In this document: one piece after another, positions 1-64,000 of the stretch
Position numbering within the stretch: the stretch's first letter is position 1
Layout of the letters: every line of letters begins with the position of its first letter
From: Thermoanaerobaculia bacterium
GTDB taxonomy: Bacteria > Acidobacteriota > Thermoanaerobaculia > Multivoradales > UBA5704
Length of the DNA: 64,000 nt
NCBI GenBank assembly: GCA_035949675.1
Contig: DASZHY010000092.1
Location: forward strand, 3,851-67,850
Direction of reading: 5' to 3'
Program-made: the position numbers and the translations under genes
The notes under the pieces: generated by a model
Told to the model about the DNA's origin: nothing
Databases searched by the model: none
The model's input: only the letters and a program-made list of their open reading frames with translations

Positions 1-159
1 GCTTCCACCGGCCTCGCGCCAGGCACGGTCCTCGGCGCGCTGCTCGAGCTCGAGATCGCCGGCAAGGTCGAGCGCCTGCTCGGGAGCGTCTGGCGGCTGG
101 CGAAGACCCGCCGGCGCCACCGGCGAGCGGCGGCGCGGACGGGCGCGCGGGCGCCATGA
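1..159 (+). CDS. dprA: 3' end of DNA-processing protein DprA (partial, continues upstream of window)
   Basis: Frame 1 translates to ...ASTGLAPGTVLGALLELEIAGKVERLLGSVWRLAKTRRRH...* which resembles a DprA C-terminal winged-helix tail. dprA directly upstream of topA is a widely conserved arrangement (smf-topA in Bacillus). Confidence 0.55.
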   Translation, partial: ASTGLAPGTVLGALLELEIAGKVERLLGSVWRLAKTRRRHRRAAARTGARAP

Positions 160-305
160 CGCCGAGTTGGCCGCGGACCACGCCAAATCGCGGCACTCCC
201 TGCAGGTCGCAACCTTCCTTGCGGCCGCCGCCGGGCCGGTGGTACTGTCCGCGCTCCGAGCCGTCCGGCCCAGCACACTAAGAAATAAGGAGGCGCCTCG
301 CGGCG

Positions 306-2741
306 TTGGTAAGCACCGTGGCCAAGAACCTGTTGATCGTCGAAAGCCCCGCCAAGACCCGGACGCTGAAGAAGTTCCTGGGCAAGCAGTACGCCGTCGA
401 GGCGTCGGTCGGACACATCCGTGACCTGGTCAAGAAGGACATGGGGATCGGGCCGCACTACGAGCCGCACTACGAGGTGCTCGCCAACAAGCGCGAGATC
501 GTCAAGAAGCTGCGCCAGGCCGCCAAGCAAGCGGACACCGTCTACCTGGCCCCCGACCCCGACCGTGAGGGCGAGGCGATCGCCTGGCACATCTTCGAGG
601 TGCTCGGCAAGGAGCCGAAGGACGTCCGGCGGGTGACCTTCAACGAGATCACCAAGCACGCCGTGTTGCAGGCGCTCGAGCAGCCCGGCGACATCGACTT
701 CAAGAAGGTCGACGCCCAGCAGGCGCGGCGCGTGCTCGACCGGCTGATGGGATTCCGCCTGTCGCCGCTGCTGTGGGAAAAGGTCAAGCAAGGGCTCTCG
801 GCGGGCCGCGTGCAGTCCGTGGCCCTCAAGATGGTCTGCGACCGGCAGGCCGAGATCGAGGCCTTCGTGCCGCAGGAGTACTGGAACATCGCCGCCGAGC
901 TGGCGGCCGGCGTGCCGCCGCCCTTCACCGCCCGCCTGCACCGCGTCAATGGGGAGAAGGGTAAGAAGGCCGAGGTGGGCAACGGCGAGCAGGCCGCCGC
1001 CATCGTCCGCGATCTCGAGGCCGGCACCTATGTAGTGCGGACCGTCGAGCGCAAGGAGGCGCAGCAGAAGCCGGGCGCCCCGTTCATCACCAGCCGGCTG
1101 CAGCAGGAGGCGGCCAAGCGCTTCGGCTTCTCGGTCAAGCGGACCATGGCGCTCGCGCAGGGCCTCTACGAGGGGCGTGAGATCGGCGACCGCGGCGCGG
1201 TCGGCCTGATCACCTACATGCGCACCGACTCCACGCGGGTGAGCGAGGAGGCGCTGGTCGCGGCGCGCGAGCTGATCGCCGCCACCTACGGCCCTGAGCT
1301 GCTTCCCGAAACCGCCAACCGCTACGCCTCGAAGAAGGGGGCGCAGGACGCCCACGAGGCGATCCGGCCCACCACCTTCGAGCTGCCGCCGGAGGCCGTC
1401 AAGGATTACCTCAAGGCCGACGAGTGGAAGCTCTACAAGCTGATCTGGGAACGCTTCATCGGCTCGCAGATGGTACCGGCGCTCTTCGACGTGACCCAGG
1501 TGGACGTCGCGTGCGGCAAGTACACCCTGCGCGTATCGGGGCGGGTGCTGAAGCGCCCCGGTTTCCTCGCCGTCTACCGCGAGACGCCCGACGAGGATGG
1601 CGCCGCCGCCGCCCCGGCGGGAAACGGCAACGGCAATGGCGACGATCTCGGGGCCGCCCCGGCCTCCCTGCAAGCAGGCGCGGCCCTGCCGCCGCTGCGC
1701 GAAGGCGAGGCGCTCGAGCTGCGGCGGGTGGTCAGCGAGCAGAAGTTCACCCAGCCGGCCGCCCAGTACAACGAGGCCACCCTGGTCAAGGCCCTCGAGG
1801 AGAACGGCATCGGCCGCCCCTCGACCTACGCCAGCATCCTCGCCACGCTGAGCGAGCGGGACTACGCGGAGAAAGTGGACGGGCGCTTCCGGCCCTCCGC
1901 CCTCGGCCGGCTGGTCAACGGCATGCTGCAGCAGGGCTTCCACGACATCCTCAACGAGGGCTACACCGCGGCGCTCGAGGGGCAGCTCGACGAGATCGAG
2001 GAGGGGAATCTCGACTGGCGGCAGGCGGTCGCCAACTTCGACGAGAAGTTCTCGCAGGACCTCGAGGCCGCCGGCGAGCAGATGCCCAACGTCAAGCGCG
2101 AGGGCGTGCCGCTCGACGAGAAGTGTCCCGAATGCGGGTCGCAGCTGCTGATGCGTTTCGGCCGCTACGGCACCTTCGTGGGTTGCAGCACCTATCCGGC
2201 ATGCAAGTACACCCGTGACCTGGAGCCCGCCGGGGCCACGGGCGCCGCGGGAACGCCCGCCGGCGACGGCGGCGCGCAGACCGCGGCCGGCGGCGCGGCC
2301 GGCGATCCGGGGTCGGGCGGCGCCGCTCAGGCGAATGGCACGGCCGCCGAGGAGATCCCTCCCTGCGAGGAGTGCGGCAGGCCGATGGCGCTGCGCCGCA
2401 GCCGCTTTGGCACCTTCTATGGCTGCACCGGCTATCCGGAGTGCAAGGGCATCCGCAAGACCGGTCCCAAGGCCGAGCCTCCGAAGCCGACCGGGGTCGC
2501 CTGTCCGGAGTGCGGCAAGGGCGAGATCGAGGAGAAGCGGTCCCGCCGCGGCAAGCTCTTCTACTCGTGCAACCGCTATCCCGACTGCAAGTTCGCGTTG
2601 TGGAACCGGCCCGTCCAGAAGCCCTGTCCCGACTGCGGCGCCCCCTTCCTGCTGGAGAAGACCACGAAGCGAGCCGGCACCCGCCTGGTCTGCAACACTC
2701 CGGGCTGCGGCCACTCCGAGTCGGTCGAACCCGCGGCCTGA
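306..2741 (+). CDS. topA: DNA topoisomerase I
   Basis: 811-aa ORF with a Toprim N-terminus (LLIVESPAKTRTLKKFLG) and the catalytic region RLQQEAAKRFGFS. It carries four C-terminal CxxC...CxxC zinc-ribbon repeats. Confidence 0.95.
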   Translation: MVSTVAKNLLIVESPAKTRTLKKFLGKQYAVEASVGHIRDLVKKDMGIGPHYEPHYEVLANKREIVKKLRQAAKQADTVYLAPDPDREGEAIAWHIFEVLGKEPKDVRRVTFNEITKHAVLQALEQPGDIDFKKVDAQQARRVLDRLMGFRLSPLLWEKVKQGLSAGRVQSVALKMVCDRQAEIEAFVPQEYWNIAAELAAGVPPPFTARLHRVNGEKGKKAEVGNGEQAAAIVRDLEAGTYVVRTVERKEAQQKPGAPFITSRLQQEAAKRFGFSVKRTMALAQGLYEGREIGDRGAVGLITYMRTDSTRVSEEALVAARELIAATYGPELLPETANRYASKKGAQDAHEAIRPTTFELPPEAVKDYLKADEWKLYKLIWERFIGSQMVPALFDVTQVDVACGKYTLRVSGRVLKRPGFLAVYRETPDEDGAAAAPAGNGNGNGDDLGAAPASLQAGAALPPLREGEALELRRVVSEQKFTQPAAQYNEATLVKALEENGIGRPSTYASILATLSERDYAEKVDGRFRPSALGRLVNGMLQQGFHDILNEGYTAALEGQLDEIEEGNLDWRQAVANFDEKFSQDLEAAGEQMPNVKREGVPLDEKCPECGSQLLMRFGRYGTFVGCSTYPACKYTRDLEPAGATGAAGTPAGDGGAQTAAGGAAGDPGSGGAAQANGTAAEEIPPCEECGRPMALRRSRFGTFYGCTGYPECKGIRKTGPKAEPPKPTGVACPECGKGEIEEKRSRRGKLFYSCNRYPDCKFALWNRPVQKPCPDCGAPFLLEKTTKRAGTRLVCNTPGCGHSESVEPAA

Positions 2742-2746
2742 GGGCG

Positions 2747-2836
2747 CCACCGGGCCTACTCCTACGGCCGGGCCTACTCCTACGGCCGGGCCTACTCCAC
2801 CCGGCCGGGCCTTTCCCCACCCGGCCGGGCCTGGGT
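2747..2836. repeat. Imperfect tandem repeat of about 19 bp (gggcctactcctacggccg, 4-5 units) immediately after the topA stop
   Basis: Direct reading gives ggcctactcctacggccgggcctactcctacggccgggcctactccacccggccgggcctttccccacccggccgggcctgg. Confidence 0.7.
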
Positions 2837-3129
2837 GTGCGCGGGGGCCCCTGGACGGCGACCTGACGGCTCGCCGAGGGTACGTGCCAAGATCCGCCGG
2901 TCTTGCCTCGCCGCTAGAGTCGCCGCCCCGGGACCCCCGCGCACGGCGGCCCTCCATCGTGCCCGCCGGTTACCAAGGTCTCTCCGAGTTTTGGTAGGTC
3001 AGTTTGCCGGTGACGACGGCGCGCTTCGATTCAAGACGTTGGATTCAAGTTGGTTCCTGAAGCCTGAGGTCCGATCATCTCGGGATTATGCACTCGACAA
3101 ACCCAACCTGATCGACATAGTTTAAGCAA

Positions 3130-3543
3130 ATGGACAGCGGCGCCCCTACCTTGAGCAGCAGCGACTTCACTTGGCATCTTGAACGTCGTGACGAAATGGT
3201 GGACGCCGGCGGTATGAACGCCGCTGGGGACCAGGGATTCCTGGTCTACGACCTGCACCTCGCGAGGTCCTTGATTGTGGAGAATCCTCGGGAGGTGCGG
3301 GTGCTAAGAGTCTCGACGCTGCCGGTACGTTGGCCGCTCGCCCCGCCAGTGGGAGACATGGATCCGGCATTCCCTCTCATCTTGGGAACTGAGGCCGGCC
3401 GACCACTGATTCTTGACGGGTTCCACCGTCTGGCGCGTGCTCGGCAGATGGGCATCGAGACGGTCAACGCGGTTGTCCTGACCGAAGCTGAGACGGGGCA
3501 GATCAGAAGCTTTCGGCCCTTCCGGACCTCGTCAGAGGATTAG
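3130..3543 (+). CDS. ParB/Srx-like nuclease-domain (ParBc) protein, 137 aa
   Basis: The motif PLILDGFHRLARARQMGIETVNAVVL matches the ParB N-terminal/sulfiredoxin-fold signature (idGhHRleAakklG..eIpavv). The gene lies in a region of clearly lower GC than its flanks. Confidence 0.5.
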   Translation: MDSGAPTLSSSDFTWHLERRDEMVDAGGMNAAGDQGFLVYDLHLARSLIVENPREVRVLRVSTLPVRWPLAPPVGDMDPAFPLILGTEAGRPLILDGFHRLARARQMGIETVNAVVLTEAETGQIRSFRPFRTSSED

Positions 3544-3938
3544 GACGGCGAGCAGAATCCTTTGACTCGAAGCAACGACAACTAAGGCCCCTGGATTCAC
3601 CCCTTCACGAAGCTCCCGAAGGCCGGGGAGCGGTGCGAGATCGCGGTGAAGGTGGAGCCTAGCGGGAGGGCAGTCCTACAATGGGGAGATTCTGGGCTAA
3701 CGACGACTTAGACGGTGCCAAGGCACGGGATCGAACTCAAGACCGCGACGACTCAACTAAGCGTCGGTCTGGTCTGACCAGGGCTTCCAATCTCCGAACT
3801 CGCGCACGCCGTAGACCTTTTTACCTTCGGGCAAACCCTCGTCTACTTCGAAGGCATGGCGAAACACCGTTGTGCAGAAGACGTAAGCCGGCCTCGGAAA
3901 GTTCCTTGAAGTTCATCTGGTCTCCTCATCTTGTGGGC

Positions 3939-4235
3939 ATGCTACTCTATGGCATGCCTTCCCGCGCAAGCAAGCCTCCACACCCCGAGAAGCCCCCCAA
4001 GCGACCCCGCGACATCAACCAGCTCGCCTACGCGCTCGTCGCGGAAGCGACAGGGACGGCGCCGCCTCCCAAGCCCGACCGGCCCAAGAACCCGGCCGCC
4101 GTGGCGCTCGGCCAGCTTGGGGCGTCGAAGGGGGGCCAGGCCCGCGCGGCGAAGCTGACTGCTGAGGAGCGAAGCGAGGTGGCCCGGAACGCGGCTCTGG
4201 CAAGGTGGGCAAGAAGGAGTGGCGATGGCAGCTGA
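3939..4235 (+). CDS. Small basic Ala/Lys-rich hypothetical protein (about 98 aa) with a KGGQARAAKLTAEERSEVARNAALARW motif
   Basis: The downstream half of track ORF 3681..4235 has coding character. Internal Met at 3939 or 3954 is the likely start. The 3' end overlaps the next gene by 17 nt, suggesting an operon. The upstream 3544..3938 looks non-coding (palindromes). Confidence 0.4.
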   Translation: MLLYGMPSRASKPPHPEKPPKRPRDINQLAYALVAEATGTAPPPKPDRPKNPAAVALGQLGASKGGQARAAKLTAEERSEVARNAALARWARRSGDGS

Positions 4236-5256
4236 AGATAGCTTGGACCTCCCTGATCTCGACAAGGCGATTGAGGCTTGTACCGTAGCCCAGAACGCCG
4301 ACATGTTCTCTTACAGCGGGCGCATCTACAGTAATGAGGCCAGCGACTTCATCAGCTATATTTTACGGAGAAAGAAGCATGACAACATTAATCTTGTTCT
4401 CACGACCTATGGAGGTGATGCTCACTCTGCCTATCGGCTCGCGCGCTCATTTCAGTATTTTTTCAAAACCATTAAGCTGCTCGTGGTTGGACCGTGCAAG
4501 AGCGCTGGAACTCTAGTCACAATCTGCGCACACGAGCTTGTCTTTGGACCATTCGGCGAGTTGGGGCCTCTAGATATCCAGGTGACCAAGAAGGATGACT
4601 TGGTCGCGGTCGGTTCTGGGCTAGATACCTTTCAGGCTCTTGCTATTCTGCAAACCCATGCCTTCTCGGCCTTTGAAGAGTACATGCTCTCGATCCTGGA
4701 CCGTAGCCAGGGTGCGATTTCCACCAAGACCGCATGTGATGTGGCCTGCCAGCTCGTAAGCGGAGTTTTTGGCCCGATCGCCGCTCAAATTGACCCGCAA
4801 AAGATGGGCGAGATGCAGCGCCAGATAGATATTGCAAAGGCATACGGAGAGCGGATCGGAAAGCACAACCTAAGAGGGGATGCACTAGATCAGCTCGTCA
4901 GAGATTATCCGTCTCATTCGTTCATCATTGACTACAAGGAGGCTCGGCGCCTCTTTAAAAAGGTTTCTAGGATTACCGCCGAGGAAGTTGTGGTCATGCG
5001 GGCGCTTCAGAATAAGGGGGCTTGCGTTTTCAGACCCGGCGATGATATCGTCTTTAGCGATGTGTCTGAGCTGACCTCTGAGACTCAGGAGGCCGAAAAT
5101 GAAGCAGCCAGTGGAGACACTAAAGATCCTGGATCGAATGACGCGGGAGCGCCGGGCGACCCTCAGTCGCCAACGGGGGAGGGAGCGCAAGGGGTGCCAG
5201 CCGGAGGAGAGAAGTCCGGACCCCGTAAGCCGCGAAGGAAAGTGGGACCTCTGTAG
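4219..5256 (+). CDS. ClpP/crotonase-fold serine peptidase, SDH (serine dehydrogenase proteinase)/S49-like family
   Basis: The segment LVLTTYGGDAHSAYRLARSF...LLVVGPCKSAGTLVTICAHELVFGP aligns with the ClpP INSPGG and AASMG nucleophile region. GC is about 45-50% against about 70% in the flanks. The C-terminus is acidic and Gly/Pro-rich. Confidence 0.55.
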   Translation: MAMAAEDSLDLPDLDKAIEACTVAQNADMFSYSGRIYSNEASDFISYILRRKKHDNINLVLTTYGGDAHSAYRLARSFQYFFKTIKLLVVGPCKSAGTLVTICAHELVFGPFGELGPLDIQVTKKDDLVAVGSGLDTFQALAILQTHAFSAFEEYMLSILDRSQGAISTKTACDVACQLVSGVFGPIAAQIDPQKMGEMQRQIDIAKAYGERIGKHNLRGDALDQLVRDYPSHSFIIDYKEARRLFKKVSRITAEEVVVMRALQNKGACVFRPGDDIVFSDVSELTSETQEAENEAASGDTKDPGSNDAGAPGDPQSPTGEGAQGVPAGGEKSGPRKPRRKVGPL

Positions 5257-5330
5257 CGAGAAAGAGCAAGCGCAAGCAGTAGCTACAACACTAGACAACT
5301 AACCACTCTAAAGGCCGTTTCCTCTTCTAA

Positions 5331-5368
5331 GCGCCCCGTCCTCTTCCAAGGACGGGGCGCTTGCGCGT
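5331..5368 (+). terminator. Rho-independent-type terminator hairpin after the peptidase gene
   Basis: A perfect 11-bp stem GCGCCCCGTCC with loop tcttccaa and GGACGGGGCGC is followed by TTGCGCGTTTGGGG. Confidence 0.5.
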
Positions 5369-5375
5369 TTGGGGC

Positions 5376-5404
5376 TTGACTTTTCTTTCGCGGGCAAGCA
5401 TAAT
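5376..5404 (+). promoter_or_regulatory. Sigma70-like promoter for the transposase gene (TTGACT-17-CATAAT)
   Basis: TTGACT at 5376-5381, a 17-nt spacer and CATAAT at 5399-5404. The ATG at 5412 lies about 7 nt downstream of the -10, implying a leaderless or very short-leader mRNA. Confidence 0.45.
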
Positions 5405-5411
5405 GGTCAGT

Positions 5412-6266
5412 ATGGTGAACGTACTGAGTAGCTCCCGCCGCGCCTCCGTCGTCTCCGCCCTGGTGGAGGGCAACTCGATCCGCTCCACCGTCCGCATAAC
5501 CGGGGTGGCGAAGAACACCATCGCCAGGCTCGCCCTTGAGCTTGGGGCGGCCTGTGCGCGCTACCAGGATGAGGTGCTGCGCGAGCTGCCCTGCCAGCGC
5601 CTAGAGGTGGACGAGCTGTGGGGCTTCTGCTACGCCAAGCAGAAGAACGTCCCGGCCGCCAAGGCTGGCGTGCTCGGCTACGGCGACGTGTGGACCTTCA
5701 TCGCCATCGACGCGGACACCAAGCTCTGCCCGTCTTTCGTGGTTGGCTCCCGGGACGGCGGCACGGCGACCCACTTCTGCCAGGACCTCGGCAGCCGGAT
5801 GGCGAACCGCGTCCAGTTCACCACGGACGGCCACAAGATGTACCTTGAGGCCGTAGAGGCGGGCTTCGGCGGCTACGTAGACTACGCCATGCTTCAGAAG
5901 ATCTACGCCTCTCCCTCGGTCGAAGGGCAGAAGCGCTACAGCCCGGCCGAGTGCACCGGCTGCAAGCGGGAACTCATCCAGGGCCGCCCTGATCCCAAGC
6001 TTGCAAGCACCAGCTACATTGAGCGCCAGAACCTCATGGTCCGCATGAGCATGCGGCGCTTCACCCGGTTGACCAACGCCTTCGCCAAGAAGGTCGAGAA
6101 CCTGGCCGCCGCCGTGGCGATCCACTTCATGCACTACAACTTCTGCCGGCCGCACATGAGCTTGAAGGGCAAGACTCCCGCCCAGGCGGCCGGCGTGACC
6201 TCTCGCCGCTGGACGGTCGAGGACCTGATCCGGCTGCTGGAAGAGGCCGAAAATCCAAGAACTTGA
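5412..6266 (+). mobile_element. IS transposase, IS1-like (InsA-type HTH fused to InsB-like DDE domain)
   Basis: An N-terminal HTH (NSIRSTVRITGVAKNTIARL) is followed by a DDE region DELWGFCYAKQKNV...WTFIAIDADTKL...TTDGHKMY and an IS1 InsB-like tail RQNLMVRMSMRRFTRLTNAFAKKVENLAAAVAIHFMHYNF. Terminal inverted repeats were not resolved by eye. Confidence 0.7.
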
Positions 6267-6331
6267 AACTGGCCCACTACCCGAGTTTTCCTTACCTGAA
6301 AAACAACCTCCACAACGGCTAGAATCACGCG

Positions 6332-6835
6332 ATGAGCGACAATTCCAAAGACCGGGAGTCCGCACTGCGCGAGCACCTCGTCGAGCTGCTCCAGGGCGAG
6401 CATGCCCATGTCGGCTTCGCCGCAACGTTGCGCGACGTGCCGCCGGGGCTGCGCGGCGCCAGGCCTGACGGCGTCGAGCATTCCTTGTGGCAGCTGCTCG
6501 AGCACCTGCGCCTGGCACAGTGGGACATCCTCGAGTTCAGCCGCGATCCTTCGCATGTCTCGCCGGAGTGGCCCGCCGGTTACTGGCCGGCCGGCCCCGA
6601 GCCCTCCGACGATGCCGCCTGGGACGGCGCCATTGCCGCCTTCACCAGGGACGTCGAGGCGATGGCGCGCCTGGTCGCCGATCCGGCGTCCGACCTGCTC
6701 GCGCCGTTCCCTCACGGCAAGGGCCAGACCCTGCTGCGCGAGGCGATGCTCGCCGCCGACCACAACGCCTACCATCTCGGGCAGATCGTCGCCCTGCGCC
6801 GGCTGCTCGCCGACTGGCCGCCGGCAGAGCGGTAG
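6332..6835 (+). CDS. DinB/YfiT-like (DinB_2) metal-dependent hydrolase family protein
   Basis: 167 aa with the family-typical pattern WQLLEHLRLAQWDILEF...DHNAYHLGQIVALRRLL. Confidence 0.75.
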   Translation: MSDNSKDRESALREHLVELLQGEHAHVGFAATLRDVPPGLRGARPDGVEHSLWQLLEHLRLAQWDILEFSRDPSHVSPEWPAGYWPAGPEPSDDAAWDGAIAAFTRDVEAMARLVADPASDLLAPFPHGKGQTLLREAMLAADHNAYHLGQIVALRRLLADWPPAER

Positions 6836-6849
6836 AGGCCGCTCCGCGG

Positions 6850-8304
6850 ATGCCGGATCCCGTGCACGTCGTGGGCGGCGGCCTGGCGGGCTCGGAGTGC
6901 GCCTACCAGCTCGCCCGGCGGGGGGTGCCGGTGGTGCTGCACGAGATGCGGCCGCTGCAGCCGACGCCGGCGCACAAGACCGGCGACCTGGCGGAGCTGG
7001 TGTGCAGCAACTCGCTGCGCAGCGACGACCCGCTGCACGCCGCCGGGCTGCTCAAGCGTGAGATGGAGGCCTTCGATTCCCTCATCATCGCCGCGGCGCG
7101 TGCCGCCGCGGTGCCGGCGGGGAGCGCCCTGGCCGTCGATCGCGAGCGGTTCGCCGCCCACGTCACCGCCACCCTTGCCGGCCAGCCCGGAGTGGAGATG
7201 CGGCGCGAAGAGGTGACCGACCTCGCCTTTGGCCCTGACGGCGCCGGCCGCAGCGAGCTGGTGATCGCCACTGGCCCGCTGACCTCGCCGGCGATGGCGG
7301 CGGCGCTGCAGCGCCTGCTGGGCAGCGAATACCTCTACTTCTACGATGCCATCGCACCGATCGTCGAGGCCGAGAGCCTCGACGTGGGCCGCCTCTTCTG
7401 GCAGTCGCGCTACGGCAAGGGCGGCGGCGACGACTACCTCAACGCGCCGCTCGACCGCCAGTGTTACGAGCAGTTCCATGCCGCGCTGCTCGCCGCCGAG
7501 GTGCTGGTGCCGCACGAGTTCGAGCAGGCGATCTTCTTCGAGGGATGCCTGCCGATCGAGGAGCTGGCGCGCCGCGGCGCCGACACCCTGCGGTACGGCC
7601 CGATGAAGCCGGTGGGGCTGCACGGCCCCGACGGCCGGCGCCCCTGGGCGGTCGTGCAGATGCGCCAGGAAACGCTGGCGCGGCGCCAGTTCAACCTGGT
7701 CGGCTTCCAGTCGCGGATGAAGTGGGGGGAGCAGCAGCGGGTGCTGCGCCTCATCCCCGGCCTCGAGCAGGCGGAGTTCGTCCGCTTCGGCCAGATTCAC
7801 CGCAACACCTTCATCAACGCGCCGCGCCACCTCGACGCCTTCTACCGCGTGCGGAGCGCGCCGCGGGTGCGCCTCGCCGGCCAGATCACCGGCGTCGAGG
7901 GCTACCTCGAGTCGGCGGCAACCGGGCTGGCGATCGGGCTCTACCTGAGCCTCGAGCGGCAGGGGCGGCCGGCCGAGCCCTTGCCCGCCGCGACCGCCCT
8001 GGGATCCCTGGCCCGCCACCTCACCGAGTCCGATCCGCGGCATTTCCAGCCGGCCAACGTCAACTACGGTCTGTTCCCCGAGCTCGGGGAGGCGGCGGCG
8101 CCGCGGCGGCGCCGATCGCTGGCGGCGCCGGCGTCACCGGCGTCCCTGCGCGGCGCGCAGGGACGCCGCGCCGCCTTCGCCGCCCGCGCCGTCCGCGAGC
8201 TGGCCGCCTGGGCCGCCCGCCACCACGTGGCGCTGCGGCGCGAGCCGCTGGCCGCCGCGGCGGGCGAGGACCAGGAGGTCGCGGAGGCGCTGTGCGCCGG
8301 CTGA
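6850..8304 (+). CDS. trmFO: Methylenetetrahydrofolate--tRNA-(uracil54-C5)-methyltransferase TrmFO (Gid)
   Basis: MPDPVHVVGGGLAGSECAYQLARRGVPVVLHEMRP...VCSNSLRSDD is the canonical TrmFO N-terminus. The in-frame ATG at 6850 lies inside the longer track ORF 6487..8304. An Ala/Arg-rich C-terminal extension of about 45 aa is present. Confidence 0.9.
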   Translation: MPDPVHVVGGGLAGSECAYQLARRGVPVVLHEMRPLQPTPAHKTGDLAELVCSNSLRSDDPLHAAGLLKREMEAFDSLIIAAARAAAVPAGSALAVDRERFAAHVTATLAGQPGVEMRREEVTDLAFGPDGAGRSELVIATGPLTSPAMAAALQRLLGSEYLYFYDAIAPIVEAESLDVGRLFWQSRYGKGGGDDYLNAPLDRQCYEQFHAALLAAEVLVPHEFEQAIFFEGCLPIEELARRGADTLRYGPMKPVGLHGPDGRRPWAVVQMRQETLARRQFNLVGFQSRMKWGEQQRVLRLIPGLEQAEFVRFGQIHRNTFINAPRHLDAFYRVRSAPRVRLAGQITGVEGYLESAATGLAIGLYLSLERQGRPAEPLPAATALGSLARHLTESDPRHFQPANVNYGLFPELGEAAAPRRRRSLAAPASPASLRGAQGRRAAFAARAVRELAAWAARHHVALRREPLAAAAGEDQEVAEALCAG

Positions 8305-9329
8305 TCCATCGCTTCCTGGAGCACCTCGAGGCCGAGCGCAATTTCTCGCCACACACACTACGCGCCTACGAGGGCGACCTGCTGCGCTTCCTCGACTTCC
8401 TGGCGCGCGACTTCCTTGCCCTGCCGCCCGAGGAGGTGCGGCCCGAGGCGGTGGACGGGCTCGCGGTGCGATCGTTCCTCGCGTCGCTCCACACCCAGGG
8501 CCTCGAGCGCCGCAGCCAGGCGCGGGCGCTGTCGGCCGTCCGCAGCCTCTTGCGCTTCGCCTGCCGCGAGGGAACGCTGGCCGCCAACCCCGCGCAGGGC
8601 GTGCCGACGCCCAGGCTGCCGAAGACCCTGCCTCGCCACCTGCGGCCCGGCGAGGTGGAGGCCCTGCTCGAGGCTCCCGGCCGTGCCGCCGCTGGCTCCC
8701 CTGGCTCCCCTGGCTCCCGAGAAAGCAGCCCGGAGACCCCGGCGGCGCCGGCCGGGGAAGCGCCAGGGCCAGCCGCAGCCGGCACAGCCGCGCTCAGCGC
8801 CCTCCTGGCGCGGCGCGACAGCGCGCTGCTCGAGCTGCTCTACGCCGCCGGCCTGCGGGTCGGCGAGCTGGTCGGCCTCGACTGGGCGGCGATCGACCTG
8901 CAAGCCCGGGTGCTGCGGGTCGTCGGCAAGGGCGGCAAGGAACGCATGGTGCCCTTCGGCCGCCCGGCGGCCAGCGCATTGCGGCAGTGGCTCGACGTCT
9001 GGGAACGGGTGCGCGAGCTGCAGGTGCCTAGCGCCGCGGACGAACCGGTTTTTCTCAACCACCGCGGCGGCCGCCTCAGCGACCGTTCGGTGCGGCGCAT
9101 CATCGACCGCTGGATCGAGCAGACGGCGCTCGCCCGCGGCGTCCACCCGCACACCCTGCGGCACACCTTCGCCACCCATCTGCTCGAAGGCGGCGCGGAC
9201 CTGCGGGCGATCCAGGAGCTGCTCGGACACGCCTCCCTGTCCACGACCCAGAAGTACACCCACGTCGAGGTGGAGAGGCTGCTCGCCGTCTACCGCGGCG
9301 CGCACCCGAGGGCCCGTCGCGGCGACTGA
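8292..9329 (+). CDS. xerC: Tyrosine recombinase XerC/XerD (CodV-like)
   Basis: LIHRFLEHLEAERNFSPHTLRAYEGDL...HTLRHTFATHLLEGGADLRAIQELLGHASLSTTQKYTHV carries the RHRY catalytic motifs. The GTG start overlaps the trmFO stop. It contains a low-complexity Pro/Gly/Ser insert. Confidence 0.9.
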   Translation: MRRLIHRFLEHLEAERNFSPHTLRAYEGDLLRFLDFLARDFLALPPEEVRPEAVDGLAVRSFLASLHTQGLERRSQARALSAVRSLLRFACREGTLAANPAQGVPTPRLPKTLPRHLRPGEVEALLEAPGRAAAGSPGSPGSRESSPETPAAPAGEAPGPAAAGTAALSALLARRDSALLELLYAAGLRVGELVGLDWAAIDLQARVLRVVGKGGKERMVPFGRPAASALRQWLDVWERVRELQVPSAADEPVFLNHRGGRLSDRSVRRIIDRWIEQTALARGVHPHTLRHTFATHLLEGGADLRAIQELLGHASLSTTQKYTHVEVERLLAVYRGAHPRARRGD

Positions 9330-9401
9330 GCTGGTGCATTGCACGCTCCCGCCGGGAGCTGCCGCGGCCCACCGCTGCTGCCCTGGTACAATCCAGCCTC
9401 C

Positions 9402-9944
9402 ATGAACTCCCTGGCCTCGACGACAGTGCTGCTGGTACGCCGCAATGGGCAGGTGTGCATGGCGAGCGACGGCCAGGTCACGCTGAACAACAGCACGGTC
9501 GTGAAGAGCGGTGCCCGCAAGGTGCGGCGAGCCGGCAAGGGCCAGGTCCTGGTGGGCTTCGCCGGCGGCGGCGCCGACGCGCTGGCGCTCTTTACCCGCC
9601 TCGAGGAAAAGCTCGAGGAGTTCGGCGGCAACCTCGAGCGCGCGGTGGTCGAGCTCGCCAAGGAATGGCGGACCGACCGCGCCCTGCGCCAGCTGCAGGC
9701 GATGATCCTGGTCACCGACCGCGACCGCGCCTACCTGGTCTCGGGCGCCGGCGAGCTGCTCTCGCCCGACGAGGACGACGCGGCGCTCGCCATCGGCTCG
9801 GGCGCCAACTACGCTCTCGCCGCGGCGCGCGCCCTGCTGCGGCACACCGAGCTGCCCGCCGCCGGCATCGTGCGGGAGGCGATGAAGATCGCCGCCGAGA
9901 TCTGCATCTTCACCAACGACAGGCTCACCCTCGAGGAACTCTGA
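9402..9944 (+). CDS. hslV: ATP-dependent protease subunit HslV (ClpQ)
   Basis: MNSLASTTVLLVRRNGQVCMASDGQVTL...GSGANYALAAARALL. A Thr-Thr pair sits after a 6-residue N-terminal extension, which may be a propeptide. Confidence 0.9.
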   Translation: MNSLASTTVLLVRRNGQVCMASDGQVTLNNSTVVKSGARKVRRAGKGQVLVGFAGGGADALALFTRLEEKLEEFGGNLERAVVELAKEWRTDRALRQLQAMILVTDRDRAYLVSGAGELLSPDEDDAALAIGSGANYALAAARALLRHTELPAAGIVREAMKIAAEICIFTNDRLTLEEL

Positions 9945-9995
9945 GCGGTGGCCATCCAGCTCTCGGGTGAGACCCAGCCGGGCATCGTCCTGGAA

Positions 9996-11333
9996 AACAT
10001 GACGCCGCGGCAGATCGTCAGCGAGCTCGACAAGTTCGTGGTGGGGCAGCGGCCGGCCAAGCGCGCGGTGGCGATCGCGCTGCGCAACCGCTGGCGGCGC
10101 CAGCAGCTGCCGCCGGAGATCGCCGACGAGATCGCGCCCAAGAACATCCTGATGATCGGCTCCACCGGCGTCGGCAAGACCGAGATCGCCCGCCGCCTGG
10201 CGCGGCTCGCCAAGGCGCCGTTCCTCAAGGTCGAGGCGAGCAAGTTCACCGAGGTCGGTTACGTCGGCCGCGACGTCGAGTCGATGATCCGCGACCTGGT
10301 CGAGATCGCGGTCAGCATGGTCAAGGACGAGAAGCGCGGCGCGGTGCGCGAGGCGGCGGCGACGCGCGCCGAGGACCGGCTGTTGGAGCTGCTGGTGCCG
10401 CGGCGCCCGATCAGCCCTTACCTGAAGAACGACTCCGAGGAGGACGAGGACGAGCACGCGGCGACCCGCGAGAAGTTCCGCGACAAGCTGCGCACCGGCG
10501 CGCTGGACCAGAAGCGCGTGGAGGTCGAGGTGGACGAGTCCTCCTACCCCAGCCTCGAGATGTTCACGCCGCAGGGGGTCGAAGAGGTCGGCATCAACAT
10601 CAAGGACATGCTGCCCGGGCTCTTCGGCCGCAAGAAGCGGCAGGCGGTGTCGGTGGTCGAAGCGCGCGAGATCCTGCAGCAGCAGGAAGCCGAGAAGCTG
10701 ATCGACCGCACCCAGGTCGCCCGCGAGGCGCGCCAGCGGGTCGAGCAGGGCGGCATGATCTTCCTCGACGAGATCGACAAGATCGCCGGGCGTGAGGGCG
10801 GCCGCGGCCCCGACATCTCGCGCGAGGGCGTGCAGCGCGACCTGCTGCCGATCGTCGAGGGCACCAACGTCTCGACCAAGTACGGCATGGTCAAGACCGA
10901 CCACATCCTGTTCATCGCCGCCGGCGCCTTCCACGTCAGCAAGCCATCCGACCTGATCCCCGAGCTGCAGGGGCGCTTCCCGATCCGGGTCGAGCTCGAC
11001 GCCCTGACGGAGCACGACTTCGTGCGCATCCTGACCGAGCCCGAGACCGCGCTCACCAAGCAATATTCGGCCCTGCTCTCGACCGAAGGCGTCACCGTCG
11101 AGTTCACCGAGGACTCGGTCGCCGAGATCGCGCGCCTGGCGGTCGAGGTCAACTCCACCACCGAGAACATCGGTGCCCGGCGCCTTTCCACCCTGCTCGA
11201 GCGCCTGCTCGACGAGGTTTCCTTCGCCGCCCCCGAGATGGCCGGTGTCCACGTGCGCGTGGATGCCGAGTACGTGCGGCGGGCGCTCTCCGACATCGTC
11301 AAGAACCAGGATCTCTCCCGCTATGTCCTATGA
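9996..11333 (+). CDS. hslU: ATP-dependent protease ATPase subunit HslU (ClpY)
   Basis: [34 protein letters not shown]...[16 protein letters not shown] (Walker A)...IFLDEIDKI. The alternative GTG start at 9948 would add 16 aa. Confidence 0.9.
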
Positions 11334-12600
11334 CCCGGTGCGGCAGGTGAAGGCGATGCTGGCCCTGGCAGCGAAGGCAGCGGCAATGGCGGCACTTGCG
11401 GCGGGGCTCACCATGGCCGGCTGCGGCAAGGAAGGCCCGCCGACGCCGCCCCTGCGCGCGGTGCCGGCGCCGACCAAGGACCTCGCCGCCCGCCAGCGGG
11501 GGAACCGCGTGCTGCTGAGCTTCAGCTATCCGCAGACCACTCCCGGCGGCAGCGCGTTGAACGGCGTCAGCAAGGTGGAGGTCTACGAGGCGGTGATCCC
11601 GCCGCCGGCCCCGCCCAAGGCCCCGAGCAAGGCCCCGAGCAAGGGCAGCGCCGCGACGCCCGGGGCGGGCACCAGTCGCGCGGCCGCAGCCGGCACCGCC
11701 ACCCCATCTGGCGCCGCTGTCACCCCGGCGGGCGCGACTGCCGCGGCACAAGGGGGACCCGGTGCAGTCGCTCAGGGAGCCTCGCCTGCTCCGGAGGCGC
11801 TCGACCCGCGGGTGTTCGAGGGCCTCGCCAAGCTGCGGCTGACGCTGATCAGCAAGGACCTGGGCGCGGCGACCCTCGGCAAGCTCCTGATCGTCGACCT
11901 GCCGCTGCCCGAGCCGTTGCCGGCGACGCCGGAGGGGGCGCCGGCCCGTGACTACGCGGTGCGCACCTTCGGCCCGAAGGGCGACCGCTCCGCCTTCTCG
12001 AACCAGGCGCTGCTCAAGCCGAAGACGCCGCCCCAGCCGCCCGAAGGGGTGACCGTGGCCCCGCAGGCCGATGGCATCGTGGTCGAGTGGAAGGCGGTCC
12101 CGGAGAGCGGCGGCCATGCCGTCTACCGGCGCGCCGCCACCGAACGCTTCAGCAGCAAGCCGCTCGCCGTGATCAGCCCGCCCGCGACCCGGTACCTCGA
12201 CCAGACTGCCCGCTTCGGGCAGAGCTACATCTACTCGGTCACCGCCGTGGATGCCAAGCAACCGCTGGTCGAGAGCGCGATCAAGGCCGAGCAGGAAATT
12301 CACTACGTGGACCGTTACCCGCCGCCGGTGCCGGAAGAGCTGGTCGCCGTGGCGGAGGCCGGCCGCGTGCGGCTGGTGTGGCGCCAGAGCGAGGCGCCCG
12401 ACCTCGCCGGCTACATCGTCTACCGCAAGGGCGCGGCCACCGGCGAGTTCGTGCGCCTCACCGCGAAGCCGATCTCGACCACGAGCTACGTCGATACCAC
12501 GGTCGCCTCGGGCCAGGCGTACGACTACCGGGTGACGGCGATCGACCAGACGGGCAACGAGAGCGCTCCCTCGGCCGAGGTGCACGTGGCGGTCCCATGA
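11323..12600 (+). CDS. Lipoprotein with two fibronectin type III-like domains (hypothetical)
   Basis: Signal peptide with lipobox ...[10 protein letters not shown] Pro/Ala-rich linker is followed by FN3-like repeats ([20 protein letters not shown]...YIYSVTAVD and [21 protein letters not shown]...[15 protein letters not shown]). The ATG overlaps the hslU stop by 11 nt. Confidence 0.6.
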
Positions 12601-13436
12601 CCGCTTTCTTCAAGGTTTCGGGCAGCGGCAACGATTTCGTGGCATTGGCCGAGCCGGCGGCCGACCCCGGGCCCGAGCAGGTCCGCGCCTGGTGCCGGCG
12701 CGGCGTCTCGCTTGGCGCCGACGGGGTCTTCGTGCTGCGCCGGCCCGGTGTGGTCTCCGGACTTCCCTCGGCCGCGGACGTGCCCGAGGTTACGATGGCC
12801 TACTGGAACGCCGGCGGCGACGCCGCGGATCTCTGCCTCAACGGCACCCGCTGTGCGGCGCAGCTCGCCTGCCACCTCGGCTGGACGCAGGGCGAGGTGC
12901 GCGTGCGGACCGGCGCCGGAGCGTTCCTCGCGCGCCGCCTCGATCCGGCGCGCGTCGCGGTCGAGCTCGACGTCGACGCCGACCTCGCGGCACCGCGGCA
13001 GCTCACCGTCGATCTCGACGGCGCGTCGTACGCGGGCTGGCGCGTCATGGTGGGCGTTCCCCACTTCGTGCTCTTGTGGCCGGGGGATCTCGCCGCGGCG
13101 CCGGTGGTCGAGGTGGGGCGCGCCGTGCGTCACCACGCCGCCTTCCAGCCCGCCGGCACCAACGTCAACTTCGTCAGCTTCGAAGGCGGCAGCCGGCTAC
13201 GCATCCGGACTTACGAACGCGGGGTCGAGGACGAGACCCTCTCCTGCGGCACCGGAGCGGTGGCCGCCGCCGCGCTCGGGCTGGCGCTCGGCCGTCTCAC
13301 CGCGCCGGTGACCGCCGCCACCCACGGCGGCTTCGACCTCGTCGTCGACCGCGACCCCGCCACGCAACGCTTCACCCTCGCCGGCGACGCCCGCATCGTC
13401 GCCGCCGGCGAGCTGCTGGCCGGCGCCACGGCCTGA
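12597..13436 (+). CDS. dapF: Diaminopimelate epimerase
   Basis: [17 protein letters not shown]...NAGGDAADLCLNGTRCAA...SCGTGAVAAAA contains the two DapF active-site Cys motifs. There is an ATGA start/stop overlap with the upstream gene. Confidence 0.85.
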   Translation: MTAFFKVSGSGNDFVALAEPAADPGPEQVRAWCRRGVSLGADGVFVLRRPGVVSGLPSAADVPEVTMAYWNAGGDAADLCLNGTRCAAQLACHLGWTQGEVRVRTGAGAFLARRLDPARVAVELDVDADLAAPRQLTVDLDGASYAGWRVMVGVPHFVLLWPGDLAAAPVVEVGRAVRHHAAFQPAGTNVNFVSFEGGSRLRIRTYERGVEDETLSCGTGAVAAAALGLALGRLTAPVTAATHGGFDLVVDRDPATQRFTLAGDARIVAAGELLAGATA

Positions 13437-13549
13437 CGGCCCGGCCGCCACCCGTACCACCCTCTCCTGCGCAGTGCAGCGGCGCCGAGGGAAAGGCGCG
13501 ATCGAGCTGAGCGGCCGCCGCAATGCCGCAACCGTGTTTCCTTCGTAAC

Positions 13550-13578
13550 TGAACCTGGCGCCTGTCCCGGTGGACTCA
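13550..13578 (+). promoter_or_regulatory. Putative ECF-sigma-type promoter TGAACC-N17-GACTCA upstream of cupredoxin paralog 1
   Basis: The identical -35/-10 hexamers and spacer length recur upstream of the paralog at 28155..28183. The RBS AAGGAG and ATG at 13609 follow about 30 nt downstream. Confidence 0.35.
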
Positions 13579-13608
13579 AGGGGTGACGTGCCCAAGGAGC
13601 CATCGATC

Positions 13609-15009
13609 ATGCACATAAACCGTGTTTCATCCCCGAGGCGGCTCGCCGCTTTCGGCATCGTTTTCGCGCTGGCGCTCGCTCTCGCGCCGGCATCCCATGC
13701 AGCGAACCACGACGTCAGTGCCACCGCATCGTTGACCTTCGAGCCGGCCAACCTCACGATCAAGGTCGGCGATTCGGTGACCTGGACCAACTCGAGCGGC
13801 GTGAATCACAACGTGGCCGCGAACGACGGCAGCTTCCGCTGCGCCAGCGGTTGCGACGGCGACGGCCACGGCGGCAACGGCAACCCGGCGGGCAGCTGGA
13901 CGTTCACGCGGACCTTCAACCAGCCCGGCACCATCAACTACCTGTGCGAGGTCCACGGCGGCCCTCCCATCTCCATGGTGGGCTCGATCGTGGTGCAGGG
14001 CAGCGCCGCTTCTCCGGGCAGCCTGGACTTCAGCACTGCCGCCGACAGCGTCGCCGAGAACGCCGGCACCGCTCATCTCACCGTCAACCGCAGAGGCGGC
14101 AGCTCGGGGGCGGTGAGCGTCCACTTCGCCACCAGCGACGGCACCGGCGTGGCCGGCAAGAACTACGTCGCGACCTCCGGCACGCTCAACTGGGCCGCCG
14201 GCGACACGGCGGCCAAGACAATCAACGTCGCGGTGCTCGACGACGGCGTTGCGGACGGCGGCCACACCGTCAACCTGACGCTCAGCGCGCCCCAGGGCGG
14301 GGCAAGCCTGGGAACGCCGTCCGCCATCGTGCTCACCATCACCAACACCGACGGCGGCACGGGCGGTGCGCCCGCCGCGCCCTCGAACCTGGCGGCGGCC
14401 AGCGCCGGCACCACCGCCATCAATCTCACCTGGAAGAGCAACTCCAGCAACGAGACCGGCTTCCGCGTGCAGAGCAAGGTGCTCGACGGCAGCCCGTTCC
14501 AGGACGTCCTGCCGCTCTCCCCGGCGGGCAGCACGGGCACCGCTGTAACCGGCTTGCAGCCGGCGACCGGCTACGGGTTCCGGGTGCGCGCGGAGAACGC
14601 GGCCGGCAACTCGGCCTACACCACCGAGGCCGACGCCGCCACCGACACGACGCCCGGCACCTGCGTCGCCGACGCCAACACCCTCTGCCTCGGCGGCCGT
14701 TTCAAGGTCAGCGTTGCCTGGGCGACCAGCAACATGAGCGGCGTGGGGACCACGGTGCCGCTGGCCGCCAACCCGGACTCGGGGCTGTTCTACTTCTTCG
14801 CGTCGAGCAACATCGAGATGCTGATCAAGGTGATCAACGGCTGCGGGCTCAGCAACACCTACTGGGTCTTCTTCGCCGCCACCACCAACGTGCAATTCAC
14901 GGTCACCGTGGTCGACGTCACGACCGGCAAGACCAAGGTGTACTTCAATCCGCTCAACCAGGCCGCGGTGCCGGTGCAGGACACCAACGCCTTCGCCACC
15001 TGCCCCTGA
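13609..15009 (+). CDS. Secreted multidomain protein: type-1 copper cupredoxin + 2 Calx-beta + FN3 + conserved C-terminal domain ending CP
   Basis: Signal peptide present. The cupredoxin region holds ligands His (NHNV), Cys/His (YLCEVHG) and Met (SMVG). Calx-beta motifs are VHFATSDGTGVAGKNY...NVAVLDDGVADG. The FN3 domain is INLTWKSN...YGFRVRAENAAGNS. The C-terminal domain of about 130 aa is shared with 28212..29957 and 61954..62883. Confidence 0.7.
   Translation: MHINRVSSPRRLAAFGIVFALALALAPASHAANHDVSATASLTFEPANLTIKVGDSVTWTNSSGVNHNVAANDGSFRCASGCDGDGHGGNGNPAGSWTFTRTFNQPGTINYLCEVHGGPPISMVGSIVVQGSAASPGSLDFSTAADSVAENAGTAHLTVNRRGGSSGAVSVHFATSDGTGVAGKNYVATSGTLNWAAGDTAAKTINVAVLDDGVADGGHTVNLTLSAPQGGASLGTPSAIVLTITNTDGGTGGAPAAPSNLAAASAGTTAINLTWKSNSSNETGFRVQSKVLDGSPFQDVLPLSPAGSTGTAVTGLQPATGYGFRVRAENAAGNSAYTTEADAATDTTPGTCVADANTLCLGGRFKVSVAWATSNMSGVGTTVPLAANPDSGLFYFFASSNIEMLIKVINGCGLSNTYWVFFAATTNVQFTVTVVDVTTGKTKVYFNPLNQAAVPVQDTNAFATCP
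14233..15009 (+). repeat. Copy 1 of a ~777-bp dispersed repeat (near-identical from about 14330 onward), matching 29181..29957
   Basis: Side-by-side reading of the two gene 3' halves shows only scattered substitutions across the FN3 and C-terminal-domain coding DNA. Identity stops right after the stop codons. Confidence 0.8.
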
Positions 15010-15074
15010 CGCGAGGCCGAGGCGCCGGCCCACCAAGCTCGAGTGGGCCGGCGCCTCTGGTAAGCTGCGCGCCC

Positions 15075-16316
15075 ATGGAGTCGAAGACCGCCTCGGCGAA
15101 GCGGGAGTTCCCGCCGGTCGCCGACCAGATGGAGCTGCTGACGCGCGGCGCGGTCGACCTCGTCGACGAGGCCCAGCTGCGCGCCAAGCTCGAGCGCTCG
15201 GCGCGCACCGGCGAGCCGCTCACCGTCAAGACCGGCTTCGACCCCTCCACTCCCGACCTCCACCTCGGGCACACCGTCCTGCTGCGCAAGATGCGGCACT
15301 TCCAGCAGCTCGGCCATCGCGTGATCTTCCTGATCGGCGACTTCACCGCGCTCATCGGCGATCCCAGCGGCAAGAAGACGACCCGCCCCCAGCTCTCGCC
15401 CGAGGAGGTGGAGGCCAACGCCCAGACCTACAAGCGCCAGGTGTGGAAGGTGCTGGACGAGCGGGAGACGGTGGTCGATTACAACAGCCGCTGGCTGCTG
15501 GCGCTCGGCGCGGTGGGCATGGTGCGCCTGGCCGGGCGCTACACCCTGGCGCGCATGATGGAACGCGAGGACTTCAGCACGCGCTTCGAGCATAACCGGC
15601 CGATCCACCTGCACGAGCTGCTCTACCCGCTGGCCCAGGGTTATGACTCGGTGGCGCTCAAGGCCGACGTCGAGCTGGGCGGCCACGACCAGATCTTCAA
15701 CCTCCTGGTGGGCCGCGACCTGATGAAGGAGGAGGGCCTCGAGCCCCAGGTCGTGCTGACCGTGCCGCTGCTGGTGGGCACCGACGGCAGCGACAAGATG
15801 TCGAAGAGCCTGGGCAACTCCATCGCCGTCGAAGACCCGCCGCAGGAGATCTACGGCAAGGCGATGTCGATCCCGGATTCCTTGATGTGGGACTGGTTGC
15901 TGCTGCTCACCGACCTGCCGCGCCAGGAGATCGAACGGCGGCGCGCCGCCGTTGCCGCCGGCGACCTCCACCCCAAGGAAGTCAAGCAGGACCTGGCGCT
16001 CCGCCTGGTGGCCGCCTACCACGGCGAGGCGGCGGCCCGCCAGGCCCAGGCCGAGTTCGCCAAGGTGTTCTCGGCCGGCGGCCTGCCCGCCGAAGTGCCC
16101 GACCACCAGTTGGAGGGCTCCCGCACCCTGCTCAAGCTGCTCGCCGAGACCCGCCTGGCGCCCAGCAACGCCGAAGCCCGCCGGCTGATCGAGCAGGGAG
16201 CGGTGACGATCGACGGCGCCCGCGCCGCCGACCCCTTCGCCGAGCTCCCGCCGCGCGCCGAGCCCTACCTGTTCAAGGTAGGGAAGCGGCGCTTCGCCCG
16301 CATCCGCATCCGCTGA
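15075..16316 (+). CDS. tyrS: Tyrosine--tRNA ligase (type 2, with C-terminal S4 domain)
   Basis: GFDPSTPDLHLGHTV (HIGH motif)...KMSKSLGN (KMSKS motif), plus an S4-like C-terminus. The in-frame ATG at 15075 lies inside the long track ORF. Confidence 0.9.
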   Translation: MESKTASAKREFPPVADQMELLTRGAVDLVDEAQLRAKLERSARTGEPLTVKTGFDPSTPDLHLGHTVLLRKMRHFQQLGHRVIFLIGDFTALIGDPSGKKTTRPQLSPEEVEANAQTYKRQVWKVLDERETVVDYNSRWLLALGAVGMVRLAGRYTLARMMEREDFSTRFEHNRPIHLHELLYPLAQGYDSVALKADVELGGHDQIFNLLVGRDLMKEEGLEPQVVLTVPLLVGTDGSDKMSKSLGNSIAVEDPPQEIYGKAMSIPDSLMWDWLLLLTDLPRQEIERRRAAVAAGDLHPKEVKQDLALRLVAAYHGEAAARQAQAEFAKVFSAGGLPAEVPDHQLEGSRTLLKLLAETRLAPSNAEARRLIEQGAVTIDGARAADPFAELPPRAEPYLFKVGKRRFARIRIR

Positions 16317-16358
16317 AGGCAGGCCGGGGGCGCGACAACGCGGCCCTGAACTGGCATC

Positions 16359-17534
16359 ATGGGGGCCATGCCCGTGCCTCTGGTTCGATTGACGGCGCTG
16401 CTCCTCGCCGCCGCCGTGGCCTGCGTCTCGGCGCCGCCCTCCCGAATTGCGGCAAAGAAGCCCGCGGCACTACCCGCCCCGGAGGCAGCCCCTGGCTCCC
16501 CTCCTGCGCCCGGCCAGGCGACGGCCACCGTTCCGACGGCGCCCGCCCCCGCCGTTGCCGCCGCGGCAGCCGCCCCTTCCTCCCCCGTCCACCCCCTGCG
16601 CGCCAGTGTCCCGGCGTTCGGCGGCACCCTGGAGATCGAGGTCCGCGACCTGCCCCGCGAGGCGGCGGATGCCGCCATTCAGGCTGCCGCCGTCGAGGTG
16701 GGAGAGATGGAGCGGCTGACCGATCCCCGCGGTCCCGGCGGCGAGCTGGCGCTGCTCAACGCCGCCGCCGGCAAGGGACCGCGCCGAGTCGACCCTCGTC
16801 TCTTCGCGGCGCTGGTCCGCGCCCGCGACTTCTGCCTCTGGTCCGAGGGCAAGGAAGGGCCGCTCGCCGGCGCTCTCCACCGCCTCTGGGGCCGCGGCAC
16901 CGGCGAGGCGCTGGCGGCCACCCCGTCGCCGGACGACCTGCGCCAGGCAGTCGCCGCCGCCGGCTGCAAGAACCTCACCGTGGACGCCAAGCAGCAGACC
17001 GCCGCCCTCGCCACCGGCAGCGTCCTCGACCTCGTCGACTTCAGCACCGGCATGGCCGTCGACCGCGCCATCGAGGTCCTGCGCCAGCACGGTTCGGCCA
17101 ACGCCTTTATCCAGATCCGCGAGGTCCGGCGCGGCATCGGCGCCGGCCGCGCCGGCCGTGGCTGGATGATCGAGCTGCCCGCCATGGGCGGCCTCAAGGA
17201 GCCCTTGGGCCGCATCTTCTTGCGCGACCAGTCGCTGGCGGCCGCCCTGCGTGATGACGATCCTCTCGACGTCGGCGGCCGGCGTCTCACTCACTTCATC
17301 GATCAGCGCAGCGGCCAGCCAGCCGAGGAAGGCGTCTTCGCCATCTTCGCGGTCACCGAGCTCGCCGTCGACGCCCAGGCCCTGGCCGCCACCATGTCCA
17401 TCACCGGCGCCCAGGAAGGCGAGATGCTGACCGGCTCCATCCGACCCCGCCCCTCCCTCCTCTGGCTCATGGGCACCGGCACCGGCTCGCCCGTCCTGGT
17501 CGACTACCGCTGGACCGAAGTGCCCAAGCGCTGA
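16359..17534 (+). CDS. apbE: FAD:protein FMN transferase (ApbE family) lipoprotein
   Basis: Signal peptide with lipobox AAAVAC. ApbE-like core LDLVDFSTGMAVDRAIEVLRQHG...FIDQRSG is present. Confidence 0.7.
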   Translation: MGAMPVPLVRLTALLLAAAVACVSAPPSRIAAKKPAALPAPEAAPGSPPAPGQATATVPTAPAPAVAAAAAAPSSPVHPLRASVPAFGGTLEIEVRDLPREAADAAIQAAAVEVGEMERLTDPRGPGGELALLNAAAGKGPRRVDPRLFAALVRARDFCLWSEGKEGPLAGALHRLWGRGTGEALAATPSPDDLRQAVAAAGCKNLTVDAKQQTAALATGSVLDLVDFSTGMAVDRAIEVLRQHGSANAFIQIREVRRGIGAGRAGRGWMIELPAMGGLKEPLGRIFLRDQSLAAALRDDDPLDVGGRRLTHFIDQRSGQPAEEGVFAIFAVTELAVDAQALAATMSITGAQEGEMLTGSIRPRPSLLWLMGTGTGSPVLVDYRWTEVPKR

Positions 17535-17722
17535 ATCAAGCCTGGCCGTGGATCTTGGCCCTTGCCTTCTTCAGTGGTATAAGAAAGTTCTTGTGCAGCG
17601 CCCCGGGAGGCTCATCATGCTTCTCGAGCTATAACCGTAAGCGGCGGCCCGGCACCGGTCGCCGAGGAGCGAGTGCCTTTCAAACGAATGCCCAATGAGG
17701 AGTGAAGAAAGGAGTGAAGAAA

Positions 17723-18406
17723 ATGGCTGCGAACATTGTGTTGGTCCACGGGGCGGATGCCGACGGATCGAGCTGGAGCAAAGTTATCCCGATCCTCCAA
17801 GACGCTGGCCACTACGTAGTTGCCGTGCAGCTGCCGCTGACGTCGATTGCTGATGACGCCGCAAAGGCCCGCCGGGCGATCGACAACTTCGACGCGCCGG
17901 TGGTGGTCGTGGGTCATTCTTTCGGTGGTGTCGTCATCTCGCAAGCCGCCCACGACGCGCCGAACGTGAGTGCGCTGGTGTACGTCGCGGCGTTCGCGCC
18001 CGATAATGACGAGAGTGCCGCGGACCTCGTCGGCCGCTTTCCCGCGCTGGAATCAGCGAAGTACATCGTGGTCGACAAGAACGGGCTCTTCGCGTTCCCT
18101 CAGGACCAGTTTCCGCGGCTGTTCGCACAAGACGTTGATCCCGTTGAGGCGCGCGTCATGGCTGCTGTCCAAGGGCCTGCGGATGCCGCGCGTTTCACGT
18201 TCAAGTCCGGTCCACCGGCATGGCGGGAGCATCCCTCCTGGTATGTCGCCGCAGCAGCGGATGGGATCATCCATCCTGAGTTAGAGCGCTGGATGGCCAA
18301 GCGCATGGATGCAAGGACGACCTCGGTGCCTGCCGCCAGCCACGCGGTGATGGTATCGCATCCGCGCGAGGTCGCAAACGTGATCCTTGCGGCGGCAAAA
18401 GGCTGA
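17723..18406 (+). CDS. Alpha/beta hydrolase (methylesterase/SABP2-like)
   Basis: IVLVHGADADGSSWSKV...VVVGHSFGGVV carries the GHSFG nucleophile elbow. The local region has lower GC. Confidence 0.8.
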   Translation: MAANIVLVHGADADGSSWSKVIPILQDAGHYVVAVQLPLTSIADDAAKARRAIDNFDAPVVVVGHSFGGVVISQAAHDAPNVSALVYVAAFAPDNDESAADLVGRFPALESAKYIVVDKNGLFAFPQDQFPRLFAQDVDPVEARVMAAVQGPADAARFTFKSGPPAWREHPSWYVAAAADGIIHPELERWMAKRMDARTTSVPAASHAVMVSHPREVANVILAAAKG

Positions 18407-18460
18407 TCAGGGCTTCAGGGTGCGCCGTACGGGCGAGGCGGGGGCTGTCTCGTGCCGGCG

Positions 18461-18994
18461 TCAATCTCCGATGAAGAAGTGGAACTTGACCTCCGAGTCG
18501 CTCTCGACCCGGCCGTTGCGAAGCTTTTTCAGGTGCCCCTCGAGAACGACCACCAAGTCGTCGCCGAACAATGCAGCGAAGTTACCCGTTTTGAGGAGAT
18601 CACCCGCGAACTCGTATCGCTCACCGCCTCTCTCCTCGGTCCTGAAGCTCAGTCGAGTCTCGTCACGCGTTACCTGCTCGAATCGCAAGTCCCAGTATGG
18701 CTCTTCAGCTTTTCGCCTGTCCATTAGCCGAACATAACCCGTGAGCGCCGCCGACTTACCGGGAGTCTTCTGTTCGAGCTGAAGCCACTCGAAATTCGCC
18801 AAGGCAGCCGGCTTCTTTCCTTCTATTTCATAATAACCACTTAGATCATCCACCGCCTTGGACGATGCGCCGCCCGCGCCATTCACCGCCGCGGCTGTCT
18901 GGGCTTGGGCTGACGGAGGCGCCAGTGCTAAAGCGCCGACGAGGGCCAGCCAGCGAAATGGGTGAGGCAAATGGTTCAAGAGCGTGATTTTCAT
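18461..18994 (-). CDS. Secreted hypothetical protein
   Basis: The internal Met yields signal peptide MKITLLNHLPHPFRWLALVGALALAPPSAQA. There are no recognizable domains. It sits in lower-GC DNA. Confidence 0.45.
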   Translation of the reverse strand: MKITLLNHLPHPFRWLALVGALALAPPSAQAQTAAAVNGAGGASSKAVDDLSGYYEIEGKKPAALANFEWLQLEQKTPGKSAALTGYVRLMDRRKAEEPYWDLRFEQVTRDETRLSFRTEERGGERYEFAGDLLKTGNFAALFGDDLVVVLEGHLKKLRNGRVESDSEVKFHFFIGD

Positions 18995-19095
18995 GGCATC
19001 TCCTCCTGGGGAAGGGCTCATGCAAAGCGGACCAACTCCTCGGCCATCATAGACGGGTCCGACCCCTGCTGCCATGCTGCTCCCTTCGGGCCAGT

Positions 19096-21294
19096 TCAGG
19101 GCGGCGGCACCAGCTCGAGCGACCAGACACCGGCCCCTTTGGTGCCGGCGTAGAGCCGAAACCGCAGGGGGTCGTAGACCAGCGAGGAAACGCCGGTCGG
19201 CAGCAGCACCGGCAAGCCGGTCCCCAGCACCCCCCAGGTGCCCGGCGTCGAGGTGATCCTGGCCCAGACCGGCGGGCCCGTGAGTCCCACGTTGGGCCCG
19301 TTGAATGTCACCGGCTGGTCGAGGCTCGCGATCAGAAAATAGGTGCTGGGACCGCCGACCAGCAGCAGGCCGGTGAACGCGCCGGCCGTGGGGAAGTCCT
19401 GCGAGGTCCAGGTGGCGCCGCCGTCGCCGCTCAGGTACACGGCCCCGGACCCTCCCACGTAGACCGTGCCGGCATTCACCGGATCGATCGCCACCGACTG
19501 AAAGCTCAGCTCGTTCTGCCCGCTCGCCGCCCAGGTGGTGCCACCGTCGAGGCTCTGGTAGATCCCGTTCGCGGGGATGACGCCAAATGGCGCCTGCCAG
19601 GTGGCGACCGCGTAGACCGTCGCCGGCTGGGACGGCGCGTAGGCGATCGCAGTGACGAAGTAGGCGGAGCCGCTGGGCGGCAGGACGGACTTGCTGTCCC
19701 AGGTGACGCCGGCGTCGCGGCTCTGATATACGGCGTTACCCGCCCCAACCAGGATGTGCATCGCGTCGAGAGGATCGACCGCCACGCTGGTGACGGGGTG
19801 TGGATCAAAGGTATTGCCGAAGGTCGGCAGCGGCGCCCGTTCGGTCCAGCTGTTGCCGGCATCGAGCGATACCGCAAGGAGGTTGAACGAGCTGACCGCA
19901 TAGAGCGCCGCGGGTCCGGGCGGCGGCGGGCCGGGCGGAAGGGTGCTCGGCGACCAAACGGCGAGCGCGGTCACGTTGGGGTCGGTCAAGCCGCTGTTGA
20001 TCTTCCGCCAGGCGGCGCCGCCGTTGCGCGAGCGATAGACGCCCAGGGCGGTGCCGGCGTAGAGCTTGACGTTGTTCGCTGGTCCGCCGCCGTAATCGAT
20101 GGCCATGGCCTGGACAGCGGTCGCAGATAGACCAGCGCTCGACGCAGCCCAGGCGGTCCCGAGGTCGGAGCTCGTCCAGACGCCGGCACCGGGAGCCTGC
20201 GAACCAACACGGGAGAGGCCGCTGCCGGCGTAGATCACCGGCGACGGCGTCGAAGCCAGGGCGAGAGCGCCCACGGCCACTGCGGCGGCGCCGGCCGGCG
20301 CCGGGATGGCCGTGGCGGCAAACGCAGCCAGCGGCGTCCAATGGGCGCCTGAGTCGTGACTCTGATAGATCCCCTCGTCGGTGCCGGCGAAAAGCAAGCG
20401 GCTGTGCGGTACGGCCAGCAGGCTGAACACGCCCTGCTTGCCGAACGGGCCGCTGAGCGCCTGCCAGGTGAGGCCGCCGTCGTTGGTGACCACGATCTGG
20501 CTGCCCGAACCCGAGCTGATCAAGGTCTTGGCGCACCCGGCATAGGCCCGCAGCGGCCGCACCGGATCCCACAACAGGGCCTGAGCGGCGCAGGCCGTCC
20601 CGAACACCTGCCGCCAGGTGGCGCCGCCATCGGCGCTGCGGTACAGGCCATAATCGCTGCCGGCAAGCAGCAGGCCGCGCCGCGGACCCGCCGCCAGGGT
20701 CTGCACCAGAGGGGGGCTAGAGGCGCCGGGCGGCGTCCCGAGACCGGCGCCGATCCTGGCCCAGGTTGCACCGCCATCGGCGCTCTTGTAGGCGCCGCTG
20801 GTCGAGCCGGCGGCGTAGACGAGGAGCGGCGAGAAGGGATCGAAGGCGAACTGCGTGGCCTCGACGAACTGCCGGCGCAGGGTGACCCGGTGCCAGGAAG
20901 CCGCATGATCGAGGCTGCGGAAGATGCCACTGACGGCGGCCGCGAGGAGCGTGCCCCGGGGGCTGACGGCGATCGTCGCCAGGCCGTTGGTGTCGAGCCC
21001 GGAGCTGGCCGGCGCCCAGGTGGCGCCGCCGTTGGTGCTCTTGAACACGCCCCCAAACTGCGTGCTCGCGTAGAGCGTGGAACGCGATCCCGGATCCGCC
21101 GCCAGCCCGGTGACCACGCCTCCGTCGGGTCCGGTCGGTGCCCACGCTCCCTGGCCCGCGGCGGCCAGCGGCGCCGCCAGCGCCCAGGCCACAGCCAGGA
21201 CCAGGCCCCCAAGACACCGGCCAAGACGCCGGCCGCCTGCTCGCCATGCCTCCATCGCTTGCCTCGTCTCTCCCCGCCGCCGGCGGAGCGGCAA
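19096..21294 (-). CDS. Secreted BNR/Asp-box repeat beta-propeller protein
   Basis: At least seven S-x-D-x-G-x-T-W repeats (TNGGATWAP, SADGGATW, TNDGGLTW, SHDSGAHW, SRDAGVTW, SLDGGTTW, SGDGGATW). It has an N-terminal signal peptide. The start is 21294 or 21258. Confidence 0.7.
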   Translation of the reverse strand: MPLRRRRGETRQAMEAWRAGGRRLGRCLGGLVLAVAWALAAPLAAAGQGAWAPTGPDGGVVTGLAADPGSRSTLYASTQFGGVFKSTNGGATWAPASSGLDTNGLATIAVSPRGTLLAAAVSGIFRSLDHAASWHRVTLRRQFVEATQFAFDPFSPLLVYAAGSTSGAYKSADGGATWARIGAGLGTPPGASSPPLVQTLAAGPRRGLLLAGSDYGLYRSADGGATWRQVFGTACAAQALLWDPVRPLRAYAGCAKTLISSGSGSQIVVTNDGGLTWQALSGPFGKQGVFSLLAVPHSRLLFAGTDEGIYQSHDSGAHWTPLAAFAATAIPAPAGAAAVAVGALALASTPSPVIYAGSGLSRVGSQAPGAGVWTSSDLGTAWAASSAGLSATAVQAMAIDYGGGPANNVKLYAGTALGVYRSRNGGAAWRKINSGLTDPNVTALAVWSPSTLPPGPPPPGPAALYAVSSFNLLAVSLDAGNSWTERAPLPTFGNTFDPHPVTSVAVDPLDAMHILVGAGNAVYQSRDAGVTWDSKSVLPPSGSAYFVTAIAYAPSQPATVYAVATWQAPFGVIPANGIYQSLDGGTTWAASGQNELSFQSVAIDPVNAGTVYVGGSGAVYLSGDGGATWTSQDFPTAGAFTGLLLVGGPSTYFLIASLDQPVTFNGPNVGLTGPPVWARITSTPGTWGVLGTGLPVLLPTGVSSLVYDPLRFRLYAGTKGAGVWSLELVPPP

Positions 21295-21430
21295 TGGTGG
21301 TCGAGCTGCTGCCGGCTTGCTTCTCTGCTGTTCTATACGGATTCCTCCCGAGCTCCGCCCAGGGCGGAGCGGTTCGAGGACAGCTGCTTCAGGTCTGGGC
21401 CTGGCAGGCTGCTGGTCTATGTTCCCGCGC

Positions 21431-24400
21431 CTACTCGAAGTAGCCGCTGACGTCGACGATCACCTGCACGCTGGGCGACTGGCCGCCGACGGACGAGAAG
21501 ACCCGCAACGTGCCGTCGCCGGCGGCCGACAGCGCGCTCACCGTGTTGTTGGCGCGCGTCTGGCCGGCGTTGAAGCTGAGCGTGCTGGTCCCCGGCGGCG
21601 TCGTTCCGTCGGGGTGAAGAGTGAGGTGCCCGGCGCCCGTCGCCCCGGTGACGGTGACGTTGAGCGCCACGGCCTTGGCGGTGATCGGCACGTTGCAGCT
21701 GCGTGCGATCATGACCACGCGGTCCTCGGAACCGAAGGCGGGGCCCTGGTCCGCGTTGCGCGTGTCGAGGACCCGGCACGGCGGCACGGCGAAGAAGCAG
21801 AGCTTGCCACCGGTCAGCGCGCAGGGCGGCGGCGGGCAGATGCCCGGCGCCAGGGCGTGCGTCACCTGGAAATCGTCGACGTGCCAGCCGTCGACCCCCA
21901 CGTTGGCGTCGTTCTGGAAGCGGAAACGGAAGCGGCGGCTGAGACCCGCAAGGGCGCCGATGTTCAGCGTCACCTGGTCCATCTGGGGGTATGACGCATT
22001 GCTCCCCTGCCAGGCCGGCTCGCCCCCGACGGTGCTGTTGTAGCCGCCCGCCACGAAGGTCGCGCCGGCGGCGGTGATCTCCTGCCAGGTCGCGCCGCCG
22101 TCGGTCGACACCTCGAGCGAGCCGCCGTCGGCGCCGGTGGCCGGGGTCTCGGTGGCAAAGGCGTGCCAGAAGCTCAGCTGGCTGTTGCTCGAGATCCCCA
22201 TCACCGGCGAGATCAGCCGGTCGTCCTTGTTGCCGTTCTGGGACTCGCTCGAGTACCAGTCCGTGGTCGGACTGTGGGCGCTGGCGTCGGGGCTCCTGAG
22301 CTGCCAGTTGATCGAGCCGGTTCCGGGATTGACCGGGGTCTGTACCGTCCAGCCCGGCGCGCCCGACTCGAAGTTGTCGGAAAAGACGGAGTCGAGCAGG
22401 CACAGGATGTTGAAGCAGGCCTGCGCCGTGGAGCTCAGGGGCGTGATGCCGGCGGGCGGCGTGTCGGTGACGGTGTAGTCCACGCAGCACCGGCCCGTCA
22501 GGTCGTGGTTCGGCGTGAAGGACAGCTTGTTGCCGGCGATCGACACGGCGCCGCAACTGAGCGGGCCGACCCCGGTCAGCGTCAACGGATCGCCGTCGGG
22601 GTCGGAGTCGTTGGCCAGCACGTCCGCCGTGATCGAGGTGTTGCGGGCCAGGCTGAACGAGTCGGGCATCGCCACCGGCGGGTGGTTGACGTTGGGGATG
22701 ACGGTGATCGCGACGTGGGCCATGGCCGTGTTGCCGTGACCGTCGTCGTCCTGGTAGGTCAGCGCGTCGCTGCCGGTGAAATTGTGGGCCGGCGTGTAGA
22801 GGATCTGCTGATCGGCCGTCACCGACGCCGTGCCGTTGGCCGGCGCCGCGACGATGGACACGCTCAACGTGTCGCCGTCGGGATCGGAGTCGTTGGCGAG
22901 GACGTCGATCCTGAGCGATCCGTTCTCGCGCACCGTGGCCACGTCGTCGACCGCAACCGGCGGGCTGTTGCCGGCGCAGCTGCCGACGACCCCGTAACTG
23001 CCGAACGTGGTGGTGACGCTCAGGCTGCCGGTGGGCTGGGTGGTGTTGTCGATCGCGGCGTTCGAGCGGAAGGTCTGCGTGCCGCTGCCGTCGAAAGTGC
23101 GGGCGTAGATACCGCCCAGGACGTCGTGCAGCTGGGGATTGCCCACCGCGCTCTTCGGCACGTTGATCACGATGCTGCCGTCGGCGAGGTGGTCGCCGGT
23201 GGTGGTCGCGATCTGGTGCGGAATGGGGTTGGAAAGGACGAGGCCGATGACTCCGAGCTCTACCGTTCCGTACTCGAAGGTCACCACCGGCGGATTGCTG
23301 TTGTCGGTGCTCATGCCGGCGTAATAGACGCCATTGAAGATCACTGGGGCGGCCGGCGGACTGGGATAAGACCAGATGATGCGCCACTGCCGCGTCGGGG
23401 TGGTGGGGTGTGACATGTCGGCGTCGACCTTCATGGTGAAGACCAGATTGGAACCGTCGCCGGGTTCGGCCACCGAGACGGACAGGATGTCGAGATCGGC
23501 GTTGGCCGGCGCGCCCACCTGGCTGCCCGCGGGATCGGTGAGCAGCTGGACGCCGGGAGTGGTGCAGGGATCGAGGGTCAGATCGACCGGCTGGACCTTG
23601 CTGGCGTTGAGGCCGCAGGCCGCCGACTCGCCGGCGGCATTGACCGCGCTGACGCTGTAGAAGTAGGTGTCGGTCTGCGTCGCGGTTGCGTCGAGATAGC
23701 TGCGCGCCGCCCCCGGGAGCGTCGCGAGCTGGCTGTCGGCGCCGCCGGCGCCGGTGCGGCGGTAGACCCTGTAGGCGGTGATCGGAGCGCCGCCGGTCGA
23801 CGGCTGCACCCACTCGAGATGCACTCCCCCGGCGTCTCGCCGGGCCGTGGTCAGCGTGGCGGCGCCCGCCGCGACAGGCTCCGCCGGATCGTGGGCGGCA
23901 AAGAGCCGCTTGCCGCTCGTCTGGCGCAGCAGCGTGGCCTGAGCGCGGTAATCGTTGCCGAGCGCGCTCGCCGGCGCATCCTTGCACTGCCGCGAGGTGC
24001 AGCCGTCCGCGAACACCGCCACCACGCGGCCGAACTTGTCGACGTTGATGTCGTTGAAGTCGAGCAGGTTGCGGCAGACGTTGGCGCCGCCGCCGTTCCA
24101 GATGCAGGTGCGCTGCACCGCGTCGTCGGGGGTCGCGTCCACGACCGTCCAGTCGGTGCCCTGGTTGTAGGTATGGGCGATGTAAAAGTGCCAGACGCCG
24201 TTGAAGCTGCTGCTCTGGTAGGGGCCGGCGGTCGGAGTGCCCAGGAAGCCGAAGGCGGCGCGGTCGTCATCGCCCGCGACCACCTCGGCGAACTCGCAGT
24301 TCTTGATCCCGAAAGCCGTGCCGACGTCCGTGCTCGCGCTCCAGGTGATCGCCGGGGTCGGCAGGGCGGTGAGCTTGCCGACCGCGATCTTGGGAGATCC

Positions 24401-25300
24401 GCTGCCGTCGCAGTAGCCGAAGTAGATCGAGCCGCCGGCGCCGATCCAGACCGAAGGGTCGGACGTTCCCGTCGTGCTGTCGGGAATCTTGGCAAGGCTC
24501 CAGCTGGCGCCGTCGTCGGTCGAGAAAAACAACCCTTGCTTGCCGCCGCAGCTCGCGTTCGGCACGTAGGCGGAGCCGTCCACCGGCGAGACCTTGACGT
24601 GGCCATGCAGGCCGCCGCAGGCCGCGCCGGTGTCGATCGGGACCGCTGGGCCCCAGCTCGTGGCGCCGTCCGTGCTCAGGGCGCAGGCCGCGGCAGGCAG
24701 CTGCGAGCAGTAGTAAAAGGCGTTCGCGTACCCCGTCCCGACGAGCGGCGGCGCGAACGGACCGCCGCCCAGGGTCTCGTGATCGACGCCCGAATTGACC
24801 GCGCTGCCGCCGGCGGCCGTCCAGGTGTTGCCGTCGTCGTCGGTCGTCGAAGCCTCGTTGCGGCCGGTGAGCAGGAGCAGCATCGCCGCGATGGTGCGGT
24901 TGGTCTGATGATCGGTGAAGAGAATGGGATCGCTGTCCTGGTGCGAGGTGGGGGCCGACTTGTCCTCCCACGTCGTCGTGGAGTACGCCGGACACAGCGG
25001 CGCGCCCGTCGCCGCGTCGTCGAACGTGATGCGCAGGGTCTGAACGTCGGATTGGACCATGATCTTGCCGGTCGCCCAGTCGACGCCGACCGACGGCTCG
25101 CCGGCGCTGACTCCATACCCGATGTTGATCTTGCCCTGGTCGATCTGGGCCGGGGTCGGGGTGTAGCTCTGGTAGGAGGGCACGCCAGGGGCGGGCGTGC
25201 CGGCGGTGACGGCTCCCCAGGCCGGAGCGCCAAGCATCAACCCGAGGACCGGTAAGGCGGAGTACATCCAGGTCATCGCAGGACGGAAGCGCAGGCGCAT
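21431..25300 (-). CDS. Giant secreted adhesin-like protein (1289 aa): sialidase/BNR-like propeller + FN3 + two cadherin/Ig-like domains + MAM/LamG-like (choice-of-anchor J-like) + C-terminal beta domain
   Basis: Signal peptide present. The cadherin/Ig-like repeats read VAVDDVATVRENGSLRIDVLANDSDPDGDTLS and PVAMPDSFSLARNTSITADVLANDSDPDGDPLT. The MAM/LamG-like region reads DNFESGAPGWTVQT...SLEVSTDGGATWQEI...WHVDDFQV. Confidence 0.75.
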   Translation of the reverse strand: MRLRFRPAMTWMYSALPVLGLMLGAPAWGAVTAGTPAPGVPSYQSYTPTPAQIDQGKINIGYGVSAGEPSVGVDWATGKIMVQSDVQTLRITFDDAATGAPLCPAYSTTTWEDKSAPTSHQDSDPILFTDHQTNRTIAAMLLLLTGRNEASTTDDDGNTWTAAGGSAVNSGVDHETLGGGPFAPPLVGTGYANAFYYCSQLPAAACALSTDGATSWGPAVPIDTGAACGGLHGHVKVSPVDGSAYVPNASCGGKQGLFFSTDDGASWSLAKIPDSTTGTSDPSVWIGAGGSIYFGYCDGSGSPKIAVGKLTALPTPAITWSASTDVGTAFGIKNCEFAEVVAGDDDRAAFGFLGTPTAGPYQSSSFNGVWHFYIAHTYNQGTDWTVVDATPDDAVQRTCIWNGGGANVCRNLLDFNDINVDKFGRVVAVFADGCTSRQCKDAPASALGNDYRAQATLLRQTSGKRLFAAHDPAEPVAAGAATLTTARRDAGGVHLEWVQPSTGGAPITAYRVYRRTGAGGADSQLATLPGAARSYLDATATQTDTYFYSVSAVNAAGESAACGLNASKVQPVDLTLDPCTTPGVQLLTDPAGSQVGAPANADLDILSVSVAEPGDGSNLVFTMKVDADMSHPTTPTRQWRIIWSYPSPPAAPVIFNGVYYAGMSTDNSNPPVVTFEYGTVELGVIGLVLSNPIPHQIATTTGDHLADGSIVINVPKSAVGNPQLHDVLGGIYARTFDGSGTQTFRSNAAIDNTTQPTGSLSVTTTFGSYGVVGSCAGNSPPVAVDDVATVRENGSLRIDVLANDSDPDGDTLSVSIVAAPANGTASVTADQQILYTPAHNFTGSDALTYQDDDGHGNTAMAHVAITVIPNVNHPPVAMPDSFSLARNTSITADVLANDSDPDGDPLTLTGVGPLSCGAVSIAGNKLSFTPNHDLTGRCCVDYTVTDTPPAGITPLSSTAQACFNILCLLDSVFSDNFESGAPGWTVQTPVNPGTGSINWQLRSPDASAHSPTTDWYSSESQNGNKDDRLISPVMGISSNSQLSFWHAFATETPATGADGGSLEVSTDGGATWQEITAAGATFVAGGYNSTVGGEPAWQGSNASYPQMDQVTLNIGALAGLSRRFRFRFQNDANVGVDGWHVDDFQVTHALAPGICPPPPCALTGGKLCFFAVPPCRVLDTRNADQGPAFGSEDRVVMIARSCNVPITAKAVALNVTVTGATGAGHLTLHPDGTTPPGTSTLSFNAGQTRANNTVSALSAAGDGTLRVFSSVGGQSPSVQVIVDVSGYFE

Positions 25301-25311
25301 GGCGATGTCTC

Positions 25312-25974
25312 CTAGAGAGTCTTCAGGCGTTCGAGCGCGGCGCGAGCCAGCGCCTGCACCCGGCGCGACCAGTCCGCGGCCTCGCCGGTGCCGCCGACGC
25401 TGAGGCGCAGGTAGGCCCCTGGTGTCAGGACGTAAAGAGAGACGTTGCCCCGGCCGCCGGCGAGGAACGCCTCCTCGCCGAGGCCAGGGACAGGCGTCAG
25501 GAGAGCCCTGGTTTCCTCTTCCCCGCGGTCGCGCTCACGCTCGGGTTTCTGGCCCCGGCGCTCCTCGGGATGGAACATGCGCTCCCAGCGCTCCCGCACC
25601 TCGCGCCGGGCCGCCTGGCTGCGGTCGGCGCGCTGGCCGCGGTCGGCGCGCTGGCTGCGGTCAGCGCGGTCAGCGCGATCGGCGCGGTCGGCGCCGCCGC
25701 GGTCGGCCTGGGTCAAGCTGACGCTCACGGAGCTCGCGAACGGGTCGACGCGGAAGAAGCACTGCGTGGTGGCAACCGCCCCGGCGGCGTTTCCCGAGGC
25801 GATCGCCGCCTGCAGCGACCCGCCCTGCACCCGCTCGACGTCCGCCGCGGTCAAGAGAGCGCAGGCGTCGAGCGGCGGGCCGGCGGCGCGGGCGATCCCG
25901 GCGCCGGCGATCCAGGCGCCGGCGAAGGCGAGACATGAAAGGTAGGCAGCCCGCTCCGCGGTCTTCCAGGTCAT
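25312..25974 (-). CDS. Secreted hypothetical protein with an ADRADRADRSQRADRGQRADRSQ low-complexity repeat
   Basis: The internal Met gives signal peptide MTWKTAERAAYLSCLAFAGAWIAGAGIARA. Its stop is 11 nt from the start of the giant adhesin gene, suggesting co-transcription. Confidence 0.45.
   Translation of the reverse strand: MTWKTAERAAYLSCLAFAGAWIAGAGIARAAGPPLDACALLTAADVERVQGGSLQAAIASGNAAGAVATTQCFFRVDPFASSVSVSLTQADRGGADRADRADRADRSQRADRGQRADRSQAARREVRERWERMFHPEERRGQKPERERDRGEEETRALLTPVPGLGEEAFLAGGRGNVSLYVLTPGAYLRLSVGGTGEAADWSRRVQALARAALERLKTL
25610..25705. repeat. Tandem 9/18-bp repeats (gcggtcggcgcgctggcc, gcggtcagc units) inside the gene at 25312..25974
   Basis: Direct reading. The repeats encode the DRA/DRS peptide units. 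Confidence 0.6.
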
Positions 25975-26197
25975 CGTCGACCACCAAGAGGCATGAGTTG
26001 GGGGCCGTCCATTGCGGCAAGCTTGGAAACAAGAACTGTGCCATAGGCATTGATCTATGCATCTAATTTCTTCTCTACCTTGGGGTGCCCGACGCCGGCG
26101 CGAGCAGCGGTGGCCGCGGCGCAATCTCGAGCGTGGTCCGCATGAGGATCACGGCGTAGGGATTCCAGCGGGTTGCGCGGTTGACGCAACCAGGAGG

Positions 26198-26230
26198 TTG
26201 CATTTCTTCGGCGACCGAGCTAACATGCAA
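26198..26230 (+). promoter_or_regulatory. Promoter (TTGCAT-17-TAACAT) overlapping the inverted repeat TTGCAT...ATGCAA; likely ArsR-family operator
   Basis: TTGCAT at 26198-26203 and ATGCAA at 26225-26230. The direct repeat GGAGGTTGCA also occurs twice. It lies immediately upstream of the SRPBCC/ArsR gene pair. Confidence 0.4.
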
Positions 26231-26244
26231 TCGGGAGGTTGCAC

Positions 26245-26733
26245 ATGACCACAGACCGCATCGAGAAGAAGGTCCTGCTGCGAGCGCCGCTGGCCCGGGT
26301 CTGGCGCGCCATTTCCGATGCCACGGAGTTCGGGAACTGGTTTGGCATGAAGCTCGACGGCCCGTTTGTGCCGGGCGCGCGCCTGCGCGGGATGATCGTC
26401 CCTACCACGGTCGACGCCGAGGTGGCCAAGGCGCAGCAGCCCTACGAGGCCACGCCGTTCGAGATCACCGTCGAGCAGGTGGAACCCGAGCGGCTGCTCT
26501 CGTTCCGCTGGCATCCGTACGCCCTCGAGCGCGCGGTCGACTACTCGGCCGAGCCCACGACGCTCATCGTCTTCGCCCTGGAGGAGATGGCGGACGGCGT
26601 GCTGCTCACCGTCACCGAGTCCGGGTTCGACCGCATCCCGCTGGCACGCCGGGCGGAGGCGTTCAAGGCCAACGACGCGGGCTGGGCCATCCAGATGACG
26701 CTGATCGAGAAGTATCTCGCCCGGGCGGCGTAG
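26245..26733 (+). CDS. SRPBCC superfamily protein (Aha1/polyketide-cyclase-like)
   Basis: RIEKKVLLRAPLARVWRAISDATEFGNWFG is the typical AHSA1/SRPBCC N-terminus. It pairs with the downstream ArsR regulator, a common arrangement. Confidence 0.75.
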   Translation: MTTDRIEKKVLLRAPLARVWRAISDATEFGNWFGMKLDGPFVPGARLRGMIVPTTVDAEVAKAQQPYEATPFEITVEQVEPERLLSFRWHPYALERAVDYSAEPTTLIVFALEEMADGVLLTVTESGFDRIPLARRAEAFKANDAGWAIQMTLIEKYLARAA

Positions 26734-26737
26734 CGCG

Positions 26738-27076
26738 ATGACCATGCCGATGGCGACAGCGAGCGCGAAGGGCTGCGCGCCGGTCTTCGCGGCCCTGGGC
26801 GACGAGCGGCGCCTGCGCCTGGTCGCCCGCCTGTGCCAGGACGGCCCGCTGTCCATCACCGAGCTCACCGCGGGCTCCGACGTCACGCGTCAAGCGATCA
26901 CCAAGCACCTGCGCGTGATGGAGCAGGCGGGCCTCGTGCGCGGCGCGCGGCGCGGGCGCGAAAGCGTCTGGCAGCTGGAGCAGCAAAGCTTCGCGGAGGT
27001 GCGGCGCTACCTCGACCTGATCTCCCAGCAGTGGGACGCCGCTCTCGGCCGGCTACGTCAGCTCGTCGAGGAGTGA
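26738..27076 (+). CDS. ArsR/SmtB-family transcriptional regulator
   Basis: FAALGDERRLRLVARLCQDGPLSITELTAGSDVTRQAITKHLRVMEQAGLV is a winged HTH. Confidence 0.8.
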   Translation: MTMPMATASAKGCAPVFAALGDERRLRLVARLCQDGPLSITELTAGSDVTRQAITKHLRVMEQAGLVRGARRGRESVWQLEQQSFAEVRRYLDLISQQWDAALGRLRQLVEE

Positions 27077-27097
27077 CCGGAATAGAGAAATTGGTGG

Positions 27098-27193
27098 TCG
27101 AAGCGAAGGGGAGGGGGCGTCCCCTTCCCCCCCGGAGGGGTGGGAAGGGGATCGAGGGGTTGCGGGGGGAGATCCGATAGACGCTTCGAGTAG
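27098..27193. repeat. GC-rich intergenic repeat element, copy A (inverted relative to copy B at 40634..40755)
   Basis: gaagcgaaggggagggggcgtccccttccccccc...gagatccgatagacgcttcgagtag is the reverse complement of ctactcgaagcgtctatcgggtctcccccc...gggggggaaggggacgccccctcccct at about 40634. Confidence 0.75.
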
Positions 27194-27222
27194 TCCTCGA
27201 ACGCTCGCTACTGGCACCGGTT

Positions 27223-28059
27223 TCATGGCAGGGGATCGCCGGAGGCGTTGGAAACGAAGTGCGGCGCGGGCGGTTGGGTCTCGGATGGCTGCGGCGCGGC
27301 CCAGGTCTGCGACTTCATGAGAGCCGCGATCTGCTTGGCCACTCCCTTGGCCATGCGCGAAGCGTCGGCCTGCACCGTCGCCGCCCGGTCCACGACGCCG
27401 CCCGCCGCCACGCCGGCGGCAGCCGAGCCCGCGCTCACCGTGCCCAGGGTCGCGGCGCCCGCACCCACCGTGGCGGCGGCCCCGGGCTTCTTGCCGCTTT
27501 GCGACTTCACGTTGAACTCGAGGAGGACCGTCGGCTGGGGTTGGTCGGTCGTGAGCGAGACGGTGACGTGTGCCTGCACGTCGCTGGCGCCCTTGCCGAA
27601 ACCGATCAGGACCCGCTTCGTCTTGTTGCCCTCGTGGATCGCGGTGAACTCTCCTTGCACCAGGAGGGTCGGCGGCGGCGCCGGGGCGTCCCCGCCCGCG
27701 GCTCGCTCCGCGGCCACCGACGCCTGCTTCAACTCGCCCAGGAGCGCCTTCGTGAAGCTGGCCTGTACCTGCTGCGCCACCGCCTCCGGAGAACCAGGTT
27801 CTGTTCCCTGCTCCTGCCCCTTCGTGCGGTGCAGCTTCGCCGCCGGGGATTGGTCGACCGAGATGACGTCGGGAGGCACCGCGAAGTCATAGATCAGCGC
27901 CTTTCCAGGCTTCGGCAGGGCGTCGCCCTGGTATTTTGCCAGGACCTCCACCTTGGTGTCGCCGACCAGCAGCTTCTTCGCGGTGTTCTCGGCGTTCACG
28001 GCCACTGCCAGAAAGGCGAGGCCGGCGAGGATCCACAGGGCTGGTCTGGCTGGCGACAC
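27223..28059 (-). CDS. Secreted hypothetical protein (signal peptide, Ala/Gly-rich)
   Basis: MSPARPALWILAGLAFLAVAVNA is a signal peptide. No recognizable catalytic motifs were found. Confidence 0.45.
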   Translation of the reverse strand: MSPARPALWILAGLAFLAVAVNAENTAKKLLVGDTKVEVLAKYQGDALPKPGKALIYDFAVPPDVISVDQSPAAKLHRTKGQEQGTEPGSPEAVAQQVQASFTKALLGELKQASVAAERAAGGDAPAPPPTLLVQGEFTAIHEGNKTKRVLIGFGKGASDVQAHVTVSLTTDQPQPTVLLEFNVKSQSGKKPGAAATVGAGAATLGTVSAGSAAAGVAAGGVVDRAATVQADASRMAKGVAKQIAALMKSQTWAAPQPSETQPPAPHFVSNASGDPLP

Positions 28060-28154
28060 GTCCGTCTCCCTCCCTTCCAGCTCGACTGCAAGAGGCGCGC
28101 CCGCCGCTTGCGAGCAAGCTCGCAGGCAGGATGCATTAGCCCAACTTCCGCAAT

Positions 28155-28183
28155 TGAACCTGGAGCCTCGCCGCGGGGACTCA
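28155..28183 (+). promoter_or_regulatory. Putative ECF-sigma-type promoter TGAACC-N17-GACTCA upstream of cupredoxin paralog 2
   Basis: Same hexamers and spacing as 13550..13578. RBS AGGAGG and the ATG at 28212 follow. Confidence 0.35.
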
Positions 28184-28211
28184 TTGGATGACGTCCTCAG
28201 GAGGCATCGAC

Positions 28212-29957
28212 ATGTGTAATTACCGTGCTTCGTCCCCGGTGCGGCTTGCCGCTCTCGCCATCGTTCTCGCCGTCAGCGTGGTGCCGGTCTGCCAGGCGAC
28301 GACCCACAACGTGAGCGCCACCTCGTCTCTCTCCTTCGTACCGGCCAACATCACGATCAACGTCGGCGATTCGGTGACCTGGACCAATACCACCGGCGGC
28401 TACTACATGCACAACGTGGTCGCGGACGACGGCAGCTTCCGCTGCGCCAACGGCTGCGACGGCGACGGCCACGGCGGCAACGGCAACCCGGCGACCACCT
28501 GGACCTTCACGCTGACCTTCAACCAGGCCGGCACCGTCAATTACCACTGCGAGGTCCACGGCGGCCCCCCCTACTACATGATGGGCTCGATCACGGTGCA
28601 GGGCGCCTCGACCCCGGGGACGCTCGGCTTCACCACCGCCGCCTACAGTCAGGCCGAGACCGGCGGCCATGCCACCATCACCTTGCAGCGCACCGGCGGC
28701 AGCAGCGGCACCGTCGGCGTCGACTACGCGACCAGCAGCGGCACGGCGGTCGCCGGCACCAACTACACGCCGGCTTCCGGGACCCTCACCTGGGCCGCCG
28801 GGGACACTTCCCAGAAGAGCTTCAACGTGCCGGTGATCGACGACGGCGTCCAGGACGGGACCCACACCGTCAACCTGACGCTCAGCAATGCCACCGGCGG
28901 CGCCTCCGTGGGGCAGGCGTCGGCGGTCCTGTCGATCACCGACAACGACAAGCCCGCCGCCGCCGGCAGCCTGGCGTTCAGCGCCGCCGCCTACAGCGTT
29001 GCCGAGAACGCCGGCACCACCTCGATCACCGTCAATCGCAGCGGCGGCAGCTCGGGGGCGGTGAGCGCCCACTACGCCACCAGCAACGGCACCGGCATGG
29101 CCGGCAAGCATTACACCGCGACCTCCGGCACTCTCAACTGGGGCGCCGGCGACTCGGCGGCCAAGACGTTCAGCGTCGCCGTGCTCGACGACGGCGTCGC
29201 GGACGGCAACCATACGGCCAACCTGACGCTCAGTGCGCCCCAGGGCGGGGCCAGCCTGGGAACGCCGTCCACCGCCGTGCTCACCATCACCAACACCGAC
29301 GGCGGCACGGGCGGTGCGCCCGCCGCGCCCTCGAACCTGGCGGCGGCCAGCGCCGGCACCACCGCCATCAATCTCACCTGGAAGAGCAACTCCAACAACG
29401 AGACCGGCTTCCGCGTGCAGAGCAAGGCGCTCGACGGCAGCCCGTTCCAGGACGTCCTGCCGCTCTCCCCGGCGGGCAGCACGAGCAGCACCGTCACCGG
29501 CCTGTTGCCGGCGACCGGCTACGGGTTCCGGGTGCGCGCGGAGAACGCCGCTGGCGCCTCGGCCTACACCACCGAGGCCGACGCCGCCACCGACACGACG
29601 CCCGGCACCTGCGTCGCCGACGCCAACACCCTTTGCCTCGGCGGCCGTTTCAAGGTCAGCGTTGCCTGGGCGACCAGCAACATGAGCGGCGCGGGGACCA
29701 CGGTGCCGCTGGCCGCCAATCCGGACTCGGGGCTGTTCTACTTCTTCGCGTCGAGCAACATCGAGATGCTGATCAAGGTGATCAACGGCTGCGGGCTCAG
29801 CAACACCTACTGGGTCTTCTTCGCCGCCACCACCAACGTGCAGTTCACGGTCACCGTGGTCGACGTCACGACCGGCAAGACCAAGGTGTACTTCAATCCG
29901 CTCAACCAGGCCGCGGCGCCGGTGCAGGACACCAACGCCTTCGCCACCTGCCCCTGA
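28212..29957 (+). CDS. Secreted multidomain protein: cupredoxin + 3 Calx-beta + FN3 + conserved C-terminal domain (paralog of 13609..15009)
   Basis: Signal peptide present. The cupredoxin site is MHNV...YHCEVHGGPPYYMMG. Calx-beta repeats read VDYATSSGTAVAGTNY and AHYATSNGTGMAGKHY. The last 770 bp are near-identical to 14233..15009. Confidence 0.7.
   Translation: MCNYRASSPVRLAALAIVLAVSVVPVCQATTHNVSATSSLSFVPANITINVGDSVTWTNTTGGYYMHNVVADDGSFRCANGCDGDGHGGNGNPATTWTFTLTFNQAGTVNYHCEVHGGPPYYMMGSITVQGASTPGTLGFTTAAYSQAETGGHATITLQRTGGSSGTVGVDYATSSGTAVAGTNYTPASGTLTWAAGDTSQKSFNVPVIDDGVQDGTHTVNLTLSNATGGASVGQASAVLSITDNDKPAAAGSLAFSAAAYSVAENAGTTSITVNRSGGSSGAVSAHYATSNGTGMAGKHYTATSGTLNWGAGDSAAKTFSVAVLDDGVADGNHTANLTLSAPQGGASLGTPSTAVLTITNTDGGTGGAPAAPSNLAAASAGTTAINLTWKSNSNNETGFRVQSKALDGSPFQDVLPLSPAGSTSSTVTGLLPATGYGFRVRAENAAGASAYTTEADAATDTTPGTCVADANTLCLGGRFKVSVAWATSNMSGAGTTVPLAANPDSGLFYFFASSNIEMLIKVINGCGLSNTYWVFFAATTNVQFTVTVVDVTTGKTKVYFNPLNQAAAPVQDTNAFATCP
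29181..29957 (+). repeat. Copy 2 of the ~777-bp dispersed repeat (see 14233..15009)
   Basis: See copy 1. Confidence 0.8.
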
Positions 29958-30097
29958 GGCAGGACCAAGGCGCCGAACCGCCAAATCCTTCTCTCGCGAA
30001 CCGCGAGCCGCGACGCCGGACACCCGGCGCCGCGGCCGCGGCCGCTTACGTCGCCATCCACCGGTGGCGCTCCACTGAGCTGCAGGCCCGCGGCGTT

Positions 30098-31171
30098 TCA
30101 GGGGGACGGCGGGCTGACCGCCGGAGGCGCGCCGCCGGCCGGTGACGGCTGACAGCAGCCCTCGCCCTCCGGGGCGATGGGGCGGCCGTGGGGACAGACG
30201 GTCGGGTGGCCCAGGAAGGCGCAGACCTGGTCCTCGAAGCCGGCGGCGACCGGGGCAGCGCGGCCGCACTGGGGGGCGACGGCCCCGGGGGCAAGGGTCC
30301 TGGCCAGCAGGGCTTCGGCGAGGCGGACGCGGCGGACGGCGGCGGCGGCCTGGGCGCGCCCGCGGTCGGTGAACGCGATGCGGCCGTCGGCGAACGCCAG
30401 CAGACCTTGAGCGAGGAGATCGGCGATGCCGCGGGCGGTGACCGGCACCGGGCGGCCGTCTTCGGCGAGCGCGCGCCACAGATCCACCAGGACGGCTTGC
30501 AGCTCGGCGGCGCCGGGGTCCTCGAGGCGGGCGAGACGGCCGTGCTCGAGCCGGATCTCGCGGCCGGCGCGGGCGGCGATCGACGGGTCGTGGGTGACCA
30601 GGATCAGGGTATGGCCGCGGCGGTTGAGGTCGGCAAGCAGCGTCATCACCACCGCCTCGTTGACCGCGTCGAGATTGCCGGTGGGCTCGTCGGCGAGGAT
30701 GAGGGGAGGCTGGTTGATCAGCGCCCGCGCCAGGCAGACGCGCTGCTGCTCGCCGCCGGAGAGCTGGCTGGGCAGATGGTCGAGGCGCCCGCCGAGGCCC
30801 ACCCGGCGCAACGCCTCCTCGGCCTCGCCGCGGTCGGTCGTGCTGTGGACGTACTGGGCCAGCATCACGTTCTCGAGCGCGTTGAGGTAGGGGATGAGGT
30901 GGAACTGCTGGAACACCAGCCCGACGGTCTGCTGGCGGTAGCGGGCCAGGTCGCGGCTGGCGAGGCCGGTCAGGTCGAGGCCGCCGACCCGCACCCTGCC
31001 GGACGACGGGCGGTCGAGGCCGGCGAGGACGTTGAGCAGGGTGGTCTTGCCCGAGCCCGAGGGCCCGGTGACCGCCACCCATTCGCCTTCGGCGACGGCG
31101 AGCGACAGCTCGTCGAGCGCCAGCAGCGACCCGAAGCGGCGGCTCAAGCTCTCGATCTCGACCAGCGGCAT
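30098..31171 (-). CDS. ABC transporter ATP-binding protein (MacB/LolD-type) fused to a C-terminal DtxR/MntR-like HTH and metal-binding domain
   Basis: The N-terminus reads MPLVEIESLSRRFG...GPSGSGKTTLLNVLAGL...LSGGEQQRVCLARAL...ILADEPTGNLD. The C-terminal 130 aa resemble DtxR, with RRVRLAEALLARTL and ...FLGHPTVCPHGRPIAPEG matching RKHRLAERLL and ...NPTTSPFGNPIPG. Confidence 0.65.
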   Translation of the reverse strand: MPLVEIESLSRRFGSLLALDELSLAVAEGEWVAVTGPSGSGKTTLLNVLAGLDRPSSGRVRVGGLDLTGLASRDLARYRQQTVGLVFQQFHLIPYLNALENVMLAQYVHSTTDRGEAEEALRRVGLGGRLDHLPSQLSGGEQQRVCLARALINQPPLILADEPTGNLDAVNEAVVMTLLADLNRRGHTLILVTHDPSIAARAGREIRLEHGRLARLEDPGAAELQAVLVDLWRALAEDGRPVPVTARGIADLLAQGLLAFADGRIAFTDRGRAQAAAAVRRVRLAEALLARTLAPGAVAPQCGRAAPVAAGFEDQVCAFLGHPTVCPHGRPIAPEGEGCCQPSPAGGAPPAVSPPSP

Positions 31172-31182
31172 GGCTCGCTCCG

Positions 31183-32046
31183 TCACTCCCCGCGCAGCAC
31201 CACGGCCGCGTCCAGCCGTCCGATCCGCCGCAGCGCCACCGCCAGCGAGGCTCCCACCACCAGCACCGCCATCGCCGCGGCTGCGGCCAGACCGTTCCAG
31301 GTCAGGTTGGGCCCCCCGGCGCCGCCCAGCAGGTGGCGTTCGAGGCCGCCGGCCGCGACCTCTCCCAGCAGCTCGCCGGCCAGCGCGGCCAGCAGCGCCG
31401 CGGCGAGCAGCTCGACGGCGAGCATGCCCCCGACGCGCCGCGGCGAGTAGCCCAGCGCCAGCATCAGGCCGACCTCGACCCGGCGCTCGCCGATCAGGGC
31501 CGCGGTGGCGGCGCCGACCGACACCAGCGCCAGCAGGAAGGAGACGCCGCTGACCGCCAGCAGCACCAGGGTCAGGCGGTGGATCACGCGCGCGTCGGAA
31601 GCGCTGGTCTTGCGGAGCGGCGTCGCCTCGACCCCTTCGATCCGCTCCTCGATGGCCTTTGCCACCTCCCCCAACCGGGCCGGCTCGGCGCGCACCTCCA
31701 GGCGCGCGTACTGCATCGCCGCGCCGCCGCCGGGACCGCCGCCGGGACCGCCGCCGGGGCCGCCGCCGGGGCCGCCGTAGGCCGGCCCGGACACCGCAAG
31801 CACTCCGGGGATCTGCCGTACCCGCGCCGCCGCCGCGAGCGGGATGCCGGCCGCCGCCCCGACCTGCGGGCGCACCACGAGGTTGGGGCCGAAGGCGGCC
31901 AGGCCCGCGCCCACCCGGGCGCCGGCGCGCGCCGAGAAGCCGGCGAGCGTCGCCACGGTCGCCGCCGCCACGATCACCGCGGCCAGGATCAGGGCCAGCT
32001 GCCGCGGCCGCCGCCGCAGGCTGGCGAGCACCAGGCGCGCGATCAC
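31183..32046 (-). CDS. ABC transporter permease, FtsX-like (short)
   Basis: A GTG start overlaps the upstream stop (GTGA). The N-terminus VIARLVLASLRRRPRQLALI is FtsX-type. There is a GGPGGGPGGGPGGGPGGG loop insert. Confidence 0.55.
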   Translation of the reverse strand: MIARLVLASLRRRPRQLALILAAVIVAAATVATLAGFSARAGARVGAGLAAFGPNLVVRPQVGAAAGIPLAAAARVRQIPGVLAVSGPAYGGPGGGPGGGPGGGPGGGAAMQYARLEVRAEPARLGEVAKAIEERIEGVEATPLRKTSASDARVIHRLTLVLLAVSGVSFLLALVSVGAATAALIGERRVEVGLMLALGYSPRRVGGMLAVELLAAALLAALAGELLGEVAAGGLERHLLGGAGGPNLTWNGLAAAAAMAVLVVGASLAVALRRIGRLDAAVVLRGE

Positions 32047-33410
32047 GCGGTGGCCCGCTTGAGCAGCGCCGCCGGGTAGCGGCCGAGCGCCCGCGAGACC
32101 GGCGGCGCGCTGGCGAGGACGGCCACGACCAGCCCGAGCAGGACCGCGAACGGCAGCAGCACCGGCTCTGGCTGCACCTCGATGCCCAGCGCGCCCGCGC
32201 CCAGCAGGCGGCCGGCGACGAGGCCAAGGCCGCCGCCCAGCAGCCCGCCGAGGCCGCCGAGCAGCGCCGCCTCGAGCAGGAAGAAGGTCACCACCCGCCG
32301 GCGGGCGGCGCCGATCGCCACCATCAACGCGGCCTCCAGCCGCCGCTCCAGCACCGTGGCGGTCATCGCCGCGGTGACCCCCACCGCGGCGCCGACCAGC
32401 GCCACCACGGCCAGCGCCAGCAGCACGACGCGCAGCTTGCCCAGGACGGCGGCGGTGGCGGCGGTCACGCCGGAGACCACCCGCGCCTCCGCCTCGGGGA
32501 GCGCCTGGCGCAGCTGGAACGCGACCGAGGACGGGTAGGCCGTGCAGTACCACTTCTCGTATTCCCGCGGCGTCATGAGGCGCGGATCGCGCACGTTGCC
32601 GCTCTCGGGATTGGTCTGGGCGAAGATCTCGGCGCGCACGAACCGGCCCGGCAGCCCGGCCAGGCGCGACACCACCGCCAGCGGCACGAACGCCTGCTCG
32701 TCCTCCTCGCCGCCGCTGGTGACGATCCCGGTCACCGCCAGCAGCACGGACCGCTCCCCGAGCGCCGCCCGCAGACGGCCGCCGGCGCCGAGATGGAGCC
32801 GCGCCGCCAGGCGCCGGCCCAGCACCGCCTCGGCGCCGTCCGCCGCGGCGGCGCCGACCGCCGGCGCCCGACCTCCTGCGGCCGCGCCTGCCGTCGCGGC
32901 GCCGCTCGCGCCCGCGAGATCGTCATGGGGCCAGCGCCCGGCCACCTGCAGCGTCGGCCGGGTGGCCGGCAGGCCAGTCCGGAAGCCGCTCTCGAGCGGA
33001 TAGTGGAACCAGGTGCCGATCACTTCCGCGATCACGTCAGGCGGCGCGGCAGCGGCGCCGGTGGCAGCAGCGCCGGCGGCAGCAGCGCCGGCATCTGGCG
33101 ACAAGCGCGGCGACAGGCGCAGGCGCAGGCGCAGCGGATAGAGCGGCGCCAGGGCGACGATGTTGTTGCGCCAGAAGATCCGCCGCACCGCCGCCAGCCG
33201 CGCCGCCGCCAGCGTTTCGCGCCCCGGCCCGGGCACCAGCTCGAGGTTGGCGCCGTAGGAGGCGAGCTCCGCCGCGACGCGATCGCCCGACGCCAGCATC
33301 ACCTCGCCGAGCGCGGTCGCGCCCAGCGTTCCAAGCGCCACGGCGGTCACCGCCAGCAGCTTGCGGCGGGTGCCGTGGCGGAGCGACTCGAGCAGCAGGC
33401 GGGCGTACAT
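32043..33410 (-). CDS. ABC transporter permease, FtsX/MacB-like
   Basis: MYARLLLESLRHGTRRKLLAV...FVPLAVVSRLAGLPGRFVRAEIF.... The C-terminal TM bundle resembles the FtsX fold. Confidence 0.6.
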   Translation of the reverse strand: MYARLLLESLRHGTRRKLLAVTAVALGTLGATALGEVMLASGDRVAAELASYGANLELVPGPGRETLAAARLAAVRRIFWRNNIVALAPLYPLRLRLRLSPRLSPDAGAAAAGAAATGAAAAPPDVIAEVIGTWFHYPLESGFRTGLPATRPTLQVAGRWPHDDLAGASGAATAGAAAGGRAPAVGAAAADGAEAVLGRRLAARLHLGAGGRLRAALGERSVLLAVTGIVTSGGEEDEQAFVPLAVVSRLAGLPGRFVRAEIFAQTNPESGNVRDPRLMTPREYEKWYCTAYPSSVAFQLRQALPEAEARVVSGVTAATAAVLGKLRVVLLALAVVALVGAAVGVTAAMTATVLERRLEAALMVAIGAARRRVVTFFLLEAALLGGLGGLLGGGLGLVAGRLLGAGALGIEVQPEPVLLPFAVLLGLVVAVLASAPPVSRALGRYPAALLKRATA

Positions 33411-33442
33411 GCAGCTGGCGGCCTCGGTAGCGGTCCTGGCGT

Positions 33443-34810
33443 CTACATCGCGTGATGCGGCGCCGCCGCCGCGGGCGAGCCGCCGAATTGCGGCAGGCCC
33501 GCCGCCAGGTCCGCGGCTCGCACCACCAGGACGTCGCCGTCGCGGCGCGACGGCAGCGGGATCGGGTTGCAGCCGCCGCGCTGGCCGATGCTGGGCGGGT
33601 AGATGGTCGAGCCGCAATGCAGGCAGGTGATGTTGCCGCCCTCCTGGTAATAGCCCTTGGCGCCGCAGATCTCGCAGGCGTCGAAGGCCGTCGCGATCGT
33701 CGTCGAGGGCTTGCGCGGGTCGTCCAGGGGCACGGCGATGAAGCGCACCACGCTGCCCCGGCCCCCTCCGAGCGTCACCGCATAGCGCCGCAGCGCCGTG
33801 CTGCCCTGGAAGTCGGCGAGCGGGAGCCGCACCGCTCCGTCGGCGCCGACCTGCGCCGGCATGGCCGGCGACAGCGTGGCCGGCGGCCGCGAGTAGACGA
33901 ACCCCAGGCCGAGGGCAGCCAGGATCGCCACTCCCAGGCTGCCGCCCCAGACGCGCGCCCGCGCCTGCCTATCCGCCGCCGCGCGCTCCAGGCGGGCCGC
34001 CGCGCCAGGGGCCGCCGCGGCGGGCGGTGCCGCGCCGAGCGCGCCACCCGTCGCCGCGCCCGCACCGGCCGCGGGGGCGCCGCGGCCGGGCACCAGCAGC
34101 ATCAGCAGCGGCAGCGCCAGCACCGCCACGATGAAGAAGAGCTCGTTCTTGACCAGGGGGCCGATGGCGGCCATCGAGGACTGGTTGGCAGGCAGCCAGC
34201 CCGCCTCGGCCAGCTCGTGATAGCCGTTGACCAGCAGCTGGGCGACGAAGATCAGCAAGGCGATGCCGGTGATCTTGAAGAAGCGCCCGAGATCGACCCG
34301 CAGGCTGCCGCGTACGAACAGCACGCCGAAGACGAAGGCGGCGGCGAGGCCGGCCAGCACCCCCAGCAGGGTCGCCAGGCCGCCGCTGGTCAGCGACAGC
34401 GCCGACAGGAACAGCACCGTCTCCATGCCTTCGCGGAAGACCATCAGGAAGGTGAACAGGAAGATTCCGGCGGCGACCGCGGCGGCCCGCTCGCGCGTCA
34501 GGATGCGCGCCAGCGTGCCCTTCATCTCGCCGGAGAGGGCCTTGCTGTGCCGCCACATCCACACCAGCACCGAGCCGACGACCGCTGCCGCGGCAAGGTA
34601 AAGGAACCCTTCGAGCACGTTCTCGTCGACCGTCAGCCGGTGCAGCAGGTACCCGCCCAGCAGGCTGGCGCCGATCGCCGCGACGATGCCCGCCCACACC
34701 GCGCCCAGGTGGCGGCCGGCCGCCTCCCGCCGCAGGAAGGCGGCGATGATGCCGACCACCAGGGCCACCTCGACCCCTTCGCGGAGGGTCACGACCAGGG
34801 CTTCAAACAT
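33443..34810 (-). CDS. High-affinity iron permease FTR1/EfeU family fused to a C-terminal Cys-rich DUF2318-like domain
   Basis: Two RExxE motifs are present (REGVEVALVV, FREGMETVLF). The C-terminal region reads FDACEICGAKGYYQEGGNITCLHCGST...GGCNP. The start overlaps the fur stop. Confidence 0.7.
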   Translation of the reverse strand: MFEALVVTLREGVEVALVVGIIAAFLRREAAGRHLGAVWAGIVAAIGASLLGGYLLHRLTVDENVLEGFLYLAAAAVVGSVLVWMWRHSKALSGEMKGTLARILTRERAAAVAAGIFLFTFLMVFREGMETVLFLSALSLTSGGLATLLGVLAGLAAAFVFGVLFVRGSLRVDLGRFFKITGIALLIFVAQLLVNGYHELAEAGWLPANQSSMAAIGPLVKNELFFIVAVLALPLLMLLVPGRGAPAAGAGAATGGALGAAPPAAAAPGAAARLERAAADRQARARVWGGSLGVAILAALGLGFVYSRPPATLSPAMPAQVGADGAVRLPLADFQGSTALRRYAVTLGGGRGSVVRFIAVPLDDPRKPSTTIATAFDACEICGAKGYYQEGGNITCLHCGSTIYPPSIGQRGGCNPIPLPSRRDGDVLVVRAADLAAGLPQFGGSPAAAAPHHAM

Positions 34811-35276
34811 GGCTGCCGGCGCCCTGGTCCGTCGCCGCCGCCGCCGTCTGGGCGCAGCCCTGACAGAGGCCGTTGATCTGCAGGCTGTAGGCGCTGGGAT
34901 CGAAGCCATGAGCGCGGCAGATCGCCGCCTGCAGCGCGGCGATGCCGGGGCTCAGGAACTCCACCACGCGGCCGCAGACAGTGCACACCAAGTGATCGTG
35001 CCGCTGCCCGCCATGAACGTGCTCATAGAGATAGCGCCGGCGTCCGAGCCGCTGCTTGCGCGCCAGCCCGCTCGCCACCAGCAGGTCCAGGTTGCGGTAG
35101 ACCGTGGCGCGTGAGATCTTCAGGCCGCGCTCACGCGCCGCCGCCAGCAGCTGTTCGGCGTCGATGTGGCCGTGCTGGCGGAAGACCTCGTCGAGCAGGG
35201 CGAGCCGCTCGCCCGTCACCCGCTGCCGGCGCTCCCTGAGGAAGGTCAGGAAGAGCTCTTTTTCTCGATCCGCCAT
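34803..35276 (-). CDS. fur: Fur-family transcriptional regulator
   Basis: LRERRQRVTGERLALLDEVF...HDHLVCTVCGRVVEF...CQGC shows the Fur DNA-binding helix and CxxC metal sites. Confidence 0.85.
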   Translation of the reverse strand: MADREKELFLTFLRERRQRVTGERLALLDEVFRQHGHIDAEQLLAAARERGLKISRATVYRNLDLLVASGLARKQRLGRRRYLYEHVHGGQRHDHLVCTVCGRVVEFLSPGIAALQAAICRAHGFDPSAYSLQINGLCQGCAQTAAAATDQGAGSHV

Positions 35277-35334
35277 CTGATCTCGAAACCCGGGTAAGGT
35301 CGCCTTGGCACCGTCGCACCGCCGTCACCACGCC

Positions 35335-35357
35335 CTATTGAGACTCCATCTCAATAG
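35335..35357. promoter_or_regulatory. Perfect palindrome CTATTGAGA-ctcca-TCTCAATAG upstream of fur; candidate Fur-family operator
   Basis: Read directly. It lies 60 nt upstream of the fur start codon and is followed by the direct repeat AGACTCCAT. Confidence 0.4.
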
Positions 35358-35556
35358 TAGACTCCATTCTGGACTGATACGGTCCTGTTTGTCAACGGGA
35401 CTCCCGCTCGCCCGTTCGTCGACCGCCATCCACAGGGCGGGCAGGACCGGCTGATAACTGATAAGTGGAGCGCACCGGTGCTACACTGCCATCCCGCCAT
35501 TTTGCCTGGGACGCAGGCCCACACCCGCTCTCGCCAAAGGAGTTTGCCTCGAGACC

Positions 35557-36810
35557 ATGAGTGAACCGGCGCGCTCGACGACCGACTTTCAGATCGCCTC
35601 CGAGCAGTTCGACATCGCCAGCGAGATCATGGGATTGCGCGATGAGCTGCGCGTCCTGTTGAAGACGCCCTTCCGCGAGATGCGCGTCGCCGTGCCGATC
35701 CGCCGCGATGACGGCACCGGCGCGGTCTTCGTCGGCTATCGCGTCCAGCACAACGGCGCGCGCGGTCCCTGCAAGGGCGGCATCCGCTACCATCCCGACG
35801 TCGATTTCTACGAGATCCGCGCGCTCGCCGCGCTGATGACCTGGAAGACCGCGCTGATGGACATCCCGTTCGGCGGCGCCAAGGGCGGCGTGGCATGCAT
35901 CCCCTGGGAGATGAGCACCGGCGAGCTCGAGCGGCTGACCCGCAAGTTCATCCAGCGCATCTCGATCATCCTCGGCGTCAACCGCGACATCCCGGCGCCG
36001 GACATGTACACCAATGCCCAGACGATGGCCTGGATCATGGACCAGTACGGGCGCAAGAACGGTTACACCCCCGCCGTCGTCACCGGCAAGCCGCTCGAGA
36101 TCGGCGGCTCCCAGGGACGGGAGGCGGCCACCGGCCGCGGCACCATCTTCGTGCTCGAGCACGTGGCCCGCGAGTGGGGAGTCGATCCCGCCGGCGCGAC
36201 CGCCGCCATCCAGGGCTTCGGCAACGTCGGCGCCTTCGCCGCCCGCTTCTTCCATGAGCTGGGCGGCAAGGTGGTCGCGGCCTCGGACATCAACGGCGGC
36301 CTCCACGACCCGCAGGGACTCGACGTGCCGGCGCTGCTCGCGCACGTGGCGCGCCATCGCACCATCGCCGGCTTCCCGCAGGGCAAGGCGATCACCAACG
36401 AGGAGATCCTCACCGTTCCCTGCGACTTCCTCATCCCCGCCGCCCTGGGCGGCGTGATCAACCGCCGCAACGTCGACCAGGTGCGTGCCCGCTTCGTGAT
36501 CGAGGGCGCCAACGCGCCGACCACTCCGACCGCCGACCAGAAGCTGGCCGAGCGCGGCGTCATCGTCGCTCCCGACATCCTGGTCAACGCCGGCGGCGTC
36601 ACCGTCTCCTACTTCGAGTGGGTGCAGAACCTGCAGCAGTTCTACTGGGACGAGGAGCAGGTCAACCGCGAGCTCGCCAAGCGCATGGAGCGGGCCTGGG
36701 GAGAGGTGCTCGAGGTCCACAAGCAGCGGCAGGTGGACCTGCGGCGCGCCGCCTACCTGATCGCCATCGACCGGGTGGCCAGGGCCGAGAGCCTGCGCGG
36801 CTTCGAGTAG
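35557..36810 (+). CDS. gdhA: Glutamate dehydrogenase (Glu/Leu/Phe/Val dehydrogenase family)
   Basis: KGGIRYHPDVDFYEIRALAALMTWKTALMDIPFGGAKGG plus the Rossmann motif GFGNVGAFAARFF. Confidence 0.9.
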   Translation: MSEPARSTTDFQIASEQFDIASEIMGLRDELRVLLKTPFREMRVAVPIRRDDGTGAVFVGYRVQHNGARGPCKGGIRYHPDVDFYEIRALAALMTWKTALMDIPFGGAKGGVACIPWEMSTGELERLTRKFIQRISIILGVNRDIPAPDMYTNAQTMAWIMDQYGRKNGYTPAVVTGKPLEIGGSQGREAATGRGTIFVLEHVAREWGVDPAGATAAIQGFGNVGAFAARFFHELGGKVVAASDINGGLHDPQGLDVPALLAHVARHRTIAGFPQGKAITNEEILTVPCDFLIPAALGGVINRRNVDQVRARFVIEGANAPTTPTADQKLAERGVIVAPDILVNAGGVTVSYFEWVQNLQQFYWDEEQVNRELAKRMERAWGEVLEVHKQRQVDLRRAAYLIAIDRVARAESLRGFE

Positions 36811-36826
36811 CGCCTCGAGTAACGAG

Positions 36827-38155
36827 TCACCCGCGCTCCGCCAGCGGCACGAACCGGCGCTGCGGCGCGCCGGTGTAGATCTGGCGCGGCCGGTTGATGC
36901 GGGTCTTGGGGTCCTCCCGCATCTCCTTCCAGTGCGCCAGCCAGCCCGGCAGCCGGCCCAGGGCGAACATCACCGTGAACATGTTGGTGGGGATGCCCAT
37001 GGCGCGATAGATGATGCCGCTGTAGAAATCGACGTTGGGGTAGAGCTTGCGCTGGATGAAGAACTCGTCGGAGAGCGCCACCGCTTCGAGCGACTTGGCG
37101 ATCTCGAGCAGCGGGTCGGTGACGCCCATCTCGGCGAGCACGTCGTCGCAGGTCTCTTTCAAGATGCGCGCGCGCGGATCGAAATTCTTGTAGACGCGGT
37201 GGCCGAAGCCCATGAGCCGGAAGCCCGCGCTCTTGTCCTTGGCCATGTCGATGTATTTCTTGTAATTGGCGCCGTCGCGCTGGATGTGCTCGAGCATCTC
37301 GATCACCTGCTGGTTGGCGCCGCCGTGCAGCGGCCCCCACAGCGCGCAGATCCCGGCCGACATCGAGGCCCACAGGTTGGCCTGGCTGCTCCCCACCATG
37401 CGCACCGTCGAGGTGCTGCAGTTCTGCTCGTGATCGGCGTGCAGGATGAGCAGCAGGTTGAGCGCCCGGTCGAGCACCGGGTTGACGAAGTAAGGCTCGG
37501 CCGGCACCGCGAACATCATGTGCAGGAAATTGGCGCAATAGGAAAGGTCGTTGCGCGGATACATGAACGGCTGGCCGATGCTCTTCTTGTGCGAGAAGGC
37601 GGCGATCGTCTTGGCCTTCGCCAGCAGGCGGATGATGTTGAGGTCGACTTCCTCCTGCCGCTCCGGGTAGTAGGCGGAGAGGCTGGCCACCATCGACGAG
37701 AGGATGGCCATCGGGTGCGCGCCCGCCGGGAAGCCCTCGAAGAACTTCTTCATGTCTTCGTGCAGCAGGCTGTGATACGTCAGGCGCTGGCGGAAATCCC
37801 TCATCTCGTCCTGATTGGGCAGGTGGCCATAGATCAGCAGGTAGCAGATGTCCACGAAGTCGGTCTTGCCGGCGATCTCTTCGATCGGATAGCCCCGATA
37901 GCGCAGGATCCCTTGCTCGCCGTCGATGAAGGTGATGGCGCTCTCGCAGGCGCCGGTGTTGCCATAGCCGGGATCGAGGGTGATGTAGCCGGTTTGGGCC
38001 CGCAGCTGCGCGATATCGATCGCTTTTTCGCCCTCGCTCCCGACCACCACCGGCAGCTCGTGCTCCTTGCCCTCCAGGACCACCCTTGCCGAGCCCGGAG
38101 CTGCCGCCGGGCGAGCGCTCGTTTCTTCCACGGCCTCTCGCGTCTGCTGCGCCAT
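36827..38155 (-). CDS. gltA: Citrate synthase
   Basis: LHADHEQNCSTSTVRMVGSSQANL...GFGHRVYKNFDPRA are citrate synthase signatures. The start is the internal Met MAQQTREAV. Confidence 0.9.
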   Translation of the reverse strand: MAQQTREAVEETSARPAAAPGSARVVLEGKEHELPVVVGSEGEKAIDIAQLRAQTGYITLDPGYGNTGACESAITFIDGEQGILRYRGYPIEEIAGKTDFVDICYLLIYGHLPNQDEMRDFRQRLTYHSLLHEDMKKFFEGFPAGAHPMAILSSMVASLSAYYPERQEEVDLNIIRLLAKAKTIAAFSHKKSIGQPFMYPRNDLSYCANFLHMMFAVPAEPYFVNPVLDRALNLLLILHADHEQNCSTSTVRMVGSSQANLWASMSAGICALWGPLHGGANQQVIEMLEHIQRDGANYKKYIDMAKDKSAGFRLMGFGHRVYKNFDPRARILKETCDDVLAEMGVTDPLLEIAKSLEAVALSDEFFIQRKLYPNVDFYSGIIYRAMGIPTNMFTVMFALGRLPGWLAHWKEMREDPKTRINRPRQIYTGAPQRRFVPLAERG

Positions 38156-38253
38156 CACGATTCTCCTCGAAGAGGGCCTGTACCGGCGCCCGCGCGGCAC
38201 CGTCCCACCCCCGGCAATTTTAGACCCGGGCGGCGAGGACAAGCAAGGAAACC

Positions 38254-39420
38254 TCAATGCTCCCGCAACAGCTCCGTGATCGGCCGGCGGGCGGCGCGCC
38301 AGGCTGCCGGGAAGCCACCCACCACCCCGGTGCCGAGCGCCAGCAGCACCCCCATGCCCAGGATCCACGGCGCCGTGCGCAGGGTGAAGGCGATCTCGCT
38401 GAAGGTGACGCCGTTCATGGTCGCCGCGGTGATGCCGTTGAGCGGCAGCGCCAGCAGGCTGCCGGCCACCCCTGCCACCAGGCCGAGCACCGCCGCCTCG
38501 ATCATGAAGGCGAGCAGGATGGTGTGGCGGCGGAAGCCCAGTGCGCGCAGGGTGCCGATCTCGTGGCTGCGCGCCGACACCTGCGCGAACATCGTGTTGG
38601 CGGCGGCAAAGCAGGCGCCGATCGCCAGGAACACCGCCAGCACGTTGCCCAGGATGATGAACTGCGCCGAGGCGACGTTGGCCTGCTCGGCGTAGTACTG
38701 CGGCTCCGCCAGCGCCGTGAGGTGCAGCTGCTGGTCGCCCTTGATGCGGGCGATCAGCGCCTGGGCGTCGTCGGGCGAGGCGGCGTGCAGGAGCGCCGAG
38801 GAGTAGTTGCTGATGCGGCGGAAGGCACCGTTGAGGTCGGCCACCGCCCCCCATACCTCGGATTCGAAGCTGCTGCCCCCGGCCTCGAAAATGCCGACCA
38901 CCCGGAAGGGGACGCGGCCGAAGTCGACGGTCGAGCCGAGCCGCAGGGCGGGATAGGCCGCCGCCAGCTTGCGGCCGACGATCACCTCGGCCTTGCCCGG
39001 CTCGAACCGCCGCCCGTCGATCAGGCGCACCTGCGGCCGGATGCCGAACGCGGCCGGCTCGACGCCGCGGATCGAGACGTTGGTCTCGCCGCCTCCCGCG
39101 CGCTTGAGGATCTGCAGGATCAGCGCCTGGCCGGCGGCCAGCGGCTGGCCCTGCGAGTCGTGGGCGATGCCCGGCAGCGACACCAGCAGACGCTCCTTGT
39201 CCTGGCCGAAGAAGCTCTCCACCTCGCTGCGGGCGCCGTCGCGCAGCACCACCACGTTGCTGGGGTCGCCGGCGGCGGAGAAGGCGGCGCGCAGCCCGCC
39301 GGCCATCGCCAGCACGCCGACGTACACCAGCACCACGAAGGCGATCGAGCCGATGGTCATCAGGGTCGTGCCTTTGCGCACGAACAGGCTGCGGACGTTG
39401 TACTTGAGCGGGATCTTCAT
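38254..39420 (-). CDS. ABC transporter permease, FtsX/LolE-MacB-like
   Basis: [30 protein letters not shown]...IGTLRALGFRRHTILLAFMIEAAVLG. There is an ATGA overlap with the upstream gene. Confidence 0.7.
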   Translation of the reverse strand: MKIPLKYNVRSLFVRKGTTLMTIGSIAFVVLVYVGVLAMAGGLRAAFSAAGDPSNVVVLRDGARSEVESFFGQDKERLLVSLPGIAHDSQGQPLAAGQALILQILKRAGGGETNVSIRGVEPAAFGIRPQVRLIDGRRFEPGKAEVIVGRKLAAAYPALRLGSTVDFGRVPFRVVGIFEAGGSSFESEVWGAVADLNGAFRRISNYSSALLHAASPDDAQALIARIKGDQQLHLTALAEPQYYAEQANVASAQFIILGNVLAVFLAIGACFAAANTMFAQVSARSHEIGTLRALGFRRHTILLAFMIEAAVLGLVAGVAGSLLALPLNGITAATMNGVTFSEIAFTLRTAPWILGMGVLLALGTGVVGGFPAAWRAARRPITELLREH

Positions 39421-40565
39421 GCCACCCTCCGCACCGCGTCGACGATCCGCAGGCGAGCGGCGCCGAACGCCGGCCCGGCCCCCGAGAGCAGCCCGATCCC
39501 GACCCCGATGGCGAGGCCGGTCGCCCAGTTGCCGCCGCTCATCCGCAGCGTGCCGAAGACCGGCATCACCTTGGCGAGCCCGGCCCCCACCGCCGGCAGC
39601 AATACGGCGCACAGGCCGCAGCCGAGGACAGCCCCCAGAACGCCCACCGCCAGCGACTCGCCGAGCACCAGACGCAGCAGCTGGCCGCGGCCGAAGCCGA
39701 GGGTCTTCAGCACGCCCACCTCGGCGGTGCGCTCGCGCGCCGCCATCGCCATGGTGTTGGCGGTGATGAAGAAGATCGAGATCACCGCCGCCAGGCCGAT
39801 CGCCGTGAACAGCAGCTTGACGTTGCCCATCATCTCGGCGAAGGAGAGCTGGAAGGCCTTCTCGGTCTCGGCCCGCACCTGGAACTCGGAGTTCTCGAAC
39901 TTCGCCTCGGCCGCCTTGCGCACCGCCACCTCGCTGGCCGGCGAATCGATGTGCAGCACGTAGGTGCCGATCAGGCCGCGCTTGCCGATCCCCTCTTCCA
40001 GGTACTGGCGCTGGAAGTAGACGACCTTCTCCGCGGCGGGGGTCCTGGGCTGGGTGAAGACGCCGCGCAGCACGAGATTGACGTCCATGGGATAGATGTC
40101 GCCCTTGATGAAGATCGAGTCGCCGATCTTCCAGCCGTATTTGGCGGCCAGCTGCTTGCCGGCCACGAAACCTCGGCGGTCGGCGGCCCAGGCCTGCAGC
40201 TCCTCGGGGCTGATCCGCAGCTCGGGGTAGACCTTGAACAGGGTCGCCGGATCGGCGGCGAAGCGCGGGACGAAGTTCTCCGGCCTTTCGTCCTTGTAGA
40301 CGCCCTGGAACCAGTTGAGTGGCGTCACCGCCTCGACGTGCGGCAGGGTCTCGATCTGGCGCCAGTACGCCTCAGGCAGGAGCGTCGCGAGCGAGATGGC
40401 GCTGCGCACGATGATGCGGTTGTCGGAAGCGCCCTCGGTCGACGCCAGCAGGTCGAGAAACGCCATCAGCAAGCTGAGCAGCAGCAGCGCGAACATCAGG
40501 CTCACGATGGTGAGCGTGGTGCGCAGCTTGTTGCGCAGCAGGTTGCGTAAAGCCAGTTTTTGCAT
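39417..40565 (-). CDS. ABC transporter permease, FtsX/LolC-MacB-like
   Basis: [29 protein letters not shown]...[22 protein letters not shown]. Confidence 0.7.
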
Positions 40566-40633
40566 CGTGTCTATTCTCCTGTCTTTCATCGGTGCCGCAG
40601 GCTCCAAGGGTGCCAGCTGGAGCCGATGAGGAC

Positions 40634-40755
40634 TACTCGAAGCGTCTATCGGGTCTCCCCCCTCGACCCTCGATCCCCTTCCCGGTCACTGAACCGCCGG
40701 GTCCCAACCCGGCGGTGCCGGGGGGGAAGGGGACGCCCCCTCCCCTCCGCTTCGG
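40634..40755. repeat. GC-rich intergenic repeat element, copy B, with a 36-bp insertion containing hairpin CCGCCGGGT-ccca-ACCCGGCGG
   Basis: See copy A. It lies between the permease start and the ATPase stop, inside the exporter operon. Confidence 0.75.
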
Positions 40756-40771
40756 CCATCTGTTGTTCTCT

Positions 40772-41449
40772 TCAAGCGGCGGCCAGCTGTCCCTTCTCGA
40801 GGTGCACCATGGTCCGCGCCCGCTCCGCGGCGCGCGGGTCGTGGGTCACCATCACGATGGTCTTGCCGAACTGGCGGTTGAGCTCGACCAGCAGGTCGAG
40901 CACGTCTTCGGCGCTCTTGGCGTCGAGGTCGCCGGTCGGCTCGTCCGCCAGCAGCAGGGTCGGGTCGGTGACGATCGCACGGGCGATCGCCACCCGCTGC
41001 TCCTGGCCTCCCGACAGCTGCCTGGGAAAGTGGTCCATGCGGTCGGCGAGCCCGACCACCCCCAGCGCGGTCTCGGCCTTGACCTTGCGCTGCGCCCGCG
41101 ACAGGCGGGTGAGGGTGAGCGGCAGCTCGACGTTCTCGAACGCGGTGAGCACCGGGATGAGGTTGTAGAACTGGAAGATGAAGCCGATGCTGCGCCGGCG
41201 CCAGACGGCGAGGTCGCTCTCCGACAGCCTGCCGATGTCCTGGTCGGCCACCTTCACCTCGCCCGACGTCGGGCGGTCGATGCCGGCCAGCAGGTTGAGC
41301 AGCGTGCTCTTGCCGGAGCCCGACGGCCCCATCAACGCGACGAAATCGCCGGCCGCCACCTGCAGGTTGACGCCCTGTAGCACCTTGATCAGAAAGTCGT
41401 CGCGACGGTAGGTCTTGACGACGTCTCGCACTTCCACGACGTTGCTCAT
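40772..41449 (-). CDS. ABC transporter ATP-binding protein (MacB/LolD family)
   Basis: [23 protein letters not shown]...[16 protein letters not shown]...[11 protein letters not shown]. Confidence 0.85.
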
Positions 41450-41509
41450 GTTTGCGCAGTCTCCTCCCATGGTCCGCCCTCCGGGCGGTGAAGCTGGTCT
41501 CAGCCCTTC

Positions 41510-42850
41510 TCATGTCTCCGCGGCTCGGACCTTCTGTCCATCCTCGAGCTTCTCGACGCCGGAGCGGACGATCGTCTCGCCGCCATTGACTCCTGACACC
41601 ACTTCCACGCGGTCGCTCGCCGCGGCGGCGGAGCCGCCGGCATTCGTCGCTCCGGCACCAGCCCCGGCGCCGCTCGCGGCCCTGGCCGGGCTGGCAGGGG
41701 CCAGCGCCACCTCGGTCCGCCGCAGGCGGCCGTTCACGACCTTGAACACGAACGCGGCGCCGCCCTCCTGGCGCACCGCGCTGCGCGGCACGAAGAGCTT
41801 GGGCTTGGCGGCGAGCGCCGCGCGGTCGATGCCGGCGCCGAGGAAGGTCACGGTCGTGCTCATGTCGGGGACCAGCCGCTCGTCGGCGTCGTCGACCGTC
41901 ACCTTGACCAGCACCACCGCCTTGGCGCGGTCGGCAGTCGGCACGATCTGGCGCAGCTTGCCGTGGTAGACCCGGTCGGGCACGGCGTCGATCTTGATCT
42001 CGGCCGGCTGGCCGCGCTTCAAGCGGGCGATGTAGCTCTCGTTGATGTCGGCCTCGACCTCGAGCGAGCGCGGGTCGGCGATGCGCACGATGGAGCCGGT
42101 CGATTGCTGGCTGGTAAAGCCGCCAGGTGCCACCATCTCCCCCACCAGCACGTTCTTCTGGATCACCACGCCGGTCAGCGGCGAGCGGATGACGGTGTAG
42201 GAGAGCTGCGCCTCGGACGAGCGCAGCCGGGCCTCGGCGGTGCCCACCTGGGCTGCCGCCACCGCCTCCTGGGTGCGGGCGGCGTCGAGCGTCGCTTGCG
42301 GCGACGCACCGGCGGGGACCAGCTTCTCCTGGCGGCCGCGCTCGCGGCTGGCGTCGGCGAGCTTGGCCTTGACTTCCGCCAGCGCCGCCCGGTTCTGGTC
42401 GATGGCGGCGCGCAGGTCGGCGCTGTCCAGCACCGCGATGACATCGCCCTGTTTCACCTGGTCGCCCTCGTCGACGCGCAGCTCGACCACCCGGCCGATG
42501 ATCTTGGCGCCCACCGCCGCCCGCTCGCGCGCGTAGGTGTAGCCGGTCGCGGTCAGCACCGTCGAGGCCTCGGTGGGGGTCACCACCTGCACGGTGGTGG
42601 TCTCCACGCGCGGCAACAGGAACGGCGCCGGCGCCAGGAAGGCCCAGGCGGCCGCGGCGCCGGCGGCGGCCAGGGCGACGAGCCAGCCGATCCAGCCGCG
42701 GCGGGGCCGGTACTCGAGATCGTCCGGGGCCATCCGCAGCGCCGTGAGGTCCGGCCGCGGGCCGCGTTCGCGCGCGGCCGCGGCTCCGCCCGTCGCCGGC
42801 CGCGGCGCTCCCTGCTCGTCGGCCGCGGGCCGCACGGGCAGGGTGCCCAT
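41510..42850 (-). CDS. Periplasmic adaptor/membrane fusion protein (HlyD/MacA family)
   Basis: An N-terminal TM helix, coiled-coil region and beta-barrel (YTVIRSPLTGVVIQKNVLVGEMV). The start is chosen at the internal Met MGTLPV. Confidence 0.7.
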   Translation of the reverse strand: MGTLPVRPAADEQGAPRPATGGAAAARERGPRPDLTALRMAPDDLEYRPRRGWIGWLVALAAAGAAAAWAFLAPAPFLLPRVETTTVQVVTPTEASTVLTATGYTYARERAAVGAKIIGRVVELRVDEGDQVKQGDVIAVLDSADLRAAIDQNRAALAEVKAKLADASRERGRQEKLVPAGASPQATLDAARTQEAVAAAQVGTAEARLRSSEAQLSYTVIRSPLTGVVIQKNVLVGEMVAPGGFTSQQSTGSIVRIADPRSLEVEADINESYIARLKRGQPAEIKIDAVPDRVYHGKLRQIVPTADRAKAVVLVKVTVDDADERLVPDMSTTVTFLGAGIDRAALAAKPKLFVPRSAVRQEGGAAFVFKVVNGRLRRTEVALAPASPARAASGAGAGAGATNAGGSAAAASDRVEVVSGVNGGETIVRSGVEKLEDGQKVRAAET

Positions 42851-43217
42851 GCGGCATTCCCCTGAGGGCTCTCCGCTGGTCGCCAGTCGCGGCACTCCCT
42901 GCTTGTCGGCGGGCTTGACCTGGGTTTCGAGCTCACTGCTCACGAGAAGCCTCCTTTGACTTGTGGATCGCGCGGCGTCGGCCGGCGTCGCGTCGCCCGG
43001 CGGCGTCCGGCGCCGTCCGGCGCCGTCCGGAGCCAGGCCGCGGCGGCGCCGCCCGGAGCCAGGCCGGCCGCGGCTCCGCCTGTCGCCTGTCGCGGCACTC
43101 CCCGCTCGTCGCGGCGGCACCACGCCACTCTACGGGGACCCGGCTTGGGAGTTGCGGCTCAGTGCCCCGCCATCCTCTCAGCGCGCTGAGCATGCTGAGC
43201 GTGCTGAGCGTGGGCGG

Positions 43218-43643
43218 TCAGGGCTCGTACGCCGCGCACGAGGTCTCATTCTCCCAGACTTCGACCCGCACCACCCGGATACGCTGGCCGGTCCCACCCT
43301 CCTTAGACTCGGCCGGTTTGCCGTTCTCATCGACGGCATCGGCGGCGGACACCCGTTTCGCGACCTCGTCGTAGACGTATTGCGCCAGCAGCTCGGCGGT
43401 GGTGTTGCGCTCGTCGAATGGCGGCACCTCGTTGAGCACGTGGTGGTCGAAAGGGCCGAGAACCTCCTGCATGATCGCCTTCAGATCGGCGAAGTCGAGG
43501 ACCATGCCGAGCGCGTCCAGCTGTCGCGCGCGCAGGTAGACGCGCACCCGATAGTTGTGCCCGTGCAGGTTCTCGCAGCCGCGGGTATGACCCCGGATGG
43601 CGTGCGCGGCGGCGAAGGAAAAGTCCTTGAAGATGGTGTGCAT
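43218..43643 (-). CDS. queD: 6-carboxy-5,6,7,8-tetrahydropterin synthase QueD
   Basis: FSFAAAHAIRGHTRGCENLHGHNYRVRVYL is the PTPS/QueD zinc-binding Cys/His motif. Confidence 0.85.
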   Translation of the reverse strand: MHTIFKDFSFAAAHAIRGHTRGCENLHGHNYRVRVYLRARQLDALGMVLDFADLKAIMQEVLGPFDHHVLNEVPPFDERNTTAELLAQYVYDEVAKRVSAADAVDENGKPAESKEGGTGQRIRVVRVEVWENETSCAAYEP

Positions 43644-43961
43644 GTGACCCTGAGCGGTCGTGCCGCCCGCGGGATTCTATCCCGGTCTGCCGCCTCGTCC
43701 GCCGGGGGGCACCCGGCGGGTTTCCCATCGGATCCGGCGCCGATCCAGGATTTTGAACCGAAGGGAATCGGCAGGGAACCTACCCTGTTGAAACAGGTGG
43801 AGGCGGGTTCCGGGAGTTGAGCCCGCCTGCGGAGGCAAACTTCCTCCGACAATCTCCTAAAGCTCCCTCTCCTCCCCCCGCGCCGCCTCCCTCCACGGTG
43901 CGGGGCTTTTTATGCCCGGATGATCGGCGATAATGGAGCGGGCCCCCTCGCCCTGCTCCCT

Positions 43962-45590
43962 ATGAACACGCGTGTCGAGCTGCCTCTCTGGATGGTCGCG
44001 GTCTTGCTCGTGCTCGCGGCCTGGGCGGCGCTCGACCGGCTGCTGGTCCCGAGCGTGCGCTGGTACCTGCGCCGCCGGGTCAACCGCGTCATCGACGAGC
44101 TCAACACCCGCCTGAAGATCGGCATCCAGCCGTTCCAGCGCACCCGCCGCCAGGTGCTGATCGACCGCCTGCTCTACGACCCGATGGTGGTGCAGGCTGC
44201 CGAAGCCAGCGCCCGCGAGCGGCAGATGCCGCGTGAGGTGGTGCTCGCCGAGGTCGAGCGGTACGCCCGCGAGATCGTTCCCGCCTTCAACGCCTACTTC
44301 TACTTCCGGCTGGGCACCTGGATCTCGCGGCGGGTCGCGCGCCTCCTTTACCGCGTGCGTCTGGCTGCAAGCAGCGCGAGCGACGAGGCGGCGCTCAGCG
44401 CGGTGCCTGCCGGCTCGACCGTGGTCTTCCTGATGAATCACCGCAGCAACATGGACTACGTGCTGGTGGCGTACCTGGCGGCCGATCGCACCGCGCTGTC
44501 GTACGCGGTCGGCGAGTGGGCGCGGATCTGGCCGTTGCAGACCCTCATCCGCGCCACCGGCGCCTATTTCGTGCGCCGCAACTCCCGCGACCCCCTGTAC
44601 CGGCGGGTCCTGGAGCGCTACATCCAGATGGCCACCGGCGCCGGGGTGACCCAGGCCGTCTATCCCGAGGGCGGCCTGACTCGCGACGGCCGCCTGCGGC
44701 CGCCGAAGCTCGGCCTGCTCGGCTACATGCTGCGCACCTTCGATCCCGAGGGCGAGCGCGACCTGGTGTTTATCCCGGTCGGCATCAACTACGACCGCAC
44801 TCTCGAGGACCGCACCCTGCTGCTCGACGCGGCGCCGGCGCCGGCGGCCGCGGGCGGCGCGGCGGCGCCCGGGCAGCGTCCGCGCCATCCCAGGCCAGGC
44901 CTGGCGCGCGCCCTGGCCACCACCCTGCGATTCGTCTTGCGCCAGCTGGCGCTGGCGGCGCGCAGCCGCTGGCACCGCTTCGGCTATGCCTGCGTCACCT
45001 TCGGCGGCCCCATCTCGATGCGTGACTATCTGCGCCGGCGCCGGCTCGACTTCCGGACGCTCGGGCCGGCGGAGCAGTCCGAGCAGCTGGCGGCGATCGG
45101 GGCGGAGCTGATGGCGGCGGTGGGAGCGGTGGTGCCGGTGGTGCCGGTGGCGCTGGTGGCTTCGGTCTTCGTCGAGTGCGCCGAGAGCGCCGCCTGCGGC
45201 ACGGGACAGCTCTCGCTGCTCGAGCTGATGGCGGCCGCATGGCGCCGGATGGCGGAGCTCGAAGCCGCCGGCGCCCGGGTCTACGTGCCGCGCCGAGACC
45301 AGGAATATGCCATCGAGGCCGGCCTGCGCATGCTCACCCTCCGCCACCTGGTGGACGAGCGGGAGGGGCTCTATTCGGCCCGCGAGGCCGAGCTGCCTTT
45401 GCTGCGCTACTACGCCAACTCGATCGCCCACTTCAAGGCGCCCGGCCAGGGCGCCGCCATCTGGCCAACAGCGCCCGGCCAGGGCGGCGCCGCCGAGCCG
45501 CCGGTGCCTGCAGGCGGCGCCCTGACCGCCGGCGACCCCTCCCCGGACAGCCCGAAACTCGCCGTCCTTCCCGCCGTATCCACGCCTTGA
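43962..45590 (+). CDS. PlsB-like glycerol-3-phosphate acyltransferase family protein
   Basis: HxxxxD acyltransferase motif (FLMNHRSNMDYVLVAY) and GAYFVRR. An N-terminal TM helix is present. Confidence 0.65.
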   Translation: MNTRVELPLWMVAVLLVLAAWAALDRLLVPSVRWYLRRRVNRVIDELNTRLKIGIQPFQRTRRQVLIDRLLYDPMVVQAAEASARERQMPREVVLAEVERYAREIVPAFNAYFYFRLGTWISRRVARLLYRVRLAASSASDEAALSAVPAGSTVVFLMNHRSNMDYVLVAYLAADRTALSYAVGEWARIWPLQTLIRATGAYFVRRNSRDPLYRRVLERYIQMATGAGVTQAVYPEGGLTRDGRLRPPKLGLLGYMLRTFDPEGERDLVFIPVGINYDRTLEDRTLLLDAAPAPAAAGGAAAPGQRPRHPRPGLARALATTLRFVLRQLALAARSRWHRFGYACVTFGGPISMRDYLRRRRLDFRTLGPAEQSEQLAAIGAELMAAVGAVVPVVPVALVASVFVECAESAACGTGQLSLLELMAAAWRRMAELEAAGARVYVPRRDQEYAIEAGLRMLTLRHLVDEREGLYSAREAELPLLRYYANSIAHFKAPGQGAAIWPTAPGQGGAAEPPVPAGGALTAGDPSPDSPKLAVLPAVSTP

Positions 45591-45591
45591 G

Positions 45592-46905
45592 ATGAGCAAG
45601 CGCCGCAAGTCGCGCCGTGAGGCTGCCGCCGGTGTCGCCGTCCGCACCAGGCGGCCGCGCGGCCGGGCCTGGGGAGCGCGTGCGCGAGGCTTCGGGGCGT
45701 TTCTGCGCGAGTACACGGCGGGCCTCAACCGGCAGGAGATCAAGCGGCTGTTCAACCGCGACGCGGCCAGCGCCTACTCGGTGCTGACGCGCGAGCACGC
45801 CCAGCTGCCCGAGCCGAAGGGCCGCGGCAAGCGCTTTCTGTTCCGCACCAGGCTCGCCTTTCTCGGCCTGTCGTACAAGCTGACGCCGGCGCGGCGCGCG
45901 GTGTTCGCACTGTCGCTGATCTGCCTGGTGATCGCGCTGATGACCGGCGACTCCACGTACACCACGGTGGAGCACGGCCACACCGTCAAGGTCAGCGTCG
46001 ACTTCTCGCCGTTCTGGTTCCTGCTCGCGAGCGGCGGGCTGACCTTCCTGCTGGCGCTCGAGCTGGTCGATCGGGTGCGGGTGCGCGACGAGCTGCAGGT
46101 GGCCCGCGAGCTGCAAGCCGAGCTGCTGCCGCACGGCGCGATCGAGCTGCCGGGGTATCGCGTCGCCCACTCCTACCGCACCGCCAACGAGGTGGGAGGC
46201 GATTACTACGAGGTGATGCCGCTGCCCGACGGGCGGGTGGCGTTGATGGTCGGCGACGCCACCGGGCACGGCATGGCGTCGGGCCTGGTGATGGCGATCG
46301 CCAATGCCACGCTGAAGACCGCCCTCGACCTCGATCCCGACCCGCGGCGGGTGATCGCCGTGCTGAACCGCACCCTTTGCCGCACCGGCACGCGGCGCAC
46401 TTTCATGACCGTCTTCTACGCCCTGCTCGACCCGGCCGCCGGCGGCCTGGTGTTGGTCTGCGCCGGGCACCCGTTCCCGCTGTTGCGCCGCGGCGGCGAC
46501 GGCACGGTCGAGGAGCTCGGGCGCGGCGGCCTGCCGCTGGGCGTGCGCGACGACCTCGCGCCTGAGCCGCAGGCCACGACGCTCGGTCCCGGCGATCTGC
46601 TGGTGCTCTACACCGACGGGCTGGCCGAGGCGGTGAACGCCCAGGCGGAGGCCTTCGGCTACGAGCGCATCGCCGCGCTGACCCGGCCCGGCGGCACGCC
46701 GCAGGAGGTGCACGACCGCATCCTGGCCGCCTTCGACGCCCACGTCGGCGAGGAGCCGCTGCGCGACGACCTGACCCTGCTGGTGATCTCGCGCGAGGGC
46801 GCCGCGCCCCCCGCCGCGATCCGGCCCGTCGATGCGGCCGCCAAGGTGGCGGCGATGGCGGCGGCGATCTCCCGCGGCGCCGGCGGGACCGGCGAATCGG
46901 CTTGA
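45592..46905 (+). CDS. PP2C-family (SpoIIE/RsbU-like) serine phosphatase with N-terminal TM segments
   Basis: GGDYYEVMPLPDGRVALMVGDATGHGMASG...TDGLAEAVN are PPM metal-binding motifs. Confidence 0.8.
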   Translation: MSKRRKSRREAAAGVAVRTRRPRGRAWGARARGFGAFLREYTAGLNRQEIKRLFNRDAASAYSVLTREHAQLPEPKGRGKRFLFRTRLAFLGLSYKLTPARRAVFALSLICLVIALMTGDSTYTTVEHGHTVKVSVDFSPFWFLLASGGLTFLLALELVDRVRVRDELQVARELQAELLPHGAIELPGYRVAHSYRTANEVGGDYYEVMPLPDGRVALMVGDATGHGMASGLVMAIANATLKTALDLDPDPRRVIAVLNRTLCRTGTRRTFMTVFYALLDPAAGGLVLVCAGHPFPLLRRGGDGTVEELGRGGLPLGVRDDLAPEPQATTLGPGDLLVLYTDGLAEAVNAQAEAFGYERIAALTRPGGTPQEVHDRILAAFDAHVGEEPLRDDLTLLVISREGAAPPAAIRPVDAAAKVAAMAAAISRGAGGTGESA

Positions 46906-47687
46906 CCCCCGGGCGCTGGCCGCGAGCGCTCCTGCTGCCGCTGACCGATGCCTGGCGCGGTCTCGACCGCTGTCTCGATCGCGGCGCCTGGGCGGTTTCG
47001 CGGGTCGGCGCCGGCCTGCTCGCCGGCTGGTGGGTCTATGTGCCGGTGCACGAGCTGCTGCACGCCGCCGCCTGCCGGGCGGCCGGCGGCGAGGTGCTGC
47101 GGCTGGAGATCGCGCGGCTCTATGGCGGCGCCGTGCTGGCGCGCCTGCTGCCGTTCGTCGCCGCCGGCGGCGAGTATGCCGGCCGCCTCGCTGGCTTCGA
47201 CACCCACGGCAGCGACCTCATCTATCTCGCCACCGATCTCGGCCCCTTCCTGCTGACGCTCCTGCCGGGAGTGTGGTGGCTGCGCCGCGCCGCGCGCGGC
47301 CGCCGCGCCTTCGCCTTCGGCGCCGCGCTGCCGGTGGCCCTCGCTCCCTTCCTGTCGTTGACCGGCGACGCGTACGAGATCGGGGCGATCCTGATCACCC
47401 GCCTGCCGCCCTGGGCCGGCCCGGCGGCGCGCCGGCTGCTGCGCGGCGACGACCTGTGGCGGCGGCTGCAGGCGATCGCGACGGCAGCGACGACGGCGAC
47501 GACGGCGAAACTTGCGGTGCGGCCGCCGTTGCCCATGTGGCAGCTGTGGCTTGGGGCCGCGCTCGCCGCGGCCGCCGGCCTGGCGTGGGCGCTGCTGACC
47601 TATGGCGCCGGCGCCGCGCTGGCGCGTCTGGCCGGGCAGCCGGCGCTCGACGGAGATCCCTCCGCGGTGAATGGGCGACTGCGGTAG
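46902..47687 (+). CDS. Membrane protein with HExxH motif (putative zincin-like, DUF3267-like)
   Basis: VPVHELLHAAAC lies in a predicted TM context with several hydrophobic helices. The Ala/Arg-rich composition makes the call tentative. Confidence 0.35.
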   Translation: MTPGRWPRALLLPLTDAWRGLDRCLDRGAWAVSRVGAGLLAGWWVYVPVHELLHAAACRAAGGEVLRLEIARLYGGAVLARLLPFVAAGGEYAGRLAGFDTHGSDLIYLATDLGPFLLTLLPGVWWLRRAARGRRAFAFGAALPVALAPFLSLTGDAYEIGAILITRLPPWAGPAARRLLRGDDLWRRLQAIATAATTATTAKLAVRPPLPMWQLWLGAALAAAAGLAWALLTYGAGAALARLAGQPALDGDPSAVNGRLR

Positions 47688-47803
47688 CGACCGACTCCCA
47701 TCAATCGAATCTGGGAGCCTGGCCGCCCGGCGGGCGGGAAAGGCCGGCCGAGGCCGCGACCATGGGTTGCTTCGCGGCCCCGGCCGATGTCAGGGCGTCG
47801 GGG

Positions 47804-47974
47804 TCAACAGTTGAACTTCGTGCAGACGTTGCCGCACGTGTCCGTACAACAGCTCGACGTGCCGCCGCTGCAGGCCGCAGTTCGGACGCCGGCGGCCACC
47901 TGGCTGAACTCGGCCCCGGAGAGGTGGCGCAGCGTCTCCGCGTTCAGCGAGAGCTTCCTTTGGATCTTCTTCAT
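47804..47974 (-). CDS. Orphan 56-aa Cys-rich peptide with double-glycine-type leader (candidate RiPP/bacteriocin precursor)
   Basis: Hand translation of the minus strand gives MKKIQRKLSLNAETLRHLSGAEFSQVAAGVRTAACSGGTSSCCTDTCGNVCTKFNC*. The leader fits LSxxELxxIxGG (with GA). The C-terminal 27 aa hold 6 Cys and 5 Ser/Thr. It is absent from the six-frame ORF track because it is under 60 aa. An AT-rich promoter region lies at 48000..48300. Confidence 0.45.
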   Translation of the reverse strand: MKKIQRKLSLNAETLRHLSGAEFSQVAAGVRTAACSGGTSSCCTDTCGNVCTKFNC

Positions 47975-48338
47975 CGGACTTCTCCTTTTCGACTACGGGT
48001 TATGCGGTGCCAGGCCGCGAGACGAGGGCCGTCCGCATCGCTGGGAGCTCCAGAGCAGCGAATTTTGGAAGCGAGCCTTGGCCAGGGAGCCGGGTGCCGC
48101 GGGTGAAACTAGAAGTATCATCACAGAACTTACAGTCGAACTATCATTTCTAGCAGTTCTACATCCTTTATGAAGACGTTATCAGTCAATACAGATGCTG
48201 TCAATGCTTTAATGACATCATAATTGCATATGGCGCCAATAAGCGCGGCAACGCCACCCGCTACACGGCAGGCGGCGGCTATTCAGATGGAGTTTTGAAC
48301 GCGACGAGGAAGCAGGCGCCGGGGCACACCGGCTCAGG

Positions 48339-49370
48339 TCAAGAGGTGAGCTTCTCCCAGTCCGCGTCCGGGGCGTCGAGCGCGATCGAGAGGCCGCCGT
48401 CGGAGCCGACGAAGACGGGGTCCTTCACCACCTTGACCTTGCCGCCGCCGACCGCCGCCAGCTCCTGCTCGAGGCGCGGTCCCAGGCCACGGATCAAGCC
48501 GGTGCCCCCCGAGACGATGATGTTGTTGCGCACCCTCTCCTGGTACTCGGGCTGCACGCGGGACAGGAGGTCCAGCATCGACTCGACGATCGGCGGCAGC
48601 AGCCCTTCGCAGGCCTGCCGCATCTCCTGGGTGATGTCGATCTGCGTCGGCTTGCCGTTGACCGGCACGGTGACCACGACCGGCGTGCGGGTGTTGCCGA
48701 CGAAGCTCGACTCCTCCTTCCAGGCGCGGACCATGTGGATCGAGAAGCGGGCCTCCGGGAAGCGCTCCCGGGTGAGGCGCGACAGCTGCTCGTCGACCCA
48801 GTCGCCCGCCTGGGTCAGGGTGCGCTGGTCCTCCTCGGCCGGCAGGCGGCCGTTCATGACGCAGAAGTCGGTGGTGCCGGCGCCGAGGTCGATGATCAAG
48901 CTGTGGAGCAGGGCCTCGAGCCCATAGGCCACCGCGAACGGCTCGGAAACGATCATCAGGTTGTCCACCGCGTCCTGCATCGCCTTGCGCACGTTCTGCT
49001 TGTTGACCCGCAGCGCCTCGGCGGGGACGCCGACCACCGCGCGCACCTTCATGCCGTTGCGGGTCTCGCGGGCGACGCCGACCAGCGACAGCAGATGCCA
49101 CAACAGCTCGCGCACCGCCGCCTCGTCCTTCTCCGAGCCGTCCTTGATCAGTCCTTCCTCGAGCGGCCGGTGCAGGTCGAGCATCGAGCGGTTCTCGAGC
49201 GCCTCATGGCCGATCAGCACCGGCTTCTTCAACACCTTGCGCGCCACCATGTCGAGCGGCCACCCGACGTAGCTCTCGACCACGTGGCGCTGCCCGGTGG
49301 AGGCCGAGATCGAGCTGCGCGACGTCCCCAGGTCGATGCCCACGTGGAGAACGGGTTTGCTCTCGGTCAT
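48339..49370 (-). CDS. MamK-like actin-family ATPase (MreB/ParM superfamily)
   Basis: VGIDLGTSRSSIS...SYVGWPLDMV...EPFAVAYGLEALLHSLIIDLGAGTTDFCVMNGRLPAEEDQRTLTQAGDWVDEQL closely parallels MamK (EPFMVGYGLD..IVDIGAGTTDICALKG..PEDQVTLTKAGNYVDERL). RBS AAGGAAG precedes the ATG at 49370. Confidence 0.8.
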   Translation of the reverse strand: MTESKPVLHVGIDLGTSRSSISASTGQRHVVESYVGWPLDMVARKVLKKPVLIGHEALENRSMLDLHRPLEEGLIKDGSEKDEAAVRELLWHLLSLVGVARETRNGMKVRAVVGVPAEALRVNKQNVRKAMQDAVDNLMIVSEPFAVAYGLEALLHSLIIDLGAGTTDFCVMNGRLPAEEDQRTLTQAGDWVDEQLSRLTRERFPEARFSIHMVRAWKEESSFVGNTRTPVVVTVPVNGKPTQIDITQEMRQACEGLLPPIVESMLDLLSRVQPEYQERVRNNIIVSGGTGLIRGLGPRLEQELAAVGGGKVKVVKDPVFVGSDGGLSIALDAPDADWEKLTS

Positions 49371-49417
49371 GCGGTTGGCTTCCTTTCTGATCGGTCCCAT
49401 GATGCGGCGGCGGCCGG

Positions 49418-50470
49418 CTACCCGCCGTTGCCGGCGGCGGCACCGCGGGCGGTGCTGGCGTAGACCCGCAGGCCGCCGGCGAGGGCCTCCGCGATGTACT
49501 GGCGGTACAGCGGCCGCGCCAGCAGCCGCGCCTCGTCGGTGTTGGAGGCGCAAGAGACCTCCGCCAGGATGGCCGGCATGCGGGTCGAGAGCAGCACGAT
49601 GAAAGGGGCCGACTTGACGCCCCGGTCCTCGATCTTCGGATTCACCCTGCCCAGCGACCGGAACAGCGCGCGCTGCACGACCTCGGCGAGCTCTCGCGAC
49701 TTGTCCTGACGGACGCCGGCATAGATACCGTCCAGCAGCTGGCGCATGTCGGCCATCGCGTAGCCGGAGTCGCGGTTCTCGAGCGCCGCCAGCCGGTTGA
49801 GGAACGGATCGTTGGTGGGGCCCAGGTAATAGGTCTCGACGCCGTGCGAGGCGCGGTTCTCGATCCAGTTGACGTGCACCGAGACGAAGACGTCGGCGCC
49901 CGAGCGGTTGGCGATGGCGGCGCGCTCGGCCAGCGACACCGCGCTGTCGCCGCTGCGGGTCATGACGACCTCGAAGTCGTGCTGCGCCTCGAGCAGCTGC
50001 CGCAGGCGGCGCGCGACGTCCAGGGTGATGTCCTTTTCCAGCAGCCCGAGCGGGGTCCTGGTGCCGTGGCTGTCGCCGCCGTGCCCGGCGTCGAGAGCGA
50101 TCCTGCGCACCGCGAGCGGGAGCACCGCGGGGTCGATCGTGGCCGCCCCCTGGGAAACCAGGACGGCGGCGATGGGCGGCGGATTCGCCCTCAGGTCCTG
50201 CCCCGCCCGGACCGCGGAGGTCGCCAGGGTCGCTCCCGGCGGCCGTACCGGCGCCGGCGCGGCGGCGAGCGTCGAGAGCAGCCGCGTCGAGCCGACCAGC
50301 GCCGTCGACGCCAGCAGCAGGGCGAGCGCACCCAGCAGCCGCAGGTACGGAAGCCGGCGCGGAGCGTGCGGGCGATGAATCCGGCCCTGGATGAGCTCCA
50401 CGTTTTGCTGCACCAGGTCGTGCACCAGGCGGCGCTTGAGACGATCGACGTTGGCCTTGGACTGCAGCAT
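49418..50470 (-). CDS. N-acetylmuramoyl-L-alanine amidase (Amidase_3, AmiC-type) lacking an AMIN domain
   Basis: IALDAGHGGDSHG...ADVFVSVHVNWIENRASHGVETYY are Amidase_3 zinc-site motifs. The N-terminus carries a TM/signal region. Confidence 0.8.
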   Translation of the reverse strand: MLQSKANVDRLKRRLVHDLVQQNVELIQGRIHRPHAPRRLPYLRLLGALALLLASTALVGSTRLLSTLAAAPAPVRPPGATLATSAVRAGQDLRANPPPIAAVLVSQGAATIDPAVLPLAVRRIALDAGHGGDSHGTRTPLGLLEKDITLDVARRLRQLLEAQHDFEVVMTRSGDSAVSLAERAAIANRSGADVFVSVHVNWIENRASHGVETYYLGPTNDPFLNRLAALENRDSGYAMADMRQLLDGIYAGVRQDKSRELAEVVQRALFRSLGRVNPKIEDRGVKSAPFIVLLSTRMPAILAEVSCASNTDEARLLARPLYRQYIAEALAGGLRVYASTARGAAAGNGG

Positions 50471-50594
50471 CCCGGCAAACCCGCGGTCAGGGAGCCACCA
50501 GGGGCGAAACCAGACACGCCGCCCGCGGGCCGGGCTACGGTCTAACCTCGCATGGCAAAAAGCTCCAGGGCACAAAAGTGTACTACAGGTCCGG

Positions 50595-52553
50595 TCAGCT
50601 CTTGCCGGTCCTGACTCCGCCCCCTCCGGCCGCCCCGGCTCCGGCCGCCCCAACCGCTCCAGCCTGCGCGCCGATGGCGAAGCGCGCGGTCCCGGTCTGC
50701 GTTCCGGCCGGACCGCTGAGCGTGACCACCAGGCGGTAGGCGCCGGGAACGAGGTGCGGCGGCCGGAAGACCGCCCGCAGCACCGCCGGGCGCGAACCGC
50801 CCCCCGCATCGCGGCTGCCGAGACGCAGCTCGCCGCTCGCCAGGTCGCGGCCGTCGGCGCTCTGGACCACCGCTCGGGCCCTCAACTTGCCGTCCCCCAG
50901 GTTGTAGGCGACCAGCGCCACTGCCGCGTTCTTGCCGGGCGTGAGCGCCGGCAACGAGGCCGGCACGTAGGCACGGCGCCCGACCGTGAACGGGTAGGGA
51001 GCGTCGCGCTGCTCGCCGCGCGGCGGCTCGCGCACCATGGCCCACCTGCCGCCTGCCTCGGGAAAGAAGGGCTGCAACAGCACCGGCCGATCGGCGGTAA
51101 AGGAGGGCACGGTCAGCATCAGGGCGCGCTTGCCGAAGGCTCCCGTGTCGCCGTTGCGTACCAGCGTGCGCACCGAGTACTCGCCGGCCGGCAGCTCGAG
51201 ATGGCCGAAGAACTTCAGCCCGCCGCGCCGTAGCGTCGCCCCGGCTTTGCCGAGATCCAGCCGCAGGATCTGGCCGAAGGAGTCGGCGATGGCGCCGTCG
51301 CCGCCGACGGCGTAGGCGTAGACCTCGGCAGGCAGGTCGGCGCGGGAGCCGCCGGCCAGCAGCGTGGCGCCGTCGGCTTCGACCAGCACCGGCACGTAAG
51401 CCTTGTCCGCAACGCCGCGGAAGGGCGCGGCCAGCACGGCGGTGGCGACCGCCCCCGCGTCGCCGCCGCTCATCAGCTGGTCGCCGGCGGCGAGCCGTCT
51501 GGCGTCGGGCGGCAGCTGGGCATAGGGCAGGCGGCCGTAGAAACCCGGCCGGTGGTCCAGCCGCGCGGCGGGGGGCGCGCCGCTCAGCTCGACGGCGAGC
51601 GGATGGAAGGCGCCGTCGAGCGCGGCGGCCGCCGGGTGGAAGGACAGCAAATAGGTGACGCTGGTCTGCCTGACCAGCCGTGCCATGGCGCGGTCCAGCT
51701 CGCCGCGCAGGTCCGGGAGGTCACCCCGAAGATCGACGGTCGCGACGACGCAGTCCACCCGCCGCAGCTGCTCGGGCACGCCGGCGAGCGGCTCGGGCGG
51801 GGCGCCGGCCGCTGCCGAGAACAGGACCGCCAGCTTGCGCCCCGCCACCGCATCGAGCCCGCTGGCCAGCTCGGACAAGGAGCTCGCCGCGAGGCCCGCG
51901 TCGAGGCGGCCGCGGCTGGCCAGCGAGCGCTGCCGCAGTGCCTCGAGCATGGCCTCCGGCTCGACCTCCGGGGCCGCCGCCGCCCCGGGATCGGCGGCGA
52001 GCGCCAGGCCCGGCAGTGCGGCCCGTAGCTTGGGCGAGGTCAGCCGCAGCTCGTCTTGCTGGCCGTCGAGCAATTCCGGCAAGCCGAGATGCGCGACGGC
52101 CCCGAGGACCTCCCGGCGGTCGGAGGTGAACCCGAGCACCAGCCGCCAGCCCGACTCGCCGTCGAAGGTGGCCACCGCCGCCAGGTCGCCAGGTGCGAAG
52201 GACCCCGGCAGCCACTCGCGCACCGCGCGCGTCGCCGCCAGGATGGCGGTCGGCTCCGAGCCCGCCAGATCGAACAGCAGCAGGTAGCGGCGCCTGGTAC
52301 CGGGCCGCCCGAGATCGACGAAGTCGAAGCCGCTGATGGTCCGCCTGGCGCCGTCTTCGAGCAGCGCGAAATCCGCTGCCGCGAGGCCCCGCACCGGCTC
52401 GCCGTCGAGCAGGACCTGGACGGGGATCTGCACCGCCTCGGGCGGGACGGCTGCCTGCCCGCGGCGCTCGCCTGCCGCCGGCCGGAGCACCAGCGCCAGC
52501 AAGCAGCCGAAGCCGACCAGCACGAGCCCGCTTGGCGTCCACTTGTTCGGCAT
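50595..52553 (-). CDS. Secreted protein with VWA-like N-terminal domain (hypothetical)
   Basis: Signal peptide MPNKWTPSGLVLVGFGCLLALVL. A VWA-like beta-alpha pattern follows (YLLLFDLAGSE...AAVATFDGESGW). The composition is low-complexity and Ala-rich, so confidence is limited. Confidence 0.45.
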   Translation of the reverse strand: MPNKWTPSGLVLVGFGCLLALVLRPAAGERRGQAAVPPEAVQIPVQVLLDGEPVRGLAAADFALLEDGARRTISGFDFVDLGRPGTRRRYLLLFDLAGSEPTAILAATRAVREWLPGSFAPGDLAAVATFDGESGWRLVLGFTSDRREVLGAVAHLGLPELLDGQQDELRLTSPKLRAALPGLALAADPGAAAAPEVEPEAMLEALRQRSLASRGRLDAGLAASSLSELASGLDAVAGRKLAVLFSAAAGAPPEPLAGVPEQLRRVDCVVATVDLRGDLPDLRGELDRAMARLVRQTSVTYLLSFHPAAAALDGAFHPLAVELSGAPPAARLDHRPGFYGRLPYAQLPPDARRLAAGDQLMSGGDAGAVATAVLAAPFRGVADKAYVPVLVEADGATLLAGGSRADLPAEVYAYAVGGDGAIADSFGQILRLDLGKAGATLRRGGLKFFGHLELPAGEYSVRTLVRNGDTGAFGKRALMLTVPSFTADRPVLLQPFFPEAGGRWAMVREPPRGEQRDAPYPFTVGRRAYVPASLPALTPGKNAAVALVAYNLGDGKLRARAVVQSADGRDLASGELRLGSRDAGGGSRPAVLRAVFRPPHLVPGAYRLVVTLSGPAGTQTGTARFAIGAQAGAVGAAGAGAAGGGGVRTGKS

Positions 52554-52748
52554 GACGGCACTGGCGCCGCATGGGTGAACACGAGCCGGAGCCAGACCAG
52601 AGCAACTATACGCCCCGGAGCCGCCGGCTCGATCCGCACGTGCGGCGCGCGTTGGCTGTCAGCCGCACGTGCGGCGCGCGTGGCTGTCAGGCGCACCAGG
52701 GGTGCGCGTGGCCGTCAGGCGCGCGAGCGGAGCGGCGGCGGCGCGCGG

Positions 52749-54776
52749 CTACTTGGCGCGCAGGTGGATGCGGAGCTGGCGTGGCCCGGGCTGGACGCCT
52801 ATCACCTGCACGTCGCGGCTGCCCAGGTCCAGCACGATGTGCAGCTCCTGGGGCGGGTGATAGCCGGTACGGATCTGCAGCAGCTCCGGGGTCCGCACCA
52901 TCAGGCGTGGCGACGGGAAGGGACGGTCGATGCCGGTGATCCGGATCACTTCGCGCACCGGCAAGCCGCCGACCCGGGTCCTGGTGTAGGACTCGTTGGT
53001 GAAGTCGCCATTGCCCCACAGCACGACCTCGGTGCCGTCCGCCACGGGCTGCCAGGTGATCCGCTGCACGGCTGTCAGCCGCGCAGTGGCGCCAGGAGCG
53101 CCGGCGCCGCGCCCGCTGGCGCTGCCGGGCGCCGGCACCGGCTCGAGCACGGCGCGGCCGGCAGACGCCGCCGCCGGCGGTGCCGTCGCCGGCGGGGAGG
53201 CTCCGCGGCCGGCAGCAGGCGTCACCGGCGGCGCCGTCACCGCTGGTGCCGTCACCGTCGGCGTGGCAGCCGACGGCACGGTTGGGGCCGGCGCGGCCGA
53301 GGTGGGTGCGCCCCCGGTCGGCGTCGCCGCTGCCGGCGCGGCCGGGGCGGCTGAGCCCGCCGCGGTCGCCGCGGCCGCTGTCGGCGCGGCCGGGGCGGCT
53401 GAGCCCGCCGCGGTCGGCGTCGCCGCTGCCTGCGCGGTCGGCACGGCCAAGCCGGGCGCGGTCCGGGCCTTGGCGCCGGCGGCGGCCGGGGCCGCCGGGG
53501 CCGCGGACACCGTTTCCGGCTGGGCGGCTTCGCGCCTCTCGATCCATCCCAGCACGGTGTCGCGCAGCAGGTAGACTCCCAGGCCCACGAGGGCGACGGC
53601 CAGCAGCGCGCCGACCAGCGGCAGGCGCGAAGGCCGGCGCGGCGCGCGCAGGTCGAACGACGAGAAGGTGGGAGCCGCGGCCGGCGGCGGCACCTTGGCT
53701 GGCGCCGGCACCTGAGCCGGAGGCAGCGGCGCGCCGGCACCGGCCACGATCTCGTCGAGCGGCGGCAGCGCCGGCACGTCCGGCGCCAGCTCGTCGAGCG
53801 GCGGCAGCGCCGCGGCCACCTGGGCAAGCGGGTCGGCCGCGTGTCCGGCCGGCGCGCCCTCGCCGGTCGCCGACAGTCCGCCAGCTGCTGTCCCGCCGGC
53901 GCCGGCGGCTTCGTCCCCCGCGCCGAGGGACTCGAGCGGCGAGCGGGGAGTGATTGCCGGCACGCCGGGCAGCTGCTGAATCGCCGGGATCTCGAGCCGC
54001 CACGGCAGGGATGACAGATCGTCCTGCGGCGGCGCGGCTGCCGGCCGCGGCGGTGCGGCCGGCGGCAGGCCTGGCGCGCTCATGGCCGGCGGCGGCGCGG
54101 TCGCCGGGGGCGGCGGGCTGGGCGCGCTCACGGCCGGCGGCGGCGCGGTCACGGGCGGCGGCGCGGTCGCGGGCGGCGGCGTTCTCGCCAGGGCCGGCGG
54201 GTCTGGCACCGCGACGACGGGCCGCGCCTCCCTCCCGGGAGCGCGCATTTCGCCGTGGGGCTCCGCGGCGCCGGCCTCGGGTCCGGCCGCCGGCGGCGGG
54301 GTCGGGTCGAAGGGCTTGCCGCCATGCGCCACGTAGTCGTCGACGATCTTGTAGATGAGGTCCTTGCTGCCCGGGCTCAGATCGAGGAACCGGACTCCCA
54401 TGCCGGGCGGCCGCTCCGGCCCCTCGCCCCGCTCGCGCGCCCACACCACCTCGCCGCGTCCACGGATCAACTCGTAGCCGTCGCCCAGCCGGAACTCGAA
54501 CTCGAGCAGCTGTCCCGGCGCCTCCGGGGTGTCCGTGCGGATGAAGATCCCGCCCGGCGAGATGTTGGAGAAATATTCGTTGATGAAGCCGCTGAAGCGG
54601 TCGAACTTGAGCTGGATCCGGTGCGCCAGCGGCACGCGGGTCTGGTCGCGCGGCAGGTTGGAGTAGTCGGTAGCCACCTTGTCGATCCGGATGTCTCGTG
54701 CCGGGTGCGCAGGGCGGTCGGGGCGGCCGGTGGCGGAGGCCCATCGCCCCCAGACGTCCTGCTGATCCGATCCCAT
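52749..54776 (-). CDS. PilZ-domain protein with Pro/Ala-rich linker, TM segment and C-terminal AMIN-like domain
   Basis: PilZ motifs RDQTR (RxxxR) and NISPGG (D/N-x-S-x-G-G). A Pro-rich APP repeat linker is followed by TM helix LPLVGALLAVALVGLGVYLL. The C-terminal domain of about 110 aa (TAVQRITWQPVADGTEVVLWGNGDF...LHIVLDLG...LRIHL) is AMIN-like. Confidence 0.6.
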   Translation of the reverse strand: MGSDQQDVWGRWASATGRPDRPAHPARDIRIDKVATDYSNLPRDQTRVPLAHRIQLKFDRFSGFINEYFSNISPGGIFIRTDTPEAPGQLLEFEFRLGDGYELIRGRGEVVWARERGEGPERPPGMGVRFLDLSPGSKDLIYKIVDDYVAHGGKPFDPTPPPAAGPEAGAAEPHGEMRAPGREARPVVAVPDPPALARTPPPATAPPPVTAPPPAVSAPSPPPPATAPPPAMSAPGLPPAAPPRPAAAPPQDDLSSLPWRLEIPAIQQLPGVPAITPRSPLESLGAGDEAAGAGGTAAGGLSATGEGAPAGHAADPLAQVAAALPPLDELAPDVPALPPLDEIVAGAGAPLPPAQVPAPAKVPPPAAAPTFSSFDLRAPRRPSRLPLVGALLAVALVGLGVYLLRDTVLGWIERREAAQPETVSAAPAAPAAAGAKARTAPGLAVPTAQAAATPTAAGSAAPAAPTAAAATAAGSAAPAAPAAATPTGGAPTSAAPAPTVPSAATPTVTAPAVTAPPVTPAAGRGASPPATAPPAAASAGRAVLEPVPAPGSASGRGAGAPGATARLTAVQRITWQPVADGTEVVLWGNGDFTNESYTRTRVGGLPVREVIRITGIDRPFPSPRLMVRTPELLQIRTGYHPPQELHIVLDLGSRDVQVIGVQPGPRQLRIHLRAK

Positions 54777-54973
54777 GAGTTGCCGGGGGGATGATACATG
54801 AAGGCGCAGTGCCTTGGAGCGCCGTGAAAACCCGCTCCGGCCGCGGAAAACCGCCTGTGCGGCTGTGCTAGCATGCCGCGTTCCCTCGAGGGAGCTTGCC
54901 ACCTTCCTCAATCCCCGGCCTGGGACCATGAGCCGGCGGCTCCGCGGAGATCGCCCATGGTGCGGAGCGAGCA

Positions 54974-56113
54974 ATGAGCAGAAAACGTGTGTTGATCGCC
55001 GGCGCCGGCGGCATGGGGAGCGCGGTAGGGCTGCTGCTGCGCGAGCTGGGGACCTTCGACGTCGACCTGTTCGTCGGCGACTCGGACCTGGGCCGGGCGG
55101 AGGCCGCGGCAGCATGGATCCGCGAGGGCTCGCGGCAGCCGGGCGAGGTGCGGTCCTTCCACCTGCCGGCGGCCGGATGCTCGCCCGAGCTCGAGCAGGC
55201 CCTCGCGGCCTCGGACCTGCTGCTGGATTGCCTGCCGGGCAAGGAGGCTCCGCGGATGGCGCGGCTCGCCCTGAAGCACCGCCTGCATTACGCCAACCTC
55301 ACCGAGCACGTGCGCGAAACCAACGCGGTGATCGAGATCGCCGGCGGCTCCGCGCAGGGTTTCGTGCTGCAGACCGGTCTTGCGCCGGGCTTCATCGACG
55401 TCCTGGCCAATGGCCTGTTCCAGCGCTTCTGCCGGGAACACCAGGTCACGACCGCCGCCGCGGTGCAGATGCGCGTCGGAGCGCTCACCACGACCGCCCG
55501 GCCGCCGCACTACTATGGTTTCACCTGGAGCTCGATCGGCGTCGCCACCGAGTACGTCGAGCCAGCCACCGTCATCCGCGACGGCAAGCGCACGACCCGC
55601 CCGTCCCTCTCCGACCGCGAGACCATCCTCATCCACGGCGTGCTCTACGAGGAGGCCCTCACCTCGGGCGGCGCCGCGGACCTGCCGCAGGTCCTGGCCG
55701 GTCGGGTCGACCGGCTCGACTACAAGACCTTGCGCTATCCCGGCCACTACGCGTGGGTCCAATCGATCCTCGACGAGGCGCCTGCCGGCATCGATCGCGC
55801 CGACTACCTGCTGCGGCGCATGGAGCAGGAGGTGCCGTACGTCGACGACGACCTGGTGGCGACCTACGCCGCCGTCGAGGGCAGGGCCGCCGACGGCTCC
55901 ATGCGCCGGCTCGAGGATGCACGGGTGATCCGCCCCTGCCGCATCGGCACGCGCAACCTGAAGGCGATCCAGGCCACCACCGCCGCCGGGCTCGCCGAGT
56001 CCGCCCGCCTGCTGCTCGAGGATGAGTGTCACGGGATCTGCCTGCAAAGCCAGATCGATCCCGAGCACTTCCTGAGCGGTCCCTTCGTCAGCACCATCTA
56101 CGGTCTGCGCTGA
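54974..56113 (+). CDS. Saccharopine dehydrogenase (NAD-binding)-family oxidoreductase
   Basis: VLIAGAGGMGSAVGLLL is a Rossmann motif, and a Sacchrp_dh-like C-terminus follows (TAVQMRVGALTTTARPPHYYGFTWS). Confidence 0.75.
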   Translation: MSRKRVLIAGAGGMGSAVGLLLRELGTFDVDLFVGDSDLGRAEAAAAWIREGSRQPGEVRSFHLPAAGCSPELEQALAASDLLLDCLPGKEAPRMARLALKHRLHYANLTEHVRETNAVIEIAGGSAQGFVLQTGLAPGFIDVLANGLFQRFCREHQVTTAAAVQMRVGALTTTARPPHYYGFTWSSIGVATEYVEPATVIRDGKRTTRPSLSDRETILIHGVLYEEALTSGGAADLPQVLAGRVDRLDYKTLRYPGHYAWVQSILDEAPAGIDRADYLLRRMEQEVPYVDDDLVATYAAVEGRAADGSMRRLEDARVIRPCRIGTRNLKAIQATTAAGLAESARLLLEDECHGICLQSQIDPEHFLSGPFVSTIYGLR

Positions 56114-56530
56114 CCGGGCCGCCTCCCTCCAGGCGGCAACCGGTCATTCGAGCTGAATTGGTCGCTGACCGGCCGTCTTCCGCCCAGCTGGCACCCGCCC
56201 GGACGCACCGCATCCGACCCTCGGCCCGGCATGTCAATTTGACACCAATTCTGCTTGGTACTTTGTGGGAACGACCACGGCACAGGCCTGGGAAAGCCTT
56301 GTAACGCCGCGTTACGATCGTGTAAACATTTTCAAACCGCTAATAACAAAGGACTTATACGGACTGCACAAAGATCTGTTCAAAGCGTGTCAAACCGCTG
56401 TCGCACCGCGCATTTTTCTTCCGTCCTGACGACTTTCCCACAAGGTTTTCCGCAGGATCTGTGGAGAATCCGCAGTGCGGTGTCAGGTGATCACAGTTTG
56501 ATCAGGTACCGCCCAAAAAATGACCATTGC

Positions 56531-58690
56531 TCAACTTGCCGGCCCACAGCTCCGTGTGGCGAAGCGCGCGCCATCGGTGCTCCGCAACGAGGTCGCCGGC
56601 GGCATGTCCAGGCCCTCGATCAGACTTTCCCGCAACCTGACGAGCTGCCACCGCGCCAACCAGGGAAGCCGCCGGAAGAGATGGAGAGACGTTGCCTGGG
56701 TGAAGACCCCGGCATCGATGATCAGCTCCTGGCGCACGATCGCGCCGCGGCGCGCAGCCGGCCCGGGCGCGGCATGCAGCAGCGCCAGCTTCCATCCGGC
56801 ATCGAGGCCCGGCCACCGGCGAGCTTCTTCCAGCACCTGGCGGAAGAGCGGCTCGCGCCCCTCCCAGAAGGTGGCAGCCATCAGTCGCGGCTCGGCGAGG
56901 AGGGCGCGGGCGCCGAGCCGCGGCGCTGCGGTGGCGGCGGGCGCCGAGGCCATCAGGTAAAAAGCTGGGAAGGGCGAGAGCGGGTCGAGCGCGCAGCCCT
57001 GCTCCAAGGCTGCCGGCGCCCAGACCTCGCCGTCGGCCCGCCCGAGGATGCCGGCGACCAACCACAGCAGGCCCACTCCCTGCGCGTCTCGGGCCGCGGT
57101 CAACGCGAGGGCGGCGGCGCCGGGCCCCGTCCCTGAGCCGGCCCGCAGCAGAGCCAGCCGCATGCGGTAGAGCGGGAACCGCGGGTCCAGGCGGACGGCG
57201 GCGGTCAGCTCCGACTCGGCGGCCGGCCGCCGGCCGGCCTGACCCGCAGCCACCGCTCGGTCGTAGTGCCAGCGCGCGATCTCCGGCGGCAGCAATGCGG
57301 TCGCCACCGCCAGGCCATAGACACAGGCCGCCTTGCTCAGCCGGAACCGCGGCTCCTCCGCGCCCGGACCGGCAATTGCCGCGCCGCCGGCCAGCGCCGC
57401 GCCGGCTGCTGCCGCCAGCGCCAGCGGCAGTGCCGGGACGGCGATGGCCGCCGTGCCCAGCCAGGCCGCGGCGGCCCCGGCGAGACCGAGACAGCCGGCG
57501 GCGAGCAGCCCGCCGTCGGACGCTGCGCGCCGCTCGGTCCACCGTCGCGCCAGGAATGAGCCGCCGGTGATCAGCACGCACAGGAGACCCAGGGCTCCGG
57601 TCTCGTACGCCAGCTGCACCGGCAGCGAGTGCAGCTCGCCGACCGCTTCGCCCCACGGGTTGAGGCCGGGCCGCGGCACCAGGAACCAGCCAGCCGTCCA
57701 TGGCACCGAGCCAGGGCCCCAGCCCAGCCATGGCCGCTCGCGCCAGCCGTTCCAGCCAGCCTGGATGTAGACCCCCCGTGCCAGCACGGAAGCGTCATGC
57801 CCGGCGGCGATCCGTGCCGCCCGCGGCAGCTGCGACGCCGCCAGGACCAGGCCCAGCAGCACCAGCCCCCCGGCCAGCCGCCGCCGGGCTCGCCAGCCGG
57901 CGCCGGCCCGCGGATCGCCACCGCCAGCTGGATCGGCTTCGCCAGCCCCTGGACGGGCCTTCGGCGACGGCGCCCTGGCAGCCCGACCCACCACCCAGAG
58001 CGCCGCCGCCAGCGCCTCGCAGGCCAGCCCCGCTCCGCCGGCCAGCGACCGGCCGGCCATCACGCCCGCCACGCCGAGCGCGCCGGCGCCGGCTCCCAGC
58101 CAGCGCCAGGCGGTCTTCTCGCGCAGCGTCAGCAGCGCGATGGGCAGCAGGGTCACCAGCCAGGTCGCGAGCAACGTGTGATGCCCGAGCGGCGCCAGGG
58201 AGGCGCCGACTCCTGGCCCGGGGGTCGCCGGTCCTCCCCCCGCGCCGGCCGCGGGCTCGCTCGCGCCGGGACCGACCTCGCCCCCGCCGCGTTGCGCGAA
58301 CAGCGCCCAGGCGGCAAGCAGGGCGACCGCGGCTGCCATGCCCCGCGCTCCCAGGCGCCTGGCGGCCCTGCCTTGCCAGCATCTGGCGATCGCTGCCGGC
58401 AGGCAGAGGTAGGCCGGCAGCAGCACCACCGCCTCCAGCCCGGCCCGGGGTACCGGCGACAGCCAGGCGCTGGCCGCTGCCCCGAACCACAGCCCGAGCG
58501 GCGCCAGCCGCCAGGTGCGCCCCAGCCGCAACGGGTCGCGCCACGGCCCGCCGCAGGCCGCCAGCGTCAGCAACAGCGCCCCGAGCGCCGTCACGCTCCC
58601 AGCGGCCGTCACGCCGCCGAGCAAGTTGCCGCACCAGCCGGCGAAGAGCGCCGCCAGCATGGCCGGGACCAGCCCCACCCAGGCCCCCAT
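56531..58690 (-). CDS. O-antigen ligase/polymerase (Wzy_C) family membrane protein with C-terminal TPR-like repeats
   Basis: The polytopic membrane N-terminal part carries the Wzy_C signature ...GELHSLPVQLAYETGALG. The C-terminal half is soluble and helical. The start is at the internal Met MGAWVG. Confidence 0.55.
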   Translation of the reverse strand: MGAWVGLVPAMLAALFAGWCGNLLGGVTAAGSVTALGALLLTLAACGGPWRDPLRLGRTWRLAPLGLWFGAAASAWLSPVPRAGLEAVVLLPAYLCLPAAIARCWQGRAARRLGARGMAAAVALLAAWALFAQRGGGEVGPGASEPAAGAGGGPATPGPGVGASLAPLGHHTLLATWLVTLLPIALLTLREKTAWRWLGAGAGALGVAGVMAGRSLAGGAGLACEALAAALWVVGRAARAPSPKARPGAGEADPAGGGDPRAGAGWRARRRLAGGLVLLGLVLAASQLPRAARIAAGHDASVLARGVYIQAGWNGWRERPWLGWGPGSVPWTAGWFLVPRPGLNPWGEAVGELHSLPVQLAYETGALGLLCVLITGGSFLARRWTERRAASDGGLLAAGCLGLAGAAAAWLGTAAIAVPALPLALAAAAGAALAGGAAIAGPGAEEPRFRLSKAACVYGLAVATALLPPEIARWHYDRAVAAGQAGRRPAAESELTAAVRLDPRFPLYRMRLALLRAGSGTGPGAAALALTAARDAQGVGLLWLVAGILGRADGEVWAPAALEQGCALDPLSPFPAFYLMASAPAATAAPRLGARALLAEPRLMAATFWEGREPLFRQVLEEARRWPGLDAGWKLALLHAAPGPAARRGAIVRQELIIDAGVFTQATSLHLFRRLPWLARWQLVRLRESLIEGLDMPPATSLRSTDGARFATRSCGPAS

Positions 58691-58890
58691 GGAGCGCGAT
58701 TCTACGCGGCGGGCCCGCGGCAGGCCCCGCGGGAGGCACGAGAGGCGCCGGAGGCGCGGGTGGCGCGCGTGGCGCCGGAGGCGCGGGTGGCGCCGGAGAC
58801 GCCGGAGAACGACAGGGTGCGATATCCTTTCGCTTTCCCGGCGGCGAGCCTTGGCCGGCGGGCATTTCTGGCATCCAGGAGAGCGCAAAG

Positions 58891-60468
58891 ATGACTGTCG
58901 ATACCGCGGCCCATGCGGCCCATGCCGCCCATGCGGCACATGCCGCAGATATTGCCGAGACCCTTAGCCCTCTCGGCCTCGAGGCCGAGAACCCGGGCGC
59001 CTTCGACGGCGGCTGGATCCAAACCACGGGCGAGTGGGTCGAATCGATCAACCCGGCGACCGGTGAGCCGATCGCCGCGGTGCGCCTCGCCACCGTCGAC
59101 GAATACGAGCGAGTGGCGGCGGCGTCCGAGGCGGCCTTCCACGAGTGGCGGACCTGGCCCGCGCCGCGGCGCGGCGAGGTGGTGCGCCAGCTCGGCGACG
59201 AGCTGCGCCGCCACAAGCAGGAGCTCGGGCGCCTGGTGTCGCTCGAGGTTGGCAAGGTGCTCTCCGAGGGCCTGGGCGAGGTCCAGGAGATGATCGACAT
59301 GGCCGACCTGGCGGTCGGCATGTCGCGCCAGCTCTACGGCCTGACCATGCACTCCGAGCGGCCGTTGCACCGGATGTACGAGCAATGGCATCCGCTCGGG
59401 CCGGTGGGCGTGATCACCGCCTTCAACTTCCCGGTGGCGGTGTGGGCATGGAACTCCACCGTCGCCGCGGTGTGCGGCGACTCGGTGCTGTGGAAACCCT
59501 CTCACCAGGCGCCGCTCACCGCCCTCGCGGTCACCCGCATCGCGGCGCGGGTGCTGGCGGCCAACTCCGCGCCGCCGATCTTCAACCTGTTGCTGGCCGG
59601 CCGTGACGGCGCCGCCCAGCGCCTGGTCGCCGACCGCCGCTTCCCGCTCATCTCCGCCACCGGCTCGGTCAAGATGGGCCGCGAGATCGGCAAGGTACTG
59701 GCCGACCGGCTGGGCCGTTCGCTGCTCGAGCTGGGCGGCAACAACGGCATCCTGGTGCTCGACGATGCCGACCTCGACCTCGCCCTGCGCGCCGTCCTCT
59801 TTGCCGCCGTCGGCACCGCCGGCCAGCGCTGCACCACCACCCGCCGCCTGTTCTTGCAGCGCGGCATCGCCGCCGAGATGAAGGCGCGCCTGGTCGCCGC
59901 CTACCGGTCGATCTCGATCGGCGATCCCCTGGCGCCCGGCACGCTGATGGGTCCGCTGATCGACCAGCACGCGGTGGACAACATGCTGCGGGCACTCGAC
60001 AGGGTGCAGGCCGAGGACGGAAGGATCCTGTACGGCGGTCACGCCCGACCCGGCCCGGGTTACTTCGTGGAGCCGACCCTGGTCGAGGCCCGCGCCGAGA
60101 TGCGCATCACCTGTGAAGAGACCTTCGCGCCGATCCTCTATCTCTTCGAGTTCGACGACCTCGACGAGGCCATCCGCATGCACAACGCCGTGCCCCAGGG
60201 CCTCTCCTCGGCCATCTTCACGCTCAACGTCCGGGCCGCGGAGCGTTTCCTGGCCGCCACCGGCAGCGACTGCGGCATCGCCAACGTCAACATCGGGACC
60301 TCCGGAGCGGAGATCGGCGGCGCCTTCGGCGGCGAGAAGGAGACCGGCGGCGGCCGCGAAGCCGGCTCCGACTCCTGGAAAACCTACATGCGCCGCCAGA
60401 CCTGCACCCTCAACTGGGGCACCGACCTGCCGCTGGCCCAGGGAGTCGAGTTCAAGGTCGGGGACTGA
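58891..60468 (+). CDS. Aldehyde dehydrogenase, alpha-aminoadipic semialdehyde/piperideine-6-carboxylate dehydrogenase (ALDH7) type
   Basis: The ALDH catalytic Cys motif (GTAGQRCTTTRR) and ELGGNN are present. The N-terminus carries a (HA)n repeat MTVDTAAHAAHAAHAAHAAD. Coordinates are taken from the ORF track. My manual base count was off by one near 58860-58920. Confidence 0.85.
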   Translation: MTVDTAAHAAHAAHAAHAADIAETLSPLGLEAENPGAFDGGWIQTTGEWVESINPATGEPIAAVRLATVDEYERVAAASEAAFHEWRTWPAPRRGEVVRQLGDELRRHKQELGRLVSLEVGKVLSEGLGEVQEMIDMADLAVGMSRQLYGLTMHSERPLHRMYEQWHPLGPVGVITAFNFPVAVWAWNSTVAAVCGDSVLWKPSHQAPLTALAVTRIAARVLAANSAPPIFNLLLAGRDGAAQRLVADRRFPLISATGSVKMGREIGKVLADRLGRSLLELGGNNGILVLDDADLDLALRAVLFAAVGTAGQRCTTTRRLFLQRGIAAEMKARLVAAYRSISIGDPLAPGTLMGPLIDQHAVDNMLRALDRVQAEDGRILYGGHARPGPGYFVEPTLVEARAEMRITCEETFAPILYLFEFDDLDEAIRMHNAVPQGLSSAIFTLNVRAAERFLAATGSDCGIANVNIGTSGAEIGGAFGGEKETGGGREAGSDSWKTYMRRQTCTLNWGTDLPLAQGVEFKVGD

Positions 60469-60496
60469 TCAATAGCCCTGGCGCGGTGCCGGCTCC

Positions 60497-61411
60497 TCAG
60501 GCCACCACCCGCAGGGCTCCCGGCATCACCTCGACGGCGAACGGCTGGCCGGCGGCTTTGGTGGCCACCGGCTCGCCGCCGCCGTAGAGGGTCATCTCGC
60601 GATCGAGGGTGATCTCGACCTTCCGGGTGCGGACGATCTGGATCGCGGGGTGGTTGACGTGGGTGCCGCGGTAGACCTTGGGGAAGACCGCGAGCAGGCG
60701 CAGCCGGGACAGCTCGCGCACGATCACCAGGTCGAGCCAGCCGTCGTCGGGCAGTGCCGCCGGAGCGATCCGCATGCCGCCGCCGAAGCGGGGGAGGTTG
60801 GCGACCACGGCGAACATCGCCCGCCCCTCGAAGGTTCCGGCGTCATGGACGACGCGCATCGCCGGCGGCTTGAAGGTCGCCAGGGTGTGCAGCACCGCAT
60901 AGACGTAGACCAGCGGCCCGCGCAGGCGCTTCACCTCCTCGTTGGCGAAGCGCGTCACCACCGAGTCGAAGCCCACGCCGGCGTAGCCGATGCAGACCGT
61001 CTCTCCGACCCGCGCCAGGTCCAGTTGACGCACGCCGCCGGCGAGCGCGCGCGCCGCGGCCGCTTCGAGGTCATGCGGGATGCCCAGCGTACCGGCCAGG
61101 TCGTTGCCGGTGCCGAGCGGCACCACTCCCAGCGCGCAGGGGCTCCCCGCCAGGCCCTGGGCCGCCTGGTGCATGGTGCCGTCGCCGCCGGCAACCACCA
61201 GCCGCGCCACCCCGTCCTCGACGGCGCGCCGCGCCTGCACGGCGATGTCGGCGCCGCTCTTGCTGACCACCAGCCCGGCGCCGGCCGCCGAGGCCAGCAC
61301 CCGCAGCCGGGCCAGTCGCGCCGCCGCCCCCCAGCGTCCTGCCGCCGGATTGAGGAGGAAGCGCACCGGTCCGGTGGCTGAAGACGGCGCGTCCGAAGCT
61401 CCCGCGCTCAA
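60497..61411 (-). CDS. Diacylglycerol kinase catalytic-domain lipid kinase (YegS/DgkA-like)
   Basis: VVAGGDGTMHQAAQGL...VPLGTGNDLAGTLGIP is the DAGK_cat motif. The proposed TTG start is preceded by GGGAGG. The N-terminal part of track ORF 60497..61942 overlaps the ferredoxin gene antisense and is unlikely to be coding. Confidence 0.65.
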   Translation of the reverse strand: MSAGASDAPSSATGPVRFLLNPAAGRWGAAARLARLRVLASAAGAGLVVSKSGADIAVQARRAVEDGVARLVVAGGDGTMHQAAQGLAGSPCALGVVPLGTGNDLAGTLGIPHDLEAAAARALAGGVRQLDLARVGETVCIGYAGVGFDSVVTRFANEEVKRLRGPLVYVYAVLHTLATFKPPAMRVVHDAGTFEGRAMFAVVANLPRFGGGMRIAPAALPDDGWLDLVIVRELSRLRLLAVFPKVYRGTHVNHPAIQIVRTRKVEITLDREMTLYGGGEPVATKAAGQPFAVEVMPGALRVVA

Positions 61412-61546
61412 GTCACCTCCCAGGGAGAGACCGGCAGACGCTACCACAGCTATAAGCGGCCCTCCCTCGCTATTGATCGCCGGCGGGCGGCGGCCGCGGC
61501 GGGGCGCCGGGGCGGCGGGCGGCGGCTGCCGGGCTATGATCGCGGC

Positions 61547-61876
61547 ATGCCCCATCCACAGATCCAGATCCTGGTCTGCCTCAACGAGCGGCCGCCCGAG
61601 GCCCCCAAGCCCAGCTGCTCCCGCCGCGGCTCGCTCGAGGTCTACAACCGCTTCAAGGACCGGGTGCGCGAGCTCGGCATGCGCGACCGGGTGATGGTCA
61701 CCCGCACCGGCTGCCTCAAGCACTGCAGCCGCGGCATCACGGTCGCCGTCTGGCCCTACAACCTCTGGTACAGCGCCGTCACCGTCGAAGACGTCGACGA
61801 GATCCTGACCACCACGGTGGCCGGCGGCGGCAAGGAGGTCGAGCGCCTGCGCATGCCCGACATCCCGTGGGAGTAA
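61547..61876 (+). CDS. Thioredoxin-like [2Fe-2S] ferredoxin
   Basis: ILVCLNERPPEAPKPSCSRRGSLEVY...TGCLKHCSRGITVAVWPYNLWYSAVTVEDVDEIL shows the CX4C...CX3C pattern of Trx-like ferredoxins. Confidence 0.75.
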   Translation: MPHPQIQILVCLNERPPEAPKPSCSRRGSLEVYNRFKDRVRELGMRDRVMVTRTGCLKHCSRGITVAVWPYNLWYSAVTVEDVDEILTTTVAGGGKEVERLRMPDIPWE

Positions 61877-61953
61877 CGCGGCGGTAACATCCCGCCCCTT
61901 GCAGCGCCTCATCCCAAGGAGGGCTGCACATCCGGTCGACAAGGAGGTCGCTC

Positions 61954-62883
61954 ATGGTCTTCGCCTTCAGCAGGTACAGGCGGCGCGGCAGGCCGCTGCT
62001 TCGAGGATTGCTGCTGTCTGGGGCGCTGCTGCTCGCGCCTGCCGCTGCCGCGCAGGCCACTGTGTCGGTGATCTACAACTGTCCGAGCTCCGGTAGCTCG
62101 GGCAACCACGACTCCGTGGCCAACGGGTTCTACGTACAGAACCTCAACGCCGTGAACCTGCACTCGGTCGTGATCGACTACACGACCGACACGGACGGCA
62201 CCTACACACTCCAGCTGACCGCCAGGGACGGCTCCTACGCCGGCCCGCAGATCGGTTCGACACAGACTCAGATGGTGAACCTGAGCAGCGGCGCGGACAC
62301 GCCGGTGACCTGGTCTTTCGGCGACGCCGCCTTCACTCCCGGGCACACCCTGGCGTTCACCCACAATTTCGGCGGGCCCGGCGGAGTGCAGTTCAACCTG
62401 CAGGGGACCCTGTGCCCCGGCGACGTCGAGACCGTCGGCACCACCTCCAACTCCAACGGCTTCAGCGTCGCGGTGGCAATCACCGACAACACCCAGAGCG
62501 CGAGCGGCTGCATGCCCGGCAGCCAGACCCTGTGTATCAGCGACCAGCCCGGCGATCACCGGTTTCAGATCACCAGCTCGTTCTCGACCACCCAGGGCGG
62601 CGGTCACTCCGGCAACGGCGGCGCCATCGACCTGACGCCGGTCGGCGTCACCGAGGGCGGCCTCTTCTGGTTCTTCGACTCGGCGAATCCCGAGATGCTG
62701 ATCAAAGTGATCAACGGCTGCGCGATCAACAACCACTTCTGGGTGTTCTACGCCGCGGTCACCAACGTCTCGTTCCAGGTCACGGTGAAAGACACCAAGA
62801 CCGGCCACACCGCGACCTACCACAATCCCGATCTGACCACCGCGGCTCCGATTCAGGACACCTCGGCCCTCACCTGCCCCTGA
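61954..62883 (+). CDS. Secreted protein carrying the same conserved C-terminal domain as the cupredoxin paralogs
   Basis: Signal peptide present. The C-terminus ...GLFWFFDSANPEMLIKVINGCAINNHFWVFYAAVTNVSFQVTVKDTKTGHTATYHNPDLTTAAPIQDTSALTCP* aligns residue-by-residue with the C-termini of 13609..15009 and 28212..29957. Confidence 0.6.
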   Translation: MVFAFSRYRRRGRPLLRGLLLSGALLLAPAAAAQATVSVIYNCPSSGSSGNHDSVANGFYVQNLNAVNLHSVVIDYTTDTDGTYTLQLTARDGSYAGPQIGSTQTQMVNLSSGADTPVTWSFGDAAFTPGHTLAFTHNFGGPGGVQFNLQGTLCPGDVETVGTTSNSNGFSVAVAITDNTQSASGCMPGSQTLCISDQPGDHRFQITSSFSTTQGGGHSGNGGAIDLTPVGVTEGGLFWFFDSANPEMLIKVINGCAINNHFWVFYAAVTNVSFQVTVKDTKTGHTATYHNPDLTTAAPIQDTSALTCP

Positions 62884-62973
62884 GGCGCCGACGGCCGTGA
62901 AGCCGTGAAGGGTGCATGCTCGACAACCGAGACCTCCAATGGTAGACTAACTTAGCTAATCAGTGGGGGCGGT

Positions 62974-63210
62974 ATGGGAGTCTTCAACGTACACGATGCC
63001 AAGACCAACCTCTCCCGGCTGCTCGAGCGAGTCGCCCAGGGCGAAGAGGTCATCATCGCGAAGAGCGGACGGCCCGTGGCGAGGCTGGTCCGAGTTGCCG
63101 CCGAGCCTCGCAAACCTGGGCGCCTCAAGGGTCGCATCCGCGTCGCCCCGGACTTCGATGAGCCGTTGCCGGCGGAGATCCAGGCTGCCTTCCGCGGGGA
63201 AAGGGAGTGA
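62974..63210 (+). CDS. Type II antitoxin, Phd/YefM family
   Basis: MGVFNVHDAKTNLSRLLERVAQGEEVIIAKSGRPVARLV. Confidence 0.8.
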   Translation: MGVFNVHDAKTNLSRLLERVAQGEEVIIAKSGRPVARLVRVAAEPRKPGRLKGRIRVAPDFDEPLPAEIQAAFRGERE

Positions 63211-63587
63211 AGCTCCTGCTGGACAGCCACGCCTTTCTCTGGTGGCTCGCAGGGGATCGTAAGCTCGGTGCCGGAGCCCGGCAGGCGGTGGCTGACCCCG
63301 CCTCGATCGTCCATGTCAGCGCCGCGACGATCTGGGAGCTTGCGATCAAGGCCGCTCTCGGCAAATTGGATCTCGACGGCGCTGATCTGGTCGACGAGAT
63401 CGGGGAAAGCGACTTCGTCGAGCTCCCGATGACGGCGCGTCACGCGCTTGCCGCGGCCCAATTGCCTCGTCACCACGAAGACCCGTTCGACCGCATGCTG
63501 ATCGCCCAGGCTCAGCTCGAGGGCCTGACGCTGATCACCAAGGACAGGGCACTTGGTGCCTACGGGGTCCCCATCCTCCCAACCTGA
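63207..63587 (+). CDS. vapC: PIN-domain toxin VapC
   Basis: VKLLLDSHAFLWW...WELAIKAALGKLDL...DPFDRMLIAQAQLEGLTLITKD. The GTG start overlaps the antitoxin stop (GTGA). Confidence 0.85.
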   Translation: MKLLLDSHAFLWWLAGDRKLGAGARQAVADPASIVHVSAATIWELAIKAALGKLDLDGADLVDEIGESDFVELPMTARHALAAAQLPRHHEDPFDRMLIAQAQLEGLTLITKDRALGAYGVPILPT

Positions 63588-63700
63588 GCTCCCGAGCAAC
63601 AATTCACGGGTTGAGGCTGCCGCCCGGGGTTCGCCTGCCGACCGATGAGTCTGGCCGTGACCCGGGGTCTATAGGGGTGAACTTCAATGGAGGAAAGACC

Positions 63701-64000
63701 ATGAGCCCCACCGCAACCGCCGTCGAAACCCCTGAGACCGCAACCGACCATCAGCAGAGCCCAACCATCAACGAGCTCAACCCCTACATCTGCCTCAACG
63801 GCACCGTCGAAAAGGCGATCCGCCTCTACGAGAGCGCGCTCGGCGCGAAGGTCGAGAGCGTGCAGCGCTACGGCGACGTGCCCGGCGGCGGCTGCGGCCC
63901 CGTCGCGGCCGAGCACCAAAGCCTGATCATCCATGCCGCCGTGCGCATCGGCCCGGGCGTGGTCATGTTCACCGACACGACGCCCGAGCGGGCGGCCCCG
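63701..64000 (+). CDS. VOC/glyoxalase-family (PhnB-like) protein, 5' part (continues past the window end)
   Basis: RBS GGAGGAAAG and the ATG at 63701. The sequence INELNPYICLNGTVEKAIRLYESALGAKVESVQRYGD...LIIHAAVRIG is typical of PhnB/VOC. Confidence 0.6.
   Translation, partial: MSPTATAVETPETATDHQQSPTINELNPYICLNGTVEKAIRLYESALGAKVESVQRYGDVPGGGCGPVAAEHQSLIIHAAVRIGPGVVMFTDTTPERAAP

Follow-up and report, generated by a model that had tools for sequence, protein, structure and literature searches.

A previously unannotated four-cysteine domain, predicted to be all-beta, at the C-termini of secreted proteins from uncultured Acidobacteriota

Three proteins encoded on the + strand of the window (the whole 64-kb stretch of DNA analysed here) end in a common region. 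The sequence-only reading took this region for an uncharacterised domain with a fixed Cys-Pro end and compared it with sorting tags. The locus raises the question whether such a domain exists as a family and whether it acts as a C-terminal tag or as a module of another kind. The features concerned are listed below.

13609..15009, + strand: gene 1, a secreted protein composed of cupredoxin, Calx-beta, fibronectin type III (FN3) and the C-terminal domain (ORF, Pfam); the ORF opens with GTG at 13570 (479 aa from there), the likely start being the ATG at 13609
13609..13701, + strand: predicted Sec signal peptide of gene 1, MHINRVSSPRRLAAFGIVFALALALAPASHA followed by A, read by eye from the translation
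13720..13998, + strand: cupredoxin (plastocyanin/azurin-like) of gene 1 (PF00127, residues 51-143 of the 479-aa ORF)
14014..14346, + strand: Calx-beta of gene 1 (PF03160, residues 149-259)
14377..14625, + strand: FN3 of gene 1 (PF00041, residues 270-352)
14641..15006, + strand: CTD1, domain copy 1, short-loop subfamily (alignment, tblastn, AF2); C-P, followed by the stop at 15007-15009
28212..29957, + strand: gene 2, a recent paralogue of gene 1 with an extra (second) Calx-beta (ORF, Pfam); the ORF opens with ATG at 28188 (589 aa), with an alternative ATG at 28212
29589..29954, + strand: CTD2, domain copy 2, short-loop subfamily (alignment, tblastn)
61954..62883, + strand: gene 3, composed of a signal peptide, an unannotated beta-rich N-terminal region and the C-terminal domain (ORF, 309 aa)
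62488/62509..62880, + strand: CTD3, domain copy 3, long-loop subfamily (alignment, tblastn; 'QGGGHSGNG', 'NPDLTTA', 'AL-TCP')

The upstream parts had been assigned to cupredoxin, Calx-beta and FN3 modules in two proteins and to an unknown region in the third, and Pfam and NCBIfam agree. In gene 1 the matches are to Copper-bind (E 1.8e-10), Calx-beta (7.7e-18) and fn3 (5.3e-11). Gene 2 matches PF00127 with E 2.6e-08, and both genes exceed the gathering score of this family. Calx-beta scores 65 and 127 bits (cutoff 27) and fn3 43 and 46.5 bits (cutoff 25) in genes 1 and 2, respectively. The copper-ligand pattern of cupredoxins, His...Cys-x2-His...Met, is readable in the translation as 'NHNV...YLCEVHGGPPISM'. 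The N-terminal region of gene 3 gave nothing significant in Pfam and NCBIfam scans; the same type of region is fused to the domain in two fragments from other metagenomes (P0005 and P0062). In the translations of the three genes a twin-Arg is present in gene 1 only, with the remaining motif poor, so that Tat export finds no support. The G+C content of the window is 70%. Because the three + frames have GC3 values of 0.90-0.94 (0.92 in gene 1) and the upstream parts of genes 1 and 2 match Pfam families, the + frame is the coding frame; the long opposite-strand ORFs over the three genes are the usual high-GC antisense artefacts. The DNA of genes 1 and 2 shows 93% identity over the 3' 1,020 bp (Calx-beta, FN3 and CTD) versus 77% in the 5' part, a difference that suggests gene conversion between them. 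The genes neighbouring the three loci are of housekeeping type and unrelated to the domain genes; they encode DapF, TyrRS and ApbE; DUF4410, ArsR and an ABC ATPase; and a DAG kinase.

CTD1 and CTD2 share 98% identity, and each is ~45-49% identical to CTD3. A three-way alignment contains 59 invariant columns, and a tblastn search with the domain in all six frames of the window returned exactly three copies (CTD1 versus CTD3, E 1.5e-27; all others E > 2). Alignment and tblastn bear out that the three C-termini correspond over their full length, and the motif first described for them (C-x6-LCL..RF..GLF.FF..N.EMLIKVINGC..WVF.AA.TNV..VTV.D..TG.T..P.QDT.A..CP-stop) is accurate in all three. The domain is thus as proposed, with a length of about 115-125 aa instead of ~130 aa. 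All three of the claimed paralogues exist, but since genes 1 and 2 arose by recent duplication, only two independent lineages of the domain are represented in the window. Both subfamilies described below occur in it, CTD1 and CTD2 with the short and CTD3 with the long loop.

The C-terminal region of the three window proteins has no match at E<=1 in Pfam-A (2025 copy) or NCBIfam 20.0 (June 2026), and 40 diverse family members shared no recurring Pfam or NCBIfam family at E<=10. It therefore belongs to no Pfam or NCBIfam/TIGRFAM family and was rightly called uncharacterised. Weak matches to DUF1935, MspA and PKD were discarded as chance-level. Among 58 multi-copy proteins, every matched family was found in at most six. 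A profile search of PDB sequences with the domain gave a best E of 0.12. Structural comparison of the single-domain model by Foldseek yielded no PDB match at E<=0.001 (best TM 0.33; scattered low-score matches to barrels, galectins with TM about 0.2, Fabs and LolA) and a best TM of 0.37 against BFVD. A full-text literature search found no description of the domain, and source annotations of its homologues read 'hypothetical protein' or carry the name of the passenger domain. Within the libraries searched, the domain is real, previously unannotated and outside known families and solved structures.

Homologues are very abundant. When 1.84 billion representatives of clusters at 50% identity were scanned exhaustively with HMMER, 10,456 proteins passed E<=1e-3, of which 5,562 also passed E<=1e-30; a word-indexed search returned 135 matches for the window's subfamily and 1,850 for the profile of the other subfamily. 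Two outcomes had been named as fatal to the proposal of a new module, a match to a family of known function and a lack of homologues beyond the three paralogues, and neither occurred. At least 592 loci were confirmed in GTDB species genomes. The best 80 of these all lie in metagenome-assembled genomes (MAGs), and their taxon-named sources are all Acidobacteriota, either Thermoanaerobaculia (including Ca. Multivoraceae) or Holophagales/Holophagae, except for one 'Deltaproteobacteria' bin. The source names in the protein searches concur, with a few odd assignments on contigs < 4 kb. All evidence on the family comes from uncultured MAGs. The flanks of the 80 loci (1.29 Mb) contained 10 more domain-bearing ORFs, about 8 per Mb. 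Together with the three copies in the 64-kb window, this density gives an estimate of roughly tens of paralogues per genome, extrapolated from flanks and not a whole-genome count.

An AF2 model of the domain, built from a 40-sequence alignment, is all-beta: it has about 10 strands, most of them connected through short hairpins, and a single short helix. The confidence of the model is very high (pLDDT 95, pTM 0.88) and counts in favour of a domain that would fold autonomously. The core is rich in aromatic residues (GLFWFF, YWVFFAA). The confidently predicted fold is possibly a new one. The family falls into two subfamilies, which differ at residues 27-34 and 106-107, two loops that covary.

Four Cys residues are conserved at 93-98% among 466 copies. 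In the same set C8 and C16 were lost together in eight copies and singly in six, and loss of C68 or C121 is practically nil. The strongest covariation outside indel-linked loop columns falls on both Cys pairs; the contact map as a whole was set aside, as indel- and subfamily-linked loop columns dominate it and the Cys pairs alone are usable. Conservation, joint loss and coupling point to disulfides C8-C16 and C68-C121, the latter of which would pin the chain end to strand 5. Of the disulfide clamp proposed earlier, the stabilising role of the conserved Cys is retained and a single bond joining the two ends is replaced by these two favoured bonds.

Among the 466 copies, R20, K63 and D92 are conserved at 100%, E59, W75 and T82 at 99%, N57 and D114 at 98%, and Y101 and N103 at 97%. 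Judged from the predicted strand register, N57/E59, T82/N83, Y101/N103 and Q113/D114/T115 would share one end of consecutive antiparallel strands, and these polar residues at the same strand ends would hence form a conserved polar patch. R20, K63 and D92 are located elsewhere in the domain, outside the polar cluster.

The architectures of the family were read from two sets, the 93 ORFs from genome loci, a sample unbiased by copy number, and the best 150 matches of the exhaustive search. Most of the 93 genome ORFs have signal-peptide-like N-termini; the domain lies at the extreme C-terminus in about 90% of them and 76 end in 'CP-stop'. The usual layout is a signal peptide, a variable passenger and the domain ending in 'C-P-stop'. 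In the best 150 matches the copy number is two in 146 proteins, three in one and four in three, tandem pairs being common in fragments as well as in full proteins. Among these 150, 28 have no C-terminal copy, and in most of the 28 a tandem pair follows directly after the signal peptide and precedes 250-1,200 aa of other sequence. In P0131, P0150, P0169 and P0183 the N-terminal pair is followed by about 540 aa that contain a 'VVLVAHSQGN' serine-hydrolase-like motif and match nothing in Pfam or the PDB. Ten or more small proteins consist of a signal peptide and the domain alone.

Passengers are very diverse and include FN3, PKD, Big_9, Ig-like, cadherin and Calx-beta domains; Lactonase, PD40, WD40 and SGL propellers; FG-GAP, LVIVD, PPC and BACON; the G8/CEMIP beta-helix, Vgb-lyase, Sortilin and lyase-like beta-helices; peptidases S8 and M23; and ricin lectin. 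A lone cupredoxin recurs as passenger (P0008, P0017, P0029, P0032, P0033, P0040, P0044 and P0064). FN3, Ig-like, cadherin and Calx-beta domains, propellers, peptidases and cupredoxins are the most frequent passengers; glycoside hydrolases are not prominent.

No linked partner or machinery gene recurs family-wide in the 1.29 Mb that flank the 80 loci. An apparent family at 43 loci consisted of antisense ORFs of the domain gene itself, a high-GC artefact, and after its removal the flank clusters retain abundant paralogue families such as Ser/Thr kinases and ABC ATPases. Synteny is restricted to the cupredoxin-type orthologues (DUF5777 outer-membrane barrel, ECF sigma factor, PLD and S8 peptidase). 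Two stand-alone domain genes (P0072 and P0056) are monocistronic with unrelated neighbours.

The Cys-Pro chain end is a striking feature of the family. In the window the C-termini read ...QDTNAFATCP or ...QDTSALTCP, without a hydrophobic helix. The last Cys is followed by Pro in 239 of 271 terminal copies (88%) versus 12 of 165 internal copies (7%). Since internal copies also keep the last Cys, this Cys is part of the fold, and selection for the Pro is specific to the chain end. Lipidation or attachment at the C-terminal Cys was ruled out, as the Cys is equally conserved internally and the conserved Cys are even in number (four). The 20 residues upstream of the domain form an Ala/Gly/Ser/Thr/Pro-rich linker and contain no conserved motif, including any cleavage motif. 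Given the tandem, N-terminal and stand-alone copies, and with the terminal Cys structural, Pro alone is specific to the chain end and the fixed CP is weakened as the mark of a sorting tag.

The most likely reading prefers a binding or anchoring module to a C-terminal sorting tag. In its full form, a paired extracytoplasmic module for binding or retention at a shared envelope or matrix ligand, it is put forward tentatively, with a rough probability of 0.4. The domain would be an autonomous, non-catalytic, extracytoplasmic all-beta unit of ~120 aa with two disulfides, which would fold and become oxidised in the periplasm after Sec export. It may act as a pair, in tandem in cis or as a dimer in trans where a protein carries a single copy. 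The polar cluster N57, E59, T82, N83, Y101, N103, Q113, D114 and T115 would bind one shared ligand, most probably a glycan or polymer of the cell envelope or matrix of Thermoanaerobaculia/Holophagae. Bound in this way, redox proteins, adhesin-like proteins and hydrolases would be retained on the cell surface or in the matrix. The C-terminal Cys would serve as a structural half-cystine and the final Pro as a chain-end cap, for instance against carboxypeptidases. By analogy, the modular use of the domain (single, tandem, N-terminal and stand-alone) is typical of binding modules such as CBM, LysM and SLH and would favour this reading, for which the diverse passengers, a polar conservation resembling that of a ligand site and the lack of an upstream cleavage motif also count. 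Its pairing would be supported by the copy number of two in 146 of the best 150 matches and, indirectly, by the pTM of 0.81 of the tandem-pair model described below. The exact C-terminal position with a fixed end in about 90% of the genome ORFs counts against it, as it also fits a sorting signal.

The main alternative, although less likely, is that the domain is a folded signal at the C-terminus by which an undescribed secretion or sorting pathway of Thermoanaerobaculia/Holophagae would recognise its cargo; the T9SS CTD and the C-terminal barrel of Slam/T11SS would be its nearest analogues. The domain would likewise fold and be oxidised in the periplasm, and an outer-membrane translocon would then read the conserved surface and the free Cys-Pro and possibly remove or attach the domain. 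The exact 'CP-stop' end of 76 of the 93 genome ORFs, the selection of Pro at the chain end, the Sec-type signal peptides, the unrelated passengers of an estimated tens of substrates per genome and the origin of nearly all named sources in one phylum-level clade all agree with such a signal. It is at odds with the N-terminal tandem pairs among the 28 of 150 best matches that lack a C-terminal copy, with internal tandem copies conserved as well as terminal ones and with stand-alone proteins that carry no cargo. It also meets no conserved cleavage motif upstream, no sequence or Foldseek likeness to T9SS CTDs and, in the 1.29 Mb of flanks, no recurring machinery gene, although T9SS substrates are likewise unlinked to their machinery. 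Sorting domains are usually far less conserved in sequence than the domain described here. A broader version, in which the domain has a new fold and is the cargo signal or attachment handle of an undescribed secretion or display system of Thermoanaerobaculia/Holophagae that reads the folded, disulfide-bonded Cys-Pro domain, is a slighter prospect still.

The near restriction of the copy number to one or two allows another explanation, namely a domain that mainly dimerises or oligomerises and stabilises its carriers, joining two passenger chains or being duplicated in cis, without an external ligand. The AF2 model of the tandem-pair protein P0163 (283 aa) has a pTM of 0.81 and a ~45-residue linker modelled as disordered (pLDDT about 50-68). 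Since each domain makes up only about 42% of this protein, the value implies a confident mutual placement, and the two domains appear to be packed together as a pseudo-dimer; Foldseek found no neighbour of this pair model in the PDB (TM<=0.21). Two disulfides and the aromatic-rich core suggest a very stable module, as this explanation would require. It is nevertheless improbable: the inter-domain packing is read from pTM only, and stand-alone secreted copies and about ten invariant polar or charged residues are left unexplained. So is the use of the same dimeriser by tens of unrelated secreted proteins per genome, from which promiscuous hetero-dimers would be expected.

Least probable is a substrate-targeting CBM or lectin that sends secreted enzymes to an environmental polymer instead of the cell's own surface: the CBM-like modular architecture, the conserved Trp, Tyr and acidic/amide residues and partners such as BACON, PKD, the G8/CEMIP beta-helix, ricin-type lectin and lyase-like domains would suit it, but glycoside hydrolases are not prominent among the commonest passengers, which argues against a classical CBM, small blue-copper proteins fused to the domain alone have no obvious need of an environmental polysaccharide, and Foldseek shows no likeness to CBMs or lectins, galectins included.

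Soils, sediments and sponges harbour Thermoanaerobaculia and Holophagae in abundance, two groups of Acidobacteriota that are almost wholly uncultured. A single module without annotation is carried by an estimated tens of secreted proteins in each genome and is found in over 10,000 protein clusters in all, so that a large share of the secretome of this acidobacterial clade is defined by the family. The discovery is that of a domain of unknown function: the analysis establishes that the family exists, together with its boundaries, conservation, distribution and architectures, and whatever concerns function is inference. Learning the ligand of the binding or anchoring module, or the machinery that reads it, would define the surface- and exo-proteome of the clade and would explain how cupredoxin-fusion redox proteins and hydrolases are retained at the surface. 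For Pfam and InterPro the domain is a large new family, possibly with a new fold. Should it prove to be an export signal, a new secretion pathway would be implied, which is a credible minority possibility.

Among known systems, the T9SS CTDs (type A, TIGR04183/Por_Secre_tail; type B, CHU_C/TIGR04131) resemble the domain as small all-beta C-terminal domains of unrelated Sec-exported proteins, present in tens of copies per genome within one bacterial clade. In contrast to them, the domain is larger (about 120 aa, about 10 strands), has two putative disulfides and much higher sequence conservation, belongs to Acidobacteriota and also occurs N-terminally, in tandem and alone. T9SS CTD profiles matched neither the three window proteins (E<=1) nor the 40 members (E<=10), Foldseek found no likeness to the Ig-like 7-strand beta-sandwich of solved T9SS CTDs, and the position is not strictly C-terminal, as the 28 of 150 best matches illustrate. 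No family resembling the T9SS machinery (SprA, PorV, PorU) recurs in the 1.29 Mb of 20-kb flanks. PEP-CTERM/exosortase, LPXTG, GlyGly-CTERM and MYXO-CTERM signals share with the domain that a C-terminal feature is common to paralogous secreted proteins, and PEP-CTERM/exosortase-type systems occur in Acidobacteria. Signals of the PEP-CTERM type combine a short motif with a transmembrane helix and a basic tail, whereas here a globular domain ends in ...A-F-A-T-C-P; the three window proteins have no PEP motif with hydrophobic helix and Arg-rich tail and no TIGR02595-type match. Hence the earlier statement that the domain is neither a T9SS CTD nor a PEP-CTERM is upheld by the lack of profile matches and of a hydrophobic C-terminal helix. 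TIGR03437 ('Soli_cterm') is a paralogously expanded acidobacterial C-terminal domain of Solibacter, found on secreted Ig-like proteins and functionally uncharacterised. It is a different family from a different class, and neither the three window proteins nor the 40 members matched it in the NCBIfam scans. The cargo barrel of Slam/T11SS is likewise a folded, beta-rich C-terminal export determinant for diverse cargo, by analogy only; the system is proteobacterial, and no similarity was detected. SLH, CWB2, LysM, dockerin and CBM modules are similarly non-catalytic and occur singly or in tandem, at either terminus of many secreted proteins and as stand-alone copies. They differ in having no detectable similarity in sequence or structure and no exact 'Cys-Pro-stop' end, and SLH-type modules occur in three or more copies versus essentially one or two here. 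By analogy, the domain would work most like these promiscuous accessory or anchoring modules, and its resemblance to T9SS CTDs in position and abundance would be superficial.

Two of the three domain-bearing genes in the window, gene 1 (13609-15009, +) and gene 2 (28212-29957, +), both of which encode cupredoxin, Calx-beta and FN3 modules followed by the new C-terminal domain (CTD), are, as judged from their nucleotide identities, mosaic paralogues. Their 3' 1,020 bp (14017-15036 versus 28965-29984) are 93% identical, whereas the 5' 750 bp (13544-14286 versus 28149-28886) share just 77% identity, and gene 2 carries one additional Calx-beta domain. The two loci lie 15 kb apart, and this pattern suggests that either gene conversion or a partial duplication has recently taken place between them.

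Long antisense ORFs extend over the domain genes:
13627-15036, minus strand, antisense ORF
28197-31082, minus strand, antisense ORF
61909-62823, minus strand, antisense ORF
ORFs of the same kind occur at 43 of the 80 clustered domain-bearing loci. The conserved "family" that they form in all-against-all searches was rejected as a high-GC artefact, since conservation of the sense DNA is what mimics it; such artefacts can misguide neighbourhood analyses.

Two further secreted proteins are encoded on the minus strand between genes 1 and 2. The first (19096-21294, 732 aa) is a beta-propeller protein of the BNR/Sortilin-Vps10 type and lacks the new domain. A comparable protein is encoded close to the stand-alone domain gene (signal peptide and domain only) of locus L084; this recurrence is probably a coincidence. 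The second (21431-25300, 1,289 aa) is a Big_9/cadherin-like/FN3 protein whose last ~110 residues ("...PPCRVLDTRNADQGP...VIVDVSGYFE") matched no Pfam family and constitute another unannotated module of this genome, distinct from the new domain. Beside gene 2, ORF 30098-31180 (-) fuses an ABC-transporter ATPase domain (PF00005) to the C-terminal metal-binding/dimerisation domain of iron-dependent repressors (PF02742), an uncommon pairing in one protein. Directly 3' of gene 3 (61954-62883, +), the small ORF 63207-63587 (+; MKLLLDSHAFLWWLAGD...) looks by eye like a PIN-domain VapC toxin.

Among the family members, P0131, P0150, P0169 and P0183 form one orthologous group of ~830 aa (alignment A6), in which a signal peptide and a tandem pair of the new domain precede ~540 aa. 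This part contains an invariant serine-hydrolase-like motif, "AHSQGN", and the C-terminal beta region weakly matches PPC/DUF2135. Since searches of the group against Pfam and PDB sequences returned no match, this putative enzyme family may be unannotated.

In other Thermoanaerobaculia MAGs, a gene for a DUF5777 outer-membrane beta-barrel (Pfam E 1.4e-25) lies ~300 bp from the cupredoxin + Calx-beta + FN3 + CTD orthologues:
L003, L006 (e.g. 10675-11625), L012, L013, L014, L016, L019, L022
An ECF sigma factor, a PLD-like enzyme and an S8 peptidase are encoded nearby in an overlapping set of orthologous loci. No such synteny was seen beside the two cupredoxin-type copies in the window. Together with these neighbours, the cupredoxin-CTD gene could constitute a surface redox or copper module.

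Follow-up and report, generated by a model that had tools for sequence, protein, structure and literature searches.

A fur-headed iron-uptake operon in Thermoanaerobaculia with an FTR1–DUF2318 fusion and an ABC ATPase bearing a DtxR-type tail

Organization of the operon

We analysed a 64,000-nt stretch of DNA from a Thermoanaerobaculia bacterium (hereafter the window), in which the minus-strand locus 35395..30098 opens with a promoter-like site and a perfect 9-5-9 palindrome, followed by five tightly coupled genes. The gene order is fur, an FTR1 permease with a fused DUF2318/FtrD-like domain, a pair of FtsX permeases and, last, a LolD/MacB-type ATPase:

35366..35395, minus strand: promoter-like site, TTGACA, 18-nt spacer, CAGAAT (10/12 matches)
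35335..35357, no strand: 9-5-9 palindrome CTATTGAGA-N5-TCTCAATAG, presumed operator (perfect; 0 matches in 100 shuffles)
34803..35276, minus strand: Fur-family regulator, 157 aa (PF01475, E=1.7e-23)
33443..34810, minus strand: FTR1 permease fused to FtrD-like/DUF2318 domain, 455 aa (PF03239, E=4.9e-36, aa 1-204; PF10080, E=8.9e-22, aa 340-442)
32043..33410, minus strand: FtsX/MacB-type permease 1 (FetB-like), 455 aa (PF02687, E=9e-15)
31183..32046, minus strand: FtsX permease 2 (FetC-like), 287 aa (PF02687, E=4e-11)
30530..31171, minus strand: ATPase nucleotide-binding domain, aa 1-214, LolD/MacB/FetD type (PF00005, E=7e-35)
30152..30508, minus strand: ATPase tail, aa 222-340, DtxR-derived; its winged helix is vestigial, its dimerisation helix long and its HPTVCPHGRPIAPEGEGCC end rich in Cys/His (PF02742)
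30098..30151, minus strand: Pro/Ala-rich end, last 17 codons and stop (no conservation in the alignment)

A first-pass annotation of the sequence had described a fur-headed iron-uptake operon with two fusion genes in this order, and Pfam domain matches together with orthologues confirm it at these coordinates, the helix-turn-helix (HTH) claimed for the ATPase tail being the sole structural exception. Both reading-frame overlaps that it reported are present: fur and the FTR1 gene share 8 nt (ATGTTTGA), and permease 2 has its GTG start on the stop of permease 1 (GTGA), a 4-nt overlap that is identical in the JGI gene calls of the related locus L087.

The FTR1 gene starts at the ATG at 34810 (MFEALVV), the longest-ORF start at 34909 having been rejected. 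Its permease part keeps both REXXE motifs (REGVE, aa 10; REGME, aa 126) and the protein has seven hydrophobic segments plus an extra one at aa 287-307. This added eighth transmembrane helix joins FTR1 to a periplasmic five-Cys DUF2318 domain, whose CxxC-x13-CxxC-x14-C motif (aa 379-414, 33569..33676) agrees with the published DUF2318 motif, CxxC-x13-CxxC-x14/15-C (PMC6083913). The Cys-rich C-terminal domain noticed at first pass is matched by its profile, as is FTR1, and among the listed matches of at least 120 relatives all carry both Pfam domains. The NCBIfam EfeU model gave E=3e-43, under its cut-off.

The two FtsX permeases and the FetD-like ATPase form a MacB-type (type VII) ABC module. 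Permease 1 orthologues in L002, L004 and L089 also match MacB_PCD, and the nearest NCBIfam similarities of the ATPase (whole gene 31171..30098, minus strand, 357 aa) are LolD, MacB and FtsE, all under their cut-offs.

A variant of the FetMP-FetABCDEF system

Canonical P19 clusters (L011, L014-L016), found in Desulfovibrio, Brenneria, Pauljensenia and Veillonellaceae, encode FetD ATPases with which the window's ATPase domain shares 53-59% identity. The clusters of the nearest tail-less ATPases have the order FetM, P19, FetA (DUF2318), FetB, FetC, FetD. In Campylobacter jejuni and its relatives the FetMP-FetABCDEF cluster corresponds to cFtr1-P19 and Cj1660-1665 (PMC6083913, PMC10783030). The window matches this system in the order of its parts, from FTR1 through a five-Cys DUF2318 domain and two FtsX permeases to a FetD-type ATPase, and also has iron or Fur control at the 5′ end. 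It differs in that P19/FetP is absent, no thioredoxins (FetE/F) or FMN-binding protein adjoin the operon, fur lies within the operon and FetD bears a DtxR-type tail. Furthermore, whereas FetA is a separate protein in Campylobacter, here a single polypeptide unites FetM with the FetA DUF2318 domain and lacks the multi-transmembrane body and YHS domain of FetA. The operon is a variant of the known P19/Ftr1 iron-uptake system without P19 and thioredoxins, not a new assembly of parts. EfeUOB and FtrABCD likewise have an FTR1/EfeU-type permease with REXXE motifs, but the window has neither EfeO/EfeB nor FtrA/FtrB/FtrD, with the ABC module and DUF2318 in their place.

FtsX/MacB architecture and LolD/MacB-like ATPases are typical of exporters and extractors, and even in Campylobacter the authors call the FetBCD substrate unclear (PMC10783030). 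The ABC module might thus serve not iron import but export of a reductant, chelator or toxic metal species, switched by the DtxR-like tail. We judge this unlikely: C. jejuni fetB, fetC and fetD mutants have iron-dependent growth defects like those of fetP mutants (PMC10783030), across phyla the ABC genes are strictly linked with FTR1 and DUF2318, and the operon begins with fur.

Both fusions are genuine and recur across Acidobacteriota

A search of other genomes found the same fusions in many orthologues, and the architecture is not rare. L087, from a separate sample, is 97.7% identical in DNA and encodes identically fused ORFs, with 3 residue differences in the ATPase and 4 in the FTR1 fusion. 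Both fusions also occur in L002, L089, L004-L008 and L010; of these, the Terriglobia and Acidoferrum loci (L004-L008, L010) carry both fusions in a four-gene cassette that lacks P19. PF00005 and PF02742 are combined in more than 120 database clusters, in all of those listed, under generic names, and among these every informative organism name is from Acidobacteriota. The FTR1–DUF2318 fusion likewise occurs in more than 120 clusters under generic names. Both fusions are widespread in this phylum.

Artefactual joining of separate genes by misassembly or frameshift has a negligible probability. Genes on the L001 contig are split in many pieces, but that contig has frameshifts in every gene, and the tail-only proteins among the database entries are explained by truncation at a contig end (L003) or by an intact 353-aa ORF that encloses them (L002). 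The L087 strain and orthologues at 46-86% identity hold both fusions in frame, which disposes of the frameshift objection raised at first pass. Our literature search found no paper on either fusion or on an ABC ATPase with a DtxR-type domain, in keeping with the earlier remark that the latter architecture is undescribed.

The ATPase tail

The tail had been likened to a DtxR/MntR regulator complete with HTH. Its dimerisation/metal-binding domain stands: PF02742 (Fe_dep_repr_C) scored 37.2 bits on the whole ATPase and 40.7 bits when the tail was scored by itself, both above the Pfam cut-off of 27 bits, and phmmer aligned the tail with IdeR/DtxR structures (E=1e-6) over DtxR residues about 37-135. 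The HTH does not. The DtxR DNA-binding domain, PF01325 (Fe_dep_repress), had no match in the window tail even at E<=10 and none in any family member even at E<=1. For the tail, AlphaFold (pLDDT 70.8, moderate; 47-65, low, in the Cys/His-rich part) predicts no more than helix 1, a helix of 6 residues and a beta-hairpin, with helix 2 missing, and the model's best DtxR/MntR fold match is weak (E=0.019, TM 0.40). The HTH in the window tail is vestigial, and a DNA-binding role is not supported. Like DtxR, IdeR and MntR, the tail has an RRxRLAE dimerisation helix together with a C-terminal CPxGxPI motif; unlike them, it is not a free-standing repressor and lacks an SH3/FeoA third domain.

The dN/dS ratios indicate that the tail is under purifying selection, with values of 0.13-0.24 vs 0.10-0.16 in the nucleotide-binding domain and 0.07-0.21 in the subregion aa 269-340. 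In comparisons with L002 and L089, the Pro/Ala-rich end gave ~1 or was not computable, with synonymous sites saturated.

In 66 fusion ATPases sampled outside the window's clade, nearly all DtxR metal-ligand positions are kept: the M10 position is His in 65/66, and H79 (64/66), E83 (66/66), H98 (54/66), C102 (66/66), E105 (66/66) and H106 (66/66) are conserved. The corresponding seven residues in the window are A, V, E, V, C, A and A; five (the M10-position His, H79, H98, E105 and H106) are replaced, and E83 and C102 remain. The earlier suggestion that cytoplasmic metal gates the ATPase thus gains support in the wider family, where ligand retention fits predicted metal-gated transport, but not in the window copy, whose clade has lost most of the canonical ligands.

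The tail's nearest stand-alone relatives consist of Fe_dep_repr_C and FeoA without PF01325 and are encoded directly downstream of feoB, which ties this DtxR subfamily to iron transporters. Two of them, P0019 and P0026, have the tail's C-x7-CPHG-x-PIPPG-x-CC motif. Feo accessory proteins are likewise small, Cys-rich, winged-helix or DtxR-like cytoplasmic modules on an NTPase-driven iron transporter, although they are separate or FeoA-fused partners of FeoB, whereas the window module is fused to an ABC ATPase. FeoC is a winged helix with a Cys-bound Fe-S cluster. By analogy, the Cys/His residues retained in the window tail (candidates C302, C317, H322, C326, H328 and C339/C340) could be a working sensor site, an alternative to the canonical one that might bind an Fe-S cluster or a Zn/Fe-thiolate and let the tail gate the ATPase in response to metal or redox state. 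We regard this version of the first-pass gating idea as a less likely alternative. In its favour, the residues vary little or not at all in both the degenerate clade and the wider family, they lie in the subregion of low dN/dS, and the Cys-rich motif recurs in the feoB-linked relatives; however, the four-Cys cluster is equally compatible with structural zinc binding, the model has low confidence here, and P0021 and P0017/P0018 lack some of the cysteines.

Promoter region and the Fur-family regulator

The Fur-family protein has two CxxC pairs (CTVC, CQGC) and an HVH...HDH cluster; it fell under the respective cut-offs of the NCBIfam Fur, PerR and Zur models, and no subfamily was assigned. The promoter-like site is unique within 29900..35600 (0.1 expected from shuffles), and the block GTTGACAAACAGGACCG...GTCCAGAAT in this region is kept in L001 and L002. 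The palindrome, earlier placed about 60 nt upstream of fur, lies 58 nt ahead of its ATG and begins 9 nt past the -10 hexamer; its core, TTGAGA-N5-TCTCAA, has the same position in L001 and L002, and the window has no second copy. This conserved position directly past the promoter-like site is that of a presumed operator. By eye, the palindrome has no visible resemblance to the classical Fur box (E. coli consensus), which counts, together with the below-cut-off Fur, PerR and Zur scores, against the explanation we favour below. All Thermoanaerobaculia loci (window, L001, L002, L087-L089) have fur and the flanks of loci with intact tails lack it, an association of fur with degenerate tails that rests on probably one evolutionary event.

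Terriglobia loci have no adjacent regulator gene, yet a conserved TAGTTGCAA-N5-TTGCAACTA palindrome lies at their promoter and their tails have a more complete winged helix, in which H222-240 is followed by a short helix, by H258-267 and by a hairpin. Such features would suit a tail that acts as a DNA-binding repressor domain, making the ATPase a metal-dependent transcription factor for the promoter-proximal palindrome. This is very improbable: besides the missing PF01325 in every member and, in the window model, the missing helix 2 and 6-residue recognition helix, the transporter should hold the protein at the membrane, the window has its own fur gene, and the nearest stand-alone relatives are feoB operon partners, not obvious repressors.

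Proposed mechanism

We favour, with some confidence, a joint explanation in which the window locus encodes a P19-independent iron-uptake machine of the FetMP-FetABCDEF type in Thermoanaerobaculia (Acidobacteriota), with the roles of tail and Fur as follows. Iron would be transferred or reduced at the DUF2318 domain and then enter via FTR1, while the ABC module would use ATP to drive conformational work on the periplasmic side, in line with the proposal for FetBCD. In the phylum at large, the most likely role of the tail is to couple ATPase activity to Fe(II)/Mn(II) in the cytoplasm, and metal-dependent tail dimerisation may provide feedback of the trans-inhibition type. C-terminal regulatory domains on the ABC ATPases MetN (C2), ModC and MalK exert trans-inhibition; the tail resembles them as an extra dimer-forming cytoplasmic C-terminal domain that would be placed to sense an intracellular substrate-related ligand, but it has a DtxR-type helical fold, not ACT or TOBE, and belongs to a MacB/FtsX type VII system, not a type I importer.

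The canonical sites, and with them helix 2 of the winged helix, appear to have decayed in the clade of the window, where the tail is probably a retained dimerising or regulatory module, perhaps a clamp, with its Cys/His cluster. Iron control in the window is probably mainly transcriptional, because most ligands and one HTH helix are lost and fur heads the operon; the co-transcribed Fur-family repressor would act on the 9-5-9 palindrome over the transcription start. That no thioredoxin or FMN-binding protein gene adjoins the operon in the window counts against this explanation; unlike the window, L002 and L089 have such a periplasmic reductant partner next to the operon.

A Fet-type operon with two gene fusions

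The G+C content of the operon region is ~75%, so the longest open reading frames overshoot the true starts; gene starts were placed by conserved N-termini, by Pfam matches and by how genes are called on a near-identical contig. Five genes follow a promoter-like site and a palindrome, and the next gene is convergent.

Features of the operon and its surroundings
35395..35366, minus strand: sigma-70-like site (TTGACA, 18 nt, CAGAAT), the only such site of the region
35335..35357: perfect palindrome CTATTGAGA-N5-TCTCAATAG, 9 nt after the promoter-like site; 0 matches in 100 shuffles
35276..34803, minus strand: fur, 157 aa (PF01475, E=1.7e-23)
34810..33443, minus strand: FTR1 permease fused to an FtrD-like/DUF2318 domain, 455 aa (PF03239, E=4.9e-36; PF10080, E=8.9e-22)
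33410..32043, minus strand: FtsX permease 1, 455 aa (PF02687)
32046..31183, minus strand: FtsX permease 2, 287 aa, GTG start (PF02687)
31171..30098, minus strand: ABC ATPase with a C-terminal extension, 357 aa (PF00005)
28188..29957, plus strand: secreted cupredoxin (Copper-bind)/Calx-beta/fn3 protein, 589 aa, convergent to the ATPase gene

An 8-nt overlap (ATGTTTGA) joins the end of fur to the start of FTR1, a 4-nt overlap (GTGA) joins the two permease genes, and the remaining intergenic gaps are 32 and 11 nt. Coordinates, Pfam matches and reads of the junctions confirmed the five-gene anatomy, overlaps and palindrome described in the first-pass annotation, whose account of the anatomy is correct.

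Frameshifts joining separate genes are not the source of the two fusions, as the same fused frames recur in L087, L002 and L089. L087 (JGI Ga0599171_0000019), a contig from another sample with 97.7% identity across the operon, has 3 residue differences in the ATPase and 4 in the FTR1 fusion, with both open reading frames equal in length to those of the window. In the more distant Thermoanaerobaculia L002 and L089, the ATPase-tail frames are intact at 353 and 351 aa and the FTR1-FtrD frames span 426 and 430 aa, respectively. Separate genes that could have spoken against the ATPase fusion were rejected as such: the stand-alone tail gene P0008 (L003) is cut by a contig end, P0016 (L002) is an annotation omission inside the intact 353-aa frame, and the split genes of L001 lie in an assembly full of frameshifts. 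A search for the same fusions in other genomes recovered at least 120 clusters for each.

The permeases contain repeats. Permease 2 has a 12-nt tandem repeat (31724..31777; 4.5 copies, 97% match) that codes for (GGPG)n in a loop on the periplasmic side, and a repeat region also occurs in permease 1 at about 33040..33140. L087 has 8 residues fewer at the (GGPG)n repeat and 10 fewer in the Ala-rich and Leu-Arg repeats of permease 1, indicating that repeat copy number varies in frame between strains.

The FTR1 permease carries two REXXE motifs (REGVE at aa 10 and REGME at aa 126), and profile searches matched both of the domains proposed for it, FTR1 (PF03239) and DUF2318 (PF10080). FTR1 permeases have an N-out, C-in topology, and the DUF2318 domain of FetA is predicted to be periplasmic. 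Hydropathy analysis of the fusion gave the seven FTR1 segments plus an eighth hydrophobic segment at aa 287-307, which together with the FTR1 topology puts the Cys domain on the periplasmic side. This domain contains a CxxC-x13-CxxC-x14-C motif at aa 379-414, spaced exactly as published for Campylobacter, where CxxC-x13-CxxC-x14/15-C was defined for the DUF2318 domain of CJJ81176_1651/FetA (PMC6083913). The fusion is common: all 120 matches listed have both domains, under the NCBI name ‘Fe-S-containing protein’. Joining the two argues for a DUF2318 domain that acts directly on the permease.

Fet clusters, which are kept across phyla, comprise FetM (FTR1), FetP (P19), FetA (a DUF2318 membrane protein), the FtsX permeases FetB and FetC and the ATPase FetD, plus thioredoxins or an FMN-binding protein, and growth under iron limitation needs all of fetM, fetP and fetA-D (PMC6083913, PMC10783030). 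The window operon likewise has an FTR1 permease, the DUF2318 five-Cys motif and, with the order kept, a pair of FtsX permeases and then a FetD-type ATPase. It differs in that FetM is joined to FetA's DUF2318 domain in one protein, with no separate FetA. Among the matches listed for species-representative genomes, the tail-less ATPases nearest to the window's ATPase domain (53-59% identity; Desulfovibrio, Brenneria, Pauljensenia and Veillonellaceae) are FetD genes in canonical Fet clusters, P19 included. From the Cys-motif match and the location of these nearest tail-less ATPases, we conclude that the operon is, on its gene content, a Fet-type system with a FetM-DUF2318 fusion and without P19. 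A tblastn search with Brenneria P19 (E<=1e-4) found no P19/FetP (PF10634) in the 64-kb window or the acidobacterial loci L001-L010; the same query does match in the canonical P19 clusters L011 and L014-L016. As the absence of P19 shows, the core machine is able to work without this protein.

The operon also resembles MacB-type (type VII) ABC systems, with FtsX domains in both permeases and an ATPase whose best NCBIfam similarities are to LolD and MacB. The permease 1 orthologues of L002, L004 and L089 match MacB_PCD, which the window's own permease 1 does not at E<=0.1. The system is thus known in kind (Fet/P19-Ftr1), and both fusions are plentiful in databases under generic names. The P19/Ftr1 system matters for several pathogens, and such natural fusions are informative on what FetA and FetBCD do.

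A DtxR-derived tail on the ATPase

The C-terminal region of the ATPase had been likened to a DtxR-type regulator complete with a helix-turn-helix, a proposal of which the first half holds. Fe_dep_repr_C (PF02742; gathering cut-off 27 bits) scores 37.2 bits in the whole ATPase and 40.7 bits for the tail alone, the NCBIfam DtxR and MntR models match the tail weakly, and the tail aligns with solved IdeR/DtxR structures over their residues ~37-135 (phmmer, E ~1e-6). The helix-turn-helix was not borne out: PF01325, the DtxR DNA-binding domain, has no match in the window tail at E<=10, and helix 2 is absent from the AlphaFold model. Nor did PF01325 match at E<=1 in the wider-family fusion ATPases P0181, P0107 and P0163 or in the stand-alone tail relatives P0019 and P0026. 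The tail model, built from 14 sequences, has a pLDDT of 70.8 (87-93 for residues 11-70) and consists of one long helix, a loop in place of helix 2, a 6-residue helix, a beta-hairpin, a long dimerisation helix and a poorly defined Cys-rich end. Foldseek matches of this model to the PDB are weak, the best being the DtxR/MntR-family repressor DR2539 (E=0.019, TM 0.40), so the tail assignment rests on sequence evidence. In the model of the Terriglobia fusion ATPase P0181 (pLDDT 79.9), the winged helix is more complete and the dimerisation domain has three helices.

Searched against 1.84 billion representatives, the tail profile matches mostly ordinary-length DtxR-like proteins, and also other ABC ATPases, 350-400 aa long, at their C-terminus. 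The full-length ATPase profile recovered at least 120 clusters, all listed with PF00005+PF02742, 358-404 aa long and generically named. Where a source is named, it falls within Acidobacteriota (Acidobacteriia, Ca. Acidoferrum, Ca. Solibacter, Ca. Polarisedimenticolia or Thermoanaerobaculia), with 1 cluster labelled just ‘bacterium’. A scan of a genome collection matched mainly ordinary ABC ATPases, with 4 full-length fusions among the matches listed, and is no measure of distribution. In the wider family, PF02742 scores 83-101 bits, and six Terriglobia and Acidoferrum loci (L004-L008 and L010) carry a matching cassette of four genes that includes both fusions, without P19 and without fur. The suggestion that an ATPase with a DtxR-type domain was an undescribed architecture agrees with the full-text literature, in which we found no description of it or of an FTR1-DUF2318 fusion, most subscription journals lying outside this coverage; yet the architecture is abundant in databases under generic names.

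Several features accompany these relatives. Fusion ATPases of 401-403 aa (P0107, P0214 and others) have a linker insert at aa ~225-255 with a conserved C...CC pattern (HFDTALHGPSHPLNCPLVNTGDCC), a predicted second Cys cluster. In Acidobacteriia, a small GBBH-like_N/DUF971 gene (PF06155) follows the fusion ATPase (L004, 9099..9482; L005 and L006, 9353..9745). On L036, an uncultured Acidobacteriota contig, an FTR1-FtrD fusion gene (96..1346, minus strand) lies ~5.7 kb from a tail-less LolD-type ATPase on the opposite strand, so the two fusions may not always travel together.

The window's tail differs from the wider family at the metal ligands, numbered after the two metal sites of C. diphtheriae DtxR.

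DtxR ligand positions in 66 fusion ATPases from outside the window's clade, and the window residue
M10: His in 65/66; window A
H79: 64/66; window V
E83: 66/66; window E
H98: 54/66; window V
C102: 66/66; window C
E105: 66/66; window A
H106: 66/66; window A

The tails of L002 and P0021 are degenerate like the window's, and in this clade the winged helix is short by about 17-20 residues. Purifying selection still acts on the tail: its dN/dS is 0.13-0.24 and that of the ATPase domain 0.10-0.16, rough values as synonymous sites are near saturation; the last 17 residues of the ATPase are the only part evolving neutrally. A Cys/His set (ICxF, GHP, CPHG, CC) is kept in the window clade and the wider family alike.

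Among stand-alone proteins, those nearest to the tail are DtxR_C-FeoA proteins. P0019 and P0026 have Fe_dep_repr_C and FeoA domains, the CPHG...CC motif, the full ligand set and no PF01325, and in 2/2 cases examined their genes lie directly downstream of feoB. Given this linkage and the missing PF01325, the tail's DtxR subfamily seems to serve as an accessory to iron transporters and not as a classical repressor. The feoB operons of L090-L093 (2795..5654) and L094 encode such a DtxR_C-FeoA protein, without a recognisable helix-turn-helix.

A Fur-family regulator and a putative operator

The protein encoded by fur has a structural Cys4 site (CTVC and CQGC pairs) and a His-rich HVH...HDH cluster, and its NCBIfam scores (Fur 57 bits, PerR 56, Zur 47) are all below cut-offs. 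L001 and L002 have the promoter-like block and the palindrome core TTGAGA-N5-TCTCAA conserved in the corresponding position. The conserved position of the palindrome after the -10 hexamer fits a putative operator, which would cover the predicted transcription start, as repressor operators do. Compared by eye with the classical Fur box consensus, GATAATGATAATCATTATC, the palindrome is unlike it. A second copy, sought to define a regulon, is not present in the window.

In Terriglobia and Acidoferrum, another, conserved palindrome, TAGTTGCAA-N5-TTGCAACTA, lies upstream of the FTR1-FtrD gene (L004, ~4218..4243; L005, ~4042..4067; L007, L008 and L010). It directly follows a TTGAC-N17-TAAACT promoter-like site, has no adjacent regulator gene, and shares the 9-5-9 geometry of the window palindrome.

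Across the loci, fur and a degenerate tail occur together in four Thermoanaerobaculia lineages, and an intact tail without fur in five loci. This coincidence is suggestive at most, as it probably goes back to a single evolutionary event.

A possible transporter-borne iron sensor

From the parts list, gene order, coupling, fusions, ligand states and selection on the tail, which are established directly, we infer the steps of a mechanism. Iron would arrive at the periplasmic DUF2318 domain and pass through FTR1, and the MacB-type module would perform ATP-driven periplasmic work, as proposed for FetBCD. The trans-inhibition domains of the ABC ATPases MetN and ModC, where a bound ligand inhibits transport or ATPase activity, offer an analogy for the tail, which shares their C-terminal position and has its ligands kept in the wider family. 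By this analogy, the tail in most Acidobacteriota would sense cytoplasmic Fe(II)/Mn(II) and feed back on the ATPase. In the window's clade, the sensor has probably decayed to a dimerising or clamping module, possibly still holding a Cys/His site, with control lying with the operon's own Fur-family repressor.

The first-pass annotation had suggested that transport could be gated by cytoplasmic metal status; as an idea about the family this is attractive, and the window itself has the degenerate form. We entertain, as a tentative and rather doubtful proposal, that in the FetD-type ATPase of Acidobacteriota a fully liganded DtxR sensor couples cytoplasmic Fe(II) to the MacB-type machine, and that the window represents a later stage in which the sensor decayed and an inserted fur took over. 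A DtxR-type sensor on the ATPase argues that activity of the ABC module is tied to cytoplasmic metal status, and the fusion suggests use of the DtxR fold outside transcription. If the proposal is true, this would be a post-translational iron sensor borne on the transporter, with a DtxR domain serving protein control and not DNA binding, and the DtxR_C-FeoA partners of FeoB would be a further case. The clades with intact and degenerate tails provide natural mutants for testing the role of the DtxR fold.

Genes around the operon

No thioredoxin or FMN-binding gene was found at the 3′ end of the window operon, where the next gene is that of the convergent cupredoxin/Calx-beta protein. We considered this protein as an FtrB- or EfeO-like partner and rejected it: it is convergent, it has a paralogue elsewhere in the window (13570..15009, plus strand), and in relatives ApbE and FMN_bind genes occupy its place. 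Not being kept beside the operon in relatives, the gene is probably unrelated.

In L002 (8264..11773) and L089 (11402..14863), the operon runs on with ApbE, a 470-aa porin-like protein, FMN_bind and a 145-157-aa membrane protein. This extension would form a periplasmic redox arm based on flavins, as in P19 clusters of the FMN-binding variant. The window operon has no such arm beside it; nothing in the window matches the L089 FMN_bind protein, and the only ApbE-like frame is distant (16359..17534).

Past the citrate synthase and glutamate dehydrogenase genes comes a second, ordinary MacB-type ABC system (~38254..43123, minus strand), made up of a periplasmic adaptor, a tail-less ATPase and a pair of FtsX permeases. 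This ATPase and the one in the L089 orthologue of the operon share 47% identity.

Follow-up and report, generated by a model that had tools for sequence, protein, structure and literature searches.

The locus considered here raises the question of what a short gene encodes, and how its product would be matured, when it specifies a Cys-, Ser- and Thr-rich peptide with a double-glycine-type leader and lies far from any enzyme that would modify such a peptide. The gene lies in a 64-kb window, the whole stretch of Thermoanaerobaculia DNA that was analysed (64,000 nucleotides). Judged by its leader and core, the peptide belongs to a known class I lanthipeptide precursor (LanA) family, of which it is itself a new member. 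The argument draws on the following features.

47804..47974, minus strand: lanA-like precursor gene, 56 aa (MKKIQRKLSLNAETLRHLSGAEFSQVAAG followed by VRTAACSGGTSSCCTDTCGNVCTKFNC), recognized by its open reading frame, GC3, phmmer relatives and public gene calls
47888..47974, minus strand: predicted leader codons, residues 1-29, from NF038153 coverage of residues 1-29 and alignment
47804..47887, minus strand: predicted core codons, residues 30-56, plus stop; 6 Cys, 8 Ser/Thr, motif CSGGTSSCCTDTC
47982..47987, minus strand: Shine-Dalgarno AAGGAG, 7 nt before the ATG, by direct reading of the sequence
about 48090..48260, minus strand: AT-rich stretch, 38-41% GC by composition, in the 364-nt gap after a MamK-like gene
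47744..47787, minus strand: GC-rich 16-bp hairpin, 17 nt past the stop, between convergent genes

The open reading frame at 47804..47974 is a real, conserved, expressed-type gene. Its full translation (MKKIQRKLSLNAETLRHLSGAEFSQVAAGVRTAACSGGTSSCCTDTCGNVCTKFNC) contains six Cys and agrees exactly with the 56-residue minus-strand peptide of the original prediction. The GC3 of the gene is 0.89, a codon bias like that of genuine genes here, against a GC content of 70.5% for the window, and the AAGGAG element is unchanged in loci L001 and L002. The exact peptide is present on 13 metagenome contigs from at least 11 samples, with an identical context every time, and has an NCBI entry (HEV3455790.1, 'hypothetical protein VHG32_04480 [Thermoanaerobaculia bacterium]'). 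The gene had been described as missed by the ORF track, but the public callers of JGI and NCBI do call it as a 'hypothetical protein'; they therefore find the gene and leave it unnamed. A random small reading frame lacking conserved homologues had also been entertained, whereas a phmmer/HMMER pass over 1.84 billion (1.84e9) representative proteins at E<=1e-3 recovers 14 homologues with identities of 36-65% and a best E of 1.1e-15.

All 14 relatives possess a leader of the form MKKxxxKLxLxKETLRxLSxxELxxVxGG followed by a Cys/Ser/Thr-rich core, and the second- and fifth-ranked matches, both found within exporter/LanBC-type clusters, have the core motif CSGGxSSCCTxxC in common with the query. The only specific model match of the peptide is to NF038153 (NCBIfam lant_leader_L1a, class I lanthipeptide), which covers residues 1-29 at E=0.0019 and 18.3 bits, below its cut-off of 22 bits. 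Five clustered relatives score 30-41 bits against this model, P0002 scores 15.5 bits, and P0003, directly beside LanC, is also under the cut-off at 20.0 bits. What lowers the score of the present leader is its degenerate ELxxVxGG half (AEFSQVAAG, with AG for GG). More specifically, the leader motif reads L8-S-L10-N-A12-ETLRH-L18, which is the LxLxKx5L type with Ala in place of K, a swap also seen in P0003 and P0007. The combination of an LxLxKx5L motif and a GG-type site, by which class I LanA leaders of this type are recognized (PMC7268733), is found in the peptide; its leader is thus of the LxLxKx5L...GG type and not of the FNLD type known from nisin.

The residues A28-G29 are aligned with the GG of 13 of the 14 relatives. 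Because the GG of the relatives aligns there, the leader is predicted to be cleaved after Ala28-Gly29 (QVAAG/VRTAAC), leaving a core of 27 residues, and this alignment displaces the cut first proposed, SGA/EF. The computed mass of the unmodified core is 2688.05 Da, and that of the core after 8 to 6 dehydrations is 2543.97-2579.99 Da. Six Cys stand against eight Ser/Thr in VRTAACSGGTSSCCTDTCGNVCTKFNC, as in cores where Ser/Thr at least equal Cys in number, and both sets of residues are kept in P0002 and P0003.

The resemblance of leader and core to the precursors of LanB/LanC clusters is established through three relatives. P0003 (63% identity, core CSGGTSSCCTDTCVRC) is encoded immediately upstream of LanC, P0006 (54%, core CCSGGASSCCTEDC...) lies between the 3' end of a C39-ABC exporter (PCAT) gene and LanC, and the L010 peptide (52% identity) comes after HlyD-PCAT. 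Because its leader and core are homologous to peptides beside LanC, LanB and C39-ABC exporters, the peptide is assigned to the class I lanthipeptides; of the several classes that had been suggested for the core, lanthipeptide therefore stands, whereas TOMM, sactipeptide and SCIFF do not. The double-glycine-type leader expected of a RiPP precursor is likewise upheld, as it is homologous to the GG leaders of cluster-encoded peptides.

Walker et al. 2020 (PMC7268733) describe, from Bacteroidetes, class I LanAs whose LxLxKx5L leader ends in GG and whose clusters often encode a C39 protease. The peptide is like them in its L8-x-L10-x-x-x5-L18 scaffold, its Gly at -1, its Cys/Ser/Thr-rich core and its homology to LanB/LanC/C39-ABC-linked members. 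It differs in having Ala for K and Ala-Gly for GG, in scoring under the 22-bit cut-off (18.3 bits), in its acidobacterial host (Acidobacteriota, Thermoanaerobaculia, not Bacteroidetes) and in being without LanB, LanC or PCAT within 64 kb.

The phylogenetic distribution of the family was surveyed in one genome per GTDB species, with a 6-sequence alignment as the query and with the window's own species not among the representatives. Thirteen loci are found in Holophagales, Thermoanaerobaculia, Polyangia and Archangium, and LanC, LanB or PCAT adjoins the peptide in 11 of these 13 named-genome loci. According to Pfam and tblastn, the typical locus is ordered as GAF-HlyD adaptor, Peptidase_C39-ABC exporter, LanA, LanC and full-length LanB. 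Thermoanaerobaculia account for 7 of the 13 loci, six with HlyD-PCAT-LanA-LanC-LanB and the seventh (L019) with LanC, and this raises the prior for maturation in trans. A metagenome scan, over a collection that does not include the newer JGI samples, adds 43 further loci, about 16 of them clustered.

When compared with the HlyD-PCAT-LanA-LanC-LanB clusters of Thermoanaerobaculia and Holophagales (L011, L012, L015-L020, L037, L043, L044 and L058), the peptide is alike in bacterial class, leader family and length range, the cluster peptides having 5-9 Cys. In contrast, the cluster precursors sit inside the cluster, their leaders end in the canonical ELxGVVGG and their cores are unrelated to CSGGTSSCCTDTC, L009, L010 and L023 excepted. 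Two arrangements in the family are unusual in themselves. In L011 (6667..13785, Thermoanaerobaculia), two full-length LanB genes that are 62% identical flank two precursors with different cores. P0009 (132 aa) contains two leader-plus-core units in one ORF, with the repeat unit KKLRLNKETVRELKDSELKT(V/A)AG.G; it represents a tandem precursor or else a read-through in gene calling.

The gene in the window stands apart from such an arrangement. LanB, LanC, LanM, YcaO, radical-SAM/SPASM, Peptidase_C39 and ABC_membrane are all absent among the window ORFs by Pfam and NCBIfam, and tblastn of the 64-kb window with the LanB, LanC, PCAT and HlyD proteins of the relatives as queries returns only generic ABC ATPase-domain similarity. 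The earlier statement that no LanM/LanB, YcaO, radical-SAM or PCAT gene is visible in the window is thus borne out, and the enzyme-free span around the precursor gene measures 47.8 kb on one side and 16 kb on the other. Neither a cognate LanB and LanC pair nor a C39-ABC transporter is encoded alongside the gene within the window, whereas the relatives have such a transporter adjacent. A search of the six-frame translation with the leader HMM also finds no second paralogue in the window. Novel maturation machinery, which had been offered as one way out, is not needed, since known LanBC/PCAT accompanies many relatives.

The window is a housekeeping region. Its genes encode topoisomerase I, a GIDA-family (TrmFO-like) protein, a XerC-like recombinase and an HslU-like AAA ATPase; DapF, TyrS, ApbE, glutamate dehydrogenase, citrate synthase and an FTR1 iron permease; and two FtsX-type ABC systems, a PlsB-like acyltransferase, a SpoIIE-type phosphatase, Amidase_3 and a MamK-like actin. 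The peptide shares with PCAT-exported double-glycine bacteriocins an LSxxELxxIxGG-like leader end (LSGAEFSQVAAG), and its relatives adjoin PCATs, but the window is without a PCAT and the only nearby ABC systems are of MacB/FtsX type without C39. A MacB-type ABC/HlyD-like pump at about 38.2-42.9 kb was considered as an exporter and rejected, as it lacks C39 and unrelated genes intervene.

The precursor gene lies 364 nt downstream of the gene for the MamK-family actin-like protein, on the same strand. The latter (48339..49400, minus strand) matches NF040964 at 377 bits, the cut-off being 400, and is directly downstream of the Amidase_3 cell-wall amidase gene (49418..50470, minus strand). The Thermoanaerobaculia host of this MamK-like gene is presumably not magnetotactic. 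A 652-aa neighbour (50595..52553, minus strand) matches TIGR03436 acidobact_VWFA at 87 bits, which is consistent with an acidobacterial host. A 52%-identical acidobact_VWFA fragment is located 1.4 kb from P0002 (L008, 11590..12177, minus strand), and the presence of this family near both orphans may be coincidence because the family is rich in paralogues.

Several other genes of the window merit record. Paralogous secreted-type proteins with plastocyanin/azurin-like copper-binding, Calx-beta and fn3 domains are encoded at 13732..15009 and 28278..29957 (both plus strand). Two ORFs with strong coding bias have no Pfam or NCBIfam match, one of 685 aa (52687..54744, minus strand) that occurs in all strain contigs and one of 273 aa (62062..62883, plus strand). 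Near the GIDA-family (TrmFO-like) gene are a weak rve_3 integrase-core fragment (5412..6266, plus strand) and the XerC/phage-integrase family recombinase (8292..9329, plus strand), which could be a mobile-element remnant or just a housekeeping xerC.

A membrane HExxH protein had been noted as convergent with the precursor gene and proposed as its leader peptidase or immunity factor. The gene is present at 46902..47687 (261 aa, HELLH), convergent and separated from the precursor gene by 116 nt. It begins with a TTG that overlaps the stop codon of the gene for the SpoIIE phosphatase, and because of this overlap it is placed in a PlsB-like/SpoIIE/HExxH operon on the opposite strand. The protein matches Pfam DUF3267 at E=0.12 only, has no match in NCBIfam and none that is meaningful in the PDB (best E=0.26), and tblastn of about 60 other family loci detects it beside none except the same locus in a close strain. 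A role as a dedicated partner of the peptide is accordingly rejected, given the different operon, the lack of co-occurrence with the family and the marginal DUF3267 score.

The DNA flanking the gene has compositional features of its own. The unusually AT-rich 300 bp described at 48000..48300 are real at about 48090..48260, but 48000..48100 is 68% GC. The AT-rich stretch is retained in the 92%-identical strain L001 and may have a promoter or regulatory role. A perfect TTGACA (48204..48199), a 17-nt spacer and TAACGT (48181..48176) form the only promoter-like feature and are a weak promoter candidate with a poor -10; the sigma-70 promoter scan of the minus strand returns nothing. A sigma-54 promoter at TGGCAC (48012..48007) was rejected as it has no matching -12 element. 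An Rfam scan of 47600..48450 at E<=1 gives no match, against a known riboswitch or sRNA in the AT-rich/5' UTR region, and shuffled sequences fold at least as well as the 5' UTR (z = +1.13). Downstream of the gene, the hairpin at 47744..47787 (MFE -41.7 kcal/mol, z = -1.68 on strand folding) is a probable terminator, though without a proper T-run, and the terminator scan finds none because this T-run is missing.

Strain variation is revealing of the selection that acts on the gene. Across 14 strain sequences, 8 of the 171 gene positions are polymorphic, whereas 12-15% of positions vary in the flanking intergenic DNA and the 3' end of the neighbouring gene; no other part of the region is as low in polymorphism as the gene. 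In the strain L001, whose DNA is 92% identical (peptide P0001), four synonymous changes all fall in the leader and three amino-acid changes all fall in the core. At greater distance, core residues 35-56 are identical at 20 of 21 positions in P0002 with 5 synonymous codon changes, and at 15 of 16 positions in P0003 with 8 synonymous codon changes, while leader identity is only 16/29 and 16/28, respectively. The core is under strong purifying selection, and to judge from these codon patterns the peptide product is evidently functional. The core Ser/Thr positions are conserved as strictly as the Cys, which is what paired thioether partners need and a disulfide-only peptide would not.

With LanB, LanC and PCAT absent from the window, the peptide is probably a satellite class I LanA that is matured in trans by a cluster elsewhere in the genome. 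The 29-residue leader would dock the peptide on a LanB dehydratase encoded elsewhere, which would turn core Ser/Thr into dehydro-residues through glutamyl-tRNA. A LanC cyclase would then add the six Cys to dehydro-residues, giving up to six lanthionine/methyllanthionine rings, and a C39-peptidase ABC exporter (PCAT) with an HlyD-type adaptor would cut after Ala28-Gly29 and export the 27-residue product. We infer the ring chemistry, the cleavage site and an antimicrobial or signalling activity of the peptide.

A precedent for such a separation is provided by the prochlorosins, whose precursors are encoded far from their synthetase (PMC7268733) and served in trans, which is how the orphan copy is proposed to be matured. 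The prochlorosins are class II, with a ProcM (LanM) enzyme, many scattered precursors and a Nif11-type leader, unlike the class I peptide here. Their maturation in trans is demonstrated, whereas that of the orphan peptide we infer. In the sample data, the one Logan run of the peptide (SRR12659399) is not that of P0003 or P0006.

Several findings weigh against a satellite LanA. Besides the lack of LanB, LanC and C39-ABC genes in the window and the NF038153 score under the cut-off, there are two more. The first is that P0002 (65%, L008), the nearest relative from another species, and P0013 are also orphans, in differing contexts. P0002 has a YfhO-like gene and an RlmI-type methyltransferase as neighbours, with thrS-infC-rplT near, a context unrelated to that of the window, and P0013 is located between a Trans_reg_C-TPR regulator and a thioredoxin. 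An all-against-all comparison reveals no neighbour family common to the orphan loci, and thus no sign of an alternative dedicated enzyme. The second is that, among the orphans, conservation is higher in the core than in the leader, the reverse of the usual RiPP pattern, which fits a weaker constraint on the leader.

These findings give some room to the alternative that the peptide is LanBC-independent and descends from a former lanthipeptide lineage, for example as a secreted three-disulfide bacteriocin or signal with another export route. The three distinct contexts (the window, L008 and L025-27) in which orphans of the closest subfamily lie, the lack of a common neighbour family, the even Cys count, the greater conservation of the core and the sub-threshold NF038153 scores of the peptide and P0002 are all in keeping with it. 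However, the clustered P0003 is sub-threshold too, P0003 and P0006 have this core motif and are encoded beside LanC, and the core Ser/Thr are kept as tightly as the Cys, which a disulfide-only peptide would not need. The L-x-L...L scaffold and the G at -1 are also kept, the leader changes between strains are only synonymous, and LanBC-PCAT clusters are common in Thermoanaerobaculia; this alternative is unlikely, though it is the most probable of the rival explanations.

It appears rather doubtful that the orphans (the peptide, P0002 and P0013, each with a housekeeping context of its own) represent a LanA-type lineage freed from LanBC that is unmodified, or modified by something unrecognised, and that serves, for example, in signalling. 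Such a lineage would fit the repeated pairing of leader, Ser/Thr kinase and sigma-54 activator in L014, L067 and L071. On these myxobacteria-type contigs, Ser/Thr protein kinases accompany the peptides that have this leader, and LanB/LanC are absent. L014 (a Polyangia MAG, 6327..13214) has two tandem units, each consisting of a peptide and then a 930-aa kinase with PD40 repeats; L067 (9517..13139) has two peptides and a kinase ORF homologous to the L014 kinase; and in L071 (2340..6052) P0007 follows a kinase and an FHA-sigma54 activator.

It is improbable that the gene is an evolutionary relic, a precursor left unmatured and decaying after the loss or relocation of its cluster. The orphan position, the degenerate GG half of the leader (AG) and the sub-threshold model score would suit a relic, but the reading frame, Shine-Dalgarno and GC3 show no decay, all 13 contigs encode an identical protein, the gene has fewer polymorphisms than its flanks, all four leader differences from the 92%-identical strain are synonymous, and the core is conserved across the synonymous divergence to P0002 and P0003.

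Membership in another RiPP class (sactipeptide, SCIFF/ranthipeptide, TOMM/YcaO or thiopeptide) that shares only an export-type leader is very improbable. Leaders of this type are generic for PCAT export, weak matches to TIGR04149 (rSAM-modified GG peptides) occur in some relatives, and the cores at several orphan loci are hydrophobic and un-lanthipeptide-like; one orphan metagenome peptide reaches 27.2 bits with TIGR04149 (cut-off 25), yet scores 35.8 bits with NF038153. The peptide itself, however, has no TIGR04149 or SCIFF match at E<=1, and the window, without rSAM, SPASM or YcaO, offers neither the model match with an adjacent rSAM/SPASM of the TIGR04149, SCIFF and sactipeptide systems nor the YcaO, or split LanB plus pyridine synthase, of TOMMs and thiopeptides. 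Enzyme-linked relatives with the same core motif adjoin LanC, LanB or PCAT and never rSAM or YcaO, and neither YcaO nor a split LanB with pyridine synthase is found beside any relative examined.

Finally, a chance ORF with no gene behind it, for which the length of only 56 codons and the abundance of spurious ORFs in a 70% GC genome might speak, is effectively refuted by the 14 homologues at E<=1e-3 among 1.84e9 proteins and by codon-level conservation (synonymous-only leader changes, a conserved core), in addition to the GC3 of 0.89 and a proper Shine-Dalgarno.

The peptide adds an uncharacterised lanthipeptide core (CSGGTSSCCTDTC...CTKFNC, with up to six rings predicted) from Thermoanaerobaculia, an uncultured soil acidobacterial class. 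Acidobacteriota and Myxococcota also turn out to have, widely, the LxLxKx5L/GG class I leader that was described from Bacteroidetes. Genome mining that is centred on clusters is blind to precursors located tens of kilobases from LanBC. Should the genome prove to be without LanBC, the peptide would derive from a LanA but meet a different fate. If maturation in trans, the reading preferred here, is true, class I systems would share with the prochlorosins the logic of one enzyme and scattered precursors.

Follow-up and report, generated by a model that had tools for sequence, protein, structure and literature searches.

A MamK-family actin gene paired with a bitopic peptidoglycan amidase gene in Thermoanaerobaculia and other bacteria: a putative cytoskeleton–hydrolase module

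A gene for a bitopic peptidoglycan amidase, followed directly by a gene for a MamK-family actin, forms the conserved core of a gene cluster on a Thermoanaerobaculia (Acidobacteriota) chromosome. On balance, we favor the interpretation that these two genes encode a cytoskeleton–hydrolase module, in which an actin filament would place the amidase through a short motif at the amidase N-terminus (the N-box), and to which, in Thermoanaerobaculia, a third protein with PilZ, transmembrane (TM) and AMIN elements would add an input from c-di-GMP. Such a cytoskeletal system probably determines the sites at which the cell wall is cut. A literature search returned no description of an actin–amidase module, and by that measure the system is undescribed.

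The cluster comprises four open reading frames (ORFs), which were found where an earlier note on this DNA had placed them, all on the minus strand of the window (the whole 64-kb stretch of DNA that was analyzed). That note had correctly assigned the four genes to one strand, but its gene order (actin first, amidase next) is reversed: because the genes lie on the minus strand, the amidase gene precedes the actin gene, which comes last, and the order as transcribed is PilZ-TM-AMIN, VWA, amidase, actin. The amidase and actin genes are separated by 47 nt. A promoter and terminator scan of the cluster revealed no terminator-like sites and one promoter-like site, at 48120–48147 on the opposite (+) strand, and an Rfam search of the window gave no matches.

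The amidase gene (49418–50470, minus strand) encodes a 350-aa protein, recognized with Pfam as an N-acetylmuramoyl-L-alanine amidase and predicted to be bitopic, with a cytoplasmic helix, a TM helix and a periplasmic Amidase_3 domain. The catalytic domain (49469–50101, minus strand), which matches Pfam Amidase_3 (PF01520) with E = 4.5e-46, includes a ~35-aa insertion of the AmiA/B/C regulatory type, and the single TM helix read from the sequence, LRLLGALALLLASTALVGS (50288–50344, minus strand), is preceded by a basic stretch. The H/E/H/E residues of the active site (zinc ligands plus catalytic glutamate) and the AAxEN motif show no variation among 96 orthologues. The protein is collinear with AmiA (8c2o) and AmiC (4bin) across the regulatory-helix insertion, where its matches to short amidases split in two, and both its catalytic residues and this insertion identify it as a member of the Amidase_3 family of the AmiA/B/C-like subtype. 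The narrower label of the earlier note, 'AmiC-type', does not hold as family membership: the protein scores 92 bits against the AmiC model (NF038267; cutoff 700), falls far short of the AmiA and AmiB cutoffs also, and carries no AMIN domain on its own polypeptide, the N-terminus being made up of the cytoplasmic helix and then the TM helix. As the AmiA/B/C-type regulatory insertion has been kept, the activity of the amidase is probably gated as well as positioned.

The N-terminal segment of the amidase, KANVDRLKRRLVHDLVQQNVELIQGR (50381–50458, minus strand), was delineated by conservation and by a regular expression, and is predicted to form an amphipathic helix with the pattern hydrophobic-hydrophobic-x-[D/E]-hydrophobic-[F/V/Y]-x-x-N-hydrophobic-x-hydrophobic. 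This N-box is kept in 70 Thermoanaerobaculia amidases and in all 12 of the 12 amidase partners from other lineages, and the layout of N-box, basic stretch, TM helix and Amidase_3 domain is likewise kept across lineages, including Nitrospira and metagenomic orthologues. In a six-frame scan of the window with the regular expression, the N-box of the amidase was the sole match. An HMM built from the Thermoanaerobaculia N-box peptides only missed the coiled-coil partners described below and detected the amidase of one locus (L081) only weakly (E = 0.12); as it was too narrow for other lineages, tests with regular expressions were used, and it is on these that the identity of the motif across protein families rests. 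The expression, made from four sequences, was applied to 80 separately fetched metagenomic MamK-family loci and gave 17 matches, every one of them on the strand of the actin gene and in the gene just upstream of it. A looser expression, tuned after the test set had been seen, placed 52 of 62 matches within 10% of the search space (binomial P = 1.5e-41). The motif also occurs at the C-terminus of unrelated, coiled-coil proteins whose genes immediately precede those of other MamK-family actins, and was not found upstream of MamK proper (L173, and L175 from AMB-1). Its recurrence in unrelated upstream partners of other MamK-family actins makes the N-box a candidate filament-binding tag.

Taken together, these features suggest how the module may work. 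The actin would polymerize in the cytoplasm, as its family membership and intact ATPase motifs suggest, and the amidase would be anchored in the inner membrane by its one TM helix, with the catalytic domain in the periplasm and the ~30-residue N-terminal N-box facing the cytoplasm, where it would bind the filament. By gathering or positioning the amidase, the filament would set where stem peptides are cut from peptidoglycan, and the outcome could be daughter-cell separation or local remodeling of the wall. The amidase might instead be an anchor and not cargo, its TM helix and wall-binding domain fixing a filament that positions some unlinked cargo (an organelle, the nucleoid or a protein complex) in the way that MamK positions magnetosomes. 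Filaments of the MamK family are known to serve as tracks that position cargo (PMC10653835, PMC11929497), and the N-box coiled-coil proteins with which other family members pair resemble adaptors, not enzymes. However, a purely structural anchor would have no need of the H/E/H/E residues and regulatory insertion that are invariant in the 96 orthologues across phyla, and no conserved candidate cargo gene lies beside the pair outside Thermoanaerobaculia; we consider the anchor role unlikely, though it is the most serious of the alternatives, and prefer the reading in which the amidase itself is placed by the filament.

The linkage of the two genes extends well beyond the window. Every related locus with enough flanking sequence, in four phyla, has an amidase gene immediately upstream of the actin gene, and the two ORFs often overlap. 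This arrangement was observed in 80 Thermoanaerobaculia loci, in an Acidobacteriota MAG at 69% identity, in Nitrospira (51% identity, ORFs overlapping by 53 nt), and also in Desulfobulbaceae and Defluviicoccus. Among the metagenomic MamK-family loci, 14 of 80 have an amidase gene upstream, and no amidase gene adjoins the actin gene in more distant members of the family (from Gemmatimonadota, Nitrosomonadaceae, Verrucomicrobiota and others). The genes around the amidase–actin pair differ entirely between the four phyla; within Thermoanaerobaculia a wider synteny includes the gene hyp261 and, in close relatives, those for SpoIIE, PlsB and saccharopine dehydrogenase.

The actin gene (48339–49370, minus strand) encodes an actin-like ATPase of 343 aa, which was assigned to the MamK family with the NCBIfam MamK model, a PDB search and its clade membership. 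Its alignment to the MamK model (NF040964) is full-length (residues 8–342 against 1–331 of 335) and scores 378.2 bits, narrowly under the cutoff of 400, compared with 208 bits for the NCBIfam BeeR model. Identity as MreB was rejected, as the scores lie far under the cutoffs of the MreB models (68.5 bits vs 293 for PRK13927; 56 bits vs 366 for TIGR00904). In the PDB the best match among characterized actins is MamK (5ljw; 275 bits, E = 5e-81), against 136 bits for BeeR and 41 bits (E = 1e-9) for MreB, and the corresponding BLASTP identities are 40%, 30% and 24%, which agrees with the earlier observation that the protein matches MamK far better than MreB; among actin families, MreB, FtsA and ParM included, it stands closest to MamK. 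The alignment with MamK shows the phosphate-1, phosphate-2 and SEPF motifs, and orthologues in 80 Thermoanaerobaculia genomes are 76–99% identical.

In neighbor-joining (NJ) trees the actin does not group with MreB, from which the MamK superfamily is split with 100% bootstrap support. The first tree, of representatives at 50% identity, has backbone support near zero and leaves the clade of the window actin unplaced relative to MamK proper and BeeR; the second, labeled by gene context, is also an NJ tree only and its backbone is unresolved. All 24 sampled amidase-linked actins form one clade with no other members (85% NJ bootstrap), spanning Acidobacteriota, Nitrospira, Desulfobulbaceae and Defluviicoccus, and in the environment this clade amounts to thousands of clusters at 90% identity. 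MamK of AMB-1, the AMB-1 MamK-like protein and two further loci (L173 and L174) make up a clade of their own with 90% support, and the window actin lies outside it. By sequence, the actin is assigned to the MamK family, not to MamK proper, as part of a separate amidase-linked clade; the earlier description 'MamK-like' stands at the level of the family and not in the sense of MamK proper.

The adjacency of the two genes could in principle reflect inherited synteny between functionally uncoupled genes, the actin being, for example, an MreB-like shape factor and the amidase an ordinary cell-separation enzyme, and the wider neighborhood is indeed also syntenic within Thermoanaerobaculia. We regard this explanation as improbable, since the pair persists in four phyla amid entirely different surroundings, often with its ORFs overlapping, the amidase-linked actins are monophyletic, the cytoplasmic motif of the amidase is common to partners of other MamK-family actins, and the MreB models score far under their cutoffs. 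Although MamK is the most similar characterized actin and NCBI names some members of the clade 'MamK family actin-like protein', it is very improbable that the protein is a MamK of the magnetosome type, whether as a remnant or within a cryptic magnetosome system of Acidobacteriota, as it lies outside the clade of MamK and the AMB-1 MamK-like protein, scores under the NCBIfam MamK cutoff, and has no magnetosome-type genes near it, neither among the ~30 scanned genes of the window, as had been noted before, nor in the flanks of related loci, where only ordinary chromosomal genes were found. Functional coupling of the amidase to a MamK-family filament outside any magnetosome context is the reading we retain.

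The first gene of the cluster as transcribed (52749–54776, minus strand) encodes the 675-aa PilZ-TM-AMIN protein, which consists of a cytoplasmic PilZ domain, Pro/Ala-rich linkers, one TM helix and a periplasmic AMIN domain. The PilZ domain (54339–54650, minus strand), already named in the earlier note, is supported by both Pfam (PF07238; E = 2e-12, 47.7 bits vs a cutoff of 22.5) and TIGR02266 (E = 2.5e-22, 78.9 bits vs 68.7) and carries the c-di-GMP motifs R43DQTR47 and N71ISPGG76; the motifs (RxxxR and [DN]xSxxG) are intact in 61 of 61 orthologues, from which binding of c-di-GMP is predicted. A hydropathy scan of all orthologues found one TM helix in each, located here at 53568–53624 (minus strand; LPLVGALLAVALVGLGVYL), and the N- and C-terminal domains lie within one ORF in 61 of 63 loci. 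The C-terminal domain (115 aa; 52752–53096, minus strand) had been called AMIN-like, and Pfam AMIN (PF11741) gives no match to it even at E ≤ 10. However, a profile of the domain made from 62 sequences matches the AMIN domain of M. xanthus PilQ (3jc8, residues 207–299) with E = 2.5e-4, and an AF2 model (pLDDT 94, from a 13-row alignment) retrieves the solved AMIN domains of AmiC (4bin) and PilQ (4av2, 4aqz) as the top three Foldseek matches, with probability 1.00 and TM scores of 0.59–0.64. The AMIN fold of the modeled domain is confirmed in this way by profile and fold searches.

The PilZ-TM-AMIN gene is found upstream of the amidase gene in 61–69 Thermoanaerobaculia loci and is absent from some loci of the class (L014 and L015) and from all other phyla; it is an accessory specific to Thermoanaerobaculia, and its absence from these loci and phyla means that c-di-GMP control is not intrinsic to the module. 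Where the gene is present, the system would be linked to c-di-GMP by the PilZ domain in the cytoplasm, and the AMIN domain in the periplasm would bind (septal) peptidoglycan. The remaining gene of the cluster (50595–52553, minus strand) encodes a 652-aa VWFA-related protein with a hydrophobic N-terminus, which exceeds the cutoff of the NCBIfam model TIGR03436 (acidobact_VWFA; 87.4 bits vs 81.25), has no Pfam match, and has a degenerate MIDAS motif, FDLAGS in place of DxSxS. This gene has 0 tblastn matches in the 80 related loci, where the PilZ-TM-AMIN gene abuts the amidase gene, and at L081 a different TIGR03436 protein is encoded upstream of the amidase–actin pair. On this comparative evidence the VWA gene is most likely a late, lineage-specific insertion between the PilZ-TM-AMIN and amidase genes. 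Of the four-gene neighborhood that the earlier note had envisaged, the actin–amidase pair alone forms the conserved core; its broader proposal of a filament-linked, possibly c-di-GMP-responsive peptidoglycan module fits the adjacency of amidase and actin in four phyla and the intact motifs of the PilZ-TM-AMIN protein, but not as a unit of four genes.

A more general picture can be put forward tentatively. The N-box may be a general docking helix for non-magnetosome MamK-family filaments, acquired by different cargo (at the N-terminus of amidases, at the C-terminus of coiled-coil proteins); the amidase-linked clade would then be a cytoskeleton dedicated to positioning a wall hydrolase in at least four phyla, wired to c-di-GMP in Thermoanaerobaculia as a 'split AmiC', in which a PilZ receptor carries the AMIN domain and a filament-bound enzyme the catalytic domain. 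To our knowledge, the cargo is known for only a few bacterial actin systems. Here, the genome context names the partner of the actin, a wall-cutting enzyme with a cytoplasmic handle, and so opens the function of a large environmental clade to direct tests. From the shared partner motif, adaptors could also be predicted for many further uncharacterized MamK-family actins, and the system represents a possible new way for c-di-GMP to control cell-wall cleavage.

It is common for actin-like filaments to be linked to cargo through a short helix or peptide in a protein encoded alongside the actin. ParM with ParR, FtsA with the C-terminal peptide of FtsZ, and MreB with RodZ differ from the present pair in their actin families and partners, and there is no DNA-segregation context here. 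Among MamK-related actins of non-magnetotactic bacteria, the tubular actin BeeR of Verrucomicrobiota (PMC11929497) and Bbp ('big bacteria protein'; PMC10580974) have known structures or distributions and no known cellular function; BeeR branches apart from the window actin, and neither paper mentions an amidase neighbor of BeeR or Bbp, the latter being compared by description only. The MamK–MamJ pair of the Magnetospirillum magnetosome chain shares with the present system the actin family and a partner or adaptor gene immediately upstream of the actin gene, MamJ being the adaptor that tethers cargo to MamK (PMC10653835). The upstream partner here is a bitopic peptidoglycan amidase, whereas MamJ is an acidic magnetosome protein, and the actin belongs to a separate clade, with no magnetosome genes and with an N-box partner of a kind not found upstream of MamK proper. 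With AmiC, AmiA and AmiB of E. coli the system has in common an Amidase_3 domain with the same zinc ligands and catalytic glutamate and an insertion collinear with the regulatory helix, and, as for AmiC, an AMIN domain is part of the system; in contrast to these enzymes, the amidase is membrane-anchored with a cytoplasmic tail, without a signal peptide or Tat export, and the AMIN domain is carried by a PilZ-TM protein, separate from the enzyme.

The closest analogue in working is provided by the bactofilin BacA and the M23 endopeptidase LmdC of Hyphomonas neptunium and Rhodospirillum rubrum (PMC10945521). In both cases, genes for a cytoskeletal polymer and a bitopic peptidoglycan hydrolase lie side by side and are conserved as a pair across phyla, and binding is proposed or has been shown to depend on a short conserved cytoplasmic tail at the N-terminus of the hydrolase. 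The components differ: an ATP-dependent actin, an Amidase_3 enzyme and an amphipathic-helix tail here, a nucleotide-independent bactofilin, an M23 enzyme and a β-hairpin there. The actin–amidase module is best read as working like the bactofilin–LmdC system without being a member of it, and would add an actin-based counterpart to this recently described morphogenetic module.

The four genes of the cluster all lie on one strand, in agreement with the earlier note; this is the minus strand, and in order of transcription they encode a PilZ protein of 675 residues (52749–54776), a VWA-related protein of 652 residues (50595–52553), an amidase of 350 residues (49418–50470) and an actin-fold protein of 343 residues (48339–49370), separated by gaps of 195, 124 and 47 nt. 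The minus-strand ORFs place the actin last in transcription, rather than first as that note had it. The window has a G+C content of ~70% and its best matches are to Thermoanaerobaculia, Acidobacteriota. The ~30 further genes scanned are an ordinary chromosomal set, including topA, hslVU, glutamate dehydrogenase, a MacB-type ABC transporter, a PlsB-like protein, saccharopine dehydrogenase, a PP2C phosphatase and an O-antigen-ligase-like gene. No magnetosome-related gene is among them, in line with that note. An Rfam search of the window gave no matches.

Several features of the window are recorded here as separate observations. The actin gene region (48001–50000) has a G+C fraction of 0.67 vs 0.72–0.77 around it, which would fit strong amino-acid constraint on a highly conserved protein. 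A short way downstream of the actin gene lies a small ORF (56 aa; 47804–47974, minus strand) that has a strong RBS, noted along with an AT-rich stretch at 48105–48240; its sequence, MKKIQRKLSLNAETLRHLSGAEFSQVAAG followed by a Cys-rich core, VRTAACSGGTSSCCTDTCGNVCTKFNC, resembles a RiPP or bacteriocin precursor made up of leader and core, and two peptides with this leader type occur in L002, a locus of an actin relative. Convergent with the actin gene is that for a 261-aa membrane protein (46902–47687, plus strand), which contains an HELLH (HExxH) motif and matches DUF3267 (‘putative zincin peptidase’) weakly. In this window, the start of its gene and the stop of the PP2C (SpoIIE-type) phosphatase gene upstream overlap. 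Most Thermoanaerobaculia loci have the gene at this position, but the loci of other phyla do not. Elsewhere, two paralogues (13549–15009 and 28158–29957, plus strand) combine cupredoxin (plastocyanin/azurin-like), Calx-beta and fibronectin-III domains.

The actin scores 378 bits with the NCBIfam MamK model (cutoff 400), 208 with BeeR and 68 with MreB; against solved structures it matches MamK at 275 bits (E = 5e-81), BeeR at 136 and MreB at 41, and its BLASTP identities to the three are 40%, 30% and 24%, respectively. On all three measures, the observation that the protein is MamK-like rather than MreB-like is correct at the family level, and its phosphate-binding motifs and SEPF motif line up with those of MamK. 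Orthologues with 76–99% identity occur in 80 genomes of Thermoanaerobaculia and other Acidobacteriota. In a neighbor-joining tree of 102 actins labeled by gene context, all 24 amidase-linked actins form one clade that holds no other members (85% bootstrap), apart from the clade of MamK AMB-1 and the AMB-1 MamK-like protein (90%), from BeeR and from a large radiation with coiled-coil upstream partners, although such trees give no resolved deep branching order for MamK-family actins. On this basis we place the actin in an amidase-linked subfamily of its own within the MamK family; it is not MamK proper. Many representative MamK-family proteins (P0134–P0146, P0148, P0151, P0152 and P0159) are 700–1232 aa in length, with large N-terminal regions and the actin domain at the very C-terminal end; they form a tight clade in another neighbor-joining tree, built from representatives at 50% identity.

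Conservation of the cluster was assessed by tblastn of the window proteins against the 80 genome loci. The amidase is followed by the actin in every locus that has enough flank, and upstream of the pair, 61–69 of the 80 encode the N- and C-terminal domains of the PilZ protein; a few loci lack PilZ-AMIN, two of them (L014 and L015) having an RdgC-like gene in its place. The pair is also kept in an Acidobacteriota MAG at 69% identity, in Nitrospira at 51% identity (with a 53-nt ORF overlap), in Desulfobulbaceae and Defluviicoccus, and in 14 of 80 metagenomic MamK-family loci, all with unrelated flanks; more distant MamK-family members have different neighbors instead of the amidase pair. The conserved unit is a two-gene amidase–actin module that spans multiple phyla. 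The earlier interpretation is thus supported in part: of the four-gene module proposed, this core stands, PilZ-AMIN becomes a class-specific accessory, and the VWA protein drops out, with no tblastn match in any of the 80 related loci.

In relatives without VWA, the PilZ and amidase genes are direct neighbors, so the VWA gene is a lineage-specific insertion, unique to this window in the comparison with the 80 related loci. Its product has a hydrophobic N-terminus and a degenerate MIDAS motif, and narrowly passes TIGR03436, annotated as a subfamily_domain model. By its NCBIfam description, this family is a large paralogous expansion in Acidobacteria. A different TIGR03436 protein lies upstream of amidase–actin in L081 (2149–5142), a locus of another actin relative, and a weak VWA protein precedes the mamK-like gene of M. 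magneticum AMB-1 (AP007255.1; 2308–4638 of locus L175). VWA-type proteins thus occur upstream of a MamK-family actin or the amidase–actin pair in three unrelated lineages, which may be due to chance or reflect a recurrent association; we do not count this as module membership and treat the VWA gene as incidental.

The amidase belongs to Amidase_3 (E = 4.5e-46), but the label ‘AmiC-type’ cannot be kept, because it scores far under the cutoff for AmiC and likewise for AmiA, AmiB and CwlD. Its alignment with AmiA and AmiC of E. coli stays collinear across the insertion that makes up their regulatory helix, around which alignments to short amidases break. Across 96 orthologues, 19 of which come from outside Thermoanaerobaculia, there is no variation in the Zn ligands, in the catalytic Glu or in an AAxEN motif that the insertion contains. 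In place of a signal peptide, the N-terminus has a conserved amphipathic helix (the N-box, consensus MANVDRIKRQLLRDLVQQNVDLIxGR); a basic stretch and a single TM helix come next, a layout read also in the amidases of Nitrospira, L081 and the metagenomic loci (e.g. ILRGVYEENLRI). By the positive-inside rule, the helix is predicted to lie on the cytoplasmic side and the catalytic domain outside.

The PilZ domain passes both curated models (Pfam and NCBIfam), with RxxxR and [D/N]xSxxG kept in 61/61 PilZ-AMIN orthologues and one TM helix between the two domains in every one. Although the Pfam AMIN model does not match the C-terminal 115 residues, a 62-sequence profile of this domain matches an AMIN domain of M. 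xanthus PilQ, and the top three structural matches of its AF2 model (pLDDT 94) are AMIN domains of AmiC and PilQ, which upholds the AMIN-like assignment. The components of an AmiC-like enzyme are thus divided between two membrane proteins in Thermoanaerobaculia, and the AMIN-bearing one also has a cytoplasmic PilZ domain, predicted to be of the c-di-GMP receptor type.

The N-box pattern recurs in unrelated coiled-coil proteins whose genes directly precede other MamK-family actin genes; in these proteins it sits at the very C-terminal end (e.g. LMQEIFQLNMQL and LLKDIFKQNLKI). A first regular expression, written from four sequences, matches only the amidase N-terminus in six frames of the 64-kb window, and once in each of three other loci, each time in the upstream partner. 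Run on 80 loci fetched after its design, it gave 17 matches, 17/17 on the actin strand in the gene immediately upstream, 4–72 residues before the partner’s stop or at the amidase N-terminus; since these positions comprise ~10% of the search space, the placement is far beyond chance. A looser expression, adjusted after the loci had been seen, places 52 of 62 matches at the expected position (P = 1.5e-41) and finds the motif in 51 of the 70 loci with enough flank. An HMM from Thermoanaerobaculia N-box peptides alone was too narrow and missed the motifs of other lineages. No motif was seen upstream of MamK proper; a 46-aa ORF that directly precedes a gene resembling MamK proper (60% identity to AMB-1 MamK; L173, 599–739, plus strand) contains VVDLYRRDINLEL, which is N-box-like but one residue out of register. 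The coiled-coil partners match no Pfam family. In the largest MamK-family radiation, the partners encoded upstream of the actin (in L094, L096, L100, L103, L104, L105, L107, L114 and others) have in common a longer signature at the C-terminus, SIYRxVQGL...KKxLMxxIFxxNLxL, and look like an undescribed adaptor family. The shared motif is a candidate filament-docking helix.

The four genes and the MamK-like actin are as first described, and the finding widens to a multi-phylum conserved module with a candidate family-wide adaptor motif. In the model that sequence comparison best supports, each functional step of which we infer, the MamK-family actin would form a cytoplasmic filament to which the bitopic, regulated amidase is recruited by its N-terminal helix, so that the filament sets where peptidoglycan is cleaved; Thermoanaerobaculia would add c-di-GMP input and AMIN targeting. 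Literature searches found no description of an actin–amidase pair or of a PilZ-AMIN protein, and no amidase link is reported for BeeR (PMC11929497) or Bbp (PMC10580974), MamK-related actins of non-magnetotactic bacteria. The gene for MamJ, the adaptor of MamK, lies immediately upstream of mamK (PMC10653835), a fitting precedent, as in both cases the partner gene directly precedes the actin gene. BacA–LmdC, a bactofilin and M23 endopeptidase module (PMC10945521), provides a second precedent, similar in its working but with neither component in common with the actin–amidase module.
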